The position numbers and the translations under genes are program-made. Below are positions 1 to 64,000 of a stretch of 64,000 nt of DNA, piece after piece. Below the pieces are notes generated by a model, which saw only the letters and a list, made by a program, of their open reading frames with translations, had not been told where the DNA came from and searched no databases. Source of the DNA: Patescibacteria group bacterium (lineage in GTDB: Bacteria > Patescibacteriota > JACPGU01); contig JBAYUK010000001.1 in the NCBI GenBank assembly GCA_041675145.1, positions 106,751-170,750 of the forward strand, written 5' to 3'. Positions within the stretch are counted from its first letter, which is position 1. The number at the start of each line of letters is the position of its first letter.

Positions 1-2504
1 CTACTGCTACCGCTATCAATACTATTCCTCGTGTGAAGCCAGCAACTCAGCTGACCACTACACTTGGAGTTGGAAGTACTGATGCGGACCAGATTAGTGC
101 CCTACAGACATATCTAGGAATTCCATCATCAGGAACCTATGACCCTGCAACTCAGACAGCAGTAGAGGCTTTCCAGACTCAGCATGGCCTACCTACAACA
201 GGACTCTTAGATGACGGTACACTTCACTATATCTATCTTGCACCTGTTAACTGGTACAAAACAGTTAACTACCAAGTATTCCTAGCCGAAAACGGTTTAC
301 CAGTATCTGCTACTGGAATATTTGACCCAGCAACCCAGACAGCAACTAACCAATTGCAGTCAATGTTGCATGTTCCTCAGACAAGCGTTCTAGATCAGGC
401 AACTATTGACGCAATTACAACCTTCTTAGCTTCAAACAATAACGGTGGTGGACAACAATCACAGCACGGTCCTTTAGACTTCCGTTTTGGTGTTCGTGTT
501 GGTAATACCAACCAAGGTCAACAAGGTGGTGAACTAAGTGTTGACTGGAGTAGCTCAGGATCTGTTACCTACCAAGGAAATATCAACGGTAATCAGGGTA
601 ATATGTTACAAGGCAACTTACCTATGACACCTGGTACATACACAGTTCGTATTGACTTCAACGGTAATAATGTAAATGTACAAATCAACAACCAAACTGT
701 AGCAAGCGGTCAGTCACTTTCTTTGCAAGACCCACTATACAGCTTTTCGCCGTACTTCTCTCTTGTAGGAGATGATCAGGGGCTTACTTTTGGATTTGAT
801 GACTTCAGTTCAAGCCTCGCTCTTCCTGCTACCTACTCAATGGCAGCAACTGGAATGCAGTATGGAAATGTTTCATACGCAGACCCTGTTCCATTCGAAA
901 ACGGTAATCCAGCAGGTATTGTAGTGTGGTCAGATCAAAGCAACCTCACTGTGCTACCTCTTACGAATGTAGAGCAGTTTCCAATTTCTGGTGAAGTATA
1001 TGTGTACCTCACAACTCTAACTATTCCAGCAGGAGCTTTGGGAAACAACCCAGAAACAAAACTTCGCTGGACTAACTTTGCTGGAGACCCTCAGGTATTC
1101 AAGCAAACTGTTGATTTTATCAACACTCAGGTTGGATTTAACTTCGTAGTAGATGCGTATGCAAAGGCATTCTCACGGTCTGGAGACACTTTCACGCCAG
1201 TGACATTCCCAATGCAAAATGTTGGACAGATAGATAGTCACGGTATTCTTCTTCCACCAGCAAATACATCTCTCCTTCTTGCTCGTGCAACAACTGCATC
1301 AAACGGACAGTGGACAGCAACATTTGGTAAGGACGAAAACGGTGCAGATATTGCACAGCTCATCGGTCAGACTCTTGCTGGTGTTGCTCCTGCTCCTTAC
1401 GCATTCGTTGTCTATGCATCTCTTGGTGGAAATAGTGCCTACTCAGTAACTCCAATTATAGCTACTTCGGTTACTACCCAGACAGACACTGTTCCTCCTA
1501 CTTCAACTGCCACAATCACTGGTACCACAGAACCAGTTCCGTACGCTTCGTTCTACAAAGATCAGGCAACCGTAACTATTTCTGCAACAGATAACGATGG
1601 TGGATCTGGAGTTCAAAAGATAATGTATAGTTTGTCAGGCGCAGTAAATCGTACTGAGACAGAGTACACCGCTCCTATTGTCTTAAATACTGCGGGTGAG
1701 ACAACTATCACCTTCCATGCTATAGATAATGCCGGTAACGGTGAATCTCCAGAAACAATGATCATTCGTATCGACAAAGACTCGGACGGAGATCAGGTAT
1801 ATGACAACCTCGACTCATGTGCACTTGTTGCTGGAATCGCATCTATTAACGGATGTCCAGTAGCAATCAGCCTTCGTGGTCGCCTAGATGTGAAATACGC
1901 AGGCAAATCAAATGGATACGCAGCTATTGTGAATGGTAAACAAAAGAAGGAAGCTCGTATCTCTTTGAAGACTGGTGATATCGGAGACTCAAGAGACGAA
2001 TCAGTTACTGCAATTGTAGCGAAAGTATATAACACAAAGACACTTAAGACTGGTTACGGAAAGAACCTCGGGCGCGTACTGAATAAGCAGTGTAGTACTG
2101 TATTTGACACCGCTCCAGCTCTTCTTTCACGAAACATCCAGAATGCAGATACTGATTTGATCGGTGTTCCTGGTAAATCTGATTATGTTATTGCAACTCG
2201 CATAACTATCACTGAACCAGACGGATCTACAATCGAATCAACCGTTTGTCGTTCAATTGCAGCTCGTGCCTTCCGTTGGAATCAGACAGCTACCGGATTT
2301 GATAAGCTTCCTGGAAACAAACTTGGTCAAGGCACTATTGCTCGACCTCGTGTGAAATTCACGAAGTCTGTTAAACCTCCTAAGGTAACGTGTGAGGCTG
2401 ACGAAGACCAAGACAGCCCAGATGACAACAAGGAAGACAACAACCGCGATAATCGTCATAGAGACGATGACGGCGAGCGTGATGTCAGTGAGAACCTTGA
2501 CTAA
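1..2504 (+). CDS. Secreted protein, 5'-partial (ORF open to window start): tandem peptidoglycan-binding (PG_binding_1-like) repeats, central Gly/Asn/Gln-rich region, Ig-like (chitobiase C-terminal/Big-like) domain, acidic C-terminal tail
   Basis: Frame is open from position 3 with no upstream stop. Repeated 'G(I/L)xxSGxxDxATQTAV' motifs are typical of PG-binding domains. 'TISATDNDGGSGVQKIMYSL...TITFHAIDNAGN' matches a Big/chitobiase-C-like fold. Followed by an intrinsic terminator. Confidence 0.6.
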   Translation, partial: TATAINTIPRVKPATQLTTTLGVGSTDADQISALQTYLGIPSSGTYDPATQTAVEAFQTQHGLPTTGLLDDGTLHYIYLAPVNWYKTVNYQVFLAENGLPVSATGIFDPATQTATNQLQSMLHVPQTSVLDQATIDAITTFLASNNNGGGQQSQHGPLDFRFGVRVGNTNQGQQGGELSVDWSSSGSVTYQGNINGNQGNMLQGNLPMTPGTYTVRIDFNGNNVNVQINNQTVASGQSLSLQDPLYSFSPYFSLVGDDQGLTFGFDDFSSSLALPATYSMAATGMQYGNVSYADPVPFENGNPAGIVVWSDQSNLTVLPLTNVEQFPISGEVYVYLTTLTIPAGALGNNPETKLRWTNFAGDPQVFKQTVDFINTQVGFNFVVDAYAKAFSRSGDTFTPVTFPMQNVGQIDSHGILLPPANTSLLLARATTASNGQWTATFGKDENGADIAQLIGQTLAGVAPAPYAFVVYASLGGNSAYSVTPIIATSVTTQTDTVPPTSTATITGTTEPVPYASFYKDQATVTISATDNDGGSGVQKIMYSLSGAVNRTETEYTAPIVLNTAGETTITFHAIDNAGNGESPETMIIRIDKDSDGDQVYDNLDSCALVAGIASINGCPVAISLRGRLDVKYAGKSNGYAAIVNGKQKKEARISLKTGDIGDSRDESVTAIVAKVYNTKTLKTGYGKNLGRVLNKQCSTVFDTAPALLSRNIQNADTDLIGVPGKSDYVIATRITITEPDGSTIESTVCRSIAARAFRWNQTATGFDKLPGNKLGQGTIARPRVKFTKSVKPPKVTCEADEDQDSPDDNKEDNNRDNRHRDDDGERDVSENLD

Positions 2505-2513
2505 CAATCAATT

Positions 2514-2542
2514 AAAAAAGACCCCATACGGGGTCTTTTTTA
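2514..2542 (+). terminator. Rho-independent terminator (AGACCCC-ATAC-GGGGTCT followed by T5)
   Basis: Perfect 7-bp GC-rich stem with a tetraloop and a T-tract, 10 nt after the stop at 2504. An A-tract upstream makes it bidirectional. Confidence 0.85.
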
Positions 2543-2595
2543 ATACCTATTTATGTTTCTTCTTACTATACATGGCTATATGTAGCTAGAGGTAT

Positions 2596-3606
2596 TTATT
2601 CCCAAGAAATGTTTTGAGCTATCCAGGCAAGCATCTCCTTAGTCTGTACAAAACGAGCAGATGATCCCAGTACTACTGTTATAACCTGATTCCCAGCTAT
2701 TTCAGTTAATGTAATGAAACACTCACCAGCGAGTGGAGTAGAACCAGTCTTGAGCCCCAATACACGAAAGTCCTTATCCGTGAGGAGTGCATTCGTAGAT
2801 CGTATCTCAGCTTTCTTGTTGCCTGAGTTCCAGACAATACCTGCATTCTCTTTACCAACTTCTCTCATTACTTCTGGATGTGAAATTGCAGCACGCGCAA
2901 GGATAGCGAGATCTCCTGCTGTTGAGTAGTTATCTCCTTGATCTAAACCAATCATATTAGAAAAGTGCGTATTACTCATACCTAGTTCCGTAGCCTTTTC
3001 GTTCATAAGACGAATAAATTCTAGGGGCTTTCCTGGAGAAACAGCCTCAGACAGTACCGCCGCGGCGTCATTAGAAGAAGAGACTAAGCTTGCAGTCAGC
3101 AAATCCTGTACCAGGATAGTATCTCCTGGAACTAGTCCAAGTTTATGTGCCGGAAGATCCGTGTAATTACCACGAACCGTTACAGCATCAGTTAACTTGA
3201 CATGATCTAAAGCCACTAGTACGGTCATAAGCTTGGTCAAGCTTGCAATCGGTCTTTTCGTATCGGTGTTTTTTCCCAGTAACAGGCTATGAGTCGTAAC
3301 ATCTATTGCCGTGTAGGCCGCAGGTGCAAACAACGGAGGACGAGCTGTTGTTGCTCGTGGAATCTTTACCGGGCTGTATCCAGAAAGTACTACAGTATGA
3401 TCTTGGTAAATAGTAAGTGGTACCGCTTCAAACTCAGCCCGAGAGTGAGGCAGAGCACGAAATGAAAGGTATATGACTGCCGAACTGGCAATAAAAAAAG
3501 CTGCCATATAGTGATGATGGGCAACTGGAAAGGAACCTTTTTTCGCGTTGTTTCTTTTTTTCTGTGGCATTACCTGTACTGTACCAGGAAAGGCATGAGC
3601 GGTCAA
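2596..3606 (-). CDS. D-alanyl-D-alanine carboxypeptidase (low-MW PBP, PBP5/6 family) with N-terminal membrane anchor
   Basis: SxxK 'SLTKLMT', SxN 'SSSND' and KTG 'KTGST' motifs in the canonical order. Confidence 0.8.
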   Translation of the reverse strand: MTAHAFPGTVQVMPQKKRNNAKKGSFPVAHHHYMAAFFIASSAVIYLSFRALPHSRAEFEAVPLTIYQDHTVVLSGYSPVKIPRATTARPPLFAPAAYTAIDVTTHSLLLGKNTDTKRPIASLTKLMTVLVALDHVKLTDAVTVRGNYTDLPAHKLGLVPGDTILVQDLLTASLVSSSNDAAAVLSEAVSPGKPLEFIRLMNEKATELGMSNTHFSNMIGLDQGDNYSTAGDLAILARAAISHPEVMREVGKENAGIVWNSGNKKAEIRSTNALLTDKDFRVLGLKTGSTPLAGECFITLTEIAGNQVITVVLGSSARFVQTKEMLAWIAQNISWE

Positions 3607-4338
3607 TTACAGACCACCTACAAGACCTGCTACCTCCTGAGGTGTTAGCTGACGGTACTGGCCGGTAGGTAGCTTTCCTAGGAGGAGTGTCCCGAGGCGA
3701 ATGCGTTTCAAGTCGACTACCGGGCATCCTACCGCTTCTCCCATGCGACGAATTTGACGGTTCCATCCTTGATGAATAACGAGAGAAAAAATCATACTTC
3801 TTCCTTTGTGCGTGATGAAGCGCAACCGGTCCGCTTTCGCTATCCCCTCCTCAAGAGTAATGCCATGTACAAAGGCGTGTTCAAGAGTACTGAACTGGTA
3901 CTGGGTATTTGGGATCGTTACCCGTACTTCGTATTCTTTTTCCTTCTCAAACTTCGGGTGAGTCAACTTATATGCAAAATCTCCGTCGTTCGTGAGTAGT
4001 AGTAGCCCTGAAGTGTTTTTATCGAGCCTTCCAACACTAAAGACTCTATGCTCAGATGGAACCAGGTCTGTTACTATCTTACGACCCTCAGGGTCATCTG
4101 AGGTTGTCACATACCCTACTGGCTTGTTGAGGAGATAGTATACATGGCTTTTTGGAGCAGCTACCACGCGACCACTAGCCTCCACCTTGTCTTTCTCAGG
4201 ATCTACCTGGGTTCCAAGTACCGTTACTACCTCACCATTTACCCTAATCTTTCCAGCTAAAATCATCTCGTCGGCACCGCGACGAGATGTAACTCCTGAA
4301 CTGGCCAGAAATTTATTGAGTCGAACCATAACAAACAA
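3607..4338 (-). CDS. rRNA pseudouridine synthase, RsuA/RluB family (S4 domain plus catalytic domain)
   Basis: N-terminal S4-like 'LNKFLASSGVTSRRGADEMI'; catalytic 'GRLDKNTSGLLLLTNDG' motif. Confidence 0.8.
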   Translation of the reverse strand: MFVMVRLNKFLASSGVTSRRGADEMILAGKIRVNGEVVTVLGTQVDPEKDKVEASGRVVAAPKSHVYYLLNKPVGYVTTSDDPEGRKIVTDLVPSEHRVFSVGRLDKNTSGLLLLTNDGDFAYKLTHPKFEKEKEYEVRVTIPNTQYQFSTLEHAFVHGITLEEGIAKADRLRFITHKGRSMIFSLVIHQGWNRQIRRMGEAVGCPVVDLKRIRLGTLLLGKLPTGQYRQLTPQEVAGLVGGL

Positions 4339-4848
4339 TTATTCCCAGATAACGCGTACAAATTTGTTTCCTGGGCTCCATTTATATGTCACCTTACTCT
4401 GGTATGCTTTTCCAAGGTGGTCACCGATGATTCGTGCGAGGTATGGGCTTGCAGTATACACAATCCAACCGGTTTTTTTCTTATCTATATGTACAATTCT
4501 GTTCTTAGGGTCCTCGTGACGGTGAGCTTCTTCAAGGTTATTGATCATAGCAGTGATTTGAGACGGTACGAGCATCGCAATCTTGTTCTTAAGTACCACT
4601 TCACCCTCATACCAACCGTTTTCAATAGAAAGACACCCAGGACAAACCTTTTCCTTATATTCCTGGCGTTCACTCTCCTTAATTTCAGGATCCCAAAACC
4701 AGTGCTTCTGAGCTTTTACCATACCACACGTTGGGCAGATTAAAACTGTAGATTCAGCCTTGTTGGCTCTCTCCTTAGATTTAAATCCCCCTTCTTGTTG
4801 TTGTCTGACCATTTTCCCTGCTATTTTTGTTGTTCTGAAAATTCCCAT
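4339..4848 (-). CDS. Hypothetical zinc-ribbon protein (CxxC...CxxC); possibly Nmd3/COG1499-like
   Basis: 'ICPTCG' and 'VCPGC' pairs. Similarity to Nmd3-like proteins is only an impression. Confidence 0.4.
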   Translation of the reverse strand: MGIFRTTKIAGKMVRQQQEGGFKSKERANKAESTVLICPTCGMVKAQKHWFWDPEIKESERQEYKEKVCPGCLSIENGWYEGEVVLKNKIAMLVPSQITAMINNLEEAHRHEDPKNRIVHIDKKKTGWIVYTASPYLARIIGDHLGKAYQSKVTYKWSPGNKFVRVIWE

Positions 4849-4857
4849 TGTGTGTGT

Positions 4858-5127
4858 TTAGAATTTTACATCCATTGAAGTATTGTTTTCTTCACGGTGA
4901 GTGAGGAGGAAAATAATATCGAGGATACCCATGGTGTTGATAATCAAGATACACCAGAACCACACCTTTTTTTCCATGCGAGCTGCGCGCCATAGCGCAA
5001 GACCCTTAAGAAGCAACAGTGTAGCAATAAAGAGATAAAACAGAACTCCGAACAATGCAAAATACTGTGCTGGCACATTGAAATACTGTGCCAACCACGT
5101 AAGACCTAACACATTTGGACTTGCCAT
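4858..5127 (-). CDS. Small hydrophobic membrane protein (2 TM), hypothetical
   Basis: 89-aa ORF with two clear hydrophobic spans and tight spacing to neighbours. Confidence 0.4.
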   Translation of the reverse strand: MASPNVLGLTWLAQYFNVPAQYFALFGVLFYLFIATLLLLKGLALWRAARMEKKVWFWCILIINTMGILDIIFLLTHREENNTSMDVKF

Positions 5128-5199
5128 GGGTAAAACCTCCGGGAAGTAACTAATATATGTACTTATTATGCAATATTTTAAAATAAAAACAAGGATTTT

Positions 5200-6015
5200 C
5201 TAAACTCCATGGACTTCTCTTTGGTACTTCTCGATAAGTACTGCGTCCTGAGCTATTTGCGCAGCTTCCCTTACTTTCAGGCTCTCAGTAGCTTGGGAGC
5301 TAATCTGGCCAAAGCGATGACTGGCGTTTACTACATTTCCTTCTCGTTTTTTCTCGGAAATCGATGAGAGCGCCTGTTCAGCTTTTCTATACAATTCAGT
5401 CACGTCAGTCATGAGTACATCAGGTGCGTTTTTATCTTCTGGAGCGGGCGGGGTAATAGAGTTAAGAATAGCTACGAGTTCAGACAACTCTTCCCTATCC
5501 CCTTCCTCTACAAGCCGAGCAATAAGACTCTCTACCTGCTTTTTGACTTGCTCACGTTCGTGGGTAGATTTTACTACCGCTACCTTATCGTAGGTCTTGT
5601 GAATCTGGTTAATCACCTCGGTATACGGCATAGTATTCTCAGAAACTTCGTTTAACGCTTCCTGAGTAAGCCCGATCATCTCGTTAATTCGTACCTGGGC
5701 CTCTACTTCGTTACCGAACATGTCTGTTTCGGTAAACTGAGAAGGCTTCATGTTTGTGAGTCTTCGTAAGAGGTTGTTGAGTTGGTCACGATTCTCTTCT
5801 TCTTTTAAGGTATTAATGATCCGAGTGAGCGCTCCATACGCTGAGTTGGAGTCTACTTCGTCGTGAACTCGAGCCAAGTCTCCATACGCATCATTAAAAG
5901 CTCCCCAGGCTTCGTTCACGACATTCTCTGGGGTTAGAAGCCCCAGTTCTTTTTCACGAGCGCGTTCATTTGTTCTTCTTTTCTCCTCGTTTACGAGGAA
6001 TTGCTCTGTACTCAT
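5200..6015 (-). CDS. Hypothetical charged/coiled-coil protein (E/K/R-rich)
   Basis: 271-aa ORF with no overlap conflicts and no recognisable catalytic motif. Confidence 0.5.
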   Translation of the reverse strand: MSTEQFLVNEEKRRTNERAREKELGLLTPENVVNEAWGAFNDAYGDLARVHDEVDSNSAYGALTRIINTLKEEENRDQLNNLLRRLTNMKPSQFTETDMFGNEVEAQVRINEMIGLTQEALNEVSENTMPYTEVINQIHKTYDKVAVVKSTHEREQVKKQVESLIARLVEEGDREELSELVAILNSITPPAPEDKNAPDVLMTDVTELYRKAEQALSSISEKKREGNVVNASHRFGQISSQATESLKVREAAQIAQDAVLIEKYQREVHGV

Positions 6016-6038
6016 GTGTGTCTGTTTTATGTATTGTG

Positions 6039-8423
6039 CTAGCGAATTTCAGCTGAAAAGTCTATGGTAAGTTTCTTGATTATACTATCTAGTGCCTCTT
6101 TGATTTCTGCATCGGTTAAGGTATGGTCTTGCGCTTGCAGTGTAATACGGAATCCAAGAGATTTCTTTCCCTTCTCTATCCCCTCTCCACGGTAGTCATC
6201 AAAAAGTTCTACACTGGTTACTATATCAGAAACAGACGAGATAGATAGCGCAATCTGGTTGCTATCCCGATCTTCCAAAACAAGGATTGCAAGGTCACGG
6301 CGGGATATTTCATAACGAGAAAACTCCTTATATACCACATTACTCTCATTATCCACGAATTCAGGCGTACTGTTTTGTAAGAACAAGGCAAGATACGAAA
6401 GATCTATTTCTGCCACCCAGACGCGTTGCTTGATGTCTAGTGCAGAAAGTATTGAAGGATGAACCTCATATGTCTGCCCTACTTCCTGTGAGTTATACAA
6501 AATCCTTGCAGATCTTCCTGGGTGACCTGAAGCAATGGTATCAGTAGCTTCATACTGAAGTATAATTCCTGCATCCCGGGTCCAAAGATCCAGACTGTGC
6601 TTGATTTCCCCCCATTCAGTATCTGTCCCGCTTGTATACGCAAGAGCTAAACGGCGCGGTTCAGTATCTACCTGGCTTGGATCCATACTTTTCATATATA
6701 CCTTTGAAACATCAAAAAGAGCCAGCACTTTTTCTTTTTTCAGGTTTAAGGCGACAGTGTGAACGAGCCCCGGAATGAGACTTGGTCGAGGAATGCTATT
6801 CCCCTCGGGTAGCGGGTTCGTAATATTAAAACTTGCCTGGTAGTCAGGGAAAAGTGAGATGAGTTCTGGCTTGAGCAGCGAGTAGGTAAAGATCTCACTA
6901 TACCCAGCTGATACAAAATGTCTACGAACTGCCTGTTCTGCAAGCATGATCTTTGGCTTGTCTTGAATAGTAGTAGTTTCTGGTAGCACTTCAGGTACGG
7001 TGTCAAAACCATAAATACGACCCACTTCCTCGGCAATGTCTTGCCAGATAGTCACATCATTACGCCATATAGGTACCTGGATGAGCCAGGTAGTACCGTC
7101 GTTAATTACTATGAAGCCAAGGGAGAGCAAAATCTGCTCCATTCTTGTAAGTGTTATGTCTTGCGCTAAAAAGTCGAGTATTTGTTGTGGGTTAACTCGT
7201 AGTGATACAGGGTTCTGGTCTTGATCACCTTTTATCTCAACTGTAGCAATCTCAGCTTCAGGACAGATCTGAGATATAAGAGAGCGTGCACGCTCCATAG
7301 CAGCAGTGGCCAACCCAATTGGTAGTCCTTTTGCAAACCGCACCGATGACTCGGTAGTAATGCCGAGAGTCCTTTGAGAGTGACGAATAATCGGTGATGT
7401 GAAGTGAGCTGCCTCAAGCAGTATCTGAGTAGTTGAGTCACTTACTCCAGTATCTTTTCCTCCAATGACTCCTGCAATAGCAATAGGATGCTTAAGGTCA
7501 GAAATAACCAAAATTCCATCAGGCAATTCGCGACTTACCCCATCAAGAGTAGTGATATTTTCTCCTTTTTTAGACAAGCTAATTGCAATAGTCTTTCTCC
7601 CCTCACCACCTACTTTACTATAGTCGAAGGCATGAAGTGGGTTACCCATCTCAAGCATAACAAGATTAGTAATATCTACTATGTTATTAATAGGGCGAAT
7701 ACCACAGGCCATAAGCCGTGCCTGCATCCATGCCGGAGATGACTGTACCTGAATATTCGTAACTATACACGCTTGATACAGTGGACAGGCCATAAAGTCA
7801 TGACGCCACTCAATATCTACATAGTCATGAGTACTCCCCTCCTCCTGTATCTCCCCTACTACTGCCTCAGTGTATTCTTTGTTATATATAGCGGCAATCT
7901 CACGAGCAAGTCCTGTATGGCTCTGCAAGTCTCCACGATTAGGAAGAATAGCTCCATCTAGAACATAGTCATGATAAAGAGTAGATAGCTTCATGCCTAC
8001 CTGTGTACCTTCAGGTAAGGTCATAATGTCATGGGTTTCACCACCGAGACCAATTTCATCTGCTCCACAAATCATTCCCTGTGATTCTATTCCACGCAGT
8101 TTAGAAACTTTAATTTCACCGTTGGGTAGTTTTGTTCCTGGAAGTGCAACTGGCACCTTAATACCAGCTCGTACATTAGGAGAACCACAAACAATCTGGT
8201 GCATTGCTCCACCAGTATCTACCCGGCACACCTTAAGTCGGTCTGCATCTGGATGCTGCTCACATGAAGTAACCTCCCCTACAATGACGGTATCCATATA
8301 TGTTCCGCCCATCTCCTCTATTCCCTCTACTTCAACAGATTTAAGAGATAGCTCATCTGCCAGCGCTTGTGACGTTGCATTGAAATCTACGAGTTGTTTT
8401 AGCCAGTTATATGAGAATTTCAT
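6039..8423 (-). CDS. pheT: Phenylalanine--tRNA ligase beta subunit
   Basis: N-terminus 'MKFSYNWLKQLVDF' is the canonical PheT start, followed by the tRNA-binding, B3/4 and B5 domain order. 794 aa. Confidence 0.95.
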   Translation of the reverse strand: MKFSYNWLKQLVDFNATSQALADELSLKSVEVEGIEEMGGTYMDTVIVGEVTSCEQHPDADRLKVCRVDTGGAMHQIVCGSPNVRAGIKVPVALPGTKLPNGEIKVSKLRGIESQGMICGADEIGLGGETHDIMTLPEGTQVGMKLSTLYHDYVLDGAILPNRGDLQSHTGLAREIAAIYNKEYTEAVVGEIQEEGSTHDYVDIEWRHDFMACPLYQACIVTNIQVQSSPAWMQARLMACGIRPINNIVDITNLVMLEMGNPLHAFDYSKVGGEGRKTIAISLSKKGENITTLDGVSRELPDGILVISDLKHPIAIAGVIGGKDTGVSDSTTQILLEAAHFTSPIIRHSQRTLGITTESSVRFAKGLPIGLATAAMERARSLISQICPEAEIATVEIKGDQDQNPVSLRVNPQQILDFLAQDITLTRMEQILLSLGFIVINDGTTWLIQVPIWRNDVTIWQDIAEEVGRIYGFDTVPEVLPETTTIQDKPKIMLAEQAVRRHFVSAGYSEIFTYSLLKPELISLFPDYQASFNITNPLPEGNSIPRPSLIPGLVHTVALNLKKEKVLALFDVSKVYMKSMDPSQVDTEPRRLALAYTSGTDTEWGEIKHSLDLWTRDAGIILQYEATDTIASGHPGRSARILYNSQEVGQTYEVHPSILSALDIKQRVWVAEIDLSYLALFLQNSTPEFVDNESNVVYKEFSRYEISRRDLAILVLEDRDSNQIALSISSVSDIVTSVELFDDYRGEGIEKGKKSLGFRITLQAQDHTLTDAEIKEALDSIIKKLTIDFSAEIR

Positions 8424-9478
8424 TAAAATTGTTTCAAGAAACGAATATCATTCTCGTACAGGTAGCGAATATTAGGTATTGCGTGTTTCATCATGGCCAG
8501 CCGCTCTATACCCGTACCAAACGCAAACCCGGTATATACATCAGGATCTATTCCTCCAAACTTTAGAACATTTGGATGTACCATACCTGCACCAAGAAGC
8601 TCGAGCCATCCGGTCTGTTTACAGACACGACACCCTTTACCGGTACAGATTACGCACGTTACATCTACTTCAAAACTTGGTTCAGTAAATGGAAAATAGC
8701 TTGATCGGAAACGGATATTCACATCATCTCCAAGTAGTTTCTGCATCGCCAGATGTACGGTAGCTTTCAGGTTTGCAAGAGTAAGCCCCTTATCCACTAC
8801 TAACCCCTCGAATTGATGAAACATCGGGAAGTGGGTCGCATCATCATCTCTACGGTATGTCTTACCAGGGAAGATCACCTTGATTGGAAGTTTTTCTTTA
8901 TGGTCTTGCATGTAGCGCACCTGGTAGGCTGAAGTTTGGGTACGCATTAAAAGCTGGTCTTTTAAAGATGCCCCGCCTACTTTTTCTACATAAAAGGTAT
9001 CGTGGTCATCACGAGTGGGGTGGTCTGCTGGAATATTTAATGCCGTGAAGTTATAAAAATCGGTCTCTATCTCACTCCCATCCGCAATATCATAGCCGAG
9101 GTCAGAAAACACTCGACACACTTTTAAAATAAAATTAGAAAGAGGGTGAAGGTGACCTTCTGTAGTAGTCATCTGTCGAAGACTAGAAAGCGCGTTAATA
9201 TCTTGTTTCTCATACTGCGCTAACTTCTTCCACTCTTCTGTCTGAAGTGCCTTGCGCTTCTCTTCCAGTTGAGCACGCATGTCATCTCGCAGTTGGTTTG
9301 CCTGGGGTCCTAACACTTTTTTCTCCTCTAACCGTAGGTCAGAGAGGGATTTCAAGATAAGGGTTAGTCTTCCTTTGCGTCCAAGGTATGACACTTCAAG
9401 CTCCTCTAATACTTTCGCATCAGAAATAACAGAGAGGTCTTGCATGAATTGTGTGCGCAAATCTGGTAGTGGATACAT
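8423..9478 (-). CDS. pheS: Phenylalanine--tRNA ligase alpha subunit
   Basis: Class II motifs including 'FPFTEPSFEVDV' and 'GWLELLGAGMVHPNVL'. Overlaps pheT by 1 nt. Confidence 0.95.
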   Translation of the reverse strand: MYPLPDLRTQFMQDLSVISDAKVLEELEVSYLGRKGRLTLILKSLSDLRLEEKKVLGPQANQLRDDMRAQLEEKRKALQTEEWKKLAQYEKQDINALSSLRQMTTTEGHLHPLSNFILKVCRVFSDLGYDIADGSEIETDFYNFTALNIPADHPTRDDHDTFYVEKVGGASLKDQLLMRTQTSAYQVRYMQDHKEKLPIKVIFPGKTYRRDDDATHFPMFHQFEGLVVDKGLTLANLKATVHLAMQKLLGDDVNIRFRSSYFPFTEPSFEVDVTCVICTGKGCRVCKQTGWLELLGAGMVHPNVLKFGGIDPDVYTGFAFGTGIERLAMMKHAIPNIRYLYENDIRFLKQF

Positions 9479-9873
9479 TATTGTTCTTCTATTTTAATAG
9501 GGGTCTTCTTAGACCAGAAGTAGGCTTCAAGTAAGAGTACAGCAGTGACAAACACAATACCATCAAATACCTTAAAGAGATGGAGAGATGTCATGCCCAG
9601 TAACCCCACGAGAATAATACCAAACATGATCCCGTGACGCAGTGAAGTTAGTATTTGGCGCTTCACCGTATCATACCCATGCTTTTTAAGTCGGAAGCGT
9701 AGTTCAAGGAGTCCAAAAGTACCCAGGATTGAGATAAAAAGACTTGAGAAGAAGAGTATCAATACTCCAACACTCGCGTTCCTTGGGTCAGTAAAGTTAA
9801 GTGTCAAAAAGAAAATCACCCATGTAAAGGAAACGAAGATCTCACTGTTCCAAAAAAAGTTTTTGATATCCAT
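9478..9873 (-). CDS. Hypothetical integral membrane protein (4 TM), first gene of the pheST operon
   Basis: 131 aa with four hydrophobic segments. The start overlaps the pheS start region. A 'TGGTACAAT' element sits 9 nt upstream. Confidence 0.55.
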   Translation of the reverse strand: MDIKNFFWNSEIFVSFTWVIFFLTLNFTDPRNASVGVLILFFSSLFISILGTFGLLELRFRLKKHGYDTVKRQILTSLRHGIMFGIILVGLLGMTSLHLFKVFDGIVFVTAVLLLEAYFWSKKTPIKIEEQ

Positions 9874-9923
9874 ATCTCCTCTATTGTACCAGATTGAAAG
9901 CCACTGTCGAGAATTTTAGGTAT

Positions 9924-9969
9924 AAAAAAAGTCGGCACCCCCCAAATGGGGTGCCGACCGGTTTTTTTT
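9924..9969. terminator. Bidirectional intrinsic terminator (GTCGGCACCCC-loop-GGGGTGCCGAC flanked by A7 and T8)
   Basis: Perfect 11-bp stem, with a U-tract on both strands. Confidence 0.85.
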
Positions 9970-10091
9970 GCTGGGAAACCCTGCACTCTTCTTTCTTGAT
10001 GGAGAGATCAGAGAGCAGTGAAACTCACCCCAGCGGTTCCAGTACTCAAATGAGTCTTGAAACCGCTGGGGAGCGGGAAGATATTATACCA
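9931..10091 (-). ncRNA. Candidate small RNA or leader: extended -10 promoter TGGTATAAT (10083-10091), ~45-nt imperfect hairpin (10027-10071), intrinsic terminator (9931-9968)
   Basis: Promoter, a long inverted repeat CCCCAGCGGTT...AACCGCTGGGG and a terminator all occur on the minus strand within about 160 nt. No ORF is present. Confidence 0.3.
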
Positions 10092-10123
10092 TATTATGGT
10101 CATAGGACAGAGAGACTGCCACC

Positions 10124-10139
10124 CGCGCAGATCTGCGCG
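10124..10139. promoter_or_regulatory. Perfect 16-bp palindrome CGCGCAGATCTGCGCG, adjacent to an ACCC-TTTC-GGGT mini-hairpin
   Basis: Seen directly in the sequence. It sits about 35 nt upstream of the TGGTATAAT element on the minus strand. Confidence 0.4.
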
Positions 10140-10153
10140 TACACCCTTTCGGG

Positions 10154-10420
10154 TTATTTTGAATTCGTTTTCGCCTTAGCGATGACGCGTTGGCGGGTGG
10201 CGATTCTCTCTGGGACTGGGCACTTTATACACGCCCTTATTTCTTCAGCGCGTACCACACACTGCACACCTTTCTCGTTTGGTTCATAGTAAGCCCAGAA
10301 GGTGATGTAATCGGACTTCATTTCACCCTTCGGCATGGCGACCTTGGGGGCCTGTAGTCTCTTATTGAGATTACAGGGAACCTGCTCATCCTCACTCTTG
10401 TGTCCTGCTTGAGTCAGCAC
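10154..10420 (-). CDS. Doubtful small Cys-containing ORF (88 aa, GTG start, no SD)
   Basis: Open frame only. It lies at the edge of a GC-rich island where long ORFs occur on both strands. Confidence 0.2.
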   Translation of the reverse strand: MLTQAGHKSEDEQVPCNLNKRLQAPKVAMPKGEMKSDYITFWAYYEPNEKGVQCVVRAEEIRACIKCPVPERIATRQRVIAKAKTNSK

Positions 10421-11651
10421 AGGAAAGTTCGAAAACTAAGTGATTATTGTTTCTTGTAAGACATCTATGCGTGTGCCTCAAAAGAATGGCTATCTGCTAC
10501 CCTTTTCACTCTTCGCTACTCGGAGGTAACAGATCTCTCTACACCTTCCAGGCCTCCTCCCTTTTAGAGCAAGGAAGTAATGCGGCTCCAGTGTAGTTTT
10601 TTGATGCCACACCATCTCATGCCGGGAACGCATCCAGGGCACTTTGACTGGTCATCGGCCTGTTTAGTGGTACTCCTTTGGAATAGCACATGGGGTCAGG
10701 CTACCGTTGTCCGGGTGGATCAGGCGATGGCGGCGGGTTTGCCGCGGCCGGAGCCGGCGCCCAGGGCGTTCAGGTTTTCAGTCTTCGAATCGGTCTTTTT
10801 GGCGGCCGTGTGCGCACCATGGCAAATAGTACAAGTTCCGATGAAAGTAGAGCCTCTGCAGGCCATGATGTCCTCCTTGGGACAGTGACGAGTCCTTGGC
10901 TGGACCTCTATCACTTGTGCAAACCTTTCGTGAGTGCACAAACCTTTTGTTCATATCCTCGTTTCCTACACTAGGCAAGCTAGCACGGTTGGGACACAGA
11001 ACATTGTGATTGCGGGCGTATCTGGGTTACTCTTGCGAGACCGTCGTGTCTTTAGGTACCCTTTGGTCATTTATTTATGAATGGCTGTGCCTCCATAGGA
11101 AAATTCTCGGGGGAATCAACCCCTAAAAAACCTTATTTACGCTACTTGCTCGGATTCCTCATGGTCGTGCAGCTCTTTTTCCATATCTGGAAAAAGATCG
11201 AGACGAGTCATGCAGGATAGAGCGTTGGCAAGACCTATATAAGGTCTGTTTTATTCCCCTACCTCACAGGCGCTAGTTCATTGAGTGCCGATAACTCATA
11301 GGTCGCGGCTGAACTGCTATACGTTGTAAGGCGAAAGCGGGGGTCATTCGTTTAGTGGCGATGGGGCTCCACATCGGGACCCCGTGCCGTTGGAATTACC
11401 AGCATTCGGGTTGCTCCTTCTTTTTTTTCAGCGGCGCTGACAGTTGATGGACCGGATGTTGTGCTAGTAGCTGTAACTCAAACGCATGATTGCGCCTCCT
11501 TTCAAAGAATCTTAATATTCCTCTTTATAGAGGAGATCAAATAGGCGGGTTGTTCATGTGCGACAGGTTTTTCAACCGGATGTGTACATAATAACACAAA
11601 AGAAAGAGTGCGTCAAGTATTTTTAGTAAATACACGCTTTCTTCTGGGATA

Positions 11652-11993
11652 TTACTCTAGGCTACCCAGTATTTCTTCTACTACCTTTACTGCTTTCACT
11701 GATTCATCTATTTTAAACACGATTTTCGGGACAAAGCGCATCTCCAGCCTTCGGTTTAGCTTCTTTTGAATATCTGCAATATTCTCACGAAGTAGGGTAA
11801 GCACTGTCCCCTCTTTTCCTTCTGGAAGTACAGATATCCAGACCGTTGCATGCTCTAGTGTATCAGAGGTTGCGATTCTTTGTACAGTCACCATTACGCC
11901 AGGACCAAAAACACCCTCAGAGAGGAGTATCTGGGCAAGCTCAACACGAATAACTTCATTAACCTTTTCTATACGCATAGGGGTGTTAGACAC
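11652..11993 (-). CDS. rbfA: Ribosome-binding factor A
   Basis: 113 aa with an RbfA-like KH fold signature ('VTVQRIATSDTLEHATVWISVL'). Sits in the usual position downstream of the r-protein genes. Confidence 0.8.
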   Translation of the reverse strand: MSNTPMRIEKVNEVIRVELAQILLSEGVFGPGVMVTVQRIATSDTLEHATVWISVLPEGKEGTVLTLLRENIADIQKKLNRRLEMRFVPKIVFKIDESVKAVKVVEEILGSLE

Positions 11994-12026
11994 ACATGGA
12001 GCAGAAACTGCTCCATGTGGGGTATA

Positions 12027-12473
12027 TTAACGCTTTGAGAACTGTGGTGCCTTACGAGCACGGCGAAGACCTGGCTTCTTACGCTCTTTTTCACGAGGAT
12101 CACGAGTAAGGAATCCGTTTTTACGTAGTGGAGACTTGAGTTCTGGGTCCATAGCAACAAGTGCACGAGCAACTCCTAGTAAAATTGCATCTGCTTGAGC
12201 TACAATCCCACCACCGTTTACTCTTGCACTGACGTCAAACTTTGCCTTGAAGCCTGTTAGAGCTAAAGGAGCAGAAAGCTTACGCATAAGACCTTCTAAA
12301 CCACCGAAGAACTCCTGCTCAGCACGCTCGTTAATAACAACAGCGCCCTTACCTGGGTACAAACGAACTTTTGCCACCGCAGTCTTGCGACGACCAAGAC
12401 CGTAGAAATACGTTGCAGTAGGGTTTGCTACCGTTACCTTTTCGATTGTTTTTTTAGCAGTAGTTGTTGCCAT
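12027..12473 (-). CDS. rpsI: 30S ribosomal protein S9
   Basis: C-terminal '[14 protein letters not shown]' is diagnostic of uS9. Confidence 0.95.
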
Positions 12474-12477
12474 GTGG

Positions 12478-12900
12478 TTATGCCTTTAGTTCGATATCGT
12501 TTTTAGTCTTCTGGTATGCGTCATCGTTTAAAATCAAAAGGTTCTTCATGAAACGTTCGCGAAGTTTATTCTTGGGAAGCATTCCGTGTACTGCGCGGCG
12601 CATAAGGTCAGATGGGTTCTTTTCCATAATCTCTTTTGCAGTTGTGCGACGAAGTCCTCCTGGATAACGCGTGTGATGAAAGTATTCCTTTGCTTCAAGT
12701 TTGTTACCAGAAAGTTGGATGTCTTTCATGTTCAAAACAATCACTGTGTTTCCTGACATTTCATGTCGTTCAAAGTTTGGATCATTTTTTCCACGCAACG
12801 CCTCTGTTGCAACAGTTGCAACACGGCCAAGGATCTTGCCACCAGCATCAATAACAAAGGTTTTTGGAGTATGTGAGATTTTCATATTATACAAATTCAA
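12478..12900 (-). CDS. rplM: 50S ribosomal protein L13
   Basis: '[26 protein letters not shown]' is a uL13 N-terminus. Confidence 0.95.
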
Positions 12901-13237
12901 TTATTGCTTTGCGAGTAGCGTCTCCTGGACGAACACCAATCTTGGTAATACGCAAGTATCCGCCATTACGCTTTTCATATTTCTTACCAATATCTTCGAT
13001 CAACTTCTTTGCAAGCAGTTCGTCACCTAAGGCTGAGATAATCTGGCGACGGTTATGTAAGTCACCTTTCTTACCCTTTGTAACAAGCTTTTCAACAATA
13101 GGACGAATTTCTTTCGCTTTTGCTTCGGTAGTTGTGATTTTGTCATGCAAAATCAACGACTTCGCAAGACTCTTCAAAAGTCCTTTGCGTGCCCCGTCTT
13201 TTCGTCCCAATGTGCGTCCTGAATGCAAGTGTTTCAT
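12887..13237 (-). CDS. rplQ: 50S ribosomal protein L17
   Basis: 'MKHLHSGRTLGRKDGARKGLLKSLAKSLILHDKITTTEAKAKE' is canonical bL17. Confidence 0.95.
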   Translation of the reverse strand: MKHLHSGRTLGRKDGARKGLLKSLAKSLILHDKITTTEAKAKEIRPIVEKLVTKGKKGDLHNRRQIISALGDELLAKKLIEDIGKKYEKRNGGYLRITKIGVRPGDATRKAIIEFV

Positions 13238-13247
13238 GATCTGGTAA

Positions 13248-14168
13248 TTATTTAAGTCCTAGTTCAACTATTTTCTCAGCAATTTCTTCCTGAGCTTTTG
13301 CTCCCATACCACGCAGTGATCCAATCTCATCAGTTGAGAGAGATGAAAGCTGCTTCATGCTCTTGATATTGTTCTTCAGAAGCGCGTTAATAGTGCGGGT
13401 TGAGAAGTCTACTTCTTCAACACTCATATCTTCGTCGCGACCTGAAACACGGCTACCTTTTTTCTCGGCCATCTTAGATGGTTCGCGGTTACCTGCAAGC
13501 AAGCTAAACTGTTCAACTAAAATGTTTGCTGCATCGGTAATAGCCTGGCGAGGTGAAGTAGTGCCATCTGTTTCAACATCAAGCATAATTTTATCAAAGT
13601 TAGTTGCTTGTCCAACACGAGTGTTCTCAACTGAGTAAGAAACACGAGTAACTGGTGTGTAGAGTGCATCGATAGCAATTTCCCCGATTGGACGCTTTTC
13701 ACGGCGCTCTTCAGCTGAAACATACCCACGACCACGCTCAACTTCAATCTCCATATTCACTACGCCTTTTGGAGTAGTAATAGTGAAGAGTGGCTGTTCA
13801 GGGTTTAAAATTACTACATCAGCGTTTCCTTTGATGTCAGCAGCCGTTACTACTCCCTCACCCTTTGACTGAAGTGTTAGAGTATGACGGTCACCCTGCT
13901 TAATCTGTACCCGAACAAGCTTCAAATTAAATACAATATTTAAAATATCTTCCTTTACATGAGGTAGCGTAGAGAATTCATGAGAAACACCATCGATCTT
14001 TACAGAAGAGATAGCCGCACCAGGGAGAGATGAAAGAAGCACGCGGCGCAATGCATTCCCAATGGTCATACCGTAACCTGGATAGAGAGGCTCGATCAAA
14101 AAGCTACCAGACTTGGTCTCTTCAGTGATTGTTTTGATACTCGGTAATATAATTTCTTCGGTTTCCAT
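13248..14168 (-). CDS. rpoA: DNA-directed RNA polymerase subunit alpha
   Basis: 306 aa between rpsD and rplQ, with an N-terminal domain plus alphaCTD ('INALLKNNIKSMKQL'). Confidence 0.95.
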   Translation of the reverse strand: METEEIILPSIKTITEETKSGSFLIEPLYPGYGMTIGNALRRVLLSSLPGAAISSVKIDGVSHEFSTLPHVKEDILNIVFNLKLVRVQIKQGDRHTLTLQSKGEGVVTAADIKGNADVVILNPEQPLFTITTPKGVVNMEIEVERGRGYVSAEERREKRPIGEIAIDALYTPVTRVSYSVENTRVGQATNFDKIMLDVETDGTTSPRQAITDAANILVEQFSLLAGNREPSKMAEKKGSRVSGRDEDMSVEEVDFSTRTINALLKNNIKSMKQLSSLSTDEIGSLRGMGAKAQEEIAEKIVELGLK

Positions 14169-14207
14169 AAAATGTTTTATCCCTCCCTAAAATTAGTGGT
14201 GATATGA

Positions 14208-14828
14208 TTAACGTGAGTAGTACTCAATAATAAGTCTTTCCTCAATATTTTCTGTCATATCTTCCGATTTCGGCAATGAGGTTACTTCACCAGCTCCTGT
14301 TGTGACATTCATCTTAAGCCATGATACTGGAGTGAGCTTCTTCTGTCGCTCCCCGATCGCCTTCATGTCTGTTTCATCCATTCCGGTAACCGCAATGGTG
14401 TCACCGACACGAACCTGGTATGAAGGAATGGTCAAACGGCGTCCTTTAACGGTAATGCGACCGTGAGATACAAGCTGACGAGCAGCGGCACGAGACGGTG
14501 CAATACCAAGACGGAACACAACATTGTCCAAACGGCGTTCAACAAGTGTTAACAGAGTCTGTCCATGAGAACCAGTGTTCATCTGCTTATAATAGCTTGA
14601 GAACTGGCGCTCGAGTACTCCGTAAATTGCCTTTGCCTTTTGCTTTGCGCGAAGCTGAGTTCCGTATTCAGAGAGACGAGGCTTGCGACCATTTGCTCCA
14701 TGCTGACCTGGAATGTAAGACCTGCGAGTAAACGAACACTTTGGCGAAACACATCGTTCACCCTTGAGAAAAAGCTTCTCACCTTCACGACGACATTTTG
14801 AGCAAACTGGAGATGTAATGCGAGCCAT
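14208..14828 (-). CDS. rpsD: 30S ribosomal protein S4
   Basis: N-terminal zinc-ribbon-like 'CSKCRREGEKLFLKGERC' and an S4 domain. Confidence 0.95.
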   Translation of the reverse strand: MARITSPVCSKCRREGEKLFLKGERCVSPKCSFTRRSYIPGQHGANGRKPRLSEYGTQLRAKQKAKAIYGVLERQFSSYYKQMNTGSHGQTLLTLVERRLDNVVFRLGIAPSRAAARQLVSHGRITVKGRRLTIPSYQVRVGDTIAVTGMDETDMKAIGERQKKLTPVSWLKMNVTTGAGEVTSLPKSEDMTENIEERLIIEYYSR

Positions 14829-14843
14829 ATGATTAGATTATGA

Positions 14844-15317
14844 TTATACGCGACGAACTTTTTTACGACGGCACCCGTTGTGTGGTAATGGTGTTAAGTC
14901 TTTGATCGCAACTACATTCATACCAGATGACTGCAATGCACGAACCGCTGACTCACGACCAGAACCAATTCCTTTTACAAAGACTGAGATGTCCGACATA
15001 CCAAAGTTCTTAGCCTTAGTAGCAACAGATCCAGCGACAAGTCCTGCAACATACGGGGTACTTTTCTTTGTACCAGAGTATCCCATAGAACCCGCTGAAC
15101 CAGCAGCAAGCACATTTCCTGACAAGTCAGTAATCGAAATAATAGTGTTGTTAAAAGAAGCAGATACATAGGCATGACCGATTGGGATATGCTTTTTAAA
15201 CTTCTTCTTTTTCTTCTTGCCATCAGAAGCTTCAGTAGGCTCTACTACTTTTTCTTCCTTCTTGTCCTCGAGAGAATCGAGAAGCGCTTGGTCGTTATTT
15301 AGAATTTCGTCAGCCAT
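14844..15317 (-). CDS. rpsK: 30S ribosomal protein S11 with ~30-aa acidic/Lys-rich N-terminal extension
   Basis: Core 'GHAYVSASFNNTIISITDLSGNVL...GSGRESA' is uS11. Confidence 0.9.
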   Translation of the reverse strand: MADEILNNDQALLDSLEDKKEEKVVEPTEASDGKKKKKKFKKHIPIGHAYVSASFNNTIISITDLSGNVLAAGSAGSMGYSGTKKSTPYVAGLVAGSVATKAKNFGMSDISVFVKGIGSGRESAVRALQSSGMNVVAIKDLTPLPHNGCRRKKVRRV

Positions 15318-15321
15318 GTGA

Positions 15322-15705
15322 TTACGTCTTAGTTACTTTACGTCGTCCGCTACCCATTGTTACACGCTTTCCTCTCTTCGTACGCGCGTTGGTCTTGGTT
15401 CGCTGTCCACGAGCAGGAAGTCCTGCCTTGTGACGGCTACCACGGTAACAGTTGATTTCTTTTAACGATTTGATATGCTGTTGGATTTCTCGGCGCAAGT
15501 CTCCTTCAATCACCATAGAACGCTCGATTACATCGCGAACCTTGTTCATTTCGCGTTCTGCAATATCTTTAAGCTTCATATCAGGATCTCCTCCTGCATC
15601 AGAAACGATTTTACGAGCAGTTGTACGGCCAATACCATAGATATATGTCAGAGCGATGTCTGCTTTCTTATGGTCAGGAAGGTTGATACCAGCGATTCGG
15701 ATCAT
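15322..15705 (-). CDS. rpsM: 30S ribosomal protein S13
   Basis: 'MIRIAGINLPDHKKADIALTYIYGIG' is canonical uS13. Confidence 0.95.
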   Translation of the reverse strand: MIRIAGINLPDHKKADIALTYIYGIGRTTARKIVSDAGGDPDMKLKDIAEREMNKVRDVIERSMVIEGDLRREIQQHIKSLKEINCYRGSRHKAGLPARGQRTKTNARTKRGKRVTMGSGRRKVTKT

Positions 15706-15719
15706 ATAGGTGTATTGAA

Positions 15720-15833
15720 TTATTTTTGGCGCTGTTTATGCTTTGCAGTTTCGCAAATAACACGCACACGACCGGCACGGCGGATAACTTTACAGTTCTT
15801 GCAAATTTTCTTGACCGAAGCGCGGACTTTCAT
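15720..15833 (-). CDS. rpmJ: 50S ribosomal protein L36
   Basis: Hand-translated minus strand gives [37 protein letters not shown], 37 aa. It falls below the ORF-track size cutoff. Conserved rpsM-rpmJ-infA order. Confidence 0.85.
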
Positions 15834-15849
15834 AAACGAAATTTAGTAT

Positions 15850-16125
15850 TTAAACGGTTGGATCAGTAGGTGGTGGAGTTGCTCCAGTTCCCTTCATGCG
15901 GTAGGTGATGCGTCCCTTCGTTAAATCGTATGGAGTCATCTCTACCGTTACTCGGTCTCCTAATAGGATTTTAATCGAGTGCATTTTCATTTTGCCAGAA
16001 AGATACGCCAGTATTTCGTGGCCGTTATCGAGTTTAACGCGAAAAAAAGCTCCCGGCAGGGTATCAACTACCTCACCGTCGACTTTGATTGTATCTTGTT
16101 TTTGATCAGACATATTGAATTGCAA
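15850..16125 (-). CDS. infA: Translation initiation factor IF-1; probable true start at the ATG at 16113, with a C-terminal extension
   Basis: S1-like '[39 protein letters not shown]'. Confidence 0.9.
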
Positions 16126-16130
16126 AGTTA

Positions 16131-16159
16131 ATTCTAGCAGATAACCTGATCTGTTGCAA
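16131..16159 (-). promoter_or_regulatory. infA promoter: TTGCAA(-35)-17 nt-TAGAAT(-10) on minus strand
   Basis: Read on the minus strand: CCCTTGCAACAGATCAGGTTATCTGCTAGAAT. A near-identical copy lies upstream of tuf. Confidence 0.6.
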
Positions 16160-16168
16160 GGGAAAAAT

Positions 16169-16933
16169 TTATAGCAATGTCAGAATAACCGGACCAGTAG
16201 CAGTAATTGCCACGGTATGCTCAAAATGAGCGGCAATTGTCCCGTCTTCAGTGATCACCGTCCAGTCGTCATCTGAGTCAATAAAGACTTCGTGAGTTCC
16301 CAGCGTTACCATGGGCTCAATAGCTATTACGAGCCCTTCTTCCATCACAGGACCAGAGTTGCTTGCGCCATAGTTGGGAACATGAGGCTCCTCATGAACT
16401 GCCAGTCCTACCCCGTGACCGACATAGTCTCTGACAATACCGAACCGGTGCGGTAAGATATGGGTCTCAACTGCGTTTCCGATCACCCCAATCCTCTTTC
16501 CTGCCTCAATCTGAGCAATACCTTGCATAAGAGCCTCTTCAGTTACCTGTAAGAGCTCTTCTATTTTGGGGTCAGCCTGACCTGCCACAAAAGAAATGGC
16601 CGCATCCGTAATGAGCCCTTTATAGAGCACACCAAAGTCCAAGCTTACGAGATCCCCTTCCTGGATTACCCGCTCTCCTGGGATACCGTGAATAACCTCT
16701 TCGTTAATACTGACACAGATATGTCCTGGGAAGTCGTGATATCCGAGAAAAGCAGCAGTTGCTCCATTCTCTTCTAGAAGTTTAGTGGCGAGGTGGTCGA
16801 TCTCAATAGTTTTGAGTTCACGCTTGGAATAGGTATCCAGCACAAACTTTTTGCATTCCTGCAAAATCATAGCCAAAATCTTCCCTCCCTCTCGCATAGT
16901 CGCTATTTGTTCTGGAGTCTTTAGTGTGATCAT
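16169..16933 (-). CDS. map: Methionine aminopeptidase type I
   Basis: MetAP metal ligands and fold ('[13 protein letters not shown]', '[11 protein letters not shown]'). 254 aa. Confidence 0.95.
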
Positions 16934-17619
16934 GAACCTTTGATAATCTTCATTAATTTATTATGGTTGGTCTTCATACTGCCACTCGCAGTAATTTCAA
17001 CGAATCTTCCTGCTTTCTGGTAGTAGTGTTTCAAAATCTTGCGTTGCAAGTCCATTACCTCGAAACGGTGCTTTATCGCTTCTGGTGTATCGTCTAGTCG
17101 AGTAACAAGATTACCGCCACAGACTGGACAGATACTGTAGGTACGGTTGCCGTTCAGTTTCTTTTTTAAGTCTTTGAGCTGGAACTGTCTCCCGCAGGCA
17201 TCACATTGCCGACGTCCTGACAACCGAGCTATGGCCTCTCTCTTGGTAATGTTAAGGCTTATCATCATGGGAAGTGCCTGACCACGACGAGCAAGCTGTG
17301 AGTCTAGAAAATAGGTCTGGTTCAAGCTTCTGGGATACCCATCAAAAAGCAATATCTTAGTAGGGTCCACCCTATCTAGTACATCAGATACTACTTTCTC
17401 AACTATCCTATCGTCAACAAAGTCCCCTGTCCTCATAGCACGACGAATCCTAAGCCCCGTGATACCAGGGCGACTAGCTCGCTCGCGAAGGATACGACCC
17501 AGTCCTATAACCTGTATTGGAAGATTAGCAGCTAGTAACCCTGCATGAGTAGTCTTACCAGCTCCTGGCATACCAAAGAGGATGAAATTGTGACGAACTT
17601 TTGTTTTTTTTGTTTGCAT
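16930..17619 (-). CDS. adk: Adenylate kinase (zinc-lid type)
   Basis: P-loop 'GMPGAGKTT' and Cys4 lid 'CDACG...CPVCG'. TGGTATAAT lies 8 nt upstream of the ATG. Confidence 0.9.
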   Translation of the reverse strand: MQTKKTKVRHNFILFGMPGAGKTTHAGLLAANLPIQVIGLGRILRERASRPGITGLRIRRAMRTGDFVDDRIVEKVVSDVLDRVDPTKILLFDGYPRSLNQTYFLDSQLARRGQALPMMISLNITKREAIARLSGRRQCDACGRQFQLKDLKKKLNGNRTYSICPVCGGNLVTRLDDTPEAIKHRFEVMDLQRKILKHYYQKAGRFVEITASGSMKTNHNKLMKIIKGS

Positions 17620-17708
17620 TTGCCCTCATTATACCAGGAATACCATCTGGTATCTAGTATTTTGATAACAAACATAAATACAGATATCAAGTATAGTTAT
17701 TGCTTTTA

Positions 17709-17737
17709 TTGACTTATCTGAGCCATTTTGTTATGAT
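17709..17737 (+). promoter_or_regulatory. Sigma70-type promoter TTGACT-17 nt-TATGAT driving the plus-strand small-gene operon
   Basis: The hexamers and spacing are seen directly. Divergent from the adk -10 element. Confidence 0.65.
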
Positions 17738-17804
17738 ATATTCATAGTTCATCCACCCTGATTTATCAGGCGCTCATTAACAAAGGATAGAATAGGACAG
17801 TTTC

Positions 17805-18137
17805 ATGCCCACTTGGATATTAGTCGCAGTAGTTGCAGTAATTACAATCTTTGGCACCATCGTTTCAGCAGTCGTGGCTGGCGTGACGGCTCTTATGATC
17901 CACCACAAAGCTTCGAATGTTATTTCAATTGCTGTCTTCATATATGGACTTCTTGTCACCGTGTACATAAGCTACGACGCGTACAAGAAACTTCAATATG
18001 AAGATCAGCGAGAAGAATACATCATCACCGTAAACGGCAAGATGTATTCTTGCACTAAGAATAAAAAAGCTGACACACTCTGGTGTGAGAGAGCCAAGAA
18101 GAAGGAAAAGCCAAAAGAGACTAAGGAGAATAAATAA
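17805..18137 (+). CDS. Small membrane protein: 2 TM plus a Lys/Glu-rich C-terminal tail (holin-like topology)
   Basis: 110 aa; first gene after the promoter. The stop overlaps the next start (ATGA). Confidence 0.55.
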   Translation: MPTWILVAVVAVITIFGTIVSAVVAGVTALMIHHKASNVISIAVFIYGLLVTVYISYDAYKKLQYEDQREEYIITVNGKMYSCTKNKKADTLWCERAKKKEKPKETKENK

Positions 18138-18334
18138 TGAGCACCATACTGACTTTCCTTCTGTTTTCTGCTTCTCTTGTCCTTGGCATGGCCATATTCA
18201 TCACTGCCATCATCAGTCTTTTTGAATATCCCTTCACAACAGAAGGGGAGCTTTCAATTCCTCAGGTGCTTCTCAGCATAGAAATAGCACTTTTCAGCCT
18301 TTCCCTGTTTGGAGTATTTGCTCTAAATAGATAG
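18137..18334 (+). CDS. Small membrane protein (2 TM, 65 aa)
   Basis: Translationally coupled to the upstream gene and hydrophobic throughout. Confidence 0.5.
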   Translation: MSTILTFLLFSASLVLGMAIFITAIISLFEYPFTTEGELSIPQVLLSIEIALFSLSLFGVFALNR

Positions 18335-18388
18335 ATTGAGTCCCAACACCAACCATGCCGGCGATACCGGAGAAATGCGAGAAGCACA

Positions 18389-18697
18389 ATGAGAAGACTT
18401 AACCTCAACTACCAACAAAGCGAGGATATGCGATACATGCTCGCAATCTTGGATGAAACAAGCGATGATTCAGTTGAAAATGTGAATCAACTCACAAAAG
18501 AACTTATAGAAGCAATTCCATTCAAGATTGAAATCGTTAAGAAGCCTTATGTTCGCTTTGAAAGAGACACAGGCAAAATAATGATTCGTCTTGAATTCAA
18601 CATCGGTAGCTACAGCCACAAAGATTTGGTTTCACAACTTGAAAAGGCTGGTTTCACAAAGTTTATACCTTTGTCTTCATGCCTTAAAACCAAGTAG
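18389..18697 (+). CDS. Hypothetical acidic soluble protein (102 aa)
   Basis: Fits the operon spacing. No known motif. Confidence 0.5.
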   Translation: MRRLNLNYQQSEDMRYMLAILDETSDDSVENVNQLTKELIEAIPFKIEIVKKPYVRFERDTGKIMIRLEFNIGSYSHKDLVSQLEKAGFTKFIPLSSCLKTK

Positions 18698-18720
18698 AGG
18701 AAAGCCAGAAAGGAAGCAAT

Positions 18721-19014
18721 ATGCTGGATTTAAAAAACATCCGACTCAACCATGGAAAGGCCGTTGACCTATCCATTCCTCTTGGGCTCGCCAATTGGTG
18801 GATAACCGAGGGTCCTAACTTCATTCGTGAAGAACTGGATGAACTTATAAGTGAAGTCACAAGCGAGTACAAGGAAACAATCCGCACGCTAGAAATGGTG
18901 CTAGATAAAATCCTGGAACTTGCTGTGGTTGACCTCAAGCTGGCAATGCACTTCTTCAAGCAACTTTTTGGTGACAGCACCAATATGGGCTGGATTCCTG
19001 GAGAAGAGTCATGA
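18721..19014 (+). CDS. Hypothetical soluble protein (97 aa)
   Basis: ORF in operon context. No known motif. Confidence 0.5.
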   Translation: MLDLKNIRLNHGKAVDLSIPLGLANWWITEGPNFIREELDELISEVTSEYKETIRTLEMVLDKILELAVVDLKLAMHFFKQLFGDSTNMGWIPGEES

Positions 19015-19376
19015 TCTTGCGAACAATCGCTCAGGCCGTCATGTTTATAGCGGTGAGTACCGTCGTCAGTCTTGGCTTAATCCAAGAGTCATTCAAGGCT
19101 CTGACAGAAATGGAGCAGAAATCAAGAAACATTGCACATAACTCTGTTCTGTCCGCTCAAGCCTGGCGAAAGACAGCTCTGGAATGGAAAAGAAATTCTC
19201 AAGAGTGGAAGAAATCCTCCAGTGACTGGAAAAATCTCTACCTTGTGGAGAAAAAGATTGCCAATGAATATGCTGATGGAATGGACAAGTACAACTCAGC
19301 ACTTCACAATTGCAAAGCGCTCATTCACAAGAAACGACCAGACTTGGTCTGTATCAACTACAAACAAGGGCGGTGA
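19011..19376 (+). CDS. Membrane-anchored coiled-coil protein (N-terminal TM plus W/K-rich heptad-like repeats 'WRKTALEWKRNSQEWKKSSSDWKN')
   Basis: 4-nt overlap with the upstream gene. Topology resembles TM-anchored coiled-coil proteins such as i-spanins. Confidence 0.5.
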   Translation: MILRTIAQAVMFIAVSTVVSLGLIQESFKALTEMEQKSRNIAHNSVLSAQAWRKTALEWKRNSQEWKKSSSDWKNLYLVEKKIANEYADGMDKYNSALHNCKALIHKKRPDLVCINYKQGR

Positions 19377-19378
19377 CT

Positions 19379-19789
19379 ATGCCTCAAACACACATAATCA
19401 TCCCCTTTCGGGATCGGTTACTTTCATTAGTTCGTGAACACCCAGGATGCACATACCTTTTGTTCTACGAGATCGGAGAAGGAATGATTTATGTATGCAC
19501 CACTCTCGAAGTTCTTGAGCTTCGCGACTGGAGCTACTACGATCTTTCCCTGTATCAACCAAAACACCCAAACAGTATTGACCCAGTGTGGCAAAAAAAG
19601 TACCAGATCGGATGCTTTCGAAGCTGCTACTACCCAGCTGGGTTTTCACCACTTGAAGGGCGCATTGAACACTTCAGCTCCACCTGCACACGAGAGCTAA
19701 ACCCTGCGCCACACACCCACCTTCCTAACCGACTCTTCTTCTCTTATGGACACTTGATACCCAATAGTCTCGGGGTTATCCATGAGTAA
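19379..19789 (+). CDS. Hypothetical Cys/His-rich protein (136 aa); ORF-track 19310..19789 trimmed to the ATG after the upstream stop
   Basis: Last gene of the operon. The terminator starts 2 nt after its stop. Confidence 0.45.
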   Translation: MPQTHIIIPFRDRLLSLVREHPGCTYLLFYEIGEGMIYVCTTLEVLELRDWSYYDLSLYQPKHPNSIDPVWQKKYQIGCFRSCYYPAGFSPLEGRIEHFSSTCTRELNPAPHTHLPNRLFFSYGHLIPNSLGVIHE

Positions 19790-19790
19790 T

Positions 19791-19828
19791 AACCGCCAAG
19801 TGGCAAAAGGCCGCTTCGGCGGTTTTTT
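19791..19828 (+). terminator. Intrinsic terminator (AACCGCC...GGCCGC-TTCG-GCGG-TTTTTT)
   Basis: Nested GC stems with a UUCG-type loop followed by T6. Confidence 0.75.
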
Positions 19829-19946
19829 GTTTGCTAAAATACCTCTTTGTCTAAAAAATATTTTGGTATATAGTGGCAAAAGAGACATATTGCTCGTTAA
19901 TAATAAATCGTGCAGTTATTCCAAAACACAACGAAAGGGGTCAATC

Positions 19947-20558
19947 ATGACCACGCCACCCGCCAAACTTGTCGTTCTTGCTTCCGGCTACGGGAGTAAC
20001 TTTCAGGCCGTTATTGACGCCTGTAAAGCAGAGGTTATCAACGCTCATGTATGCGCACTGGTCACCGACCAGAAAGAAGCGTACTGCCTGACTCGTGCAC
20101 GAACCGAGGATATCAAAAGCATGATCTATCCCAAGTTCAAGGCCGTTTCAAGACAAGCATACGACCAAGGACTTGCTGATCTCGTCACTGTTTTCAAACC
20201 CGACTGGGTTTTGTTGCTTGGCTGGATGCGAATCCTGTCTGGAGCGTTTCTTGATCAATTCCCAGGTAAGGTGATTAACATGCACCCAGCACTTCCGGGG
20301 AAGTTTCCGGGAGTAAACGCTATTGAACGCGCCTTTGCTGCGTTTCAAGAAGGTGAGGTCAACGAGACCGGAGTTATGCTCCACTTCGTCCCAGACGAAG
20401 GAGTAGATGACGGTCCTGTGATTACTCAAGCTACCGTTAGAATTTTTATGTCGGACACACTTGAAACACTGAAGAAGAGAATTCATGACACCGAGCATGC
20501 CCTGCTCGTTTCAACACTACAATCCCTTTGCAAAGTGGGACAACCAGCCCTTATCTAG
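19947..20558 (+). CDS. purN: Formyltransferase, PurN (phosphoribosylglycinamide formyltransferase)-like
   Basis: 'LVVLASGYGSNFQAV' N-terminus and 'HPALPGKFPG' from the folate-binding region; SD 'GAAAGGGG' 6 nt upstream. The ORF-track start at 19782 is probably too far upstream. Confidence 0.75.
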   Translation: MTTPPAKLVVLASGYGSNFQAVIDACKAEVINAHVCALVTDQKEAYCLTRARTEDIKSMIYPKFKAVSRQAYDQGLADLVTVFKPDWVLLLGWMRILSGAFLDQFPGKVINMHPALPGKFPGVNAIERAFAAFQEGEVNETGVMLHFVPDEGVDDGPVITQATVRIFMSDTLETLKKRIHDTEHALLVSTLQSLCKVGQPALI

Positions 20559-20578
20559 GGACATACGAGGAGACCGCC

Positions 20579-20731
20579 ATGAAGACACTTGTGATTGGAG
20601 TTTCAGCCTTCCTTCTTGTTTGGGGAGCAATTGAGCTATGGGAACTAAGCCTCGCTCAAAGCAACCCCAACAGCCGGAAACGACCCTTTCCCCCACTCGG
20701 GGATCCCACACCTGAGTTCGCCGGGGACTAA
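20579..20731 (+). CDS. Small signal-peptide/TM peptide (50 aa) with Pro-rich C-terminus
   Basis: Strong SD 'GAGGAG' 7 nt upstream of the ATG. Hydrophobic N-terminus. Confidence 0.45.
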   Translation: MKTLVIGVSAFLLVWGAIELWELSLAQSNPNSRKRPFPPLGDPTPEFAGD

Positions 20732-20754
20732 TACTCCCCAGGAGCTCAACGGCC

Positions 20755-20786
20755 AGAAAAAAACCACTGCAAAGTGGTTTTTTCTT
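20755..20786. terminator. Bidirectional terminator (AACCACT-GCAA-AGTGGTT flanked by A7 and T5) between convergent secY and the plus-strand island
   Basis: Perfect 7-bp stem with U-tracts on both strands. Confidence 0.8.
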
Positions 20787-20814
20787 GTCTATTACATTTC
20801 CTGTATCTTATCTT

Positions 20815-22104
20815 TTAGTAGTTGTCGTACTTACGCATAACGATTTGTGCATGCATTTGGCGAGCGGTCTCAAGAATGACTGAGACAATAATCAAGATAC
20901 TAGTACCACCCACTAAGACATCCAATGATGGATACGCTACTTGAACAACAAGGGGGAGTACCGCGATAATAGCAAGGAAGAGTGCACCGGTAATAGTTAA
21001 ACGGTTAATGATTGCTCCTAAATACGAAGCGGTCTGGGTTCCTGGGCGCATACCCGGGACAAAGCCACCCTGCTTCTGGATGTTTTCTGCAATCTCAGTA
21101 GGGTTAAACACCACTGAAGTGTAGAAGAACGTGAAAAGCATAACGAGTACAAAGTAGGCTAGGCCGTACCATACACTCGGAGGGCTCACTGAGAATACTT
21201 TTCCAATCCACTGTGCGAAATGCGCTACTTTTTCAGACTTCGCACTAGTAAAGAAGTTGGCGATAATAGTCGGGAAGATCATAAACGAGAGAGCGAAGAT
21301 GATCGGGATCACACCAGCAGTATTGATCTTGAGCGGAAGCTGGGTCTCTACTCCTCCACCGTACATACTAGCTCCTACCTGACGACGAGCATAGGATACC
21401 GGGATAAAGCGGTTTCCTTCGTTGATATAGATGATCGCGATAATTACTCCAAATGAGAGTGCAGCAATTGCTACTACTGGGAGCAGTGATGAAAGACCAG
21501 TATATCCCGCGCCAACGCTCTGGATAATACTCGGCAATGAAGACAAGATACCGGCCATAATGATAAGCGAAGTACCATTTCCAATACCGTTTTCTGTAAT
21601 AAGTTCACCGAGCCACATTAAAAATACTGATCCAGCAGTGACGATTAACATCAAAGAGACAAAGTGCATTGAGTCAACAGAGGTTAGAATTCCTCCACCT
21701 TGGTTCTTGAGGAGCAGTAGCATTCCATATGACTGGAGTAGTGCGAGTGGAATAGTAAGATACCGAGTCCACTGGTTAATCTTGCGACGACCTTCGTCTC
21801 CTTCTTTCTTCATCGCCTCCCATGATGGGATAATGTATGTCAAAAGCTGAGTAATAATTGAGGCATTAATGTACGGTCCCACACCCATCATAATGAGCGA
21901 GAAACGACTCATCGTTCCACCTGAAAAGATATCCAGTAGCCCGAATAATTGAGAACGATCAAAAAACTGCTTAAGCGCTGCGATGTCTACGCCTGGCAAC
22001 GGGATATGTGAGAGAACACGCACGAATAGAATAAGAGCAAGCGTCACAAGAATACGACGGCGTAAGTCCTTCAGACTCCAAATTGTTGCAAGGGTTTTGA
22101 ACAT
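20815..22104 (-). CDS. secY: Preprotein translocase subunit SecY
   Basis: 429 aa, 10 TM, sits between rplO and adk. Confidence 0.95.
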   Translation of the reverse strand: MFKTLATIWSLKDLRRRILVTLALILFVRVLSHIPLPGVDIAALKQFFDRSQLFGLLDIFSGGTMSRFSLIMMGVGPYINASIITQLLTYIIPSWEAMKKEGDEGRRKINQWTRYLTIPLALLQSYGMLLLLKNQGGGILTSVDSMHFVSLMLIVTAGSVFLMWLGELITENGIGNGTSLIIMAGILSSLPSIIQSVGAGYTGLSSLLPVVAIAALSFGVIIAIIYINEGNRFIPVSYARRQVGASMYGGGVETQLPLKINTAGVIPIIFALSFMIFPTIIANFFTSAKSEKVAHFAQWIGKVFSVSPPSVWYGLAYFVLVMLFTFFYTSVVFNPTEIAENIQKQGGFVPGMRPGTQTASYLGAIINRLTITGALFLAIIAVLPLVVQVAYPSLDVLVGGTSILIIVSVILETARQMHAQIVMRKYDNY

Positions 22105-22105
22105 A

Positions 22106-22600
22106 TTATTTCTTTACGGCTTTTTTCTTTGGTTTCTTATCTGTCGGCTTTACTTCTTTTACGATGAGTGTTGCTTTTCCGCCAGCTTTTTCAATCTTAA
22201 CAACTGCTGAAGCAGAAAACGCATGTGCTTCTACGGTAATTGCGCTCTTGATTTCACCGTTTCCTAGAATCTTAATACGAGTACGAGGTTTAACAAACTT
22301 TGAGGCAATAAGACCTGCGTAAGTGAACGATCCGTTTTCTGCCATCTTTTCAACACGATCAAGATTAAACGGTTGGTAGCTTCTATCATGAAGTACGTTG
22401 AAGCCTCGTGCCTTAGGAGTACGAGCAATAAGCGCCATCTGTCCTCCCTCGAACCCAACGCTGATGTTAGATCCTGAGCGAGCTTTGAAACCCTTGTGTC
22501 CGCGACCAGAGGTTTTACCCTTCGTCGAACCAGGACCACGTCCAACACGACGAGCAGGTTTACGAGTCTTCGATTTTGGTAATGCGTGTAGTTGAATCAT
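22106..22600 (-). CDS. rplO: 50S ribosomal protein L15
   Basis: 'RKPARRVGRGPGSTKGKTSGRGHKG' is a uL15 N-terminus. Confidence 0.95.
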   Translation of the reverse strand: MIQLHALPKSKTRKPARRVGRGPGSTKGKTSGRGHKGFKARSGSNISVGFEGGQMALIARTPKARGFNVLHDRSYQPFNLDRVEKMAENGSFTYAGLIASKFVKPRTRIKILGNGEIKSAITVEAHAFSASAVVKIEKAGGKATLIVKEVKPTDKKPKKKAVKK

Positions 22601-22605
22601 AATAA

Positions 22606-23295
22606 TTATGCCTTTTTAACTGAATCTTTTTTAGCTTTCTTACGAGACTCTAGTCTTTCGTCTGGAATCACCGCTCCGAGAGCACGCATAGCAGCACGAA
22701 CCGTATTAATCTTGTTATTTGAGCCAAAAGACTTCGCTACGATATCTGAATATCCTGCAAGCTCGAGTACGGTACGCACTGCACCACCTGCGATAAGACC
22801 ACGGCCTTTTTTCGCAGACTTCAAAAGTACCTGAGTGCCCTGAGACTTACCCCAGACATCGTGTAAAAGTGTACCATGTGCCATAGGAACATGGACGAGA
22901 TGCTTCTTAGCCTGAGAAGTTGCCTTCGCAGCAGCAGCCGTTACCTCGTTACCCTTACCGACACCAAACCCGATACGGCCTTTTTTGTCTCCGATAACAA
23001 CAAGAGCGCGGAATCGCATACGGCGACCTCCCTTTACTACACGGGTTACGCGGTCAATAGCGAGCATTTTTTCTTCAAACTCTGAAGGCTCCTTAACACG
23101 TTCTGGACGAGGCCCTCTGCCCTTTGGGGTGAATCCGCCAAACTTACTGGTTCCCTTAGTAGCAGCCGGCGCGCTTTCGGTAGGTACAACAACTTTAGCA
23201 ACTTCAGTCACTTCAGCAATATCAGATGAAATATCTGCTTCCTTTTCTGTCTCCAGTTTCGCCTCTCGGCCTAGTTTGATTTTGTCGTCACTCAT
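22606..23295 (-). CDS. rpsE: 30S ribosomal protein S5 with ~65-aa N-terminal extension; directly abuts rplO (no rpmD/L30)
   Basis: Core 'RFRALVVIGDKKGRIGFGVGKG...' is uS5. Confidence 0.9.
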   Translation of the reverse strand: MSDDKIKLGREAKLETEKEADISSDIAEVTEVAKVVVPTESAPAATKGTSKFGGFTPKGRGPRPERVKEPSEFEEKMLAIDRVTRVVKGGRRMRFRALVVIGDKKGRIGFGVGKGNEVTAAAAKATSQAKKHLVHVPMAHGTLLHDVWGKSQGTQVLLKSAKKGRGLIAGGAVRTVLELAGYSDIVAKSFGSNNKINTVRAAMRALGAVIPDERLESRKKAKKDSVKKA

Positions 23296-23316
23296 GATAG
23301 TTTTTACAATGTATGA

Positions 23317-23676
23317 TTAAAAGACAAGTCCGCCTTCTCGAGCACCATCTGCTACCGCTTTCACGATACCATGGTACAAGTTAGGGCCACGATCAAAAAC
23401 AACTGCCTCAATACTTGCTCCTTTAGCCTTGTTCGCTACTAGCTGTCCGAGCATACCAGCAATCTCCATCTTTTTCTTGCCCTTTGCCTTCAGTTCAGTA
23501 TCGTGTGCTGAAACCAGTGTCTTACCAACGGTGTCATCAATGATCTGAAGGAAAAGATGTTGATTCGATTTAAATACTGAAAGTCGAGGACGAGTTGTAG
23601 TGCCACGGTTAAGACGCGCCCTTGTACGGTTTGCGCGGAGAACCTTATTCAATTTTGTCGCTTTAGTTCTTGTCAT
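23317..23676 (-). CDS. rplR: 50S ribosomal protein L18
   Basis: 'RPRLSVFKSNQHLFLQIIDD' is a uL18 pattern. Confidence 0.9.
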   Translation of the reverse strand: MTRTKATKLNKVLRANRTRARLNRGTTTRPRLSVFKSNQHLFLQIIDDTVGKTLVSAHDTELKAKGKKKMEIAGMLGQLVANKAKGASIEAVVFDRGPNLYHGIVKAVADGAREGGLVF

Positions 23677-23685
23677 ATGAAATGA

Positions 23686-24225
23686 TTATTTTGCCTTACC
23701 TGCTTTACCAGCCTTACGCTTGATAACTTCATCAGTATATTTAAGACCTTTACCCTTATATGGCTCAGGCTTCTTGAGTTTACGAAGATTAGCTGCCACC
23801 TCACCCACCTGCTGCTTGTCAATTCCAGATAAATGAATAGTATTCTTATCTACTACACATTCAATAGTATCTGGAATGGCAAAAAATACTGGGTGAGAGA
23901 AACCTAGTGCTAACTCAAGTCCGTTATCTTTTTTTGCTACACGAAAACCTACTCCGATAAGGTCTAAACTCTTTTTAAAACCAGTCGTTACACCAGCTAC
24001 CATGTTGCGACATAGTGCCCATGCAGTTCCCTGCATAGCGCGCTGTGTTCCCATATCTCCCTCTCGTCCGATAAACAAGTCTGTTCCGTCAAGAGTAAGG
24101 GTAACAAGAGTACCAAAGTCATGAGAGAGTTTTCCCTTTGGTCCGGTAATCTCTACCATTCCTCCCGTAATAACTGCGGTCACTCCTGCTGGCAATTGAA
24201 TTGGTTTTTTTCCGAGTCTGCTCAT
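23686..24225 (-). CDS. rplF: 50S ribosomal protein L6 (start placed at internal 'MSRLGKKPIQLP')
   Basis: Canonical uL6 N-terminus. The ORF-track start at 24294 would overlap rpsH. Confidence 0.9.
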   Translation of the reverse strand: MSRLGKKPIQLPAGVTAVITGGMVEITGPKGKLSHDFGTLVTLTLDGTDLFIGREGDMGTQRAMQGTAWALCRNMVAGVTTGFKKSLDLIGVGFRVAKKDNGLELALGFSHPVFFAIPDTIECVVDKNTIHLSGIDKQQVGEVAANLRKLKKPEPYKGKGLKYTDEVIKRKAGKAGKAK

Positions 24226-24241
24226 AAGCGTATTTAAGTGA

Positions 24242-24628
24242 TTACCAAACTTTACAAATAACCTCACCACCGATTTTGTCAGCGCGGGCAGCACGATCTG
24301 TCATAAGACCTCGGCTTGTTGAAATGATTGCCATACCAAGACCATTTAAGATGTACGGAATGCCGTCAACAGGTACATAAATTCGACGCCCTGGAGTAGA
24401 AACTCGAGAGATAGTACGAATCTTTGACTGATTATTGGCGTATGCTAACTGGACTTTTATAGCTTTCTTGCCAGTCTTTTCGACAATGGCAGCGTCACTA
24501 ATATATCCCTCAGCTTTCAATATAGCTGCGATTTTCTCTTTCATCGTCGAAAAAGGTACCATACACGTTGGATGGTTTTTCGCTGATGCGTTTCGAATAA
24601 TCGTTAACATGTTTCCTATTGAATCCAT
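24242..24628 (-). CDS. rpsH: 30S ribosomal protein S8
   Basis: 'MDSIGNMLTIIRNA' is a uS8 start. Confidence 0.95.
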   Translation of the reverse strand: MDSIGNMLTIIRNASAKNHPTCMVPFSTMKEKIAAILKAEGYISDAAIVEKTGKKAIKVQLAYANNQSKIRTISRVSTPGRRIYVPVDGIPYILNGLGMAIISTSRGLMTDRAARADKIGGEVICKVW

Positions 24629-24662
24629 ATGGTTGATTTAGCGTTTTATCAAAAATGTTATA

Positions 24663-24857
24663 TTACCAAGAATCCTTTTTAATACCTGGCAATTCACCAC
24701 GACTTGCTAACTGACGGAAGCAAATACGACAAATACCAAATTTTCGCATAAAACCATGGGGGCGACCACACAAAGAGCAACGATTATATACCCGTGTTGA
24801 GTATTTCGCTTTCTTCTTGAGGCGCTCGGTTTTAACAATTAATGATGTCTTTGCCAT
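24663..24857 (-). CDS. rpsZ: 30S ribosomal protein S14, zinc-binding type Z
   Basis: 61-aa type-Z form with a CxxC...CxxC motif. Confidence 0.9.
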
Positions 24858-24912
24858 AAGTGTGAATTAACGATGGTATTATACCTGAATTGAGGTTTCC
24901 TATCTAGTAAAA

Positions 24913-25470
24913 TTATTTGGTGCTAAATGGCATTCCAAATTTTTTCAGCAATGCGCGGGCCATATCTGCGTCATGGGTGGAAACCGTAATGTTTATCTGT
25001 AACCCATGGATCGCATCAAGTGACTCAACAGTAGCTTCAGGGAAAACCGAGTGCTCCTTGATTCCAAGAGAGTAATTCCCTTCATCATCAAATGAATCAG
25101 GGTTGAGTCCTCGAAAGTCACGAACACGAGGAAGAGCAACATTGACTAAGCGATCCATAAACTCGTACATACGAGGACCACGAAGCGTTACTGCTACTCC
25201 TACTGGTTGTCCTTCACGAAGCTTGAAAGCCGCAATTGACTTCTTTGCTTTTGCTACAAATGGCTTTTGGCCGGTAATAACTGAAATGTTTTCCACAATC
25301 TTGTCGATAATCTTTGCATCTTTGTACGCCATTTTACCAACACCCACGTTAAGGGTGATCTTCTTAAGTCGTGGTACCGCTAAAAGATTTTCCACACCAA
25401 ATTCCTTCATCAGCTCTGGTGCGATGGTCTTGTCATACTGCTCTTTTAGTCTTGGTACTACTGCTTTCAT
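24913..25470 (-). CDS. rplE: 50S ribosomal protein L5 (start at internal 'MKAVVPRLKEQY')
   Basis: uL5 motifs. The upstream part of the ORF-track frame is non-homologous. Confidence 0.9.
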   Translation of the reverse strand: MKAVVPRLKEQYDKTIAPELMKEFGVENLLAVPRLKKITLNVGVGKMAYKDAKIIDKIVENISVITGQKPFVAKAKKSIAAFKLREGQPVGVAVTLRGPRMYEFMDRLVNVALPRVRDFRGLNPDSFDDEGNYSLGIKEHSVFPEATVESLDAIHGLQINITVSTHDADMARALLKKFGMPFSTK

Positions 25471-25492
25471 AATGGTGTAAAAGATAATTGAA

Positions 25493-25804
25493 TTAAATAA
25501 CTTCGCCAGATTTACGACTAATACGCTCACGAGTTCCATCAGCAAGGCTTCTGAATCCTACGCGAGTCGGTTTACCAAGTTTTGTATCAACAAGTGCCAC
25601 ATTTGAAACATGAATTGGAAGATTAATACTAATTCTTCCAGCCTGCTTTACACCACGAACTGGCTTACGGTGACGAGTTGCAACTCCAACACCAGTAACC
25701 ACTACGCGATCGGTGTTCGTCACAACGCGTTCAACCACGCCTCGTTTGCCGCGGTCTTTCCCTGTGAGAACTTCAACTGTGTCGCCTTTTTTGATTTTCA
25801 TCAT
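25493..25804 (-). CDS. rplX: 50S ribosomal protein L24
   Basis: KOW motif 'IKKGDTVEVLTGKDRGKRG'. Confidence 0.95.
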   Translation of the reverse strand: MMKIKKGDTVEVLTGKDRGKRGVVERVVTNTDRVVVTGVGVATRHRKPVRGVKQAGRISINLPIHVSNVALVDTKLGKPTRVGFRSLADGTRERISRKSGEVI

Positions 25805-25808
25805 ATAA

Positions 25809-26177
25809 TTATACTACCTCTGGGGCTAGTGATACGATTTTCATAAAGCCTTTTTCACGAAGTTCACGCGCTACTGGTCCAAAGATACGAGTACCACGAG
25901 GGTTCTTGTCTTTGTCTACAATAACTGCTGCGTTCTCGTCAAAACGAAGTGTAGTTCCATCGCGGCGCATAATAGCGCGCTTCTGACGAACAATCACTGC
26001 CTTTACTACTTCCTTCTTCTTCACAATTCCACCAGTTCGTGCATCTTTAACTGAAGCGGTGATAATATCACCAACTCGAGCATAGCGAGCATGACTTCCG
26101 CCAAGCACCTTGATACACATGATCGCTTTCGCGCCACTGTTGTCTGCTACTTTGAGTCTGGTAAAATTCTGAATCAT
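25809..26177 (-). CDS. rplN: 50S ribosomal protein L14
   Basis: '[17 protein letters not shown]' is a uL14 N-terminus. Confidence 0.95.
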
Positions 26178-26198
26178 AGGAATGAATAAATTGATCGA

Positions 26199-26522
26199 TT
26201 ATTTTGCTTCTACTTTTTCTTCTTTCTTGCGGTCTGCTGCAAGCACTTCTTCACCCGCAATCTTATCTAAACCAAACATGTTTGCTGTTGAAACCTTCTT
26301 CAAAACTATGAAACGCTTCGTCTTGGAAAGTGGTCGACACTCTTCAATAATCACAATATCCCCTAGCTTAAACTCATTGTTGGCATCATCTGCAAGATAG
26401 CTTTTAACAACCTTGTACCGCTTCTTATAGATCGGGTGAGTCTTCATCACAAAGGTCTCAACCGAAACAGTTCGGGCGTCAAGCTTCTTGATAATTGTGC
26501 CTCGCAAGGTCATCTTTGCCAT
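26199..26522 (-). CDS. rpsQ: 30S ribosomal protein S17
   Basis: uS17 OB-fold sequence. Confidence 0.9.
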   Translation of the reverse strand: MAKMTLRGTIIKKLDARTVSVETFVMKTHPIYKKRYKVVKSYLADDANNEFKLGDIVIIEECRPLSKTKRFIVLKKVSTANMFGLDKIAGEEVLAADRKKEEKVEAK

Positions 26523-26531
26523 AGGAAATGA

Positions 26532-26744
26532 TTATGATTTCAAGAGTAATGCTTCTTCTTTCTCGCGAATAATAGTCATGATACGCGCGATCTCACGGCG
26601 AATCTTTGCTCTCTTGGTAGTATCAGCAACCTCACGGTGAGCCATCTTGAAACGGACTTCACGCATAGCAGTAGCTAAAGTAGCCAGATCTTTGTAGAGC
26701 TGTTCAACCGATTTCTCGCGAATTGGATCAGTAAGCTTTTTCAT
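26532..26744 (-). CDS. rpmC: 50S ribosomal protein L29
   Basis: 70-aa helical protein in the conserved position. Confidence 0.85.
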   Translation of the reverse strand: MKKLTDPIREKSVEQLYKDLATLATAMREVRFKMAHREVADTTKRAKIRREIARIMTIIREKEEALLLKS

Positions 26745-26749
26745 GACAA

Positions 26750-27154
26750 TTATTTGCTGATGAATTTAGTACGCACAGGCATCTTTGCAGATGCTAATTT
26801 GAGCGCCGCCTGAGCTACCGCTGGTGTTACCCCATCGAGCTCAAACAAGATACGGCCTGCTTCAACATTGGCCACAAAGTGGTCAAGTGCACCTTTTCCA
26901 GATCCCATCGGCGCTTCTGCAGCGTGCTTGGTGATTGGGCGATCTGGGAAGATACGAATCCACAACTGTCCACCTCTCTTAATATGGCGGGTAATCGCAC
27001 GGCGACCTGCCTCAATCTGACGAGCAGTAATCCAGGCAGAATCAAGTGATTTAATACCGTAATGACCAAAAGCAAGTTTCGTACCACGAGAAGCCACACC
27101 TATAATCTTAGGGTTGAACTGGCGGCGGAATTTTATCTTTTTGGGCATTAACAT
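26750..27154 (-). CDS. rplP: 50S ribosomal protein L16
   Basis: '[12 protein letters not shown]' and '[10 protein letters not shown]' are uL16 motifs. Confidence 0.95.
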
Positions 27155-27182
27155 AATAACAGGGGTTTAAGTAATGATTTGA

Positions 27183-27809
27183 TTATTTCTTCACTTCTTT
27201 ACGGAAGATCCAGACTTTGACACCGATAATTCCGTAGGTCGTATGTGCTGGTGTATGAGCAAAGTCGATATCTTCGCGTAATGATGACAAAGGAATTTTA
27301 CCAAGTGAAAAAGTTTCTGTACGAGCAATGTCTGCACCATTTAAACGACCACCAACCTTAATACGGATTCCACGAACACCTGCCTTCATAGTCTGCTCAA
27401 GTGTCATTTTCACTGCACGGCGGTATGGGATACGCTTTTCTATCTGGTCTGCGATATTACGTCCAACAATTGCTGCGTGGTTTTCCGGCATGTCCACTTC
27501 TTCGATACTCACTCCGGCTTTTTTGACCGTCAATTTTTGAACGTCCTTCTTAAGTTGCTCAATACCTGCTCCTGCGCGACCAATCAAAACACCCGGCTTG
27601 CTTGTACGAATCGTAATCTTTGCGTCGGTCTTTGAACGAGAAATTTCAACATCAGCGATACCGCCAGTCTTATATTTCTTGAGCAACATCTGACGAATAT
27701 TATAGTCTTCTTTCAAAAACAGTGGGTAGTCGCGAGTCGCAAACCACTTCGAAGACCAGTCTTTCGAGATGCCGATTCTAATCAATTTTGGATGTATTTT
27801 CTGTCCCAT
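27183..27809 (-). CDS. rpsC: 30S ribosomal protein S3
   Basis: 'MGQKIHPKLIRIGISKDW' plus a KH domain. Confidence 0.95.
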   Translation of the reverse strand: MGQKIHPKLIRIGISKDWSSKWFATRDYPLFLKEDYNIRQMLLKKYKTGGIADVEISRSKTDAKITIRTSKPGVLIGRAGAGIEQLKKDVQKLTVKKAGVSIEEVDMPENHAAIVGRNIADQIEKRIPYRRAVKMTLEQTMKAGVRGIRIKVGGRLNGADIARTETFSLGKIPLSSLREDIDFAHTPAHTTYGIIGVKVWIFRKEVKK

Positions 27810-27863
27810 AGGATTTTAATCTGAGCTTTTCAATTATGCCTTAATTATCGTAATTTTTCAATA

Positions 27864-28454
27864 TTATTCTGCTTTCTCTTCTTCTGGTGTAGTAGTCTCT
27901 TCGGGAGCCACTTCTTCTGGGGTTTCCACTACTGCTTCAGTCTTTACTTCTACCTCAGGAGCTGCCTCAGGGTTGATAACCTCTTCAACAATCTCCGTCT
28001 TTTCTTCTTCCTTCTCCTTTTTCACCACCTTCTCTTTCGTTTCCTTCTTTTTCGCTGGTGCTTTAGCAGCCTTCTTTACTACAACCGTCTCTTTCTTCTC
28101 TTTTTTCGGCTTAGCCACTATTTCTTTTTCAGTAACTTCGACAATGAGGTGGGTAGTGCGCTTCTTGATAGGACGAGCTGAACCTCGTGACCATGGAATA
28201 GAGCGTTTGAGGGCTGGTCCCCCATCTGCTCTGATCTGGGAGATAACAAGCTTCTTGGTATCCATGTTTTTGATCTGCGCGTTTGCAATCGCTGAGTTGA
28301 GCGTCTTGGTAATAAGCTCAGATGCTTTCCTTGGGGTACGCATAAGAATAGTGCGGGCAACAGCAACATCGCGTCCGCGAACAAGTTTCGCTAAACCTAC
28401 CACTTTGCGTGGACTAATGCGAGCGTATCGAGTTATTGCTTTTGCGCTATTCAT
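27864..28454 (-). CDS. rplV: 50S ribosomal protein L22 with ~80-aa Lys/Glu-rich C-terminal extension
   Basis: uL22 core in the first ~115 aa. Confidence 0.9.
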   Translation of the reverse strand: MNSAKAITRYARISPRKVVGLAKLVRGRDVAVARTILMRTPRKASELITKTLNSAIANAQIKNMDTKKLVISQIRADGGPALKRSIPWSRGSARPIKKRTTHLIVEVTEKEIVAKPKKEKKETVVVKKAAKAPAKKKETKEKVVKKEKEEEKTEIVEEVINPEAAPEVEVKTEAVVETPEEVAPEETTTPEEEKAE

Positions 28455-28474
28455 ATGGATTGATTATTCAAAAA

Positions 28475-28762
28475 TTATTTTCCGGCCTTTGACTGTTCCT
28501 TTGCCATCTTTCCTCCGTGACCCTTGAACTTACAAGTTGGAGAAAATTCGCCAAGACGATGTCCTACCATGTTTTCAGTCACTACTACCGGTAAGTGATC
28601 CTTACCATTGTGTACACCAAAAGTGAATCCAACCATCGATGGAGCGATTTGGCAGTCTCGTGCCCAGGTTTTAATAACCGTCTTGCTACCCGCCGAAAGC
28701 CCTTCGAGCTTCTTCATGAGGCGTTCATCGAGATATGGTCCTTTTTTAGTACTTCTGCTCAT
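28475..28762 (-). CDS. rpsS: 30S ribosomal protein S19
   Basis: '[15 protein letters not shown]' is canonical uS19. Confidence 0.95.
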
Positions 28763-28786
28763 AGTGTATGACTTAACTTATGGTGA

Positions 28787-29620
28787 TTATTTCTTCTTGC
28801 GGCGCTGGATAATAAACTGATTGGTTCGCTTATTTGACCGAGTCTTGACTCCCATCGCTTTCTTGCCCCATGGAGTCTTTGGTCCCTTTTTAAGACCAAT
28901 TGGTGCTCGTCCTTCTCCACCTCCATGTGGGTGGTCTACCGGGTTCATCACTGAACCACGAACAGTTGGACGACGGTTCATCATACGACTGCGGCCTGCC
29001 TTACCAATAACGACTAAGTTATGCTCAGAATTACTCACAGAACCAATCGATGCGTAACAGTTCTTGTGTACGCGACGAAGCTCTGAAGATGGCATTTTGA
29101 TCGTAACCCAGTCACCTTCTTTAGCCATGATAGTAGCAGATGAACCTGCTGAACGCACGATTTGACCACCACGGTTAATAGAAAGTTCAATATTGTAAAT
29201 AGCAATTCCTGCGGGGATAACTGAAAGCGGTAGACGGTTACCAGTCTTAATTGGAGCAGTAGTTGCCGTAATAATCTCGTCTCCTACCTTAATACCCGCT
29301 GGAGCTAGAAGATAGCGCTTGTCTCCGTCTTTGTATGAAATAAGCATGATATATGCTGAGCGATTCGGATCATAGGCAACATCTGCAACGCGTCCAACAA
29401 TGTCTTTTTTAAGTTGAGTAAAATCAACCAAACGAAGTTTTCTGCGCACTCCACCACCTTGGTGACGCACTGCAATCTTACCATGACTTGCACGACCAGC
29501 GTTTTTGCGCTTTCCAAAAGTAAGCTTCTTATGAGGCTTCTTTTCAGTAACTTCAGCAAAGTCAACCACTGTCATGGTTCGTCTGCTAGGCGTTAATGGT
29601 CGGTATGATTTGATTGCCAT
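28787..29620 (-). CDS. rplB: 50S ribosomal protein L2
   Basis: 'MAIKSYRPLTPSRR' and 'GGGEGRAPIG'. Confidence 0.95.
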   Translation of the reverse strand: MAIKSYRPLTPSRRTMTVVDFAEVTEKKPHKKLTFGKRKNAGRASHGKIAVRHQGGGVRRKLRLVDFTQLKKDIVGRVADVAYDPNRSAYIMLISYKDGDKRYLLAPAGIKVGDEIITATTAPIKTGNRLPLSVIPAGIAIYNIELSINRGGQIVRSAGSSATIMAKEGDWVTIKMPSSELRRVHKNCYASIGSVSNSEHNLVVIGKAGRSRMMNRRPTVRGSVMNPVDHPHGGGEGRAPIGLKKGPKTPWGKKAMGVKTRSNKRTNQFIIQRRKKK

Positions 29621-29634
29621 GGGACTGGGATAAA

Positions 29635-30006
29635 TTATGCTTCGTGAGTATGATTATGACCTTCATGATCGTGATCATGAGTATCTTCTGCCTTCTTCTT
29701 AACAGTCTTAACCTTTACCTTTGGTTCTTCTGCCTTGGTACGAATAGTCTTTCCCTTCTCAAGCGTTACAATTGCTTTCTTGTATCCAGCAACAACCCCG
29801 GAAATGCGTCCGCGACGCTTCGTCTTTTCCTGAGTGTTAATGATTCTCACCTGAGTAACCTTGGTATTGAAAATTTTCTCAACTGCCTGCTTTACTTCAA
29901 ACTTATTCGTTGTTGGCGCTACCTTAAAGACATAAATACCCTTCTGCTCAGCGATTGCAGTCTTTTCAGTGATTACCGGGAATTGTAAGACAGATTCGTG
30001 TTTCAT
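29635..30006 (-). CDS. rplW: 50S ribosomal protein L23 with His-rich C-terminal tail (THDHDHEGHNHTHEA)
   Basis: uL23 core 'PVITEKTAIAEQKGIYVFKV'. Confidence 0.9.
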   Translation of the reverse strand: MKHESVLQFPVITEKTAIAEQKGIYVFKVAPTTNKFEVKQAVEKIFNTKVTQVRIINTQEKTKRRGRISGVVAGYKKAIVTLEKGKTIRTKAEEPKVKVKTVKKKAEDTHDHDHEGHNHTHEA

Positions 30007-30008
30007 AA

Positions 30009-30599
30009 TTATGCAGCTTGATTAAAACTCGCAAGAACTTCAGCACTCATCATAACAACTGGGTTATTGAGCAAGAAATATACATTAAGCTTTCTTACGG
30101 GAATAACAGAAACCGTTGGTGTGTTTTTTACTCCACGGATTAGTGCATTGCCGTTTTCACTCACAAACATCGCGTCATCCAAGACAATAAGTGCCTTGCG
30201 ATCCACACTGTTCTTTGCTAAAAATGCAATTACTTCTTTCGTCTTACCAGAAAAACTTGGTACTGAGTCAATGATCTTCAATTGACCCTCTTCCTGCTTT
30301 CCAGATAATACGGCCCAAATAGCTGCATTCTTCTGCTTCTTGTTAATACTGAGCGCAAAATTGCGGTTTGAACGAGGTCCAAAGGTAATACCACCACCAA
30401 CCCAAATCGGTGAACGATTAGAACCGTGACGAGCACGCCCTGTACCTTTTTGCTTCCATGGCTTGCGACCACCACCACGAACCTCAGACTTATCTTTCGT
30501 ATGAGCAATAGCTACGCGACGGTTTGCAAGATTTGCACGCAAAGCCAAAGCAATAGTTGCTGGTGAAGTAGTCTTAGTTGTAGTAGTTGCTGCTTTCAT
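30009..30599 (-). CDS. rplD: 50S ribosomal protein L4
   Basis: uL4 fold in the conserved position. Confidence 0.9.
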   Translation of the reverse strand: MKAATTTTKTTSPATIALALRANLANRRVAIAHTKDKSEVRGGGRKPWKQKGTGRARHGSNRSPIWVGGGITFGPRSNRNFALSINKKQKNAAIWAVLSGKQEEGQLKIIDSVPSFSGKTKEVIAFLAKNSVDRKALIVLDDAMFVSENGNALIRGVKNTPTVSVIPVRKLNVYFLLNNPVVMMSAEVLASFNQAA

Positions 30600-30618
30600 G
30601 ATAGTAAAAAGTCAAAAA

Positions 30619-31230
30619 TTAATTTCCTGCGATTTCAAGAAGTCGTCCAACTACTCCCGGAACTCCTCCACGAACAAGGATAATATTGTTAGCCTGGTCA
30701 ACATCGACTACCGTCAAGTTCATAACTGACTTGCGCGTGTCTCCGTATTTTCCTGCCATGCGCATACCTTTAATAACATGCTGTGGGAAGGTTGAACCAA
30801 TTGAACCAACTTTTCTCTGTTGCGGGTGACCGTGAGAAGCAGGATGTCCCTTAAAGCCATAACGCTTTACTGGACCAGTAAACCCACGACCCTTAATCTG
30901 ACCTGAGACTTTTACTTTATCTCCCTTTGAGAAAAGAGAAACATCAAAAGTGTTACCAAGAGCCATAGTGCCTGCCTCTTCTTCTGTAATACGAGCCTCT
31001 CGTGTATAACGGGGAGTAGTTTCACTCTTTGCAAAGTGACCAGTAGCTGGCTTATTAAGCTTTTTCGCTGTACCAAGACCAATTTGAACCGCAGCATACC
31101 CATCTGACTCACGGGTCTTTACTTGAGTAACTACACAAGGACCAGCTTGAATAACCGTCACTGGGATGAGGGTTCCTTGTTCATCAATAATTGATGTCAT
31201 ACCGATTTTCGTACCAAGAAGAAATTTCAT
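30619..31230 (-). CDS. rplC: 50S ribosomal protein L3 (start at internal 'MKFLLGTKIGMT')
   Basis: uL3 N-terminal motif. SD 'GGAAG' upstream of that ATG. Confidence 0.9.
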   Translation of the reverse strand: MKFLLGTKIGMTSIIDEQGTLIPVTVIQAGPCVVTQVKTRESDGYAAVQIGLGTAKKLNKPATGHFAKSETTPRYTREARITEEEAGTMALGNTFDVSLFSKGDKVKVSGQIKGRGFTGPVKRYGFKGHPASHGHPQQRKVGSIGSTFPQHVIKGMRMAGKYGDTRKSVMNLTVVDVDQANNIILVRGGVPGVVGRLLEIAGN

Positions 31231-31285
31231 AGCTTCCAAATATTTGTGCGTTTGCAACAGATGAGATCCTGTTACACAGCCACAA

Positions 31286-31648
31286 TTACATCCTTATTTC
31301 AATATCTACACCAGCTGGCAGATTGAGACTCATAAGAGAATCAATAGTTTTAGCAGAAGGATCAAAAATATCAATCAAGCGCTTGTGAATACGCATAGCA
31401 AACTGCTCCTGTGAATTCTTGTGCACAAATGTTGAGCGCAGTACTGAGAAAAGATTGCGTTCAGTAGGCAATGGAATTGGTCCTGCTACTGTTGCTCCTG
31501 TTCTCTTTACTGTTTCCAGTATCTGTGCTGCCGACTGGTCAAGTACCTTATGGTCATACGACTTTAACTTAAGTCGCACACGCTGTGTGGTAGTCTTAGC
31601 CGCCTTTGGCGCTGCTGATTTTACTTTGGCTTCTGTTTTTTCTGCCAT
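31286..31648 (-). CDS. rpsJ: 30S ribosomal protein S10
   Basis: '[21 protein letters not shown]' is uS10. Confidence 0.95.
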
Positions 31649-31782
31649 ATGGATTATAGCTGTAAAGAGTTACTTTACGGTCATGTTACTGATATCCACG
31701 CGACTGAGGAATTCCCCAATCGTCTGATTACCAGACGGCAAGTACCTGAAGGGTGTTGCGCATGCAACACCCTTCAGAGAAC

Positions 31783-32964
31783 TTACGCGACGATCTTCGT
31801 TACAATTCCTGCTCCTACTGTGCGTCCACCTTCGCGAATAGCGAAACGAACACCATCTTCAAGAGCGATCGGAGTAATAAGCTTCACATTGATTTTGATA
31901 GTATCACCAGGCATTACCATTTCAACACCCTCTGGCAAGATTACTTCACCAGTTACATCGGTTGTACGGATGTAGAACTGTGGCTTGTAACCCTTCAAGA
32001 ATGGAGTGTGGCGTCCGCCTTCTTCCTTCTTCAATACATATACTTCACCTTCAAACTCAGAGTATGGCTTGATTGATCCTGTCTTAGCCAAAACCTGACC
32101 ACGCTCGATGTCTTCACGCTCAATACCGCGCAAAAGAACACCTACGTTGTCACCTGCTTGACCCTGATCGAGCAACTTACGGAACATTTCTACTCCAGTA
32201 ACAGTTACTTTCTTAGTGTCTTTAATTCCGAGGATTTCAACTTCTTCACCAACCTTTACGATACCGCGCTCAATACGACCAGTTGCTACAGTTCCACGAC
32301 CCTTAATTGAGAATACATCCTCGATCGGCATAAGGAACGGCTTGTCAGTCTGACGAACTGGTTCTGGGATATAGGTATCAAGAGCTTTTACCAATTCCAT
32401 AATGTGGTCTTCTTCAGCAGCGTCTCCTTCAAGAGCCTTCAGTGCTGAACCACGGATAATTGGAGTGTCTTTACCTGGGAATTCGTTCTTAGTCAAAAGA
32501 TCACGAACTTCTTCCTCAACAAGGTCAATAAGATCCTTGTCTGGAACCATGTCACACTTATTCAAGAATACTACGATATATGGAACACCTACCTGACGAG
32601 CAAGAAGAATGTGTTCACGAGTCTGAGGCATAGGACCGTCAGTAGCAGATACTACAAGGATAGCACCGTCCATCTGAGCAGCTCCTGTGATCATGTTCTT
32701 GATGTAGTCAGCGTGACCTGGACAGTCAACGTGTGCGTAGTGACGTACTTCTGACTCATACTCTACGTGTGAGGTATTAATAGTAATACCACGTGCTTTT
32801 TCTTCTGGCGCATTGTCAATCTGCGCATAACTCTTCGCTTGAGAAAAACCCTTCTTTGCAAGAACGGTTGTAATCGCAGCCGTAAGTGTTGTCTTACCGT
32901 GGTCTACGTGACCGATTGTACCCACATTGATGTGAGTTTTGTTTCGCTGAAAAGCATCTGCCAT
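31783..32964 (-). CDS. tuf: Elongation factor Tu
   Basis: '[15 protein letters not shown]', 'DCPGHADY' and 'NKCD' G-motifs. 393 aa. Confidence 0.97.
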
Positions 32965-33084
32965 GGCAATATTCCTTTCTTTTACTTAGTGTGTATTGAT
33001 AAATATCTAGATTAAGCTCTTTTTTAGCACTATTTAAATGTAGCGCAAAAAAGAAAAGTCGCACGTAAAATGCACTTGAAGTTC

Positions 33085-33113
33085 ATTCTACTCTATATTT
33101 TGATCTGTTGCAA
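33085..33113 (-). promoter_or_regulatory. tuf promoter: TTGCAA-17 nt-TAGAAT on minus strand
   Basis: Minus-strand read: CCCTTGCAACAGATCAAAATATAGAGTAGAAT. Its upstream half is identical to the infA promoter. Confidence 0.6.
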
Positions 33114-33142
33114 GGGGAATTTTTCGAGAAAGAGAGGTCTTA

Positions 33143-33757
33143 CTATAGCAACTCTAGTAAATGAGTTATGCTAGAAATGTAGTGATCTGGGTTCGCCTGT
33201 TTTAGCTTTTCTTCTGGTTGGTATCCCCAGCCCAACGCAACAGTCATGACGCCTGCCTTTTTACCTGCATCAATATCGTGCGTCATATCTCCGACATATG
33301 CAGTTTCCTGTGAACTAAAATTATTCCTCTGGAGGATATCTTGTATAGCTACTGTTTTGTCGTGGATACTACCGTTAATCTCCTGAAAGAAAGGTTGCAA
33401 CCCATAATATGCCGCCTCTGTTATGAGCTTGTCATGGGGATGAGAACTAATAACGATCATACTGATACTGCACGATCTCAGCTCTTCGAGTACTGAGACC
33501 ACCCCAGGATAGATAGTTGGTTCTTCCACCTGGTGAATCGCCTCCAGATAAAGGGCATCCTGTTTTTCTTTGGTCAAATCTGGAAAATACTTGTGCCAAA
33601 AAAGCATGTACGGTAAAACAAACTCTCTTCTGCATTCATCTTGAGATATCGGTTCATGTCCTAGTACTTTAAAAACTAAAGCGATCGCCTTACAAACAGG
33701 AGTAAAATCGTCACTTAGAGTACCAGACCAATCAAAGATAATATTCTTTATCATCAT
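33143..33757 (-). CDS. HAD-superfamily hydrolase (phosphoglycolate phosphatase-like)
   Basis: Motif I 'IIFDWSGTL' (DxD variant) and motif IV 'VGDMTHD'. Confidence 0.75.
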   Translation of the reverse strand: MMIKNIIFDWSGTLSDDFTPVCKAIALVFKVLGHEPISQDECRREFVLPYMLFWHKYFPDLTKEKQDALYLEAIHQVEEPTIYPGVVSVLEELRSCSISMIVISSHPHDKLITEAAYYGLQPFFQEINGSIHDKTVAIQDILQRNNFSSQETAYVGDMTHDIDAGKKAGVMTVALGWGYQPEEKLKQANPDHYISSITHLLELL

Positions 33758-33763
33758 TCAAGT

Positions 33764-34219
33764 CTAGTCTCCTGAAATTACTAATCTCATCTCTCCTGTT
33801 TGTACAAACCCCATATCCTCATAAAGTTTTCTTGCAAATCTTGAGGCATCTAGTTTTATAAATGTAACACCATTCATCTTAAACCACTTAATTACGGACT
33901 CCGTTAGAGTTTTGGCAATCCCTTTTTTTCTAAAAAGTGACTCAACGAAAACATCTAATATCCAGCCATAATTTCTGCAATTAAGAGCGATGAACGGGAA
34001 ATCGTCTCTTATAAATCCTCCTGCAATTCCTACAAGTTTGTCATCTTCATAATATCCAAAGTGTATTCCTTTATTTTGTTCATACATTTCCTTATAGTAT
34101 TTGGTTGATACCTCTCTCCAGTCAGGCGCAAGATGCTTGTCGGCTTGATTCTCTTCTAGCATTTTAAACCTAAGATCTAAAATCTGAGGAATGTCAGCAA
34201 CTGTCATTTCTTTAATCAT
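33764..34219 (-). CDS. GNAT family N-acetyltransferase (start at internal Met)
   Basis: Acetyl-CoA motif 'FRKKGIAKTL'. The N-terminal 36 aa of the ORF-track frame is unlikely to be real. Confidence 0.7.
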   Translation of the reverse strand: MIKEMTVADIPQILDLRFKMLEENQADKHLAPDWREVSTKYYKEMYEQNKGIHFGYYEDDKLVGIAGGFIRDDFPFIALNCRNYGWILDVFVESLFRKKGIAKTLTESVIKWFKMNGVTFIKLDASRFARKLYEDMGFVQTGEMRLVISGD

Positions 34220-34277
34220 AATAATTCTGAGGTTAATAGTAATTGTTACTTGAAATAATAAAGGAAATAAGAACGAC

Positions 34278-34739
34278 TTAATAGAGACTACATATTTTCT
34301 TCCCAATATCATACGCCACGATCCCAAAAGCTACTGATACATTAAAAGATTTGCGACTACCCAGCATTGGGATGTGAATGAGTTGGTCAGCCTGATCTCT
34401 AAGAGATTTAGATACTCCCCTCACTTCGTTACCCATTAATAATGCTATCTTTTTATTAGGCACAAGATTCTTGAAGTCAATTGAACGACTGTCTTGCTCG
34501 CATACGACTATCTGATATCCCTCCAATTTGAGCTTCTTTATAACATACGATATGTTCCTACGGTACTCCCAGGGAATCCGATTCTCTGACCCAAGAGCTA
34601 CCTTGGCAATCTCACGACGAGGAGGAAACCCAGTATATCCAGTCAAATACACCTTAGAAACACCCGCTCCTTCGCTGGTCCGAAAGATCGAACCAACGTT
34701 GTGCAGACTCCTGATATTATGCGCAATGACGATAAGCAT
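34278..34739 (-). CDS. SpoU/TrmH-family RNA 2'-O-methyltransferase
   Basis: SPOUT motifs 'VGSIFRTSEGAG' and 'LLMGNEVRGVS'. Confidence 0.75.
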   Translation of the reverse strand: MLIVIAHNIRSLHNVGSIFRTSEGAGVSKVYLTGYTGFPPRREIAKVALGSENRIPWEYRRNISYVIKKLKLEGYQIVVCEQDSRSIDFKNLVPNKKIALLMGNEVRGVSKSLRDQADQLIHIPMLGSRKSFNVSVAFGIVAYDIGKKICSLY

Positions 34740-34889
34740 ACAGAAAGTATATCAGTAAGTATGGTAGAACGAAACAGTAACGCAACCCAGCTATTCACAG
34801 GTAATTATGAAATAATTTGCCTTATTATGGCTATTTAATATCAATATGATATAATACGGGAACAAAAAAATCAAAGTGAGGTTATAACC

Positions 34890-35429
34890 GTGAAAAAGAA
34901 AGCTTCTAAAGCCCCTTCACAACCAGCCAATAAACGACTCCGAAGCGCTCTTGCGGTGTGTCAAGAGACACAAGTCAAGGTGTACGACCAAATCACGGAA
35001 CACATAAAAAAAATCCGTGGCCAAATGGCATTTAGCCTGTATGGAGCCGGCGAGACAGTCCTACTGTCTTCAGCCCAACCAGAGAAAACAACGACAGGTA
35101 TTGCTATCCTGTGGACACATCAGAGCAACCTGCCACAACACCTCAACCACCGTCTTGTGTTCGTCCCTAATACTCAAATCTATTCACACGACACCCGCCC
35201 CAAAGAAATGCTTGTGTTGGATATTTCGCAATGCGACCTACCGAATAAGCATGGACTACGAGAACGTCTTAAGGAGATCGACAAGCTTCAGAAACAAAAC
35301 AACGAGCTTTTTAACGACCTTGGAAAACTTCGTAAACTTCAGAAGTATTCAGACAAGGATGTTAAGCGAGTCGTTCCTGACTGGAGCCCTGACCGCGAGG
35401 TTTTACGCCGACACGGATTTCGAATCTAA
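34890..35429 (+). CDS. Hypothetical basic protein (179 aa), GTG start with SD 'AGTGAGG'
   Basis: Plus-strand ORF with an upstream TGATATAAT-like -10 element. Confidence 0.5.
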   Translation: MKKKASKAPSQPANKRLRSALAVCQETQVKVYDQITEHIKKIRGQMAFSLYGAGETVLLSSAQPEKTTTGIAILWTHQSNLPQHLNHRLVFVPNTQIYSHDTRPKEMLVLDISQCDLPNKHGLRERLKEIDKLQKQNNELFNDLGKLRKLQKYSDKDVKRVVPDWSPDREVLRRHGFRI

Positions 35430-35684
35430 AGGAGGATTCATGCCACGCCACACCCACTATTCTCGTTGAAAAAAATACCAGGGTCAAAAAGGGCAGAAAG
35501 GACAGAAACGCCACACTTCCGGCTCAGGCCTTTTTCAACAACAGGACGGAAGAATACCCCAAAGAAGTCTGAAACGACTTCTCAAACAAATCAAAGATGA
35601 AGCATGGAACAAGCCATATCGCCATTAACCATTTTTTGGGAGGAGAAAGATACTACCATCCTAACTCTCGCTCCAACGAACATA

Positions 35685-35708
35685 AGCGCCACCCTTCGGG
35701 GTGGCGCT
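35685..35708. terminator. Bidirectional stem-loop AGCGCCACCC-UUCG-GGGTGGCGCT between convergent transcription units
   Basis: 10-bp GC stem with a UUCG tetraloop and U-rich flanks on both strands. It argues against the overlapping ORF 35604..35822. Confidence 0.6.
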
Positions 35709-35742
35709 GTTGATTTCTATTTAGAAACTAACTACAAATACC

Positions 35743-36009
35743 TTATTTCTTATAAAGATAACTATGAGTGCCGATACGATAAAACAGTACCGTATCTTCT
35801 CCCGGAGCATAACGCAGTATAAGTCTAATGTCACCCGTTATGTCTATGCTTTGGAATCCTTCAAACCTACCCCTAAGGTGATGATAATTAAGAAGTGGAT
35901 CAAAGGGGTTTACTATAAATAGATTCACTCTTTCAATAAAGGATATCTTTTGACCCTTAAGAAGAGTTTTTACTTCCTTCTCGAATCGACGATGATTTTT
36001 TATTTTCAT
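35743..36009 (-). CDS. Type II toxin, RelE/ParE superfamily (YafQ-like mRNA interferase)
   Basis: 'HHLRGRFEGFQSIDITGDIRLILRY...FYRIGTHSYLY' matches the YafQ/RelE pattern. 4-nt overlap with the upstream antitoxin. Confidence 0.8.
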   Translation of the reverse strand: MKIKNHRRFEKEVKTLLKGQKISFIERVNLFIVNPFDPLLNYHHLRGRFEGFQSIDITGDIRLILRYAPGEDTVLFYRIGTHSYLYKK

Positions 36010-36293
36010 TTTTGCTTATCTATAGATGCCATCATTTCCTCAACACTATTAAAGGCAGGAGACCAGTTTATACCTTTTTTGTAGTCCTCATCTGCCTGTA
36101 GCAACTCTTCTGCAATCTCGTCTCGTAATTCATGTGTATCCTCGAGTACCACTCGACGATTTTTAACTGTTTCTCGAAGAGACATATTTACTAATGCAGT
36201 CATAGTAATACCAAATGTATCTGCCAACTTTTCCGCTTCTTTCTTGAACCCCTGGTCAATTTTAATGTGAAGCGTAGTAGTACTATTCTTCAT
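36006..36293 (-). CDS. Type II antitoxin, RelB/DinJ family (ribbon-helix-helix)
   Basis: 'TLHIKIDQGFKKEAEKLADTFGITMTALVNMSLRE' is a DinJ-like RHH N-terminus. Confidence 0.8.
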   Translation of the reverse strand: MKNSTTTLHIKIDQGFKKEAEKLADTFGITMTALVNMSLRETVKNRRVVLEDTHELRDEIAEELLQADEDYKKGINWSPAFNSVEEMMASIDKQK

Positions 36294-36308
36294 GCTGATA
36301 ACCTAATT

Positions 36309-36349
36309 GTATATACCTAAAATATACCTTTTTGGTATATACTTGTCAA
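36309..36349 (-). promoter_or_regulatory. TA promoter/operator: TTGACA-17-TATATT overlapped by a perfect 9-bp inverted repeat GTATATACC...GGTATATAC
   Basis: Seen directly; the typical autoregulatory architecture of a TA operon. Confidence 0.65.
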
Positions 36350-36363
36350 TAATTCTGTAGTCA

Positions 36364-36750
36364 CTATTTCTTATCTAGCTGTAGCGCTGCCGAGTTAATA
36401 CAATACCGCTCCCCTGTCTCGGTCGGTCCGTCTTTAAAAACATGTCCTAAATGTGAACCACAGTTCTTGCAGATTACTTCAGTTCGCTTCATGCCATGCG
36501 AAACATCATCAACCAGAACTACATGCTCTAAATCTGCTGGCCGGTCAAAAGATGGCCAGCCAGTACCAGACTCGAATTTGGCATCAGAAGAGAAAAGTTC
36601 TTGGGAACAAGCCGCACACTTATACATACCTGCTTCTTTTGTTGCACAATACTCTCCGGAAAACGGAGCCTCAGTCCCTTTGTGACGCAGTACTCCGTAC
36701 TGCTCAGGAGTAAGCTTTGCCTTCCACTCTTCATCGGATATATTCATCAT
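36364..36750 (-). CDS. msrB: Peptide-methionine (R)-S-oxide reductase
   Basis: SelR motifs 'GWPSF' and '[17 protein letters not shown]', with two CxxC pairs. Confidence 0.9.
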
Positions 36751-36751
36751 A

Positions 36752-37138
36752 TTAGACCTCCTCGGTATGCTCGCGACGAATCACCGACCAGTGGTAACCC
36801 AAAAGTGGCAAGCCAACAATAAGGAGTGCAACATCTTGAGCAAGGTCACGATTCATGTTGTTCTTTTTATCCAGTGCCTTTCGCTCCTGGTCTTCTACTT
36901 TCTTCTGGGCATATTGTTCATCCGTACACGGTTTGCGGTCGTAGGTCATTGAGCTTGGCACATCCATATAACAGTCGGTACGAGTTAGTGGGTAGTTGTA
37001 TGAGTACCCGTCATTCGGGAACACATAGATACTTAACACGAGCTGGATCAGTGAGATAAGAGCGATAAGGACCATAATCAAGCCAGCTGCTGAAAAGCTA
37101 TACAGATAAATGTTGCGCAGTGAAAAAGAGAGTTTCAT
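36752..37138 (-). CDS. Small membrane protein (2 TM), start trimmed to Met-30 because the upstream part overlaps the gmk terminator
   Basis: Hydrophobic N-half and charged C-half. Confidence 0.45.
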
Positions 37139-37181
37139 ACAAAATTTTAATACTAATACCTCTATACTACCTACTTTATAC

Positions 37182-37216
37182 AAAAAAGAAACCCCAGCCT
37201 TTTGTAAGGTGGGGTT
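37182..37216 (-). terminator. Intrinsic terminator after gmk (AACCCCA...TGGGGTT with U-tract)
   Basis: 7-bp stem; T-rich on the minus strand downstream. Confidence 0.65.
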
Positions 37217-37235
37217 CCAGGTCAATGGTGCGAAT

Positions 37236-37913
37236 TTATAGGCGCTGAAGCCTCTGCATGCGCTGATGAATTATGTGCTCCAATTCAGCACATGCTTTTT
37301 CAAAGTTATCATTTACCAGCGAGCAGTCGAACAGCGGTTCAAATGCAAGCTCCTTCTTGGCTAGCTCGAGCCTCTCCTCAATGTTGTCTCGTCCCCCGCT
37401 CTCACGCATGCGCCGTTCTAGTTCGCGCATACTGGGAGGCTTGATCAGGACCGTAAGCACCAGTGGACCAAGCTCGTTCTTGATGTTTGTTGCTCCAACC
37501 GGCTCAACATCGAGCAAAAGATGCCTGCCATGATTAACCAACTGCATCACCTTATCTTTAGGAGTGCCATACCAGACACCTTCATGCACCTGGTTGGTTT
37601 CGAGAAAGAAACCCTCGTCTTTGAGTCGCAAAAAGGTCTTCTTGTCTGTGTGGGTGTAGTGCACTCCGTCGATTTCATCATAGACTTTACCAGTCTTTTT
37701 GCACACAACTCCAGTCCTCAGAGCCCTTGTGGTGCATGACACCACAAACCTGAATTTGTATTTTTCAACTAAACGGTTCTTCAAGGCTCCTTTTCCAACA
37801 GCAGATGGACCCGAGAGAACGAGCAGTTGCGGATTTGGGCCGTTCGAGCCAACAAATCCCTTGTAATCCATCTTCTTGGGCTTGCTTCTTTCTTCTTTCT
37901 TTACGTAAGCCAT
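37236..37913 (-). CDS. gmk: Guanylate kinase
   Basis: P-loop 'LSGPSAVGKG', 'VSCTTR' and NMP-binding motifs. Confidence 0.9.
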   Translation of the reverse strand: MAYVKKEERSKPKKMDYKGFVGSNGPNPQLLVLSGPSAVGKGALKNRLVEKYKFRFVVSCTTRALRTGVVCKKTGKVYDEIDGVHYTHTDKKTFLRLKDEGFFLETNQVHEGVWYGTPKDKVMQLVNHGRHLLLDVEPVGATNIKNELGPLVLTVLIKPPSMRELERRMRESGGRDNIEERLELAKKELAFEPLFDCSLVNDNFEKACAELEHIIHQRMQRLQRL

Positions 37914-38017
37914 TGCAGACTCCTTTCCTTGTGTGTATTTTCCGACTGTAAAAGAGGATCGAGGAGTAATGTCACTCCCTGATATTTCCTGTATTATAGC
38001 AGTTTTGTACTATACAT

Positions 38018-38046
38018 AAAAGACCCGCCTTGTAGCGGGTCTTTTA
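38018..38046. terminator. Bidirectional terminator AGACCCGC-CTTGTA-GCGGGTCT with A/T tracts
   Basis: 8-bp GC stem with flanking A4 and T4. Confidence 0.8.
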
Positions 38047-38787
38047 TTCTTTTATATTAAATATACTGAATATGTACTTTACTCTAGTTTTAATCGGATC
38101 CACTAATCTTGAAATTACCTTATCAAAATATATCGCACAATCACTAAAACAAATAACTAAAATCAATGTTAAAACCAAACCATATTCCCATGTCGTTATA
38201 AAAGATAACTTTCTAAGCGAAAAAACTAATGTAACTACTCCACCCATAAATAGCAACACCAGCAACTCCTTGAAGTACGATAAATACCCATGATCTTTCT
38301 GCTTAATACCACTATCGTTACTTTGCACCTTAGCAATAATCCCACCATAAATATTATCTAATTTTTTAAAGTCATGAGATTTAAAACCATCAAGCCACGC
38401 GTTATTGACTACCTCATTCGTATCGTAATACTCATTTGAAATCCTGGCTACCTCATTAGCTCTTATGTCTATATTTTCCCTCAAGAAGAATACCGAGAAA
38501 ACTATCTGTAAAAATAAAAGTATATAACCGGACTCAAAAAAATATATTCTTGAGGGTAAAACATGTGGATATATAAAACCCACTAAGCCCATTATAGCAA
38601 TAGAGATAGTAAGCAGTAACCTTATAAACTCCACTCCTTCTTTTCTTGCCGCATCGCGCTGACTCTGTAGTAGAACTACATTCTGATGATAGTCATTTAG
38701 ATATGACTCGTACCTCTTTTTCATATCTTCAAGATAATCCCTACTAACCGATTCTTCTACTATTGAGTCGTCTAACATATAAAACAA
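38044..38787 (-). CDS. Hypothetical polytopic membrane protein (247 aa)
   Basis: Charged N-terminal domain followed by 4-5 TM segments. Confidence 0.5.
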   Translation of the reverse strand: MFYMLDDSIVEESVSRDYLEDMKKRYESYLNDYHQNVVLLQSQRDAARKEGVEFIRLLLTISIAIMGLVGFIYPHVLPSRIYFFESGYILLFLQIVFSVFFLRENIDIRANEVARISNEYYDTNEVVNNAWLDGFKSHDFKKLDNIYGGIIAKVQSNDSGIKQKDHGYLSYFKELLVLLFMGGVVTLVFSLRKLSFITTWEYGLVLTLILVICFSDCAIYFDKVISRLVDPIKTRVKYIFSIFNIKE

Positions 38788-38801
38788 AGTTACTAACTAC
38801 T

Positions 38802-38825
38802 AATGAGGGGCTTACGCCCCTCATT
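38802..38825 (-). terminator. Stem-loop AATGAGGGGC-TTAC-GCCCCTCATT downstream of fusA
   Basis: 10-bp perfect stem 12 nt after the fusA stop. The U-tract is weak. Confidence 0.5.
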
Positions 38826-38836
38826 CTGTCTCAATT

Positions 38837-40930
38837 CTAGTCTTCTTTCTTTGCACGAAGTCCAATAATAGTTTCGCGAATATTTCGTGGTACTTCAGCG
38901 TAGTGATGGAACTCCATCGTAGAGCTGGCACGACCCTGTGACATAGAACGAAGAGTGGTAGTGTAACCAAACATTTCAGCAAGTGGTACATACGCTTGTA
39001 CGAATTTCACTGAACCACGGTCACCCGTTTCCAAGATCTGACCACGCTTTGCATTCACATCTCCCATCACATCTCCTAAGAAGTCTTCAGGAGTAAGTAC
39101 TTCTACTTTCATAACTGGCTCAAGGATAGCAGGGTCTGCTTTCTTCACACCATCCTGGAAGGCCATTGAGCCGGCAATCTTAAATGCCATTTCAGATGAG
39201 TCAACATCGTGGTATGACCCGTCATATACCGCTACCTTCACATCAATAACTGGATAGCCGGCAATTACTCCACGAGTCATCGCTTCCTTTACACCCTTTT
39301 CAATTGCAGGGATGTATTCACGAGGAATAGCACCACCAACAATCTTGTTTTCAAAAACAAAGTTCTTAATTTCAGACTCAGGCTCGAGTGGAGAAATTTC
39401 CAACCAACAGTGTCCATACTGACCACGACCACCAGACTGGCGAACAAATTTTCCTTCCACCTTAACGCTCTTTTTAATCGCTTCTTTGTAGGCAACCTGT
39501 GGTTTACCAACATTTGCCTCCACTTTAAATTCACGCTTCATACGGTCTACGAGAATTTCCAAGTGAAGCTCTCCCATTCCTGAGATGATAGTCTCACCTG
39601 TTTCTTGATCTGAGTTAATCCTAAATGTTGGATCTTCTTCAGCAAGTTTAGAAAGTGCAATACCCATCTTTTCCTGGTCGGCCTTGGTCTTTGGCTCAAT
39701 AGCAACTGAGATCACTGGCTCTGGGAAGGTAATTTTTTCTAAGATAATTTGGTTGTTCTCATCACACAAGGTATCTCCCGTAAAGGTAGACTTGAGTCCT
39801 ACTGCTGCTGCAATCTCACCTGCGCCTACTTCAGATACTTCCTCGCGCTGTGCCGCATGCATACGAACAATACGTCCAATACGCTCACGCTCACCCTTGG
39901 TCGAGTTGTACACATAGCTACCAGCAGTCAGTTTTCCTGAATACACACGGAAGAAACAGAGTTTTCCAACAAATGGGTCGGTTGCAATCTTGAACGCAAG
40001 CGCTGCAAATGGACCTGACTCGTCAGCTGTTCTTGTAATATCTTCTTCAGTTTTAGGATCAGTACCGTGTACTGGTGGCTTATCGAGTGGAGATGGGAGA
40101 TATTCCATAATTGCATCAAGCAAGCACTCTACAATTACTCCACGGCCGTCTCCTCCCAGTACTGGAGAGAAGTCTCCTGATAGAGTTGCTTTACGGATAG
40201 CAGCCTTAATTTCTGCTACCGAAAGCTCCTCACCAGCTAGGTACTTGTTCATCATCGCCTCATCGTATTCAGAGACTTTTTCGATCAGCTCTGAACGATA
40301 CTTAGCAACTTTTTCTGCCATGTCTGCAGGAATTTCTCCTTCTACAAGCGCATGGTCAGTAAAGTCCTTGTAGGTATATGACTTCATAGCAACCAAGTCC
40401 ACTAAACCGTTGATTTCTTTTTCAAAACCAATTGGTAGTGCAATAGGAAACGCATTTTTGCGTAGACGCGCACGAATAGACTCGAGTGACTTGTAGAAGT
40501 CTCCACCCGTTTGGTTGATCTTGTTAATAAAACACAAACGAGGGACATTGTACTTGTCTGCTTGACGCCATACTGTTTCTGACTGAGGCTCTACACCCAT
40601 TTTTCCGTCAAAGATTACGGCAGCACCGTCAAGAACACGGAGTGAACGTTCTACCTCTACGGTAAAGTCTACGTGACCTGGGGTGTCGATAATGTTGTAC
40701 CGATGACCCTTCCAGAAACAGGTAGTAGCAGCTGAGGTAATAGTAATACCACGCTCCTGCTCCTGTTCCATCCAGTCCATGGTCGCCTGTCCTTCATGAA
40801 CGGCACCAATTTTGTGTTTCTTACCAGTTCGGTACAAGATCCCTTCGGTCACAGTTGTCTTACCCGCATCGATGTGGGCAATAGTTCCAAAGTTACGCAC
40901 TTTATCTAAAGGATAGTGTTCGTCTGCCAT
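38837..40930 (-). CDS. fusA: Elongation factor G
   Basis: 'AHIDAGKTT', 'DTPGHVDF' and 'NKMD'-like motifs. 697 aa. Confidence 0.97.
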
Positions 40931-40971
40931 AAAAATAAGTTAGATATATTGAAGTTATATAGTACTGGATC

Positions 40972-41002
40972 AGCAAAATAAAATACGCTCAAAGCGTTTG
41001 AG
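40972..41002 (-). terminator. Intrinsic terminator ending the surface-protein operon (CTCAAA-GCG-TTTGAG followed by U-rich on minus strand)
   Basis: Hairpin about 35 nt downstream of the 41041 stop. Confidence 0.55.
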
Positions 41003-41040
41003 AGTAATTATACTGGATTTATCTGGTTTTGCAAGGAGTA

Positions 41041-41706
41041 TTACAGATCCGACTCATCAAGAATATTATACTTTTGAGAAAGCTTTTTTCTTCTAGTTCC
41101 CTTAACTACTCGATACACTATGTCTGCAAGAATAATAAACACCAGAAACCCTATAATCCCTTTAACCCACGGCTCTTTATACCACTGATTCACAAGACCA
41201 CTACAACAAACTACTATCGGCGCCTGGGTAATAACATTCGCCTCAACCAAAGAAGCGAGACTAGTTCTTATTTGACTTCCTCCCTGAACAGTATTACTAG
41301 CTCTTGCCTGCTCAGTAAAGAAAACGCCAAAGTCATACTCACCTGAGGCAATCTTCTTGGGTGAGACACGGACGGTAACTGAAGCATCAGCGCCAGATGG
41401 AACGATAAAAGTAGAAGGTTCAACTGTTATAAACTGAGTAAGTTCATTAGTAACTTTCTTACCCCCTAGCTCAAATACTGCCTGTGTATCGTCTTTAATG
41501 AAGGCACGGATATCTACATCAATAGTACGAGGCTCATTTGCTCCATTAAAGTAGGTTACAACATGCTCTACCGTATCCCCTTCTTGAATATCCAGGTGCT
41601 TGGAAAGTGGAGATACCTGAAACTGTGCTGCACTTACGGGAAGAGCAACAAGCATCAGTATCGCTACAAAACTAACCCGAGCTAACGAAATTATTTTATT
41701 GAACAT
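41041..41706 (-). CDS. Small surface protein: signal peptide, ~150-aa beta-rich domain, C-terminal TM anchor and short basic cytoplasmic tail
   Basis: 'MFNKIISLARVSFVAILMLVALPVSAAQ' signal. C-terminal 'IIGFLVFIILADIVYRVV' TM followed by 'KGTRRKKL'. Confidence 0.6.
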   Translation of the reverse strand: MFNKIISLARVSFVAILMLVALPVSAAQFQVSPLSKHLDIQEGDTVEHVVTYFNGANEPRTIDVDIRAFIKDDTQAVFELGGKKVTNELTQFITVEPSTFIVPSGADASVTVRVSPKKIASGEYDFGVFFTEQARASNTVQGGSQIRTSLASLVEANVITQAPIVVCCSGLVNQWYKEPWVKGIIGFLVFIILADIVYRVVKGTRRKKLSQKYNILDESDL

Positions 41707-44700
41707 TTGGTACTATGGTAATAATAATGTTGTTTTTGTATTTACCGGCAGGCTGGCCTTTGCCTAATCCAACACGAACAAGTAAGTAGTCAGTAAATGA
41801 AGTTGGTTTTCCAGAGACACTGGGAATATGGGTTGCAATCGGTGCATCTTGTGTTGTAAAGGCTGCCCATTTTCTCACTCCTCCTAGAAAGAACCGATTT
41901 GGAATGCCACCTGAAACACTGGTACTGGTAGTTGAGTATCCCATAAACCCAGTACCCTTTGGTTCTACCCATGGAACAGGCGCGCCATTTGAGATAGGAG
42001 ACCCGGTGTTGCCATCAAAAGGAGGGATCACTTCCCCGTTATCATTCCGCAAGTCCCCGTCTTGCTTTACTGTGACAGTATACCCTTGCGCATTATCTGC
42101 AAATCCTTGGATCGCAAATGCTCCAGACTTATTGTCTTCCCATGAAACATTATCAAAAGAGATTCCGTCGGCTCGGGATGCGGCAGAGAGCACAATATCA
42201 GATAAGCTGGATACCGTATCCACAGTCAAAACTGGTTCGATAGTAAGAGACAGTGTTTCAGGAGGACCTATCAAAAACTGGGTACTATCAGAGAAAAGAT
42301 AGGGGCTTGTTACTCCATCCCCTATAGAAACAGTAACCGGCACAGTTCCTTGATTTACTAAAAGCTCTTCAGGTACTTGAGCAGTAAGCTCAGTCTCGGA
42401 AACAAACGTTGTGGGAATGTCTTTAACATTGAATTGTACCTTAGCTGTTGAGTTAAACTTAGAACCTTTGATACGCAATGTAAATTCTCCTCTATTTTTT
42501 GCACGTGAGTTAGGAGTAAGCTCTGTAATAACTGGGTTTGGACTAACGGGTGGAATTGTATTACCTCCCCCAGTTGATCCTGGGTTAACCGGTACAGCAC
42601 TAGTAACGGTTAGTGTCTTTATCGCAGAGAGTCCCCCGCCTGGCGTTGGATTAAAAACAGTAATGTTAACTGTACCAGCCGTTGAAATATCTGTATTGAG
42701 TACAGTAGCCGTTATCTGCCCTGAGTTGACAAAAGTAGTAGCACGATCAGAACCGTTAACACGAATCACTGAAGTCGGGAAGAAGTCACTCCCGTTGGCT
42801 GATAGTACAAAAGATGGATCTCCTTCGGTTTTAGTATCAGGCACTATCGTTGACAATGTCGGCACCGGCAGCGGATCAACTGTAAAAAAGGTGGCACCGG
42901 AGTCAGTTTGGGCAGCTTGCGAAACACTAGGATTCTTAACTCTCACACTCAACGATCCAGCACTCGTTATATCGCCAGATGTAATTGCTGCAGTTAGTTG
43001 AGTTGGACTCACATAGGTAGTGGTTTTTGCTACCCCATCCACATACACCACCGAACCTGAATCAAAATGGCGCCCATTGACGGTCAAGGTAAGTCCAGCT
43101 GATCCTGCATAGACATTAGTTGGTGAGATAGACGAAACCACTGTTTGCAACATGACAGAAAACTGTGTGTTATTTGAGTTGCTCGTAGCAAAATCCATAA
43201 CTCCATCATTATCAAAGTCAGCGGCGGTAATAGCTGAGACAGACAGCGTTGAAGGGTTCGTTGGATCAGGTCGATATATTGTTTGGTTATCTCCCTGGTA
43301 GTTTGATTCTACGACCGTATTGATTCCATCAGTTGAAAATATTCTTGAGCTTCCCCCAACTAAAACGTTACCGAGGTAGATTCTGTTAGCTGAGGTAGGA
43401 GCCAGGAACGGAAAAGTCGCGCTAAGACTAAAAGTACCGGATCCGCCATTGGCAAGATAATAGAGATTATTTGATCCCACTACTCCGATATGGCGAATTG
43501 AGCCTGCATTGAGCGTGGTAAGCGTATTGACTGAAGGTAAACTAACATTCGCATGGGTAGCGCTTAAAACGCCGGCTGTATTTGTAAATACTGAAACAGT
43601 ATTGTCTCCAATATTCGCTGTTGCAATACGATCCACTACCCCACTCGGGTTAATGTGTTTAAAGGCAATAACCGAACGAGGATTAGTACCTGCTCCAGTT
43701 GAGTATGTTGTAGTGGCGCCGTAGCTACCCGTGTTTATCCCGGTCTGGATAGTAACACCTACCTGGTTTGCAGTTTGGTGAACGGTAATAATATCCATAT
43801 CCGTATCACCGTCTATATCAACTATCTCGACATCACGAGTAACTGCCGGCACGCTAACCGTTGTTGGCCCTGTAAATACTCCGGTTCCATCGTTAAAAAA
43901 TAAATCTACTATACTGCTCGAAAAAACAAGAGCTACATCTTGATCCCCATCAATATCTATATCAGCCAGCTTGATGGCAATCGGATTGAGATGCCCACCA
44001 GTAGAGTAGGCAGTACCAGTAGCCGGAAATGTTCCGTCACCGTTATTAAGCGATACACCAAAACCGTGAGTAGTAGCAGACATATTGGTTACAATATCCG
44101 GAAAAGCGTCCCCGTTGAGGTTACCTGAGACTATAAGCTGTGAGAAAAATGTTGCTGCTGGAGCATAATTTTGTGAAGTATAGGTTTTTTCAGATGGGAC
44201 TACTACAGAGAAGTTGATCAAAGAAGACAGGCCACCACCAGGTGATGGGTTGAATATAGTTACCGGTACTGTTGCGGCCGAGGTAAAGTCTGTTGATGGA
44301 ATAGTAGCAGATAATGACGTACTACTGCCAAAAGTAGTAGTCCGATCTGATCCATTCCAGCGCAACACTGAGCTACTAATAAAGTCTAGCCCAGTAACGC
44401 TTAGAGTCAGCGCTGCTGCGCCAACATTCTCAAATCCTGGACTCAGCGTAGAAAGAGTCGGAGTGGTCACCCCAAACTGAGACAGGTTTGGCCGGGAAGA
44501 TCCACCGACTGCTGTGTATGATCCACCAATGTAGACTACACTCCCCTGAAGAGAGCTAGAGAATACGGTTCCTGTTATATTTGGATCCCAAGTAGTTACT
44601 AGCGCAGTACTAGTACTGAGCGCTGCTAAATTAGTGCGTGCTCCTCCGCCAATAGTTGCAAAAGTACCGCCCACATAGAGCGTTGTGGTACCATCTGGCG

Positions 44701-46642
44701 TAATGGTATTAATGGTAGCACTTGGTGAAGCTGCATCCCAAACATTAGCAGTACCAGTAGCAATAGATAGACTGGCTATACCTTTTCGTGCTCCTCCGCC
44801 AATAGTAGTGAATGCTCCTCCGGCATAGATCACACCACCATTCTCAAGTAGAGCATTTACCTGTCCGTTCGCGTTCGGATCCCAGGCGGTAGCCAGTCCT
44901 GTTGCTGGAGAAATTGCGGCAATGTTGTTACGAGTCGAACCTGCTGCAGTTCCAAATGAACCACCGATGTATACATCCGTACCATCTGCGACCAGGGCGT
45001 ATACAAATCCTACTACTCCAGGATCCCACGCCGTAACCGATTCAGTTCCTGTATCTATCGCTCCAAGATGAGCACGGGAAGACGCTCCCAATAAGGTAAA
45101 CTGTCCTCCAATATATAAATTAGTACCATTAAGAGCAAAGGCTTTGACTACTGCGTTTGGTGCAATATTTAATGTTGTTGCACTACCAGTAGTAGTATCG
45201 AGCGCTACAAGGTTAGTACGCGACTGACCTCCAATTGTTCCTGTAAATGTTCCACCAGTATAGAGTGTTGAACCAGACAATAGTAAAGCATTGACTGTCA
45301 TGGAGGTAGATCCTGCAGGGTTCCATGAGGAAATCGTTCCGTCACTCCCAATTTTGGCCAACCCTTTTCTATTTTTTCCGCCAATAGAGGTGAAGTTTCC
45401 TCCGAAGTAGACATTCGTAGCGTCAACTGCTACTACAATTGCCCCACCACCAATTCCAGTGTTAGGGTCAAAGGAAGTAGCCAGGCCAGTTGCAGTGTCG
45501 ATAGCGGCGGCAAGTTGCCTCGACTGGCCACCTATGGTCGTGAAACCTCCCGCCACATATACCATACTACCGCTGAGTTCAAGTCCAAACACTACGCCGT
45601 TCGCGTTCGGATCCCAGGCGGTAGCGTTCAGTGTATTAGTTGTTGTATCGAGTGCTGCAATGTTATTACGAGCTGACCCTCCAATAGAAGTGAATAATCC
45701 TCCCGCATACAGCGTTGTACCGGAAAGTCGAATCTCGTATACCGTACCATTTGAACCAGGGTTCCAGGCAGTTGCCAATCCTGTTGTAGTGTCGAGCGCC
45801 GCAATCCGGTTGCGAGACTGACCACCAATGGTCGTGAAGTTACCTGAAGCGTAGAGCGTAGTACCAGAAAGAGCAAGTGAATCGAGGTTTGAGTTTGCAT
45901 TCGGGTCAAAAGCGGTAGCAAGTCCTGTTGTCGTATCAATTGCTGCTATTCTGTTACGAGAGGTAACGCCAACTGTTGTAAAAAAACCACCTACATACAA
46001 AGTATTGGCACCATCAAAAACAATGGAAAGTACACGGTTATCTAGATTGGGGTTCCAAGAAGTTGCAACACCAGTAGTGAGGTTAAGCGCAGCTAAATTG
46101 TTACGAGTCTGACCCCCTATAGTACTGAAATTTCCTCCTACATACAGTACGCCGTTTGCCACTACTAGTTCTTCAATGTATGAGTTAGCATTACCATCAA
46201 AAGTAGGGTCAAGCGTACCGTCAGACAAGATGTGGGCAATATGATTACGGGTAGTAGTCCCAACCAGAGTAAAATCACCACCTATGTAGTATCCACCAGA
46301 TCCATCCAGACCTACCGCACGCACCACACCGTTGGGAACTGCGTTACCAGATGGGACACTTGCTGTTGTCTTGTTTACCACTGCTCCGTATCCTGTATAT
46401 GGTCCAACATAGGTGAAGTTTCCACCAATATATACTGATCCATCTCCTGCTGTCTGTATAGCATTCACATCACCATCTGTAATCGGAAAGCTCGAAACGG
46501 CAGCTGAAGAAGGAGCCGCATACGTCTCCCCGACCCGAGTCCCAAAGGTAAAGAAACATGAACTGAGAATAAGCGCACTAATACTCACACCAGAAAAGAG
46601 GCGTTGAAGTATGGTCGTCTTTTGTTTTAGGTAATCCTGCAT
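41696..46642 (-). CDS. Giant secreted/cell-surface protein (1648 aa): ~14-16 tandem ~47-aa beta-propeller-type repeats, IPT/TIG-like Ig domains, FG-GAP/VCBS-like Asp-rich repeats, unassigned ~230-aa C-terminal domain
   Basis: Signal peptide, then the repeat consensus 'SRNxIAALDTTTGxATAWNPNANGxVxAL..GxTLYxGGxFTxIGG'. 'DIDGDTDMD' and 'FDNDGVMDF' are FG-GAP-like. Several 'LTVNG..F..SVV..NG...TT..S...' IPT-like segments. Confidence 0.8.
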   Translation of the reverse strand: MQDYLKQKTTILQRLFSGVSISALILSSCFFTFGTRVGETYAAPSSAAVSSFPITDGDVNAIQTAGDGSVYIGGNFTYVGPYTGYGAVVNKTTASVPSGNAVPNGVVRAVGLDGSGGYYIGGDFTLVGTTTRNHIAHILSDGTLDPTFDGNANSYIEELVVANGVLYVGGNFSTIGGQTRNNLAALNLTTGVATSWNPNLDNRVLSIVFDGANTLYVGGFFTTVGVTSRNRIAAIDTTTGLATAFDPNANSNLDSLALSGTTLYASGNFTTIGGQSRNRIAALDTTTGLATAWNPGSNGTVYEIRLSGTTLYAGGLFTSIGGSARNNIAALDTTTNTLNATAWDPNANGVVFGLELSGSMVYVAGGFTTIGGQSRQLAAAIDTATGLATSFDPNTGIGGGAIVVAVDATNVYFGGNFTSIGGKNRKGLAKIGSDGTISSWNPAGSTSMTVNALLLSGSTLYTGGTFTGTIGGQSRTNLVALDTTTGSATTLNIAPNAVVKAFALNGTNLYIGGQFTLLGASSRAHLGAIDTGTESVTAWDPGVVGFVYALVADGTDVYIGGSFGTAAGSTRNNIAAISPATGLATAWDPNANGQVNALLENGGVIYAGGAFTTIGGGARKGIASLSIATGTANVWDAASPSATINTITPDGTTTLYVGGTFATIGGGARTNLAALSTSTALVTTWDPNITGTVFSSSLQGSVVYIGGSYTAVGGSSRPNLSQFGVTTPTLSTLSPGFENVGAAALTLSVTGLDFISSSVLRWNGSDRTTTFGSSTSLSATIPSTDFTSAATVPVTIFNPSPGGGLSSLINFSVVVPSEKTYTSQNYAPAATFFSQLIVSGNLNGDAFPDIVTNMSATTHGFGVSLNNGDGTFPATGTAYSTGGHLNPIAIKLADIDIDGDQDVALVFSSSIVDLFFNDGTGVFTGPTTVSVPAVTRDVEIVDIDGDTDMDIITVHQTANQVGVTIQTGINTGSYGATTTYSTGAGTNPRSVIAFKHINPSGVVDRIATANIGDNTVSVFTNTAGVLSATHANVSLPSVNTLTTLNAGSIRHIGVVGSNNLYYLANGGSGTFSLSATFPFLAPTSANRIYLGNVLVGGSSRIFSTDGINTVVESNYQGDNQTIYRPDPTNPSTLSVSAITAADFDNDGVMDFATSNSNNTQFSVMLQTVVSSISPTNVYAGSAGLTLTVNGRHFDSGSVVYVDGVAKTTTYVSPTQLTAAITSGDITSAGSLSVRVKNPSVSQAAQTDSGATFFTVDPLPVPTLSTIVPDTKTEGDPSFVLSANGSDFFPTSVIRVNGSDRATTFVNSGQITATVLNTDISTAGTVNITVFNPTPGGGLSAIKTLTVTSAVPVNPGSTGGGNTIPPVSPNPVITELTPNSRAKNRGEFTLRIKGSKFNSTAKVQFNVKDIPTTFVSETELTAQVPEELLVNQGTVPVTVSIGDGVTSPYLFSDSTQFLIGPPETLSLTIEPVLTVDTVSSLSDIVLSAASRADGISFDNVSWEDNKSGAFAIQGFADNAQGYTVTVKQDGDLRNDNGEVIPPFDGNTGSPISNGAPVPWVEPKGTGFMGYSTTSTSVSGGIPNRFFLGGVRKWAAFTTQDAPIATHIPSVSGKPTSFTDYLLVRVGLGKGQPAGKYKNNIIITIVPNVQ

Positions 46643-46712
46643 GTAAACATAGTTATACAGGATTTAGTATACGGTATTTTCTAGAAGAAAAGTGTGGATA
46701 AATAAAAAGAAT

Positions 46713-46733
46713 GGAGACGCATTTAGCGTCTCC
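46713..46733 (-). terminator. Stem-loop GGAGACGC-ATTTA-GCGTCTCC after the protease gene (partial terminator or processing site)
   Basis: 8-bp perfect stem with T-rich sequence downstream on the minus strand. Confidence 0.5.
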
Positions 46734-46757
46734 ACATTCAAAGTATCGTTGAGAAAG

Positions 46758-47528
46758 TTATTTATGGGGCATTTCAGGCAACGGATGCCTGAGATTGGCC
46801 AAGTAAACAAGAAAACTTGTCGACTTTGTTTTGGTCTCTGCTCCATTTTTTTGTTGGTAGTTAAACCCCTGCTCCGTTGTTCCTGATAACAAGAGAAGAT
46901 TGTCGTCGCTACTGCGAAACGGGGTTCCTGAGTCACCAGGCTTAGAAGGCGGAACAATGTCACACATGAAGAATTGCCGTTCCTCATTGGTACCAACTAC
47001 ACCTACAACAAACCGAGCCTGGCCGAAGCACTGTCCAGAACGCTTACCGTCCAGGGATTTGACGACAATGGGATCAATTCCTTGCACGTCACCCACGGCA
47101 TTCATGGTGCCCTCATCACCTAAAGGTTGTATTGGAGCACTTCCGGAAGTCAGTGGCGCATCTGTTCCGGGCTTACCCGGTGCAAGAATGACCACGTCCC
47201 CCCCCAAGTACATAGTTGCAACCAACGGGTAAATCCCAGACTCATCATGGATTTTGTAGTGACCGACAAAGTCCTTTTGAAACCAGTGCCCAACCGTAAA
47301 AAACGCAGACCGTCCTTCCATATTGGATAACCGTACGCCTGGAGCAGACATCTTCGCTTCCAGGTTTTCGATAACCATTGCTTTGGCTTCCACCTGGATC
47401 GGTGGCAGCTCTGGTTTCTTTGCAAGAGCATGTTGCTTTGCGACGGGGGTTGTAGTAGGTTTACAGCCCATAACGCCTGAGGCGAGGAGAAGAAAGGCAA
47501 GAGTGTGCGCTTTCATGTGAGTCACCAT
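46758..47528 (-). CDS. Secreted trypsin-like (S1 family) serine protease, probable lipoprotein or signal peptide
   Basis: 'GDSGTPF' catalytic Ser motif. N-terminal 'LLLASGVMGC'. Confidence 0.7.
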   Translation of the reverse strand: MVTHMKAHTLAFLLLASGVMGCKPTTTPVAKQHALAKKPELPPIQVEAKAMVIENLEAKMSAPGVRLSNMEGRSAFFTVGHWFQKDFVGHYKIHDESGIYPLVATMYLGGDVVILAPGKPGTDAPLTSGSAPIQPLGDEGTMNAVGDVQGIDPIVVKSLDGKRSGQCFGQARFVVGVVGTNEERQFFMCDIVPPSKPGDSGTPFRSSDDNLLLLSGTTEQGFNYQQKNGAETKTKSTSFLVYLANLRHPLPEMPHK

Positions 47529-47547
47529 CCTTTTTTGAACTAAATAT

Positions 47548-47575
47548 ATTATATATATTTATTCACTTTTGTCAA
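47548..47575 (-). promoter_or_regulatory. Consensus sigma70 promoter TTGACA-16 nt-TATAAT (minus strand) for the protease-adhesin operon
   Basis: Both hexamers are perfect consensus. Confidence 0.7.
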
Positions 47576-47606
47576 TACATTGGTAAATAGATGCAATTAT
47601 TACACT

Positions 47607-47636
47607 AAAAAACCCGGATTATCTCCGGGCTTTTTA
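47607..47636. terminator. Bidirectional terminator CCCGGA-TTATC-TCCGGG with A5/T5 flanks, after rpsG
   Basis: Seen directly, 20 nt after the rpsG stop. Confidence 0.8.
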
Positions 47637-47657
47637 GTGAGTACTTTTCTTATAGCT

Positions 47658-48134
47658 TTAGTATCGTGCAAAGTGTGCGTATGCGCGGTTACTTTCTGCC
47701 ATACGGTGTGTATCTTCTTTCTTCTTAACCGCTGCACCTTGTGCTTCAGAGGCTAACATAAGCTCTTCAGCAAGCTCCTCTGCAGTTGAACGGCCTTTCT
47801 TAGCCCGCACAGCAGCAATCACCCACTTCATAGCAAACATAAGCTTCTGGTCTTTTTTAACTTCCATAGGAACCTGGTAGTTTGCTCCACCAACACGGCG
47901 AGATTTTACCTTCACCGAAGGAGAAACATTCTTCATTGCAGCACTAAACACATCCAGTCCCTTTTTTCCTGTCTTTTTTTCAATGATATCGAATGCATCG
48001 TACACGATACGAGATGCAACTGACTTTTTTCCATCCCACATTAAGTGGTTCACAAACTTTGCCAAAATCAAAGAATTATGGATTGGATCCGGAGCAAGTT
48101 TATGTTTAGCGATCAGGCTTTTTCCTCGTGACAT
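47658..48134 (-). CDS. rpsG: 30S ribosomal protein S7
   Basis: 'MSRGKSLIAKHKLAPDPIHNS' is a uS7 N-terminus. Confidence 0.95.
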   Translation of the reverse strand: MSRGKSLIAKHKLAPDPIHNSLILAKFVNHLMWDGKKSVASRIVYDAFDIIEKKTGKKGLDVFSAAMKNVSPSVKVKSRRVGGANYQVPMEVKKDQKLMFAMKWVIAAVRAKKGRSTAEELAEELMLASEAQGAAVKKKEDTHRMAESNRAYAHFARY

Positions 48135-48151
48135 ATCAAGTAGTAGTTAGG

Positions 48152-48583
48152 TTATTTTTTAGCAGCTGCGCCCGCTTTTTTCGCACCGTAGCGAGAACGA
48201 CCTTGTTTGCGCTTATCTACACCACCAGCGTCGAGCATTCCTCGAACAATGTGGTAACGAACTCCTGGAAGGTCCTTTACACGACCACCACGGATCACTA
48301 CCACTGAGTGTTCCTGGAGGTTATGCCCAATACCCGGGATGTAGGCGGTTACTTCCATACCATTCGTTAAACGAACACGAGCGATTTTTCGAAGCGCTGA
48401 GTTCGGTTTCTTTGGTGTCATGGTAGTAACCTTGGTACATACTCCCCTCTTAAACGGAGCTCCCTTTGGGCTATCGGTAACCTTGTTTTTAATCGAATTG
48501 AAATTCTTCAGCAGGGCTGGAGATTTACTTTTCTGAGTAATTTTCTTGCGTCCCTTACGGACAAGCTGGTTAATAGTTGGCAC
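48152..48583 (-). CDS. rpsL: 30S ribosomal protein S12
   Basis: '[13 protein letters not shown]' and '[10 protein letters not shown]'. Confidence 0.97.
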
Positions 48584-48652
48584 GGTAAAAATTTAAAATG
48601 TAAGAATCAAGGGTTATTGTAGCACAGTTTAACAGATCAATCAAGAAGCGTC

Positions 48653-51600
48653 CTAGAGGACTTTACGAAAACCGGTTCCAGCAGGAATAAGTTTTCCAAG
48701 GATAGTGTTTTCTTTGAGCCCCCTCAAGTAGTCAACCTTGCCCTGAGTTGCAGCATCGATCAACACTGCGGTTGTCTCTTGGAATGAAGCTGCTGACAAG
48801 AATGATTCAGTATTAAGCGCTGCTTTAGTAATACCAAGGAGCAATTCCTCTGCCTCAATCGGTTTCTTTGAGTTCTTGTTGTGCGCCTCAATAACTGAAC
48901 GAGAAACAATCTCACCTTCAAGGTACTCACTGTCTCCTTGGGCAACAATTCTCATCTTACTAAACATCTGGCGGATAATAAGCTCAAGATGCTTGTCGTT
49001 AATAAACTGCGCTTGAGACTCGTAAATACTCTGAATCTCACGAGCAATATACTGCTTGACCGCAAATGTTCCTTTAATATCCATCAATTCATGCAGATCG
49101 ATATGTCCTTCAGTGATCTGGTCACCCTTTTCAATACGAGCACCATCTTCGAGCATGAGGTCCATACCTGGATCAATTGCGTAGCTCTTCTCGTCTTTGT
49201 GAGTATAGGTCACAGTTACGGTACCAGCCTTTTCGTTAACTTCAACACTACCCTTACCGTGAGAACGCATGGTCTTTTGCTTACCGAGGTCGATCAAGGC
49301 CTGACCGTCTTCTACCTTGTCCTTGTCTTTTACAAGAACTTTAGCGCCCTTTTTCACGACGAAAATCTCACGCTTGTTGTCTTCCGAGGTAATAACAACT
49401 GTCTTTTTATCATGGCTGTTTTCTATTACAGCAACCTTACCGGTAAGTTCAGAGATGAGAGCCAGACCCTTTGGAGAACGAGCTTCGAAGAGCTCTTCTA
49501 CACGAGGAAGTCCTTGGATGATGTCGCGCTTTGCAATACCACCCGAGTGGAAGGTACGCATGGTAAGCTGGGTTCCCGGCTCTCCGATAGACTGTGCAGC
49601 TACAATTCCGGCTGCCTCACCGATAGCCACCAAGTGACCACGAGCAAGGTCTCGTCCGTAACACATCTGACAAATTCCCCACGCCGCTTCACATTCAAGT
49701 ACGGTACGAACATGGACAACATCTACTTCTGGATTTTCAATAAGAGTAACAATAATTTCACGAGTGAGTTCAGTGCCGGCAGCAACCAGTACTTTTCCTT
49801 TCTTGGTTATAATGTCTTGGGCAAGCATTCGGCCATCGATATGGCGAGTAAACTCATTTTCAATATCATGTGCCGTGCTCTTCGCAAACGAAATACTCTT
49901 TGCTGTTTTACAGTCATCTTCTGCTACGATCATATCCTGACAGACATCTACCAAACGACGAGTAAGGTACCCTGAGTCAGAGGTACGAAGCGCAGTGTCG
50001 GCAAGACCCTTTCTCGCTCCGTGAGACGAGATAAAGTACTCAAGAACTGAGAGTCCTTCTTTGAAGTTAGATTTAACTGGAAGATCAAGAGTCTGACCTG
50101 TTGGACCAGCCATCAAACCACGCATGGCAACCAACTGGGTAATAAGGTCTTTGTCTCCACGCGCTTTAGAGGTAAACATCATGTGGAGTGGGTTGTTCGC
50201 GGTAAATGTCTGCATCATCTCTGACTCGATCTTAGCTTTAGTAGCAGACCATAACTGAATAGTCTTCATCGATTTCTCGGCTTCAGTAATAAGTCCGAGT
50301 TTGTACTGTGCATCAATTTCGTTATAGAGCTCCTCGGCATCATGAATACGACCCTGCTTGGTTGCTGCAATCTTGAGGTCATCGATAGAAAGAGTTACTC
50401 CAGAAAGAGTTGCCGCCTTCATACCAATATTTTTAATGTCGTCTACAAACACTGCAGTGCGCTCAATACCGAGCTCCTTAAATGAACGAGCAATAATAGC
50501 CTCGAGCTTACCCTTTACCATCGTATCGTTTACCATTCCAAATTCAGGTGGCAAGATTTGGTTAAACATTAAGCGACCAATAGTAGTCTCTATCACGTCT
50601 TCCCCGATCTTAACCTTAATTGGCTCGCGCAACTTAATTTGATTCAAGTCATAGGCTGAATGCGCTTCATTTTCATTTCCAAATGCACGAATCTTATTAC
50701 CTTCAAAATCAATATCAATCATGGTGAGGTAGTAACATCCCAATACCATGTCTTTAGATGGGGCAACAGACGGCGCACCATCTGAAGGCTTGAGCAAGTT
50801 ACGACTTGCTACCATCGTCTCACGAGCCTCAGCTTGCGCTGGTGCTGAAAGTGGTACGTGGATTGCCATCTGGTCACCATCGAAGTCAGCGTTAAACGGC
50901 GCACACACAAGAGGGTGGATACGAATCGCTTTTCCTTCAATAAGTTTTACTTTAAATGCCTGGATACCAAGACGGTGAAGAGTTGGCGCACGGTTTAGTA
51001 AGACATAGTGTTTACTAGTTACTTCTTCCAAAATATCCCATACTTCCGGAATACCCGCGTCGATCAACTTACCGGCAGACTTAGCACTATGAGTAAACCC
51101 ACGAGCGATAAGACCTGAGATAATAAATGGCTTAAAGAGTTCTAGTGCCATGGTCTTTGGAATACCACATTCATCCAGCTTCAGGTCTGGTCCTACTACA
51201 ATTACTGAACGACCAGAGTAGTCTACACGCTTACCAAGCAAGTTCTGACGGAATCGTCCCTGCTTACCTTTGAGTGCCTCAGAAAGAGACTTGAGTTTCT
51301 TTTTATTCGCTGCAGCAGCACCCTTACCGCGCTGTGAGTCAGTACCGATCAACGCGTCAACTGCTTCCTGTAACATACGCTTTTCATTGCGCTGAATGAC
51401 CTCAGGAGCACGAAGTTCCTGAAGGCGCTTCAAGCGATTGTTACGGTTAATAACACGACGGTAGAGGTCGTTAATATCGCTCGTTGCAAAACGACCACCA
51501 TCTAATTGCACCATTGGGCGTAAATCGGGTGGAATAACTGCAATATGTGTCCAAATCATCCACGCAGGATCAAGACTAGCTTTTACTAAGCCATGCACAA

Positions 51601-52498
51601 AACGAAGACGCTTCATGACTTTCTTTTTCTTTTGTCCTGCTGACTTTTCCTTCTCTTCTTCGAGTTCTTTTTTGAGTGTAGTAATATCGATCTCACGAAT
51701 AAGATCATAAATTGCTTCTGCTCCAATATTGGCCTTAAAGAAGTCACCGTACTTGCGACGCAAATCAGCGTATTTTCCTTCTGAAAGAATCGCGTATTTC
51801 GCAAGCTTCGAGATATCATCTCGAGCTTCCTCGTATACCGTTTCTACTTCATTCTTCTTTGCCTCTACACTCTTTTCATAGGCTTTGAGCTCGTCTTGAA
51901 GTTTTTTAACTAATGTTTTCTTCTCGGCTGTTTCCATCTTGTCATCAGCCATGGCCTTATCCAGCGCCTTCTTGTGGGTATCCCCTTCTTTTGCGAGCGC
52001 TTTTTTGAATTCTTCAACTTCAGCTTTCAGTTTCGCGAGAATCTGTTGCTTCTCCTTCTCCTTTACATCAGTGACCACAAAGCTGGCAAAGTACACAACC
52101 TTTTCAAGGTCACGAACAGAAATACCAAGATACATACCAATTCGGCTTGGTACGCCACGCAAATACCACACATGCGCAACTGGTGCAGCAAGCTTGATAT
52201 GACCCATGCGTTCACGACGAACAATAGAGCGAGTTACTTGCACTCCACATTTATCACAGATAATTCCCTTGTAACGAACTTTCTTGTATTTACCACAGTA
52301 ACACTCGAAGTCTCGAGTAGGTCCAAAGATTCTTTCACAAAACAAACCATCGCGCTCAGGCTTCTGAGTACGATAGTTAATAGTTTCAGGTTTTGTCACT
52401 TCACCATGAGACCACTGTAATATGTGTTCTGGGGAAGCAAGCGATACTTTGATGGCGTCGAAGTGGGTCACTCTCTCGCCGAATTGTTCTTTCATCAT
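48653..52498 (-). CDS. rpoC: DNA-directed RNA polymerase subunit beta'
   Basis: Zn finger 'CYCGKYKKVRYKGIICDKCGV' and the catalytic 'NADFDGDQM'. Confidence 0.97.
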   Translation of the reverse strand: MMKEQFGERVTHFDAIKVSLASPEHILQWSHGEVTKPETINYRTQKPERDGLFCERIFGPTRDFECYCGKYKKVRYKGIICDKCGVQVTRSIVRRERMGHIKLAAPVAHVWYLRGVPSRIGMYLGISVRDLEKVVYFASFVVTDVKEKEKQQILAKLKAEVEEFKKALAKEGDTHKKALDKAMADDKMETAEKKTLVKKLQDELKAYEKSVEAKKNEVETVYEEARDDISKLAKYAILSEGKYADLRRKYGDFFKANIGAEAIYDLIREIDITTLKKELEEEKEKSAGQKKKKVMKRLRFVHGLVKASLDPAWMIWTHIAVIPPDLRPMVQLDGGRFATSDINDLYRRVINRNNRLKRLQELRAPEVIQRNEKRMLQEAVDALIGTDSQRGKGAAAANKKKLKSLSEALKGKQGRFRQNLLGKRVDYSGRSVIVVGPDLKLDECGIPKTMALELFKPFIISGLIARGFTHSAKSAGKLIDAGIPEVWDILEEVTSKHYVLLNRAPTLHRLGIQAFKVKLIEGKAIRIHPLVCAPFNADFDGDQMAIHVPLSAPAQAEARETMVASRNLLKPSDGAPSVAPSKDMVLGCYYLTMIDIDFEGNKIRAFGNENEAHSAYDLNQIKLREPIKVKIGEDVIETTIGRLMFNQILPPEFGMVNDTMVKGKLEAIIARSFKELGIERTAVFVDDIKNIGMKAATLSGVTLSIDDLKIAATKQGRIHDAEELYNEIDAQYKLGLITEAEKSMKTIQLWSATKAKIESEMMQTFTANNPLHMMFTSKARGDKDLITQLVAMRGLMAGPTGQTLDLPVKSNFKEGLSVLEYFISSHGARKGLADTALRTSDSGYLTRRLVDVCQDMIVAEDDCKTAKSISFAKSTAHDIENEFTRHIDGRMLAQDIITKKGKVLVAAGTELTREIIVTLIENPEVDVVHVRTVLECEAAWGICQMCYGRDLARGHLVAIGEAAGIVAAQSIGEPGTQLTMRTFHSGGIAKRDIIQGLPRVEELFEARSPKGLALISELTGKVAVIENSHDKKTVVITSEDNKREIFVVKKGAKVLVKDKDKVEDGQALIDLGKQKTMRSHGKGSVEVNEKAGTVTVTYTHKDEKSYAIDPGMDLMLEDGARIEKGDQITEGHIDLHELMDIKGTFAVKQYIAREIQSIYESQAQFINDKHLELIIRQMFSKMRIVAQGDSEYLEGEIVSRSVIEAHNKNSKKPIEAEELLLGITKAALNTESFLSAASFQETTAVLIDAATQGKVDYLRGLKENTILGKLIPAGTGFRKVL

Positions 52499-52535
52499 GA
52501 TAAGAAGGTTAAAGTGGTAGATGTGGTTGAACTAT

Positions 52536-55500
52536 TTATGCAATCTCTTCTAATTCTTCTTCAATCATATCTTCTTCGGCTAGGGCGTCTGTTGCTTCCT
52601 CTTCGATATCGGCGCTTTCTTCGTGTAATTCCTCGCCTGAAATGTCCTGCATTTCAGCAACCATTTCTCCGAGATCAAGGCTGGTATCGCTCTCAATCTC
52701 AGCCATTTCCTGCTCAACTACTGCCTCAGCGTCTATGATCTCGATGCCAGACTCACCCTTGCGGATAAGTTCAACAGAAAGACCCAGACCCTCAAGCTCT
52801 TTGACCAGTACATTAAATGACTCAGGGATAGATGGTTTTCGTATTTCTTCGTTCTTAATAATTGATTCATAGGCTTTACTGCGACCCCAGACATCGTCTG
52901 ACTTAATGGTCAACATTTCTTGTAGTGTGTGAGCAGCACCATACGCTTCTAGTGCCCACACCTCCATTTCTCCAAACCGCTGTCCGCCAAACTGGGCACG
53001 ACCTCCAAGAGGCTGCTGGGTTACCAGCGAGTATGGTCCAATAGAACGAGCGTGGATCTTGTCGTCTACAAGGTGAGAAAGTTTTAACATATACTTCGTA
53101 CCAATTACCGTGCGCTGCTCAAACGGCTGACCAGTACGGCCATCAAACAACTGGACTTTTCCATCCTCTGGAAGTCCGGCCTTTTTAAGCTCAGCGGTAA
53201 TCTCCTGGTAGGTTACTCCGTCAAAGACTGGAGTTGCAACCTTGTACCCGATCGCAGTCGCTGCGTATCCAAGGTGTGTCTCAAGGAGCTGTCCTAGGTT
53301 CATACGACCCACAATACCGATTGGGTTCAAGATAATATCTACTGGCTTTCCGTCAGCGGTAAATGGCATATCTTCAATAGGGAGAATCTTTGCCACAATA
53401 CCCTTATTTCCGTGGCGACCCGCCATCTTGTCACCTACTACCACTTTTCTGAACTGCGCTACAGAGACCTCGATACGGCGGATTACTCCCGGTGGAAGTT
53501 CATCACCCTTGTCTCGATTAAATTCACGAATTTCAACAACCTTACCATACTCTCCGTGAGGAAGGCGAAGCGAGACATCTTTTACGTCACGCGCCTTTTC
53601 ACCGAAAATGGCACGAAGGAGGCGCTCTTCAGGTGTTAGTTCAGACTCACCCTTTGGAGTAATCTTTCCAACAAGAATATCTCCAGACTTGAGTTCTGCT
53701 CCAATCCGGATTACTCCGTCTTCGTCGAGGTTTTTCAACGCCTCATCTCCAACGTTTGGAATATCTCGAGTAACAATTTCTGGTCCAAGCTTCGTGTCTC
53801 GTACATCAACTGAATAGTCTTCAATATGGATTGAGCTGTAGCGGTCGTCGTGCACCATACGCTCTGATAGGATGATCGCATCTTCAAAGTTATACCCACC
53901 CCAGATCATAAACGCTACGGTGACATTTTGTCCGAGTGCTACTTCACCGTTGTCAGTTACCATTCCATCTGCAATAACATCACCTTTCTTAACCTTGTCT
54001 CCCTTTTCAACAATAGTGCGCTGAGAGATACAGGTTCGATCGTTTGAACGAACAAATTTACGAAGTCTGTATGAAGAAGTAGTCCCGTCAGTATTCGCAA
54101 TGATAATTTCATCACCAAATACTTCTTTTACTACTCCATCTTGGTTAGCTAAAATAACATGACCAGACTTTTTACCGATCATAAGCTCCATACCAGTACC
54201 CACAGTCGGGCTATCTGGTTTAACCAGTGGCACAGCTTGACGCAACATGTTTGATCCCATCAGTGCACGGCGTACATCGTCGTGTTCAATAAATGGAATA
54301 AGAGATGCGGCAATACCCACAATCTGTTTTGGAGAAACATCCATGTAGTCGATCAGCTCATGACTTACAATATCTGGGTGTGAGTGATTTCGTGACGCAA
54401 CTGACGTTTCTGCAAAGTAGCCGTCTTTATCCACGACAGCGTTTGCCTGCGCAATAACTGACGCTTCGTCTTCCTCAGCATCAAGATAGAGTACTTCACC
54501 CGTTACTCGTGGCTTTACTTTAATACGCTCTTTTTTAAGAGTAGTAATTTTCTTTGCGAGTTCTGTAGTAATCTTTTCGTCCTTTTTCGCAATTACCTTG
54601 CCTTTTTCATCAAGGATATCTTCACGCAAAATATGTCCGGTAAGATCCTCGACAGTATTTTTTGCCTTACGCTGCACCCAAATGTATGGGGTTTCAATAA
54701 AGCCGTACTCATTTACACGAGCATATGACGCGAAGTATGAGATCAAACCAATGTTTGGTCCTTCAGGTGACTCTACAGGACAAAGTCTTCCGTAATGGCT
54801 TGAGTGAACGTCACGAACTTCGAAACCTGCGCGCTCACGAGAAAGTCCTCCTTGTCCCATCGCTGACAAGCGACGCTTGTGTTCAAGCTCAGACAACAAG
54901 TTAGTCTGGTCCATGAACTGAGAAAGCTGTGAACTCGCGAAAAACTCCTGAATAGCAGAAGTAATCGGACGAACGTTAATTAACTGTGCTGGAGTAACCG
55001 TATCAATATCTACTACCGACATACGGTCTTTTACATTGCGCTCTACACGCAAAAATCCAACGCGGACTTTGCGTTGTACGAGCTCACCTACCGCACGAAC
55101 ACGGCGGTTTTTTAAGTGGTCAATATTATCAGATACTGATCCTGGAGTATTATTTAAACGAATTACTTCACGAATAATCGCAATGAGGTCTTCTTTTTGA
55201 AGAACACGGTGTGCGATATCATTTGGAGTATCAAGATCGAGGCGCTTGTTAATCTTGTAGCGACCAACACGAGAGAGATCATAGCGACGGAAGTTGAAGA
55301 ACATATTCTCAACCAATGTGCGTGCATTTTCTACCGTCACAAGGTCACCTGGACGAATCCTCTTATATACTTCTACTACTGCGCTGTCTGAAGTTGGCGC
55401 AAGATCTTTATCTAGTGTAGCTTTTAAGAATGGTCGAGCTGGGTTCGTATCTACATCCGCAAACAGCTTCATTGCTTCAGCGTTGTTTTGAACAACACCC

Positions 55501-56099
55501 AAGGCTTTTAAGAGCGTAGTGACAGGGATCTTACGCTTGCGATCTACCTTTACTGAAATGACATTCTTTGCAGAAGTTTCAATTTCAAGCCAGGCACCAC
55601 GGTCTGGAATGATTTTACATCCAAATTGATCCTCTCCTCCTGAAACTTCAGAGACAAAAAGAACACCTGGAGATCTAACGATCTGAGATACTACAACGCG
55701 CTCTACACCGTTGATAATAAAGGTACCTTGCGCTGTCATCAAAGGAATATCTCCTAAGAAAACAGTCTGCTCCTTGATTTCGCCAGTATTTTTATTCACG
55801 AGACGTAACCGGCATCGAACTGGTGCCTTGTAGGTCAAGTTCTTGATACGCACTTCTTCTTCACTGTACTTCGGGTCTTCAATAACATAGTCTAAAAATG
55901 ACAATTCGAGGTTCTTCCCGATGAAGTCCTCGATAGGGTTCAATTCTTCAAAAATTTCCTTTAGTCCCTCGCGCAAAAACCACTCATACGAGTCTAACTG
56001 CACTTCTATCAAATTCGGTAAGCTTGCCACATCAGAAGAAGTATGAAAAAATCTTCGTTCTGATTTCGCCTTTTTTGAGACCATAAAAAACTCCCCCAA
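52536..56099 (-). CDS. rpoB: DNA-directed RNA polymerase subunit beta (acidic C-terminal tail)
   Basis: 1187 aa immediately upstream of rpoC; conserved beta-subunit core motifs. Confidence 0.97.
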   Translation of the reverse strand: MGEFFMVSKKAKSERRFFHTSSDVASLPNLIEVQLDSYEWFLREGLKEIFEELNPIEDFIGKNLELSFLDYVIEDPKYSEEEVRIKNLTYKAPVRCRLRLVNKNTGEIKEQTVFLGDIPLMTAQGTFIINGVERVVVSQIVRSPGVLFVSEVSGGEDQFGCKIIPDRGAWLEIETSAKNVISVKVDRKRKIPVTTLLKALGVVQNNAEAMKLFADVDTNPARPFLKATLDKDLAPTSDSAVVEVYKRIRPGDLVTVENARTLVENMFFNFRRYDLSRVGRYKINKRLDLDTPNDIAHRVLQKEDLIAIIREVIRLNNTPGSVSDNIDHLKNRRVRAVGELVQRKVRVGFLRVERNVKDRMSVVDIDTVTPAQLINVRPITSAIQEFFASSQLSQFMDQTNLLSELEHKRRLSAMGQGGLSRERAGFEVRDVHSSHYGRLCPVESPEGPNIGLISYFASYARVNEYGFIETPYIWVQRKAKNTVEDLTGHILREDILDEKGKVIAKKDEKITTELAKKITTLKKERIKVKPRVTGEVLYLDAEEDEASVIAQANAVVDKDGYFAETSVASRNHSHPDIVSHELIDYMDVSPKQIVGIAASLIPFIEHDDVRRALMGSNMLRQAVPLVKPDSPTVGTGMELMIGKKSGHVILANQDGVVKEVFGDEIIIANTDGTTSSYRLRKFVRSNDRTCISQRTIVEKGDKVKKGDVIADGMVTDNGEVALGQNVTVAFMIWGGYNFEDAIILSERMVHDDRYSSIHIEDYSVDVRDTKLGPEIVTRDIPNVGDEALKNLDEDGVIRIGAELKSGDILVGKITPKGESELTPEERLLRAIFGEKARDVKDVSLRLPHGEYGKVVEIREFNRDKGDELPPGVIRRIEVSVAQFRKVVVGDKMAGRHGNKGIVAKILPIEDMPFTADGKPVDIILNPIGIVGRMNLGQLLETHLGYAATAIGYKVATPVFDGVTYQEITAELKKAGLPEDGKVQLFDGRTGQPFEQRTVIGTKYMLKLSHLVDDKIHARSIGPYSLVTQQPLGGRAQFGGQRFGEMEVWALEAYGAAHTLQEMLTIKSDDVWGRSKAYESIIKNEEIRKPSIPESFNVLVKELEGLGLSVELIRKGESGIEIIDAEAVVEQEMAEIESDTSLDLGEMVAEMQDISGEELHEESADIEEEATDALAEEDMIEEELEEIA

Positions 56100-56232
56100 A
56101 ATTAACGATAAAAAAAATAGGGTTCTCTCGGTACTGCCTAATTTTCGAAATCACACCAGATTGTCGCCCACATTGTGGATAAGTATAGCTCAGGTCTACC
56201 CTGTTGTCAACGCTCTTTTGGAATATTATTTG

Positions 56233-56922
56233 TTATTTTTCGGTGGATTTATCTTCATCCCCCAAACCCATCTCATCTTTTATCTTATTTTTCTGGGTTT
56301 TTGCGCCAATTCGTAAGATATCTCGATACATTTTGACCCGAGCCCATAGACCCTTCCCTACCCCCATTTTCTCCTCTTTGGTGGTATGGGTTACCCCCTC
56401 AAGAATCACTTTTTCTGTGGTGAGCCCCTTTTTCTTAAAATGCTCAGATAGGGCTAATTCTAAACCAAAGCGAGTATCTGCAAGATCGGCACCAACAACC
56501 GAGGATTTGAAAAAACACTGCTGACCAGACAAAACCGAAAACGCTCGCTGTCCAATATCTCGCCATTTCTTATCTTTCGTCACTACTCCGATACAGATAT
56601 CTGCCTTTTGCTCCATGACCGGCTCAAGCAACTGCTGAATGTGTTGCTTCGTAAGCCCTACCAGGTCAGCGTCTAGCATACAGAGCAGATCTCCCGTAGA
56701 CTTTTCAATACCAGCAGTAATGGCACCTCCCTTCCCTTGGTTTTCAGCGAGGTTAATTGCCACAATCCCTGATTCAAGTGCCATTTTTTCAGCCGTCCTA
56801 TCATCTGACCCATCGTTAATCACGATAACCTCATCAAAAAAGCCCGTAGATCGTACGGTCTGAATCATATTTCTAATGTTTTTTTCTTCGTTAAACGCCG
56901 GTATAAGGCAGGTTATTCTCAT
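56233..56922 (-). CDS. Family 2 glycosyltransferase (dolichyl-/polyprenyl-phosphate sugar transferase-like)
   Basis: 'CLIPAFNEEKNI' and 'NDGSDD', plus a 'DAD' DxD motif. Confidence 0.8.
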   Translation of the reverse strand: MRITCLIPAFNEEKNIRNMIQTVRSTGFFDEVIVINDGSDDRTAEKMALESGIVAINLAENQGKGGAITAGIEKSTGDLLCMLDADLVGLTKQHIQQLLEPVMEQKADICIGVVTKDKKWRDIGQRAFSVLSGQQCFFKSSVVGADLADTRFGLELALSEHFKKKGLTTEKVILEGVTHTTKEEKMGVGKGLWARVKMYRDILRIGAKTQKNKIKDEMGLGDEDKSTEK

Positions 56923-57374
56923 GAAGATAGTACTATGTTTTTCCAGTTTTCTTTAAGCCATCTTTTTTGGAACTTCATTGTATCATGAAGACCACGCTCA
57001 TAACACTCCTTCTCTATAATACCCCCGGCATGAGGGTGAGAAAACATTCTTTTTCGTTTTGAGTTAAAACCGTGGTAGTAGTGGCAAAACTCATGTGCAA
57101 TAACCGCATCAATTACCTGTTCTGGGTGAGCAAGATCGCGCAGTCTTCCGTTAATCGTAATGACACTGACTGCGTCTGTATGGGTTAAAAAGTATGCCTG
57201 GCGACGAGTAAGGGGCTTACTAACCCGATCTTTGTGGCGCAAGGTAATAGAACCGAGTCGGCTCTTGCTCTTGCGACCAAAACGGATCACAATCTCATTG
57301 CCATCAGTAACATCGGCAAAATGTGTTTGCCATAGATACACAAATCGTTGATGTAACCAGAGATCGTCTCGCAT
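56919..57374 (-). CDS. Predicted zinc metallohydrolase (HExxH; SprT/DUF45-like)
   Basis: 'AHEFCHYYHG' motif. 151 aa; 4-nt overlap with the GT2 gene. Confidence 0.5.
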   Translation of the reverse strand: MRDDLWLHQRFVYLWQTHFADVTDGNEIVIRFGRKSKSRLGSITLRHKDRVSKPLTRRQAYFLTHTDAVSVITINGRLRDLAHPEQVIDAVIAHEFCHYYHGFNSKRKRMFSHPHAGGIIEKECYERGLHDTMKFQKRWLKENWKNIVLSS

Positions 57375-57413
57375 GGCATTATTCTACCATGTATTTCGTA
57401 TGAAAAAACTACC

Positions 57414-58688
57414 TTAGTACTCCACTACTTTCTCACCAATCCATATCTTATCCCCCGCTTTAAGACCCAGTTTCTTCATCTGCTTAACAGCGCCGTGTCT
57501 GGCAATAATATCGAAGAAGCGTTCCCTGGCCTGCCATGATGAAAAGTTCAAGCGGTGTGCCAGTTCCTCAATTTTCTTACCTTGGATGCGGAATCCTGAC
57601 GCCAACTTCTTTACTTCAAACATATCTGGCATGATGTCCTCAAAGGTAAAAACTTTATGTTGGTCACTATCCATCTGTGGCACAGGAAGTTTCGAAGCAA
57701 GGGTAAAGATATCGTTAAAGAGTGGCTTTACGCCATCACCAGTTACCGCTGAGATCTGGTAGATCTTTTGGCGACCCACAAGTTTTTTGAGTGCCTTCAA
57801 CTGTACGTCTGCGTCTGCAACCTGGGCATCAATCTTATTTACTACAATGAGCTCCTTTTTCTCTGCCAGTTTCGGGTCAAATTTAATGAGTTCTGAGCGA
57901 ATTGTCTTGTACTGAGCAACCCAGTCATCGCCCGTGGCGTCAATCATATGGAGAATGAGCCTACAGCGAGCAACATGGCGCAAGAACTCGTGTCCCAGTC
58001 CCTTGCCTTCTGCAGCTCCCTCGATCAACCCTGGGATATCTGCGACCACTAAATGGTCGTCTCCTCGAGTAGTCACTCCAAGGTTTGGAATGAGCGTGGT
58101 AAATGGGTAGTTAGCAATCTTTGGTCGGGCGTTAGAAACACGCGAGATGAGCGTAGACTTACCGGCGTTTGGGAACCCAACCAAACCTACATCTGCCAAG
58201 AGACGCAATTCCAGCTTCACTGTATGATGATCTCCCTGTGACCCAGCCTCAGCAAAGTCTGGCGACTGGCGGTTGGCTGCCTTGAAGTGGAAGTTACCAA
58301 AACCACCACGACCACCCGATGCAATTAAGAGTTGCTGACCATCTTCCACGAGGTCTCCCATTACTTCGTTCACGGTTTCTTTTCCGTGCTGTTTAATAAA
58401 AAAGATTACCGTTCCAACCGGAACAAGGAGTACGAGATCGTCTCCTTTTTTTCCGTGACAGTTCTTCGTGCCACCCTTCTCACCGTCTGCAGCGTTAAAC
58501 TTCTTGCGACTAATATAGTTTGAGAGGGTATTGAGCCGATTCGTAGCTTGCACAATAACAGAGCCACCATAGCCTCCATCTCCACCGTCAGGACCGCCTT
58601 TAGGCACTCCTTTGGCACGATAAAAAGAGACCATACCATTGCCTCCTGCTCCTGCCTTGACTTCAATTGTGGCTTGATCGTAAAACAT
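57414..58688 (-). CDS. obg: GTPase Obg/CgtA
   Basis: Gly-rich Obg fold 'GGDGGYGGSV', G-domain 'GFPNAGKST' and a C-terminal OCT/TGS-like domain. Confidence 0.95.
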   Translation of the reverse strand: MFYDQATIEVKAGAGGNGMVSFYRAKGVPKGGPDGGDGGYGGSVIVQATNRLNTLSNYISRKKFNAADGEKGGTKNCHGKKGDDLVLLVPVGTVIFFIKQHGKETVNEVMGDLVEDGQQLLIASGGRGGFGNFHFKAANRQSPDFAEAGSQGDHHTVKLELRLLADVGLVGFPNAGKSTLISRVSNARPKIANYPFTTLIPNLGVTTRGDDHLVVADIPGLIEGAAEGKGLGHEFLRHVARCRLILHMIDATGDDWVAQYKTIRSELIKFDPKLAEKKELIVVNKIDAQVADADVQLKALKKLVGRQKIYQISAVTGDGVKPLFNDIFTLASKLPVPQMDSDQHKVFTFEDIMPDMFEVKKLASGFRIQGKKIEELAHRLNFSSWQARERFFDIIARHGAVKQMKKLGLKAGDKIWIGEKVVEY

Positions 58689-58756
58689 AGAATACTATTA
58701 TGCGCTTAAATAAGAGAAAATACTACCCTCGCTTTTCGATATTCTGCAATATACAA

Positions 58757-59011
58757 CTATATATTAACTAGATCTGAACGAGAGGCTTTCCTTGCTTTTT
58801 CAGCCCTATCTCTCATTTCAGGAGCCACCTCACTCTCATCTAGCTCGCGCAAAACTGGACAGTGATACTCCTCATACTCTGCAATATCCATAATAACTGC
58901 AATTGGGCGGTTATTCACAAAAATATACTTCGGCTCTTTTTTTAGATCCTTTAAACACTCCTTTGTCTTAGTGCGCAGATCAGTAACTGAGATACACTGG
59001 TTCTGTAACAT
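58757..59011 (-). CDS. Phd/YefM-family antitoxin-like protein (no adjacent toxin)
   Basis: 'ISVTDLRTKTKECLKDL...PIAVIMDIAEYEEY' is a YefM-like N-terminal pattern. Confidence 0.6.
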   Translation of the reverse strand: MLQNQCISVTDLRTKTKECLKDLKKEPKYIFVNNRPIAVIMDIAEYEEYHCPVLRELDESEVAPEMRDRAEKARKASRSDLVNI

Positions 59012-59087
59012 AGAGATATAGTGATAAATATATTACTTTAACTATACACATATATATACATATATTCAATACTATACTTATACATAA

Positions 59088-59133
59088 AAAGAGGCGCTAA
59101 AAACTTGAAGTCTTTAGCGCCTGAAATTTTTTA
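59088..59133. terminator. Bidirectional terminator AGGCGCTAAA-loop-TTTAGCGCCT with T6
   Basis: 10-bp stem abutting the stop of the M23 peptidase gene. Confidence 0.75.
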
Positions 59134-60246
59134 CTTCACATAATCAAACGGGTTCTGAGCTACACCATTTAAACGAACTTCAAAGTGCAGGTGGGTACCG
59201 GTCGAAAATCCGGTTGAGCCCATGATACCGATCTTCTGCCCTGAAGTAACATTATCTCCAGGCTTAACCAAGACACTGGATAAGTGGCCGTACAGAGTCT
59301 GGTATCCGTTACCGTGATCTATAATGATGTGGTTTCCGTATCCTCCGCCCCATCCGTAACCAACAGAAACGACTGTTCCCTGGTCAGAAGCTAAAATATC
59401 GAGGCCGTTTCTAAAGTCAAGGTCCACTCCTGTATGCTTGTATGTTTTTGTCACCCATCCAAAGTACTGAGTTACAAAGTGAGTTCTAGAGGTAAGTGGC
59501 CAAACAAAGTTACCACTACCCATAACAACTGATCCGCTATATGCGGTCATACCAGGGCCAGTTACCGGCAAGAAGGTCTGGGCAGTAGTCTTGCGAGCTC
59601 CTGGAAGCGTAATCATCTCACCGATAGGTAAGTTGCCTGCTATTTTATTCTGAGACTTTATCGTATCTGCCGAGACTGAGAAGTCCTTGGCAATACCCTC
59701 GAGTGTATCCCCTTCTTTCACGGTATATACAAGACCGTTTACTGGTGGAATGATCATTTCCTGGCCAGGTTTAATCGCATTCGTATCGGTGATGTTATTT
59801 ACCCAACGCAAGGTATCTATCGTAATTTCAAAACGGTAAGAAATAGTATAGATCGTATCTCCTTCCGCTACTGTATAGGTAGTAATCTTTTCACGAGGCA
59901 GCGTTGATATAATAGTGTTTGGCAGTATCGGTTTTGAAAGGAAGAAGTCACCCTCTGTTAAATACTTCGTATTCTGACTTGACTGGCCACCTACTATAGG
60001 AGGCGCTAGATCAGAGACATACGATAGGATTATATCTATCTTTTTAGCGTCAATTGATCCAACCTCTACTCCCTGAGCCAGGATAAGAGAGTGGTTGATC
60101 GTAGATCCAAAAAAGACCTGTAACATCAAAGCAAAGCTCACCAAGACGATAATACGCTGGTGAGTAGTCCATATATCTACAATTGTAGTACGCACACTGT
60201 CCCGAAGATTGGGCATAGAAATTACATTATACTCCTGGGTATGCAA
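59131..60246 (-). CDS. Secreted M23-family metalloendopeptidase with two LysM domains
   Basis: LysM 'YTVAEGDTIYTIS' and 'YTVKEGDTLEGIA'; M23 'HTGVDL...GYGNHIIIDHG...GSTGFSTGTHLHFEV'. Confidence 0.85.
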   Translation of the reverse strand: MHTQEYNVISMPNLRDSVRTTIVDIWTTHQRIIVLVSFALMLQVFFGSTINHSLILAQGVEVGSIDAKKIDIILSYVSDLAPPIVGGQSSQNTKYLTEGDFFLSKPILPNTIISTLPREKITTYTVAEGDTIYTISYRFEITIDTLRWVNNITDTNAIKPGQEMIIPPVNGLVYTVKEGDTLEGIAKDFSVSADTIKSQNKIAGNLPIGEMITLPGARKTTAQTFLPVTGPGMTAYSGSVVMGSGNFVWPLTSRTHFVTQYFGWVTKTYKHTGVDLDFRNGLDILASDQGTVVSVGYGWGGGYGNHIIIDHGNGYQTLYGHLSSVLVKPGDNVTSGQKIGIMGSTGFSTGTHLHFEVRLNGVAQNPFDYVK

Positions 60247-60267
60247 CCCGTGTCAAATCCATATATG

Positions 60268-60296
60268 ATTATACTGTATATATACTATTTTGTCAA
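60268..60296 (-). promoter_or_regulatory. Consensus promoter TTGACA-17 nt-TATAAT for the M23 peptidase gene
   Basis: Both hexamers are perfect consensus on the minus strand. Confidence 0.65.
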
Positions 60297-60311
60297 TATT
60301 CCAACAGATAC

Positions 60312-60345
60312 AAAAATCCCCTGCCTAGTAGTCCAGACAGGGGTA
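60312..60345 (-). terminator. Terminator CCCCTG...CAGGGG followed by U-tract, after the HD-domain gene
   Basis: Hairpin about 20 nt after the stop, with T5 on the minus strand. Confidence 0.55.
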
Positions 60346-60366
60346 GGAGCATTCTTTATAAAAATG

Positions 60367-61212
60367 TTAGGCAACTTGTGCAAGTGCTAATATTTCGTAA
60401 AGGTTCATGGAAGATTCGTTGATGTCTTGAAGAAAAGCACGGAACTTGAACACAAGATCCAGATTCAAGAGACCAGCACGACCCATTTGGATCAGGATGA
60501 TCATGGTTGCGTCCTGGCTTCTTTTGTCTCCAGAGTCATCAGCATTGTAGGGACGAGAGCCAGTAATAGCCTCAAAGATATCAACGATGGCCATCATATC
60601 GGCAATTTGGTGCTCACCAATAGTAAGCCCGTGTTCAGTGAAAAAGCCGTAGCTGGTTCCGTCGTCCTTGTAGCGCAGATGGTGCGCTGTAGTTGCGAAA
60701 CGCACCTCATCAGGCAGTTTAGAGAATTGCAATCCCATCTTCTCCTCAAACGCCTTGTACACACTGCGCTTGGCAATGTGCTGGCGAAAGATTTCAATGC
60801 GAGGGTCTCTTTTTGGGATCTTGTTGAGTTGGGCCATGATTCCAAGAGCAATCAATTCTTTGGTTCGATCACCCTCCTTGCCTTCTTCTTCCCCCATAAA
60901 CGGCTTACCGGCATCATGAAGATACGCAGCAACACCATAAGCGAACGGATTTTTGATCCCTAAGTGGAAGGCCCAGTACATCATGAGTTTCGCACATCGT
61001 CTCACATGCGCCTCATTCATATCATGGCCAGATCCTCTTAAACTCACCAAGATGATCGGATTGACCTTCTTGAGGAGCTCATGGTCGTCGTGGCGCGGTT
61101 GCAACATCGAAGCGTATGATGCCTTGCCGAGGAAATAGAGATCACGCCATTCTTCAGTTGCTGTTGCAGCGATTTTCTTCGCCAGTGGGAGAGTAATGAT
61201 TTCATTGGACAA
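60367..61212 (-). CDS. HD-domain phosphohydrolase-like protein
   Basis: 'YLHDAGK' HD motif with further His/Asp ligands. Confidence 0.55.
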   Translation of the reverse strand: MSNEIITLPLAKKIAATATEEWRDLYFLGKASYASMLQPRHDDHELLKKVNPIILVSLRGSGHDMNEAHVRRCAKLMMYWAFHLGIKNPFAYGVAAYLHDAGKPFMGEEEGKEGDRTKELIALGIMAQLNKIPKRDPRIEIFRQHIAKRSVYKAFEEKMGLQFSKLPDEVRFATTAHHLRYKDDGTSYGFFTEHGLTIGEHQIADMMAIVDIFEAITGSRPYNADDSGDKRSQDATMIILIQMGRAGLLNLDLVFKFRAFLQDINESSMNLYEILALAQVA

Positions 61213-61304
61213 GAAAATGCCCCCTTTCTTTTCTTGGTGGTGTGTATGTTGTAGCTGTCAAAGGACGAGTGAACCTTATTCTACTCCTTTAGTGGGATTA
61301 AATC

Positions 61305-61332
61305 AAAATACACAGATAACTGTGTATTTTTC
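61305..61332. terminator. Terminator AATACACAG-ATAA-CTGTGTATT followed by T4
   Basis: Perfect 9-bp stem, 47 nt after the stop of the RHH gene. Confidence 0.7.
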
Positions 61333-61375
61333 CTCTTACTGACCCTAATCGTATCTACTGTAAACTCGGCATAAA

Positions 61376-61561
61376 CTATTTCTTTATTTTTGCTTTCTCC
61401 TTTTTACTTGGCTTAAGAGAAACGTGTATCTCTTTGTCGCTAATAAACTGTCTCAAAAGAACATTTAATACCTTACTAAGCGTAAGGCCCATTTCCTTGG
61501 CTAACTTTTGAGCCTCTTTTTTTACTCTTTCATCAGTTTTAAAGCTTATTGTTGTTTTCAT
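61376..61561 (-). CDS. Ribbon-helix-helix (CopG/RelB-like) small DNA-binding protein, no partner toxin
   Basis: 'ISFKTDERVKKEAQKLAKEMGLTLSKVLNVLLRQFI' is an RHH pattern. Confidence 0.55.
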   Translation of the reverse strand: MKTTISFKTDERVKKEAQKLAKEMGLTLSKVLNVLLRQFISDKEIHVSLKPSKKEKAKIKK

Positions 61562-61607
61562 TGGTATATTTTTTTATATAAAAATAAGTACAACTTGCAG
61601 TAGTTTT

Positions 61608-61988
61608 TTACGAGTTTTCTAACAAAAATTTCTTCAAGCCTTTAAGATCCTTCGCGTCTTTGTCGTACCAGAATGTCGTAATCCCTACTGACTGGGCAGA
61701 CGCAACTGCTTCCGTGTTATGCTCAAAGTACACCACTTCATTTGGAGTAAGAGAAAAATGCTCGAGTAGTTTTTGAAAATATTCAGGATCGGTTTTGTTT
61801 GGATTATGCTCGAGAGAAAAAACCTCGTACGGCATGCTTACAATCCCAAACTTTTCTCGTTCTTCTTCGTTCGCATTAGTGACAATTATTTTTCTATTGT
61901 AAAAACTATCTAGCAGATCTTTCATCTCCTGAAAAACACCACTTTCGGTCACGAATGTATTCCACGCATCAACAAGAATGGTTTTCAT
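61608..61988 (-). CDS. Small HAD-like hydrolase (126 aa)
   Basis: 'ILVDAWNTF' motif I-like and 'YFEHNTEAV'. Weak. Confidence 0.45.
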   Translation of the reverse strand: MKTILVDAWNTFVTESGVFQEMKDLLDSFYNRKIIVTNANEEEREKFGIVSMPYEVFSLEHNPNKTDPEYFQKLLEHFSLTPNEVVYFEHNTEAVASAQSVGITTFWYDKDAKDLKGLKKFLLENS

Positions 61989-61993
61989 AGCAA

Positions 61994-62524
61994 TTATTTT
62001 TTATCTGGATAGATTCTGTACTCAACCATGTGCAGGTTAACACCACTTGCGTTCACTTCATCATATTCTCGTTCTATAACACCACCTAAAGATTCAGGGA
62101 TCTTGCGACTGGCGATATTCACATCTACCACTGGATATTTGATATAGTCGTATTTCAAATTTTCTTCTCCCCATTTTTTCAAGGCAGCGACTGCCTCTCT
62201 TCCATAACCATAACCATGGGCAGATTTTTTGATCCAGATACCTAACTCTGGAGTCTTCGTATTAATCTCCTCGATACCGCCGTTGCCCAAATATTCTCCT
62301 GTATCTTTGAGGATAATATTAACAATATAGTCAGTACCAGCTTTGTTCTGTCCCATCGCTCCATTTATGTACTCAATCGACTCCTCTATCTTTTCCGGGG
62401 AGCTAGGAAACATATGTCTAGTTATTTCTGGAGTAAATTCAGCAAACATCTCTTCTTTATAATCCAAAGAGATTGGTTTTAAAATCAAGCGATCTGTTTC
62501 AATTACGATACTTGAAGTGTCCAT
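61994..62524 (-). CDS. GNAT N-acetyltransferase (RimJ/RimL-like)
   Basis: 'IETDRLILKPISLDY' N-terminus typical of RimJ/L-type acetyltransferases. Confidence 0.7.
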   Translation of the reverse strand: MDTSSIVIETDRLILKPISLDYKEEMFAEFTPEITRHMFPSSPEKIEESIEYINGAMGQNKAGTDYIVNIILKDTGEYLGNGGIEEINTKTPELGIWIKKSAHGYGYGREAVAALKKWGEENLKYDYIKYPVVDVNIASRKIPESLGGVIEREYDEVNASGVNLHMVEYRIYPDKK

Positions 62525-62525
62525 A

Positions 62526-63776
62526 TTATCCTTTCAAAAATTTCACAAGTTCGTCTTCGCTCATAATCTGCGACTCAGCCTCAGTGCGCTTCTTTACTTC
62601 CACGCCACCTGCAGCGAGAGATTTTTCAGACACTACGACGCGCACTGGCATACCCATAAGGTCTGCGTCGGCCAGTTTTGCTCCAGCTGACTCTTCACGG
62701 TCGTCGTAGAAGACTTCTACCCCTGCAGATACAAGCTGGGAATACAGCGCATCGGCAGTAGCTCGCGTACTATCATCTTTTCCAAGCAAGGCTACATACA
62801 CGGTATACGGCGCAATCGCCGCAGGCCAAACGAGTCCCTTCTCATCAGCAAAGTACTCAACTACCACTCCCATCAGGCGCCCAATACCGATACCATACGA
62901 ACTAAGATATACTGGCTTGCGTTCACCGTTCTCATCTTGGAAGTAGAGTCCGATTTGCTCAGATTTAGTCGTACCAAAGTTAAAGATATTCCCCACTTCA
63001 GCTGCTCGTACTTTCTCTAATGTATCTTTATTCAGTCCGAGTTGTGAGATCACCTCGTCGGTATATACCTCTTCGTTAATAGCAACTTTCTTTTCTCGAT
63101 CAATATAGATCGTATCTTCACCGGCTTCTACTACGGTCTGGAACTCGTGACTAAACTGAGTAAACGCTCCCCCTGATGCAGCGGTAAGGTAAGTAACATC
63201 CCCTAAACCAACACGGCTAAATATCTTCAGGTACGTCTGTGTAGTAGCATCATAGAAGTCTGTTAATTCCGCCTCCGTCTTGGTATAGGTATACATATCT
63301 TTCATGACAAACTCACGAGTACGCATAATGCCTGACTTGGCTCTTGTTTCATTACGCAGCTTATTCTGGAACTGGTAGACGCTAAACGGAAGATCCCGGT
63401 AGCTACTCACAAATTCCTTCATCATGGTTGTGATCGGTTCTTCATGTGACCACCCGAATCCTACTTCAGTACCATTTTTAAGCTTGGATTTAAACCAGAC
63501 ATCTACCTTTTCATCATCCCAGCGATCTGTCTGTTCCCAGACCTCTTTTGGCTGAAGACTGGTCATGGTAAGTTCTTGCGATCCAAGCGCATTCATCTCT
63601 TCCCGTACGATGTTTTTGATCTTTTCAAAGACACGGAGTCCAAGTGGCAAGTATGCATACACTCCTGCCATTTCTTTATGGATAAAACCAGCACGAAGCA
63701 GAAGCTGGGCATTTTTTGCCACTTCTTCTGCAGAAACGGTTTTGCTTGTTTTTGTAAAAAGCTGTGAGTATCTCAT
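62526..63776 (-). CDS. proS: Proline--tRNA ligase (short form lacking the insertion/editing domain)
   Basis: 'MRYSQLFTKTSK...LLLRAGFI' N-terminus, class II motifs and a C-terminal anticodon-binding domain. Confidence 0.85.
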   Translation of the reverse strand: MRYSQLFTKTSKTVSAEEVAKNAQLLLRAGFIHKEMAGVYAYLPLGLRVFEKIKNIVREEMNALGSQELTMTSLQPKEVWEQTDRWDDEKVDVWFKSKLKNGTEVGFGWSHEEPITTMMKEFVSSYRDLPFSVYQFQNKLRNETRAKSGIMRTREFVMKDMYTYTKTEAELTDFYDATTQTYLKIFSRVGLGDVTYLTAASGGAFTQFSHEFQTVVEAGEDTIYIDREKKVAINEEVYTDEVISQLGLNKDTLEKVRAAEVGNIFNFGTTKSEQIGLYFQDENGERKPVYLSSYGIGIGRLMGVVVEYFADEKGLVWPAAIAPYTVYVALLGKDDSTRATADALYSQLVSAGVEVFYDDREESAGAKLADADLMGMPVRVVVSEKSLAAGGVEVKKRTEAESQIMSEDELVKFLKG

Positions 63777-63821
63777 AGGGATAAATAACCAGTATTACGA
63801 GTAGTATACCAGAAACAATAA

Positions 63822-64000
63822 TTATTTCGAATGCTTTGCCACCGCCTTAGCCACTGCCGGCACCACTGTTGGATCCAGTGGACCAGGTAAAATACGATCC
63901 GCTGTGGGGTGAGAGACCAAATCTGCAATTGCTTTACTTGCCGCATACTGCATGGCTGGGGTAATGCGCTGTGCTCGAGAGTCAAGCGCTCCACGAAATA
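63822..64000 (-). CDS. 3' end of a malic enzyme gene (partial; continues beyond window)
   Basis: Hand-translated frame gives '...AMQYAASKAIADLVSHPTADRILPGPLDPTVVPAVAKAVAKHSK*', which resembles malic-enzyme C-termini. The ORF-track entry 63773..63994 is in a different frame and looks spurious. Confidence 0.5.
   Translation of the reverse strand, partial: FRGALDSRAQRITPAMQYAASKAIADLVSHPTADRILPGPLDPTVVPAVAKAVAKHSK

What the first reader, a model, noticed from the sequence alone, without database searches (positions are those of the whole stretch)
41696..46642. Internal architecture of the 1648-aa protein: about 15 tandem ~47-aa repeats, then Ig-like and Asp-rich calcium-type repeats
Residues ~60-760 carry regularly spaced repeats with the consensus '...SRNxIAALDTTTGxATxWNPN.NG.V.AL...G.TLY.GG.FT.IGG...' at ~45-48 aa periodicity. 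This is enough for two 7-bladed propellers. Next comes an IPT/TIG-like domain. Then a block with FG-GAP/VCBS-type Asp loops (DIDGDTDMD, DIDIDGDQD, FDNDGVMDF) occurs. Three more IPT-like domains follow ('LTVNG.HFDSGSVVYVDG', 'VIRVNGSDRATTF', 'LRIKGSKFNSTAKVQF'). The C-terminal region is unassigned. On the DNA, the repeat periodicity shows as recurring 'cca..ggttgcgagactgacc'-like strings on the plus strand. The tandem propeller followed by Ig stalks resembles adhesin/receptor ectodomains.
Basis: seen in the sequence. Interest (0 to 1): 0.5.

Follow-up and report, generated by a model that had tools for sequence, protein, structure and literature searches.

The report
Giant adhesin with pilin-type anchor domain

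Summary

The unassigned C-terminal ~175 aa belongs to a CPR family found only at the extreme C-terminus of proteins of 121-3739 aa. Many members match NCBIfam CPR_Pam_pilin_C, all below its cut-off. The confident model resembles chaperone-usher pilin domains, weakly.

The downstream 221-aa gene overlaps the giant's stop by 11 nt. It encodes a signal peptide, one Ig-like domain and a C-terminal TM helix. It is homologous to two-domain TM-anchored proteins that follow other giant tail-bearing proteins, and this family matches the solved Enterococcus WxL-interacting protein.

Best reading: a host- or surface-binding adhesin held at the cell surface by beta-strand complementation, either by its partner or on a Pam-type pilus. 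The architecture and homologies are shown here. The strand-insertion mechanism is inferred. I rate it a new variant of a known kind.

The parts
46517..46642 (-). Residues 1-42. N-terminal positively charged stretch plus a hydrophobic helix, read as a Sec signal peptide or signal anchor, with a possible cleavage site at ETYA/AP.
   Evidence: Sequence. The AF2 model has a helix at residues 11-32 followed by a disordered stretch at 30-41. The same leader is conserved in relative P0072.
44438..46477 (-). Residues 56-735. Fourteen DUF5122 ('delta-60') beta-propeller blades of 48-50 aa, best read as two 7-bladed propellers split at about residue 396/397.
44159..44437 (-). Residues 736-828. CoaZ_rpt_PGGG domain 1, a TIG/IPT-like Ig domain ending in 'NPSPGGGLS'.
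   Evidence: Four NF058597 stretches. Self-alignment gives 27-45% identity among the four copies. The AF2 model is all-beta here but only at pLDDT 60-70.
43133..44158 (-). Residues 829-1170. FG-GAP/VCBS-type propeller block. Five blades are detectable and there is room for seven. Four blades carry Asp-rich loops (NLNGDAFPD, DIDIDGDQD, DIDGDTDMD, DFDNDGVMD).
   Evidence: Pfam FG-GAP_3 and FG-GAP both pass their cut-offs. A blade profile built from P0021/P0030 finds blades at 837, 886, 938, 1006 and 1136.
42605..43132 (-). Residues 1171-1346. CoaZ_rpt_PGGG domains 2 and 3.
   Evidence: (best stretch 1259-1346, covering model positions 1-88 of 88).
42278..42535 (-). Residues 1370-1455. CoaZ_rpt_PGGG domain 4, which follows a Pro/Gly-rich linker at residues 1347-1369.
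   Evidence: and Pfam TIG_SUH over 1370-1431 at E 1.5e-5.
42221..42259 (-). Residues 1462-1474, 'ETLSLTIEPVLTV'. A conserved strand of alternating hydrophobic residues just before the C-terminal domain. It is the candidate linker (donor) strand of Pam-type pilins. This assignment is inferred.
   Evidence: An equivalent 'L.F.V.G' strand is conserved at this position across the family (alignment A2). The linker-strand concept comes from the Pam preprint.
41699..42220 (-). Residues 1475-1648. C-terminal domain (CTD), a distant relative of the Pam pilin C-terminal truncated-Ig domain. In this family it always lies at the extreme C-terminus.
41041..41706 (-). Partner gene, 221 aa. It encodes a signal peptide, one Ig-like domain and a C-terminal TM helix. 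Its ATG overlaps the giant gene's end by 11 nt. It is homologous to domain 1 plus the TM helix of the WxLIP/PamC-D-like membrane-anchored proteins.

Best explanation
The gene encodes a Sec-exported cell-surface adhesin of a Patescibacteria (CPR) bacterium.

Binding head and stalk. The head is two 7-bladed DUF5122 propellers plus an FG-GAP propeller, spaced by four CoaZ/TIG-like Ig domains.

Attachment module. The last ~175 residues are a pilin-type, incomplete Ig domain of the CPR Pam-pilus superfamily, preceded by a conserved linker strand. I propose that this domain is completed by a beta-strand donated in trans. The most likely donor is the translationally coupled downstream 221-aa protein, a single-domain, membrane-anchored WxLIP/PamC-D-like protein. 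That protein would either tether the adhesin directly to the cytoplasmic membrane or chaperone it until it is handed, by donor-strand exchange, onto a Pam-type pilus encoded elsewhere in the genome.

What is shown here:
- the domain architecture;
- the homology of the CTD family to Pam pilin C-terminal domains;
- the homology of the partner to WxLIP-type proteins;
- the recurrence of the gene pair in other CPR loci.

What is inferred:
- that a strand is actually inserted;
- who donates it;
- what the propellers bind.
For: Architecture.

CTD family:
- An exhaustive phmmer search with residues 1450-1648 found 52 cluster representatives at E<=1e-3. In the 50 I aligned, the match runs to the last residue, in proteins of 121-3739 aa.
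- The members that carry a source name are from CPR/Patescibacteria.
- 23 of 34 aligned members hit NF058581 CPR_Pam_pilin_C, and 3 hit PamT. The NF058581 matches inspected span model positions 2-148 of 148 and lie at the C-terminus.
- The subgroup containing the window's CTD aligns to the rest with hhalign probability 100% and E 6e-41.
- The AF2 model of the CTD has pLDDT 92.6.
- The Pam preprint describes pilins as an N-terminal domain, a linker donor strand and a truncated-Ig C-terminal domain, with PapD-like chaperones that carry a C-terminal TM helix.

Partner:
- It has a signal peptide and a C-terminal hydrophobic helix, and overlaps the giant's stop by 11 nt.
- The same pair, with the same 11-nt overlap, occurs in relative L003 at 31% identity, E 2e-34.
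- Giant CTD-bearing proteins in L012, L014 and L015 are likewise followed at once by signal + Ig + TM proteins.
- A profile built from those four long proteins alone picks the window partner out of 346 window ORFs at E 4e-15. hhalign gives 86% probability against the L012 pair.
- The family profile hits solved EfmWxLIP1 (9i25_C, 9i1y_A) at E 1.9e-7. One member scores 26.2 bits on Pfam WxLIP_PGBD.
Against: - The window's own CTD does not hit NF058581 even at E<=10. All family hits to that model are below its 55-bit cut-off, at 19.5-44 bits.
- I could not inspect coordinates, so an open groove in the CTD is not demonstrated.
- No other CTD-bearing protein (pilin) lies in the 64-kb window.
- Five other large CTD proteins (L004, L005, L007, L008, L013) have no such partner next to them.
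- The N-terminal hydrophobic helix might itself be an uncleaved anchor.
- No complex prediction or experiment was available.
Confidence: 0.55

Rival explanations
1. Tip or distal adhesin of a true Pam-type pilus. The giant protein is incorporated into a filament made of pilins encoded elsewhere in the genome. The 221-aa protein acts only as its dedicated membrane-anchored chaperone and is not the final anchor.
For: In L012 a giant CTD protein of at least 2103 aa is the first gene of an operon. It is followed by a TM-anchored chaperone-like protein, two 354/358-aa Pam-like pilins and a second chaperone-like protein. The conserved linker strand upstream of the CTD would let the giant donate a strand as well as accept one. 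The Pam model of membrane-anchored chaperones fits this reading.
Against: No pilin-sized CTD protein lies within the 64-kb window or near the equivalent pairs in L003, L014 or L015. The rest of the genome could not be searched. A 1450-residue N-terminal region is very different from the compact pilin N-terminal domain that stabilises Pam filaments.
Confidence: 0.25
2. An ordinary multi-domain secreted or surface protein. The C-terminal domain is just one more Ig-like module, perhaps binding cell wall or carbohydrate, and adjacency to the 221-aa gene has no mechanistic meaning.
Against: The domain sits strictly at the C-terminus in all 50 aligned family members, whatever lies N-terminal to it. 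There is transitive, full-length homology to the Pam pilin C model. The downstream WxLIP-like TM protein recurs in five independent loci, with a start/stop overlap in three.
Confidence: 0.15
3. The repeat region is a compositional or assembly artefact, or the ORF is not a real gene.
For: The protein is rich in T, G and S (36% together) and comes from a metagenome-assembled genome.
Against: The identical protein was called on independent assemblies from ENA, Logan and NCBI. There are thousands of homologues with conserved blade positions. The AF2 models are confident. There is no DNA-level tandem repeat that could collapse or expand in assembly.
Confidence: 0.02

Closest known systems
Pam pili of CPR bacteria (PamA/PamB pilins, PamT tip, PamC/PamD membrane-anchored chaperones, PamR anchor; Troman et al., bioRxiv 10.64898/2026.03.03.709456)
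   Same: Same bacterial group (CPR). There is a C-terminal truncated-Ig-type domain at the very end of the protein, preceded by a conserved strand. A signal-peptide protein with Ig fold(s) and a C-terminal TM helix is encoded next to it. Family members reach the NCBIfam Pam pilin C model over its full length, and the CTD fold resembles chaperone-usher pilins.
   Different: The window's own CTD does not reach NF058581 at all, and its family stays below the cut-off. In place of a compact nine-strand N-terminal domain there are about 1450 residues of propellers and Ig domains. No pilins are nearby. The partner has one domain, where PamC/D are described as having two. The preprint does not describe giant adhesins carrying the pilin domain.
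[quoted passage not shown]
   Same: Same logic: a large adhesin whose C-terminal beta-sandwich is predicted to be completed by a strand from an adjacent-gene protein that ends in a TM helix. The partner family is homologous to EfmWxLIP1 domain 1 at E 1.9e-7, and one member nearly reaches Pfam WxLIP_PGBD.
   Different: No WxL domain or dual W-x-L motif is detectable in the CTD. Pfam finds none in the window's CTD at E<=10 or in 10 family members at E<=0.1. A profile search of the PDB found nothing. The window partner lacks the DUF3324-like second domain. The organism is a CPR bacterium, not a Firmicute.
Two-domain tip adhesins of chaperone-usher pili (FimH, PapG, CupB6, LpfD)
   Same: An N-terminal binding module plus a C-terminal pilin domain with an incomplete Ig fold that is completed by a donor strand. 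These pilin domains are among the best structural matches to the CTD.
   Different: No usher or outer membrane is involved, and the chaperone-like partner is membrane-anchored. Sequence similarity is undetectable. The binding module is more than ten times larger.
DUF5122 / 'delta-60 repeat' propeller surface proteins (e.g. T9SS-sorted proteins of Bacteroidota; P0030 and P0021 share the order DUF5122 propeller, TIG, FG-GAP)
   Same: The same propeller repeats at 35-49% identity over about 40% of the query. P0030 covers 82% of the query with the same domain order.
   Different: Those proteins end in T9SS or other sorting domains. This one ends in the CPR pilin-type domain.

Membership tests
DUF5122 (PF17164) beta-propeller repeat proteins | Score above the Pfam gathering threshold, with tandem repeats of about 48 aa forming propeller blades | tested here: met
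CoaZ_rpt_PGGG (NCBIfam NF058597) | Score above the curated cut-off of 30 bits | tested here: met
   294.9 bits over 4 stretches. The four copies share 27-45% identity.
FG-GAP repeat proteins (PF13517 / PF01839) | Score above the gathering thresholds | tested here: met
   FG-GAP_3 scores 46.2 against 26.9, and FG-GAP 26.9 against 22.1.
FG-GAP repeat proteins (PF13517 / PF01839) | Seven blades forming a propeller, with Ca2+-binding Asp loops | tested here: inconclusive
   Five blades are detected and the spacing leaves room for two degenerate ones. This region was not modelled, and metal binding cannot be tested in silico here.
Pam pilus pilin, C-terminal domain (NCBIfam NF058581 CPR_Pam_pilin_C) | Score at or above the curated cut-off of 55 bits | tested here: not met
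   The window's CTD gives no hit even at E<=10. Its relatives score 19.5-44 bits.
Pam pilus pilin, C-terminal domain (NCBIfam NF058581 CPR_Pam_pilin_C) | Homology to the domain, placement at the extreme C-terminus, restriction to CPR | tested here: met
   The homology is transitive. The window's CTD reaches P0136, P0151 and P0132 at E 4e-9 to 9e-6, and these reach NF058581 over its full length at E 2e-11 to 2e-5. hhalign between the two subgroups gives 100% probability. The tail after the domain is 0 residues in all 50 aligned members. Source names are CPR/Patescibacteria.
Pam pilus pilin, C-terminal domain (NCBIfam NF058581 CPR_Pam_pilin_C) | Truncated Ig fold that accepts a donor (linker) strand from a neighbouring subunit | tested here: inconclusive
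Pam pilus system (operon level) | Pilins, tip protein, chaperones and anchor encoded together | tested here: not met
   In the 64-kb window, only the giant and one chaperone-like gene are present, and there is no other CTD carrier. A fuller operon of that kind is seen in L012.
WxLIP (DUF916/PF06030 + DUF3324 + TM helix) | PGBD (DUF916) domain homology plus a C-terminal TM helix | tested here: met
   At family level, profile A7 hits EfmWxLIP1 residues 35-160 at E 1.9e-7. The window partner is tied to that family at E 4e-15. It has a C-terminal hydrophobic helix. On its own, however, the window protein has no Pfam hit to PF06030.
WxLIP (DUF916/PF06030 + DUF3324 + TM helix) | A second (DUF3324/HBD) domain | tested here: not met
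   The alignment shows that the window and L003 proteins lack the roughly 100-aa second domain present in the longer homologues.
WxL domain proteins (PF13731) | C-terminal WxL domain with a dual W-x-L motif | tested here: not met
   Pfam finds no WxL hit in the window's CTD at E<=10 or in 10 family members at E<=0.1. The conserved Trp residues lie in 'P.PW' and 'kWA' contexts, not in W-x-L.

The most novel reading that the evidence does not exclude
The CPR Pam pilus system and the Firmicute WxL/WxLIP clusters may be two branches of one ancient strand-complementation surface-display system of single-membrane bacteria. On that reading, this locus would be its minimal form: a one-domain, membrane-anchored WxLIP-like protein that captures the incomplete C-terminal Ig domain of a 1648-residue adhesin and so displays it without any filament. 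The same C-terminal 'plug' would then serve as a general sorting and anchoring tag for very diverse giant CPR surface proteins (LamG, GH-like, cohesin-context and propeller proteins of up to 3739 aa).
Probability: 0.3. Interest if true: 0.7.

Novelty: new variant of a known kind. Interest (0 to 1): 0.55.

Why it matters
CPR/Patescibacteria are mostly obligate episymbionts, and how they grip their hosts is largely unknown. The Pam pilus was described only in 2026, and the preprint names no adhesin for it.

If giant multi-domain binders carry a Pam-type pilin domain and come with a dedicated membrane-anchored WxLIP-like partner, three things follow:
- It gives a concrete and testable candidate for the host-contact molecule.
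- It gives a way to list candidate strand-anchored surface proteins in CPR genomes: search for the C-terminal domain.
- It gives an evolutionary bridge between Pam pili and the WxL adhesion clusters of enterococci and lactobacilli.

The propeller, Ig and FG-GAP architecture itself is ordinary for bacterial adhesins.

Tried and rejected
- DNA-level repeats.
- Word-indexed homologue searches. The search with the CTD found nothing, not even the protein itself. The search with the partner found only itself.
- Sequence searches of the PDB. The whole protein and the CTD profile both gave no hit.
- Pfam and NCBIfam on the CTD, the partner and the upstream 256-aa gene. Nothing significant was found.
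- GTDB genome scans with the partner alignment and the CTD alignment gave no confirmed loci, and one alignment was too diverse to use.
- Metagenome scans. The partner scan found nothing. The CTD scan gave 4 loci, none with a partner homologue.
I used the last job on the propeller region instead, so the partner's fold rests on sequence profiles only.
- WxL-domain identity of the CTD. I considered it from the start and rejected it at sequence level.
- The small genes downstream of the giants in L005 and L007 have no signal peptide or TM segment and are unrelated to the partner.
- The upstream 256-aa lipoprotein-like gene. I considered it as part of the module and rejected it: it has its own promoter and terminator and is replaced by a PAP2 gene in L003.
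Full report
**1. The observation**

The ORF at 41696-46642 on the minus strand is real and encodes 1648 aa. The identical protein has been called on independent ENA, Logan and NCBI assemblies. In NCBI it is MFA7308617.1, 'MAG: FG-GAP-like repeat-containing protein [Patescibacteria group bacterium]'.

Over residues 40-790 the BLOSUM62 autocorrelation peaks sharply at lag 48, with a score of 0.717. The best value over 200 shuffles was -0.30. Harmonics appear at lags 97/98, 146 and 194.

Anchoring on 'Y.GG.F' gives 14 units at residues 71-704, spaced 48-50 aa, with 38% mean pairwise identity. The count is 14 rather than about 15, and the period is 48-50 aa.

The DNA-level remark does not hold. 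The quoted 16-mer occurs once exactly and once with three mismatches in the repeat region, and TRF sees no tandem array. The blades are anciently diverged, not recently amplified.

**2. Domain architecture**

Pfam gives the following:
- DUF5122 beta-propeller repeat, E 2e-20
- Rax2 propeller
- FG-GAP_3, 46 bits
- FG-GAP
- TIG_SUH over residues 1370-1431

NCBIfam gives four copies of NF058597 CoaZ_rpt_PGGG, 'choice-of-anchor Z repeating domain', at E 9e-90. By self-alignment these lie at about residues 736-828, 1171-1258, 1259-1346 and 1370-1455.

Among the 120 best homologues, blade counts peak at 13-14, and runs of about 6-7, 13-14, 17-21 and 28 recur. This is the pattern expected for modules of seven with one blade often missed. 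Two 7-bladed propellers is therefore the best-supported reading.

In the FG-GAP block (residues 829-1170), a blade profile built from P0021/P0030 detects blades at 837, 886, 938, 1006 and 1136. The spacing leaves room for two degenerate blades. Four blades keep Asp-rich loops. Calcium binding remains an inference.

No chain in the PDB is detectably similar by sequence to any part of the protein.

**3. The C-terminal domain**

An exhaustive HMMER search of 1.84 billion cluster representatives with residues 1450-1648 returned 52 proteins at E<=1e-3. In the 50 I aligned, the match ends at the last residue, while protein length ranges from 121 to 3739 aa. Those with a source name are CPR/Patescibacteria.

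The nearest relative, P0072 (1122 aa), has the same leader peptide, a DUF5122 propeller, two CoaZ domains and the same tail at 49% identity.

The consensus of the trimmed alignment A2 is:

'L.F.V.G ... FG ... L.V.TN..GY.V ... I..F.GTN..P..W..P...G.FGY.T.D..L..G.A.RF...WA.F.T...EV ... Q.AG.Y.N...Y'

Scanning A2 against NCBIfam, 23 of 34 members match NF058581 'CPR_Pam_pilin_C, Pam pilus system pilin subunit' (best E 2e-12), and 3 match NF058579 PamT. The NF058581 matches inspected cover the whole 148-position model at the C-terminus, but all are below the 55-bit cut-off, at 19.5-44 bits. The window's own domain does not match by itself.

The window-like subgroup and the remaining members align with hhalign probability 100% and E 6e-41 over 170 columns. 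The domain is thus a divergent sister of the Pam pilin C-terminal domain. It is not a member by NCBI's threshold.

**4. What is known about Pam pili**

A 2026 preprint (10.64898/2026.03.03.709456) solved two filaments of the CPR bacterium Ca. Mycosynbacter amalyticus. It reports the following:
- PamT is a C-terminal domain alone and sits at the tip.
- PamC and PamD are PapD-like chaperones with a C-terminal TM helix.
- PamR, with a free N-terminal strand and a TM helix, is proposed to anchor the filament.

The preprint does not mention adhesins, WxL or DUF916.

In the window protein, a conserved strand of alternating hydrophobic residues ('ETLSLTIEPVLTV', residues 1462-1474) sits where the family has 'L.F.V.G'. 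It is the candidate linker strand.

**5. The downstream gene**

ORF 41041-41706 (-) overlaps the giant's last codons by 11 nt. It encodes a 221-aa protein with a signal peptide, about 150 residues of beta-rich sequence beginning 'AQFQVSPL', and a C-terminal hydrophobic helix followed by basic residues. Gene callers chose a shorter 204-aa start that truncates the signal peptide.

Direct Pfam, NCBIfam and PDB searches give only marginal Ig-like hits.

The relative P0072 is followed by a 209-aa homologue (31% identity, E 2e-34) with the same 11-nt overlap.

Looking at other CTD carriers:
- In L012, a giant of at least 2103 aa overlaps by 1 nt a 332-aa signal+Ig+Ig+TM protein. Two 354/358-aa Pam-like pilins and a second 317-aa TM-anchored protein follow.
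- In L014 and L015, giants of 2228 and 2051 aa are followed within 4-20 nt by 345/337-aa proteins of the same kind.

The alignment of all six proteins shows that the window and L003 proteins are the first domain plus the TM helix, and lack exactly the second domain.

Three tests tie the window partner to this family:
- A profile built from the four long proteins alone retrieves it from 346 window ORFs at E 4e-15, with the next best at 0.19.
- hhalign against the L012 pair gives 86% probability.
- The family profile hits the solved Enterococcus faecium WxL-interacting protein EfmWxLIP1 (PDB 9i25_C, 9i1y_A) at E 1.9e-7 over its first (DUF916/PGBD) domain. L012's second copy scores 26.2 bits on Pfam WxLIP_PGBD against a cut-off of 27.3.

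In Firmicutes, WxL clusters pair a large adhesin that ends in a WxL domain with WxLIP, which consists of DUF916, DUF3324 and a TM helix. AlphaFold2 predicts that a WxLIP strand completes the WxL beta-sandwich (PMC10599100).

**6. Mechanism proposed**

Shown here:
- A Sec-type leader, a large binding ectodomain and a pilin-superfamily C-terminal domain.
- A translationally coupled, membrane-anchored WxLIP/PamC-D-like partner.
- Recurrence of this gene pair in five independent loci.

Inferred:
- The C-terminal domain is an incomplete Ig fold, completed in trans by a beta-strand.
- The partner supplies that strand. It would act either as the final membrane tether, giving a 'one-subunit pilus' analogous to WxL/WxLIP, or as a chaperone that passes the adhesin to a Pam-type filament.

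I favour the first option slightly for this locus. No pilin-type gene lies in the 64-kb window or beside the equivalent pairs in L003, L014 and L015. L012, however, shows that the second arrangement also exists. What the propellers bind is unknown. A host or prey envelope component is the natural guess for an episymbiont.

**7. Weaknesses**

- The link to Pam pilins is transitive and sub-threshold.
- I could not see the groove, model the partner or predict a complex.
- Five other large CTD proteins have no adjacent partner.
- The rest of this genome was not available to search.

**8. Genomic context**

All genes in the region lie on the minus strand, in this order:
- rpoC, 48653-52498
- rpsL
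- rpsG, 47658-48134
- a 256-aa lipoprotein-like gene, 46758-47528
- the giant gene
- its partner
- fusA, 38837-40930

The lipoprotein-like gene has a 12/12 sigma-70 consensus promoter and a strong terminator of its own. The giant and its partner therefore probably form a separate bicistronic unit, inserted in the str operon. In L003 the pair also lies directly upstream of fusA.

**9. Verdict**

The propeller, Ig and FG-GAP ectodomain is ordinary. The interesting part is the previously unassigned tail and its partner. Together they make this protein a new variant of the recently described CPR Pam system, a giant adhesin carrying the pilin domain. They also tie that system to the WxL/WxLIP clusters of Firmicutes.

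Noticed in passing
L012:5643-6641, L012:9129-10082, L014:11692-12729, L015:11176-12189 (with window 41041-41706): The membrane-anchored 'chaperone-like' proteins encoded next to CPR Pam-type pilin-domain proteins are homologues of the Firmicute WxL-interacting protein. The family profile hits PDB EfmWxLIP1 at E 1.9e-7, and one member scores 26.2 bits on Pfam WxLIP_PGBD against a cut-off of 27.3. This suggests that Pam pili and WxL clusters are evolutionarily related. The Pam preprint does not mention it.
   Followed up: partly
window 38837-48583: Three non-ribosomal genes (a 256-aa lipoprotein-like gene, the giant adhesin and its partner) are inserted between rpsG and fusA of the str operon. 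In relative L003 the adhesin/partner pair also lies immediately upstream of fusA, but with a PAP2 gene upstream of it.
   Followed up: partly
window 46711-46735 and 47548-47575 (minus strand): The 256-aa gene (46758-47528) has a lipobox-like 'VMGC' signal and no family hit. It is preceded by a perfect 12/12 TTGACA-16-TATAAT promoter match and followed by a 10-bp-stem, T-tailed terminator just upstream of the giant gene.
   Followed up: no
P0121 (286 aa); P0122/L008 (3490 aa); P0131/L005 (1673 aa); P0137/L013 (3739 aa, preceded by a 6053-aa protein with a weakly CTD-like end): The same C-terminal domain is attached to very different N-terminal regions. Examples are a single CoaZ domain (pilin-sized), LamG/DUF2341 arrays, Fn3 arrays, and glycosidase-like domains with F5/8 type C domains. 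This looks like a general CPR surface-display tag. Many of these genes sit alone among housekeeping genes.
   Followed up: partly
L014:12719-14344 and L015:12164-13828: A second, longer (541/554 aa) protein follows the WxLIP-like gene in both loci. It has a signal peptide, a similar N-terminal 'I.P..FE' strand, several hydrophobic segments and a LytR_C domain. It hits the partner profile only weakly (E 0.089).
   Followed up: no
window 41041-41706 versus L001:7988-8602: Public gene calls start the partner at an internal Met (204 aa), which cuts its signal peptide. The 221-aa start, which overlaps the giant's stop by 11 nt, restores a canonical signal peptide and matches the L003 arrangement.
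   Followed up: yes
window 33-2504 (+): An 823-aa protein on the opposite strand has an N-terminal PG_binding_1 domain (E 5e-15) and is otherwise unassigned. It may be another envelope or surface protein.
   Followed up: no
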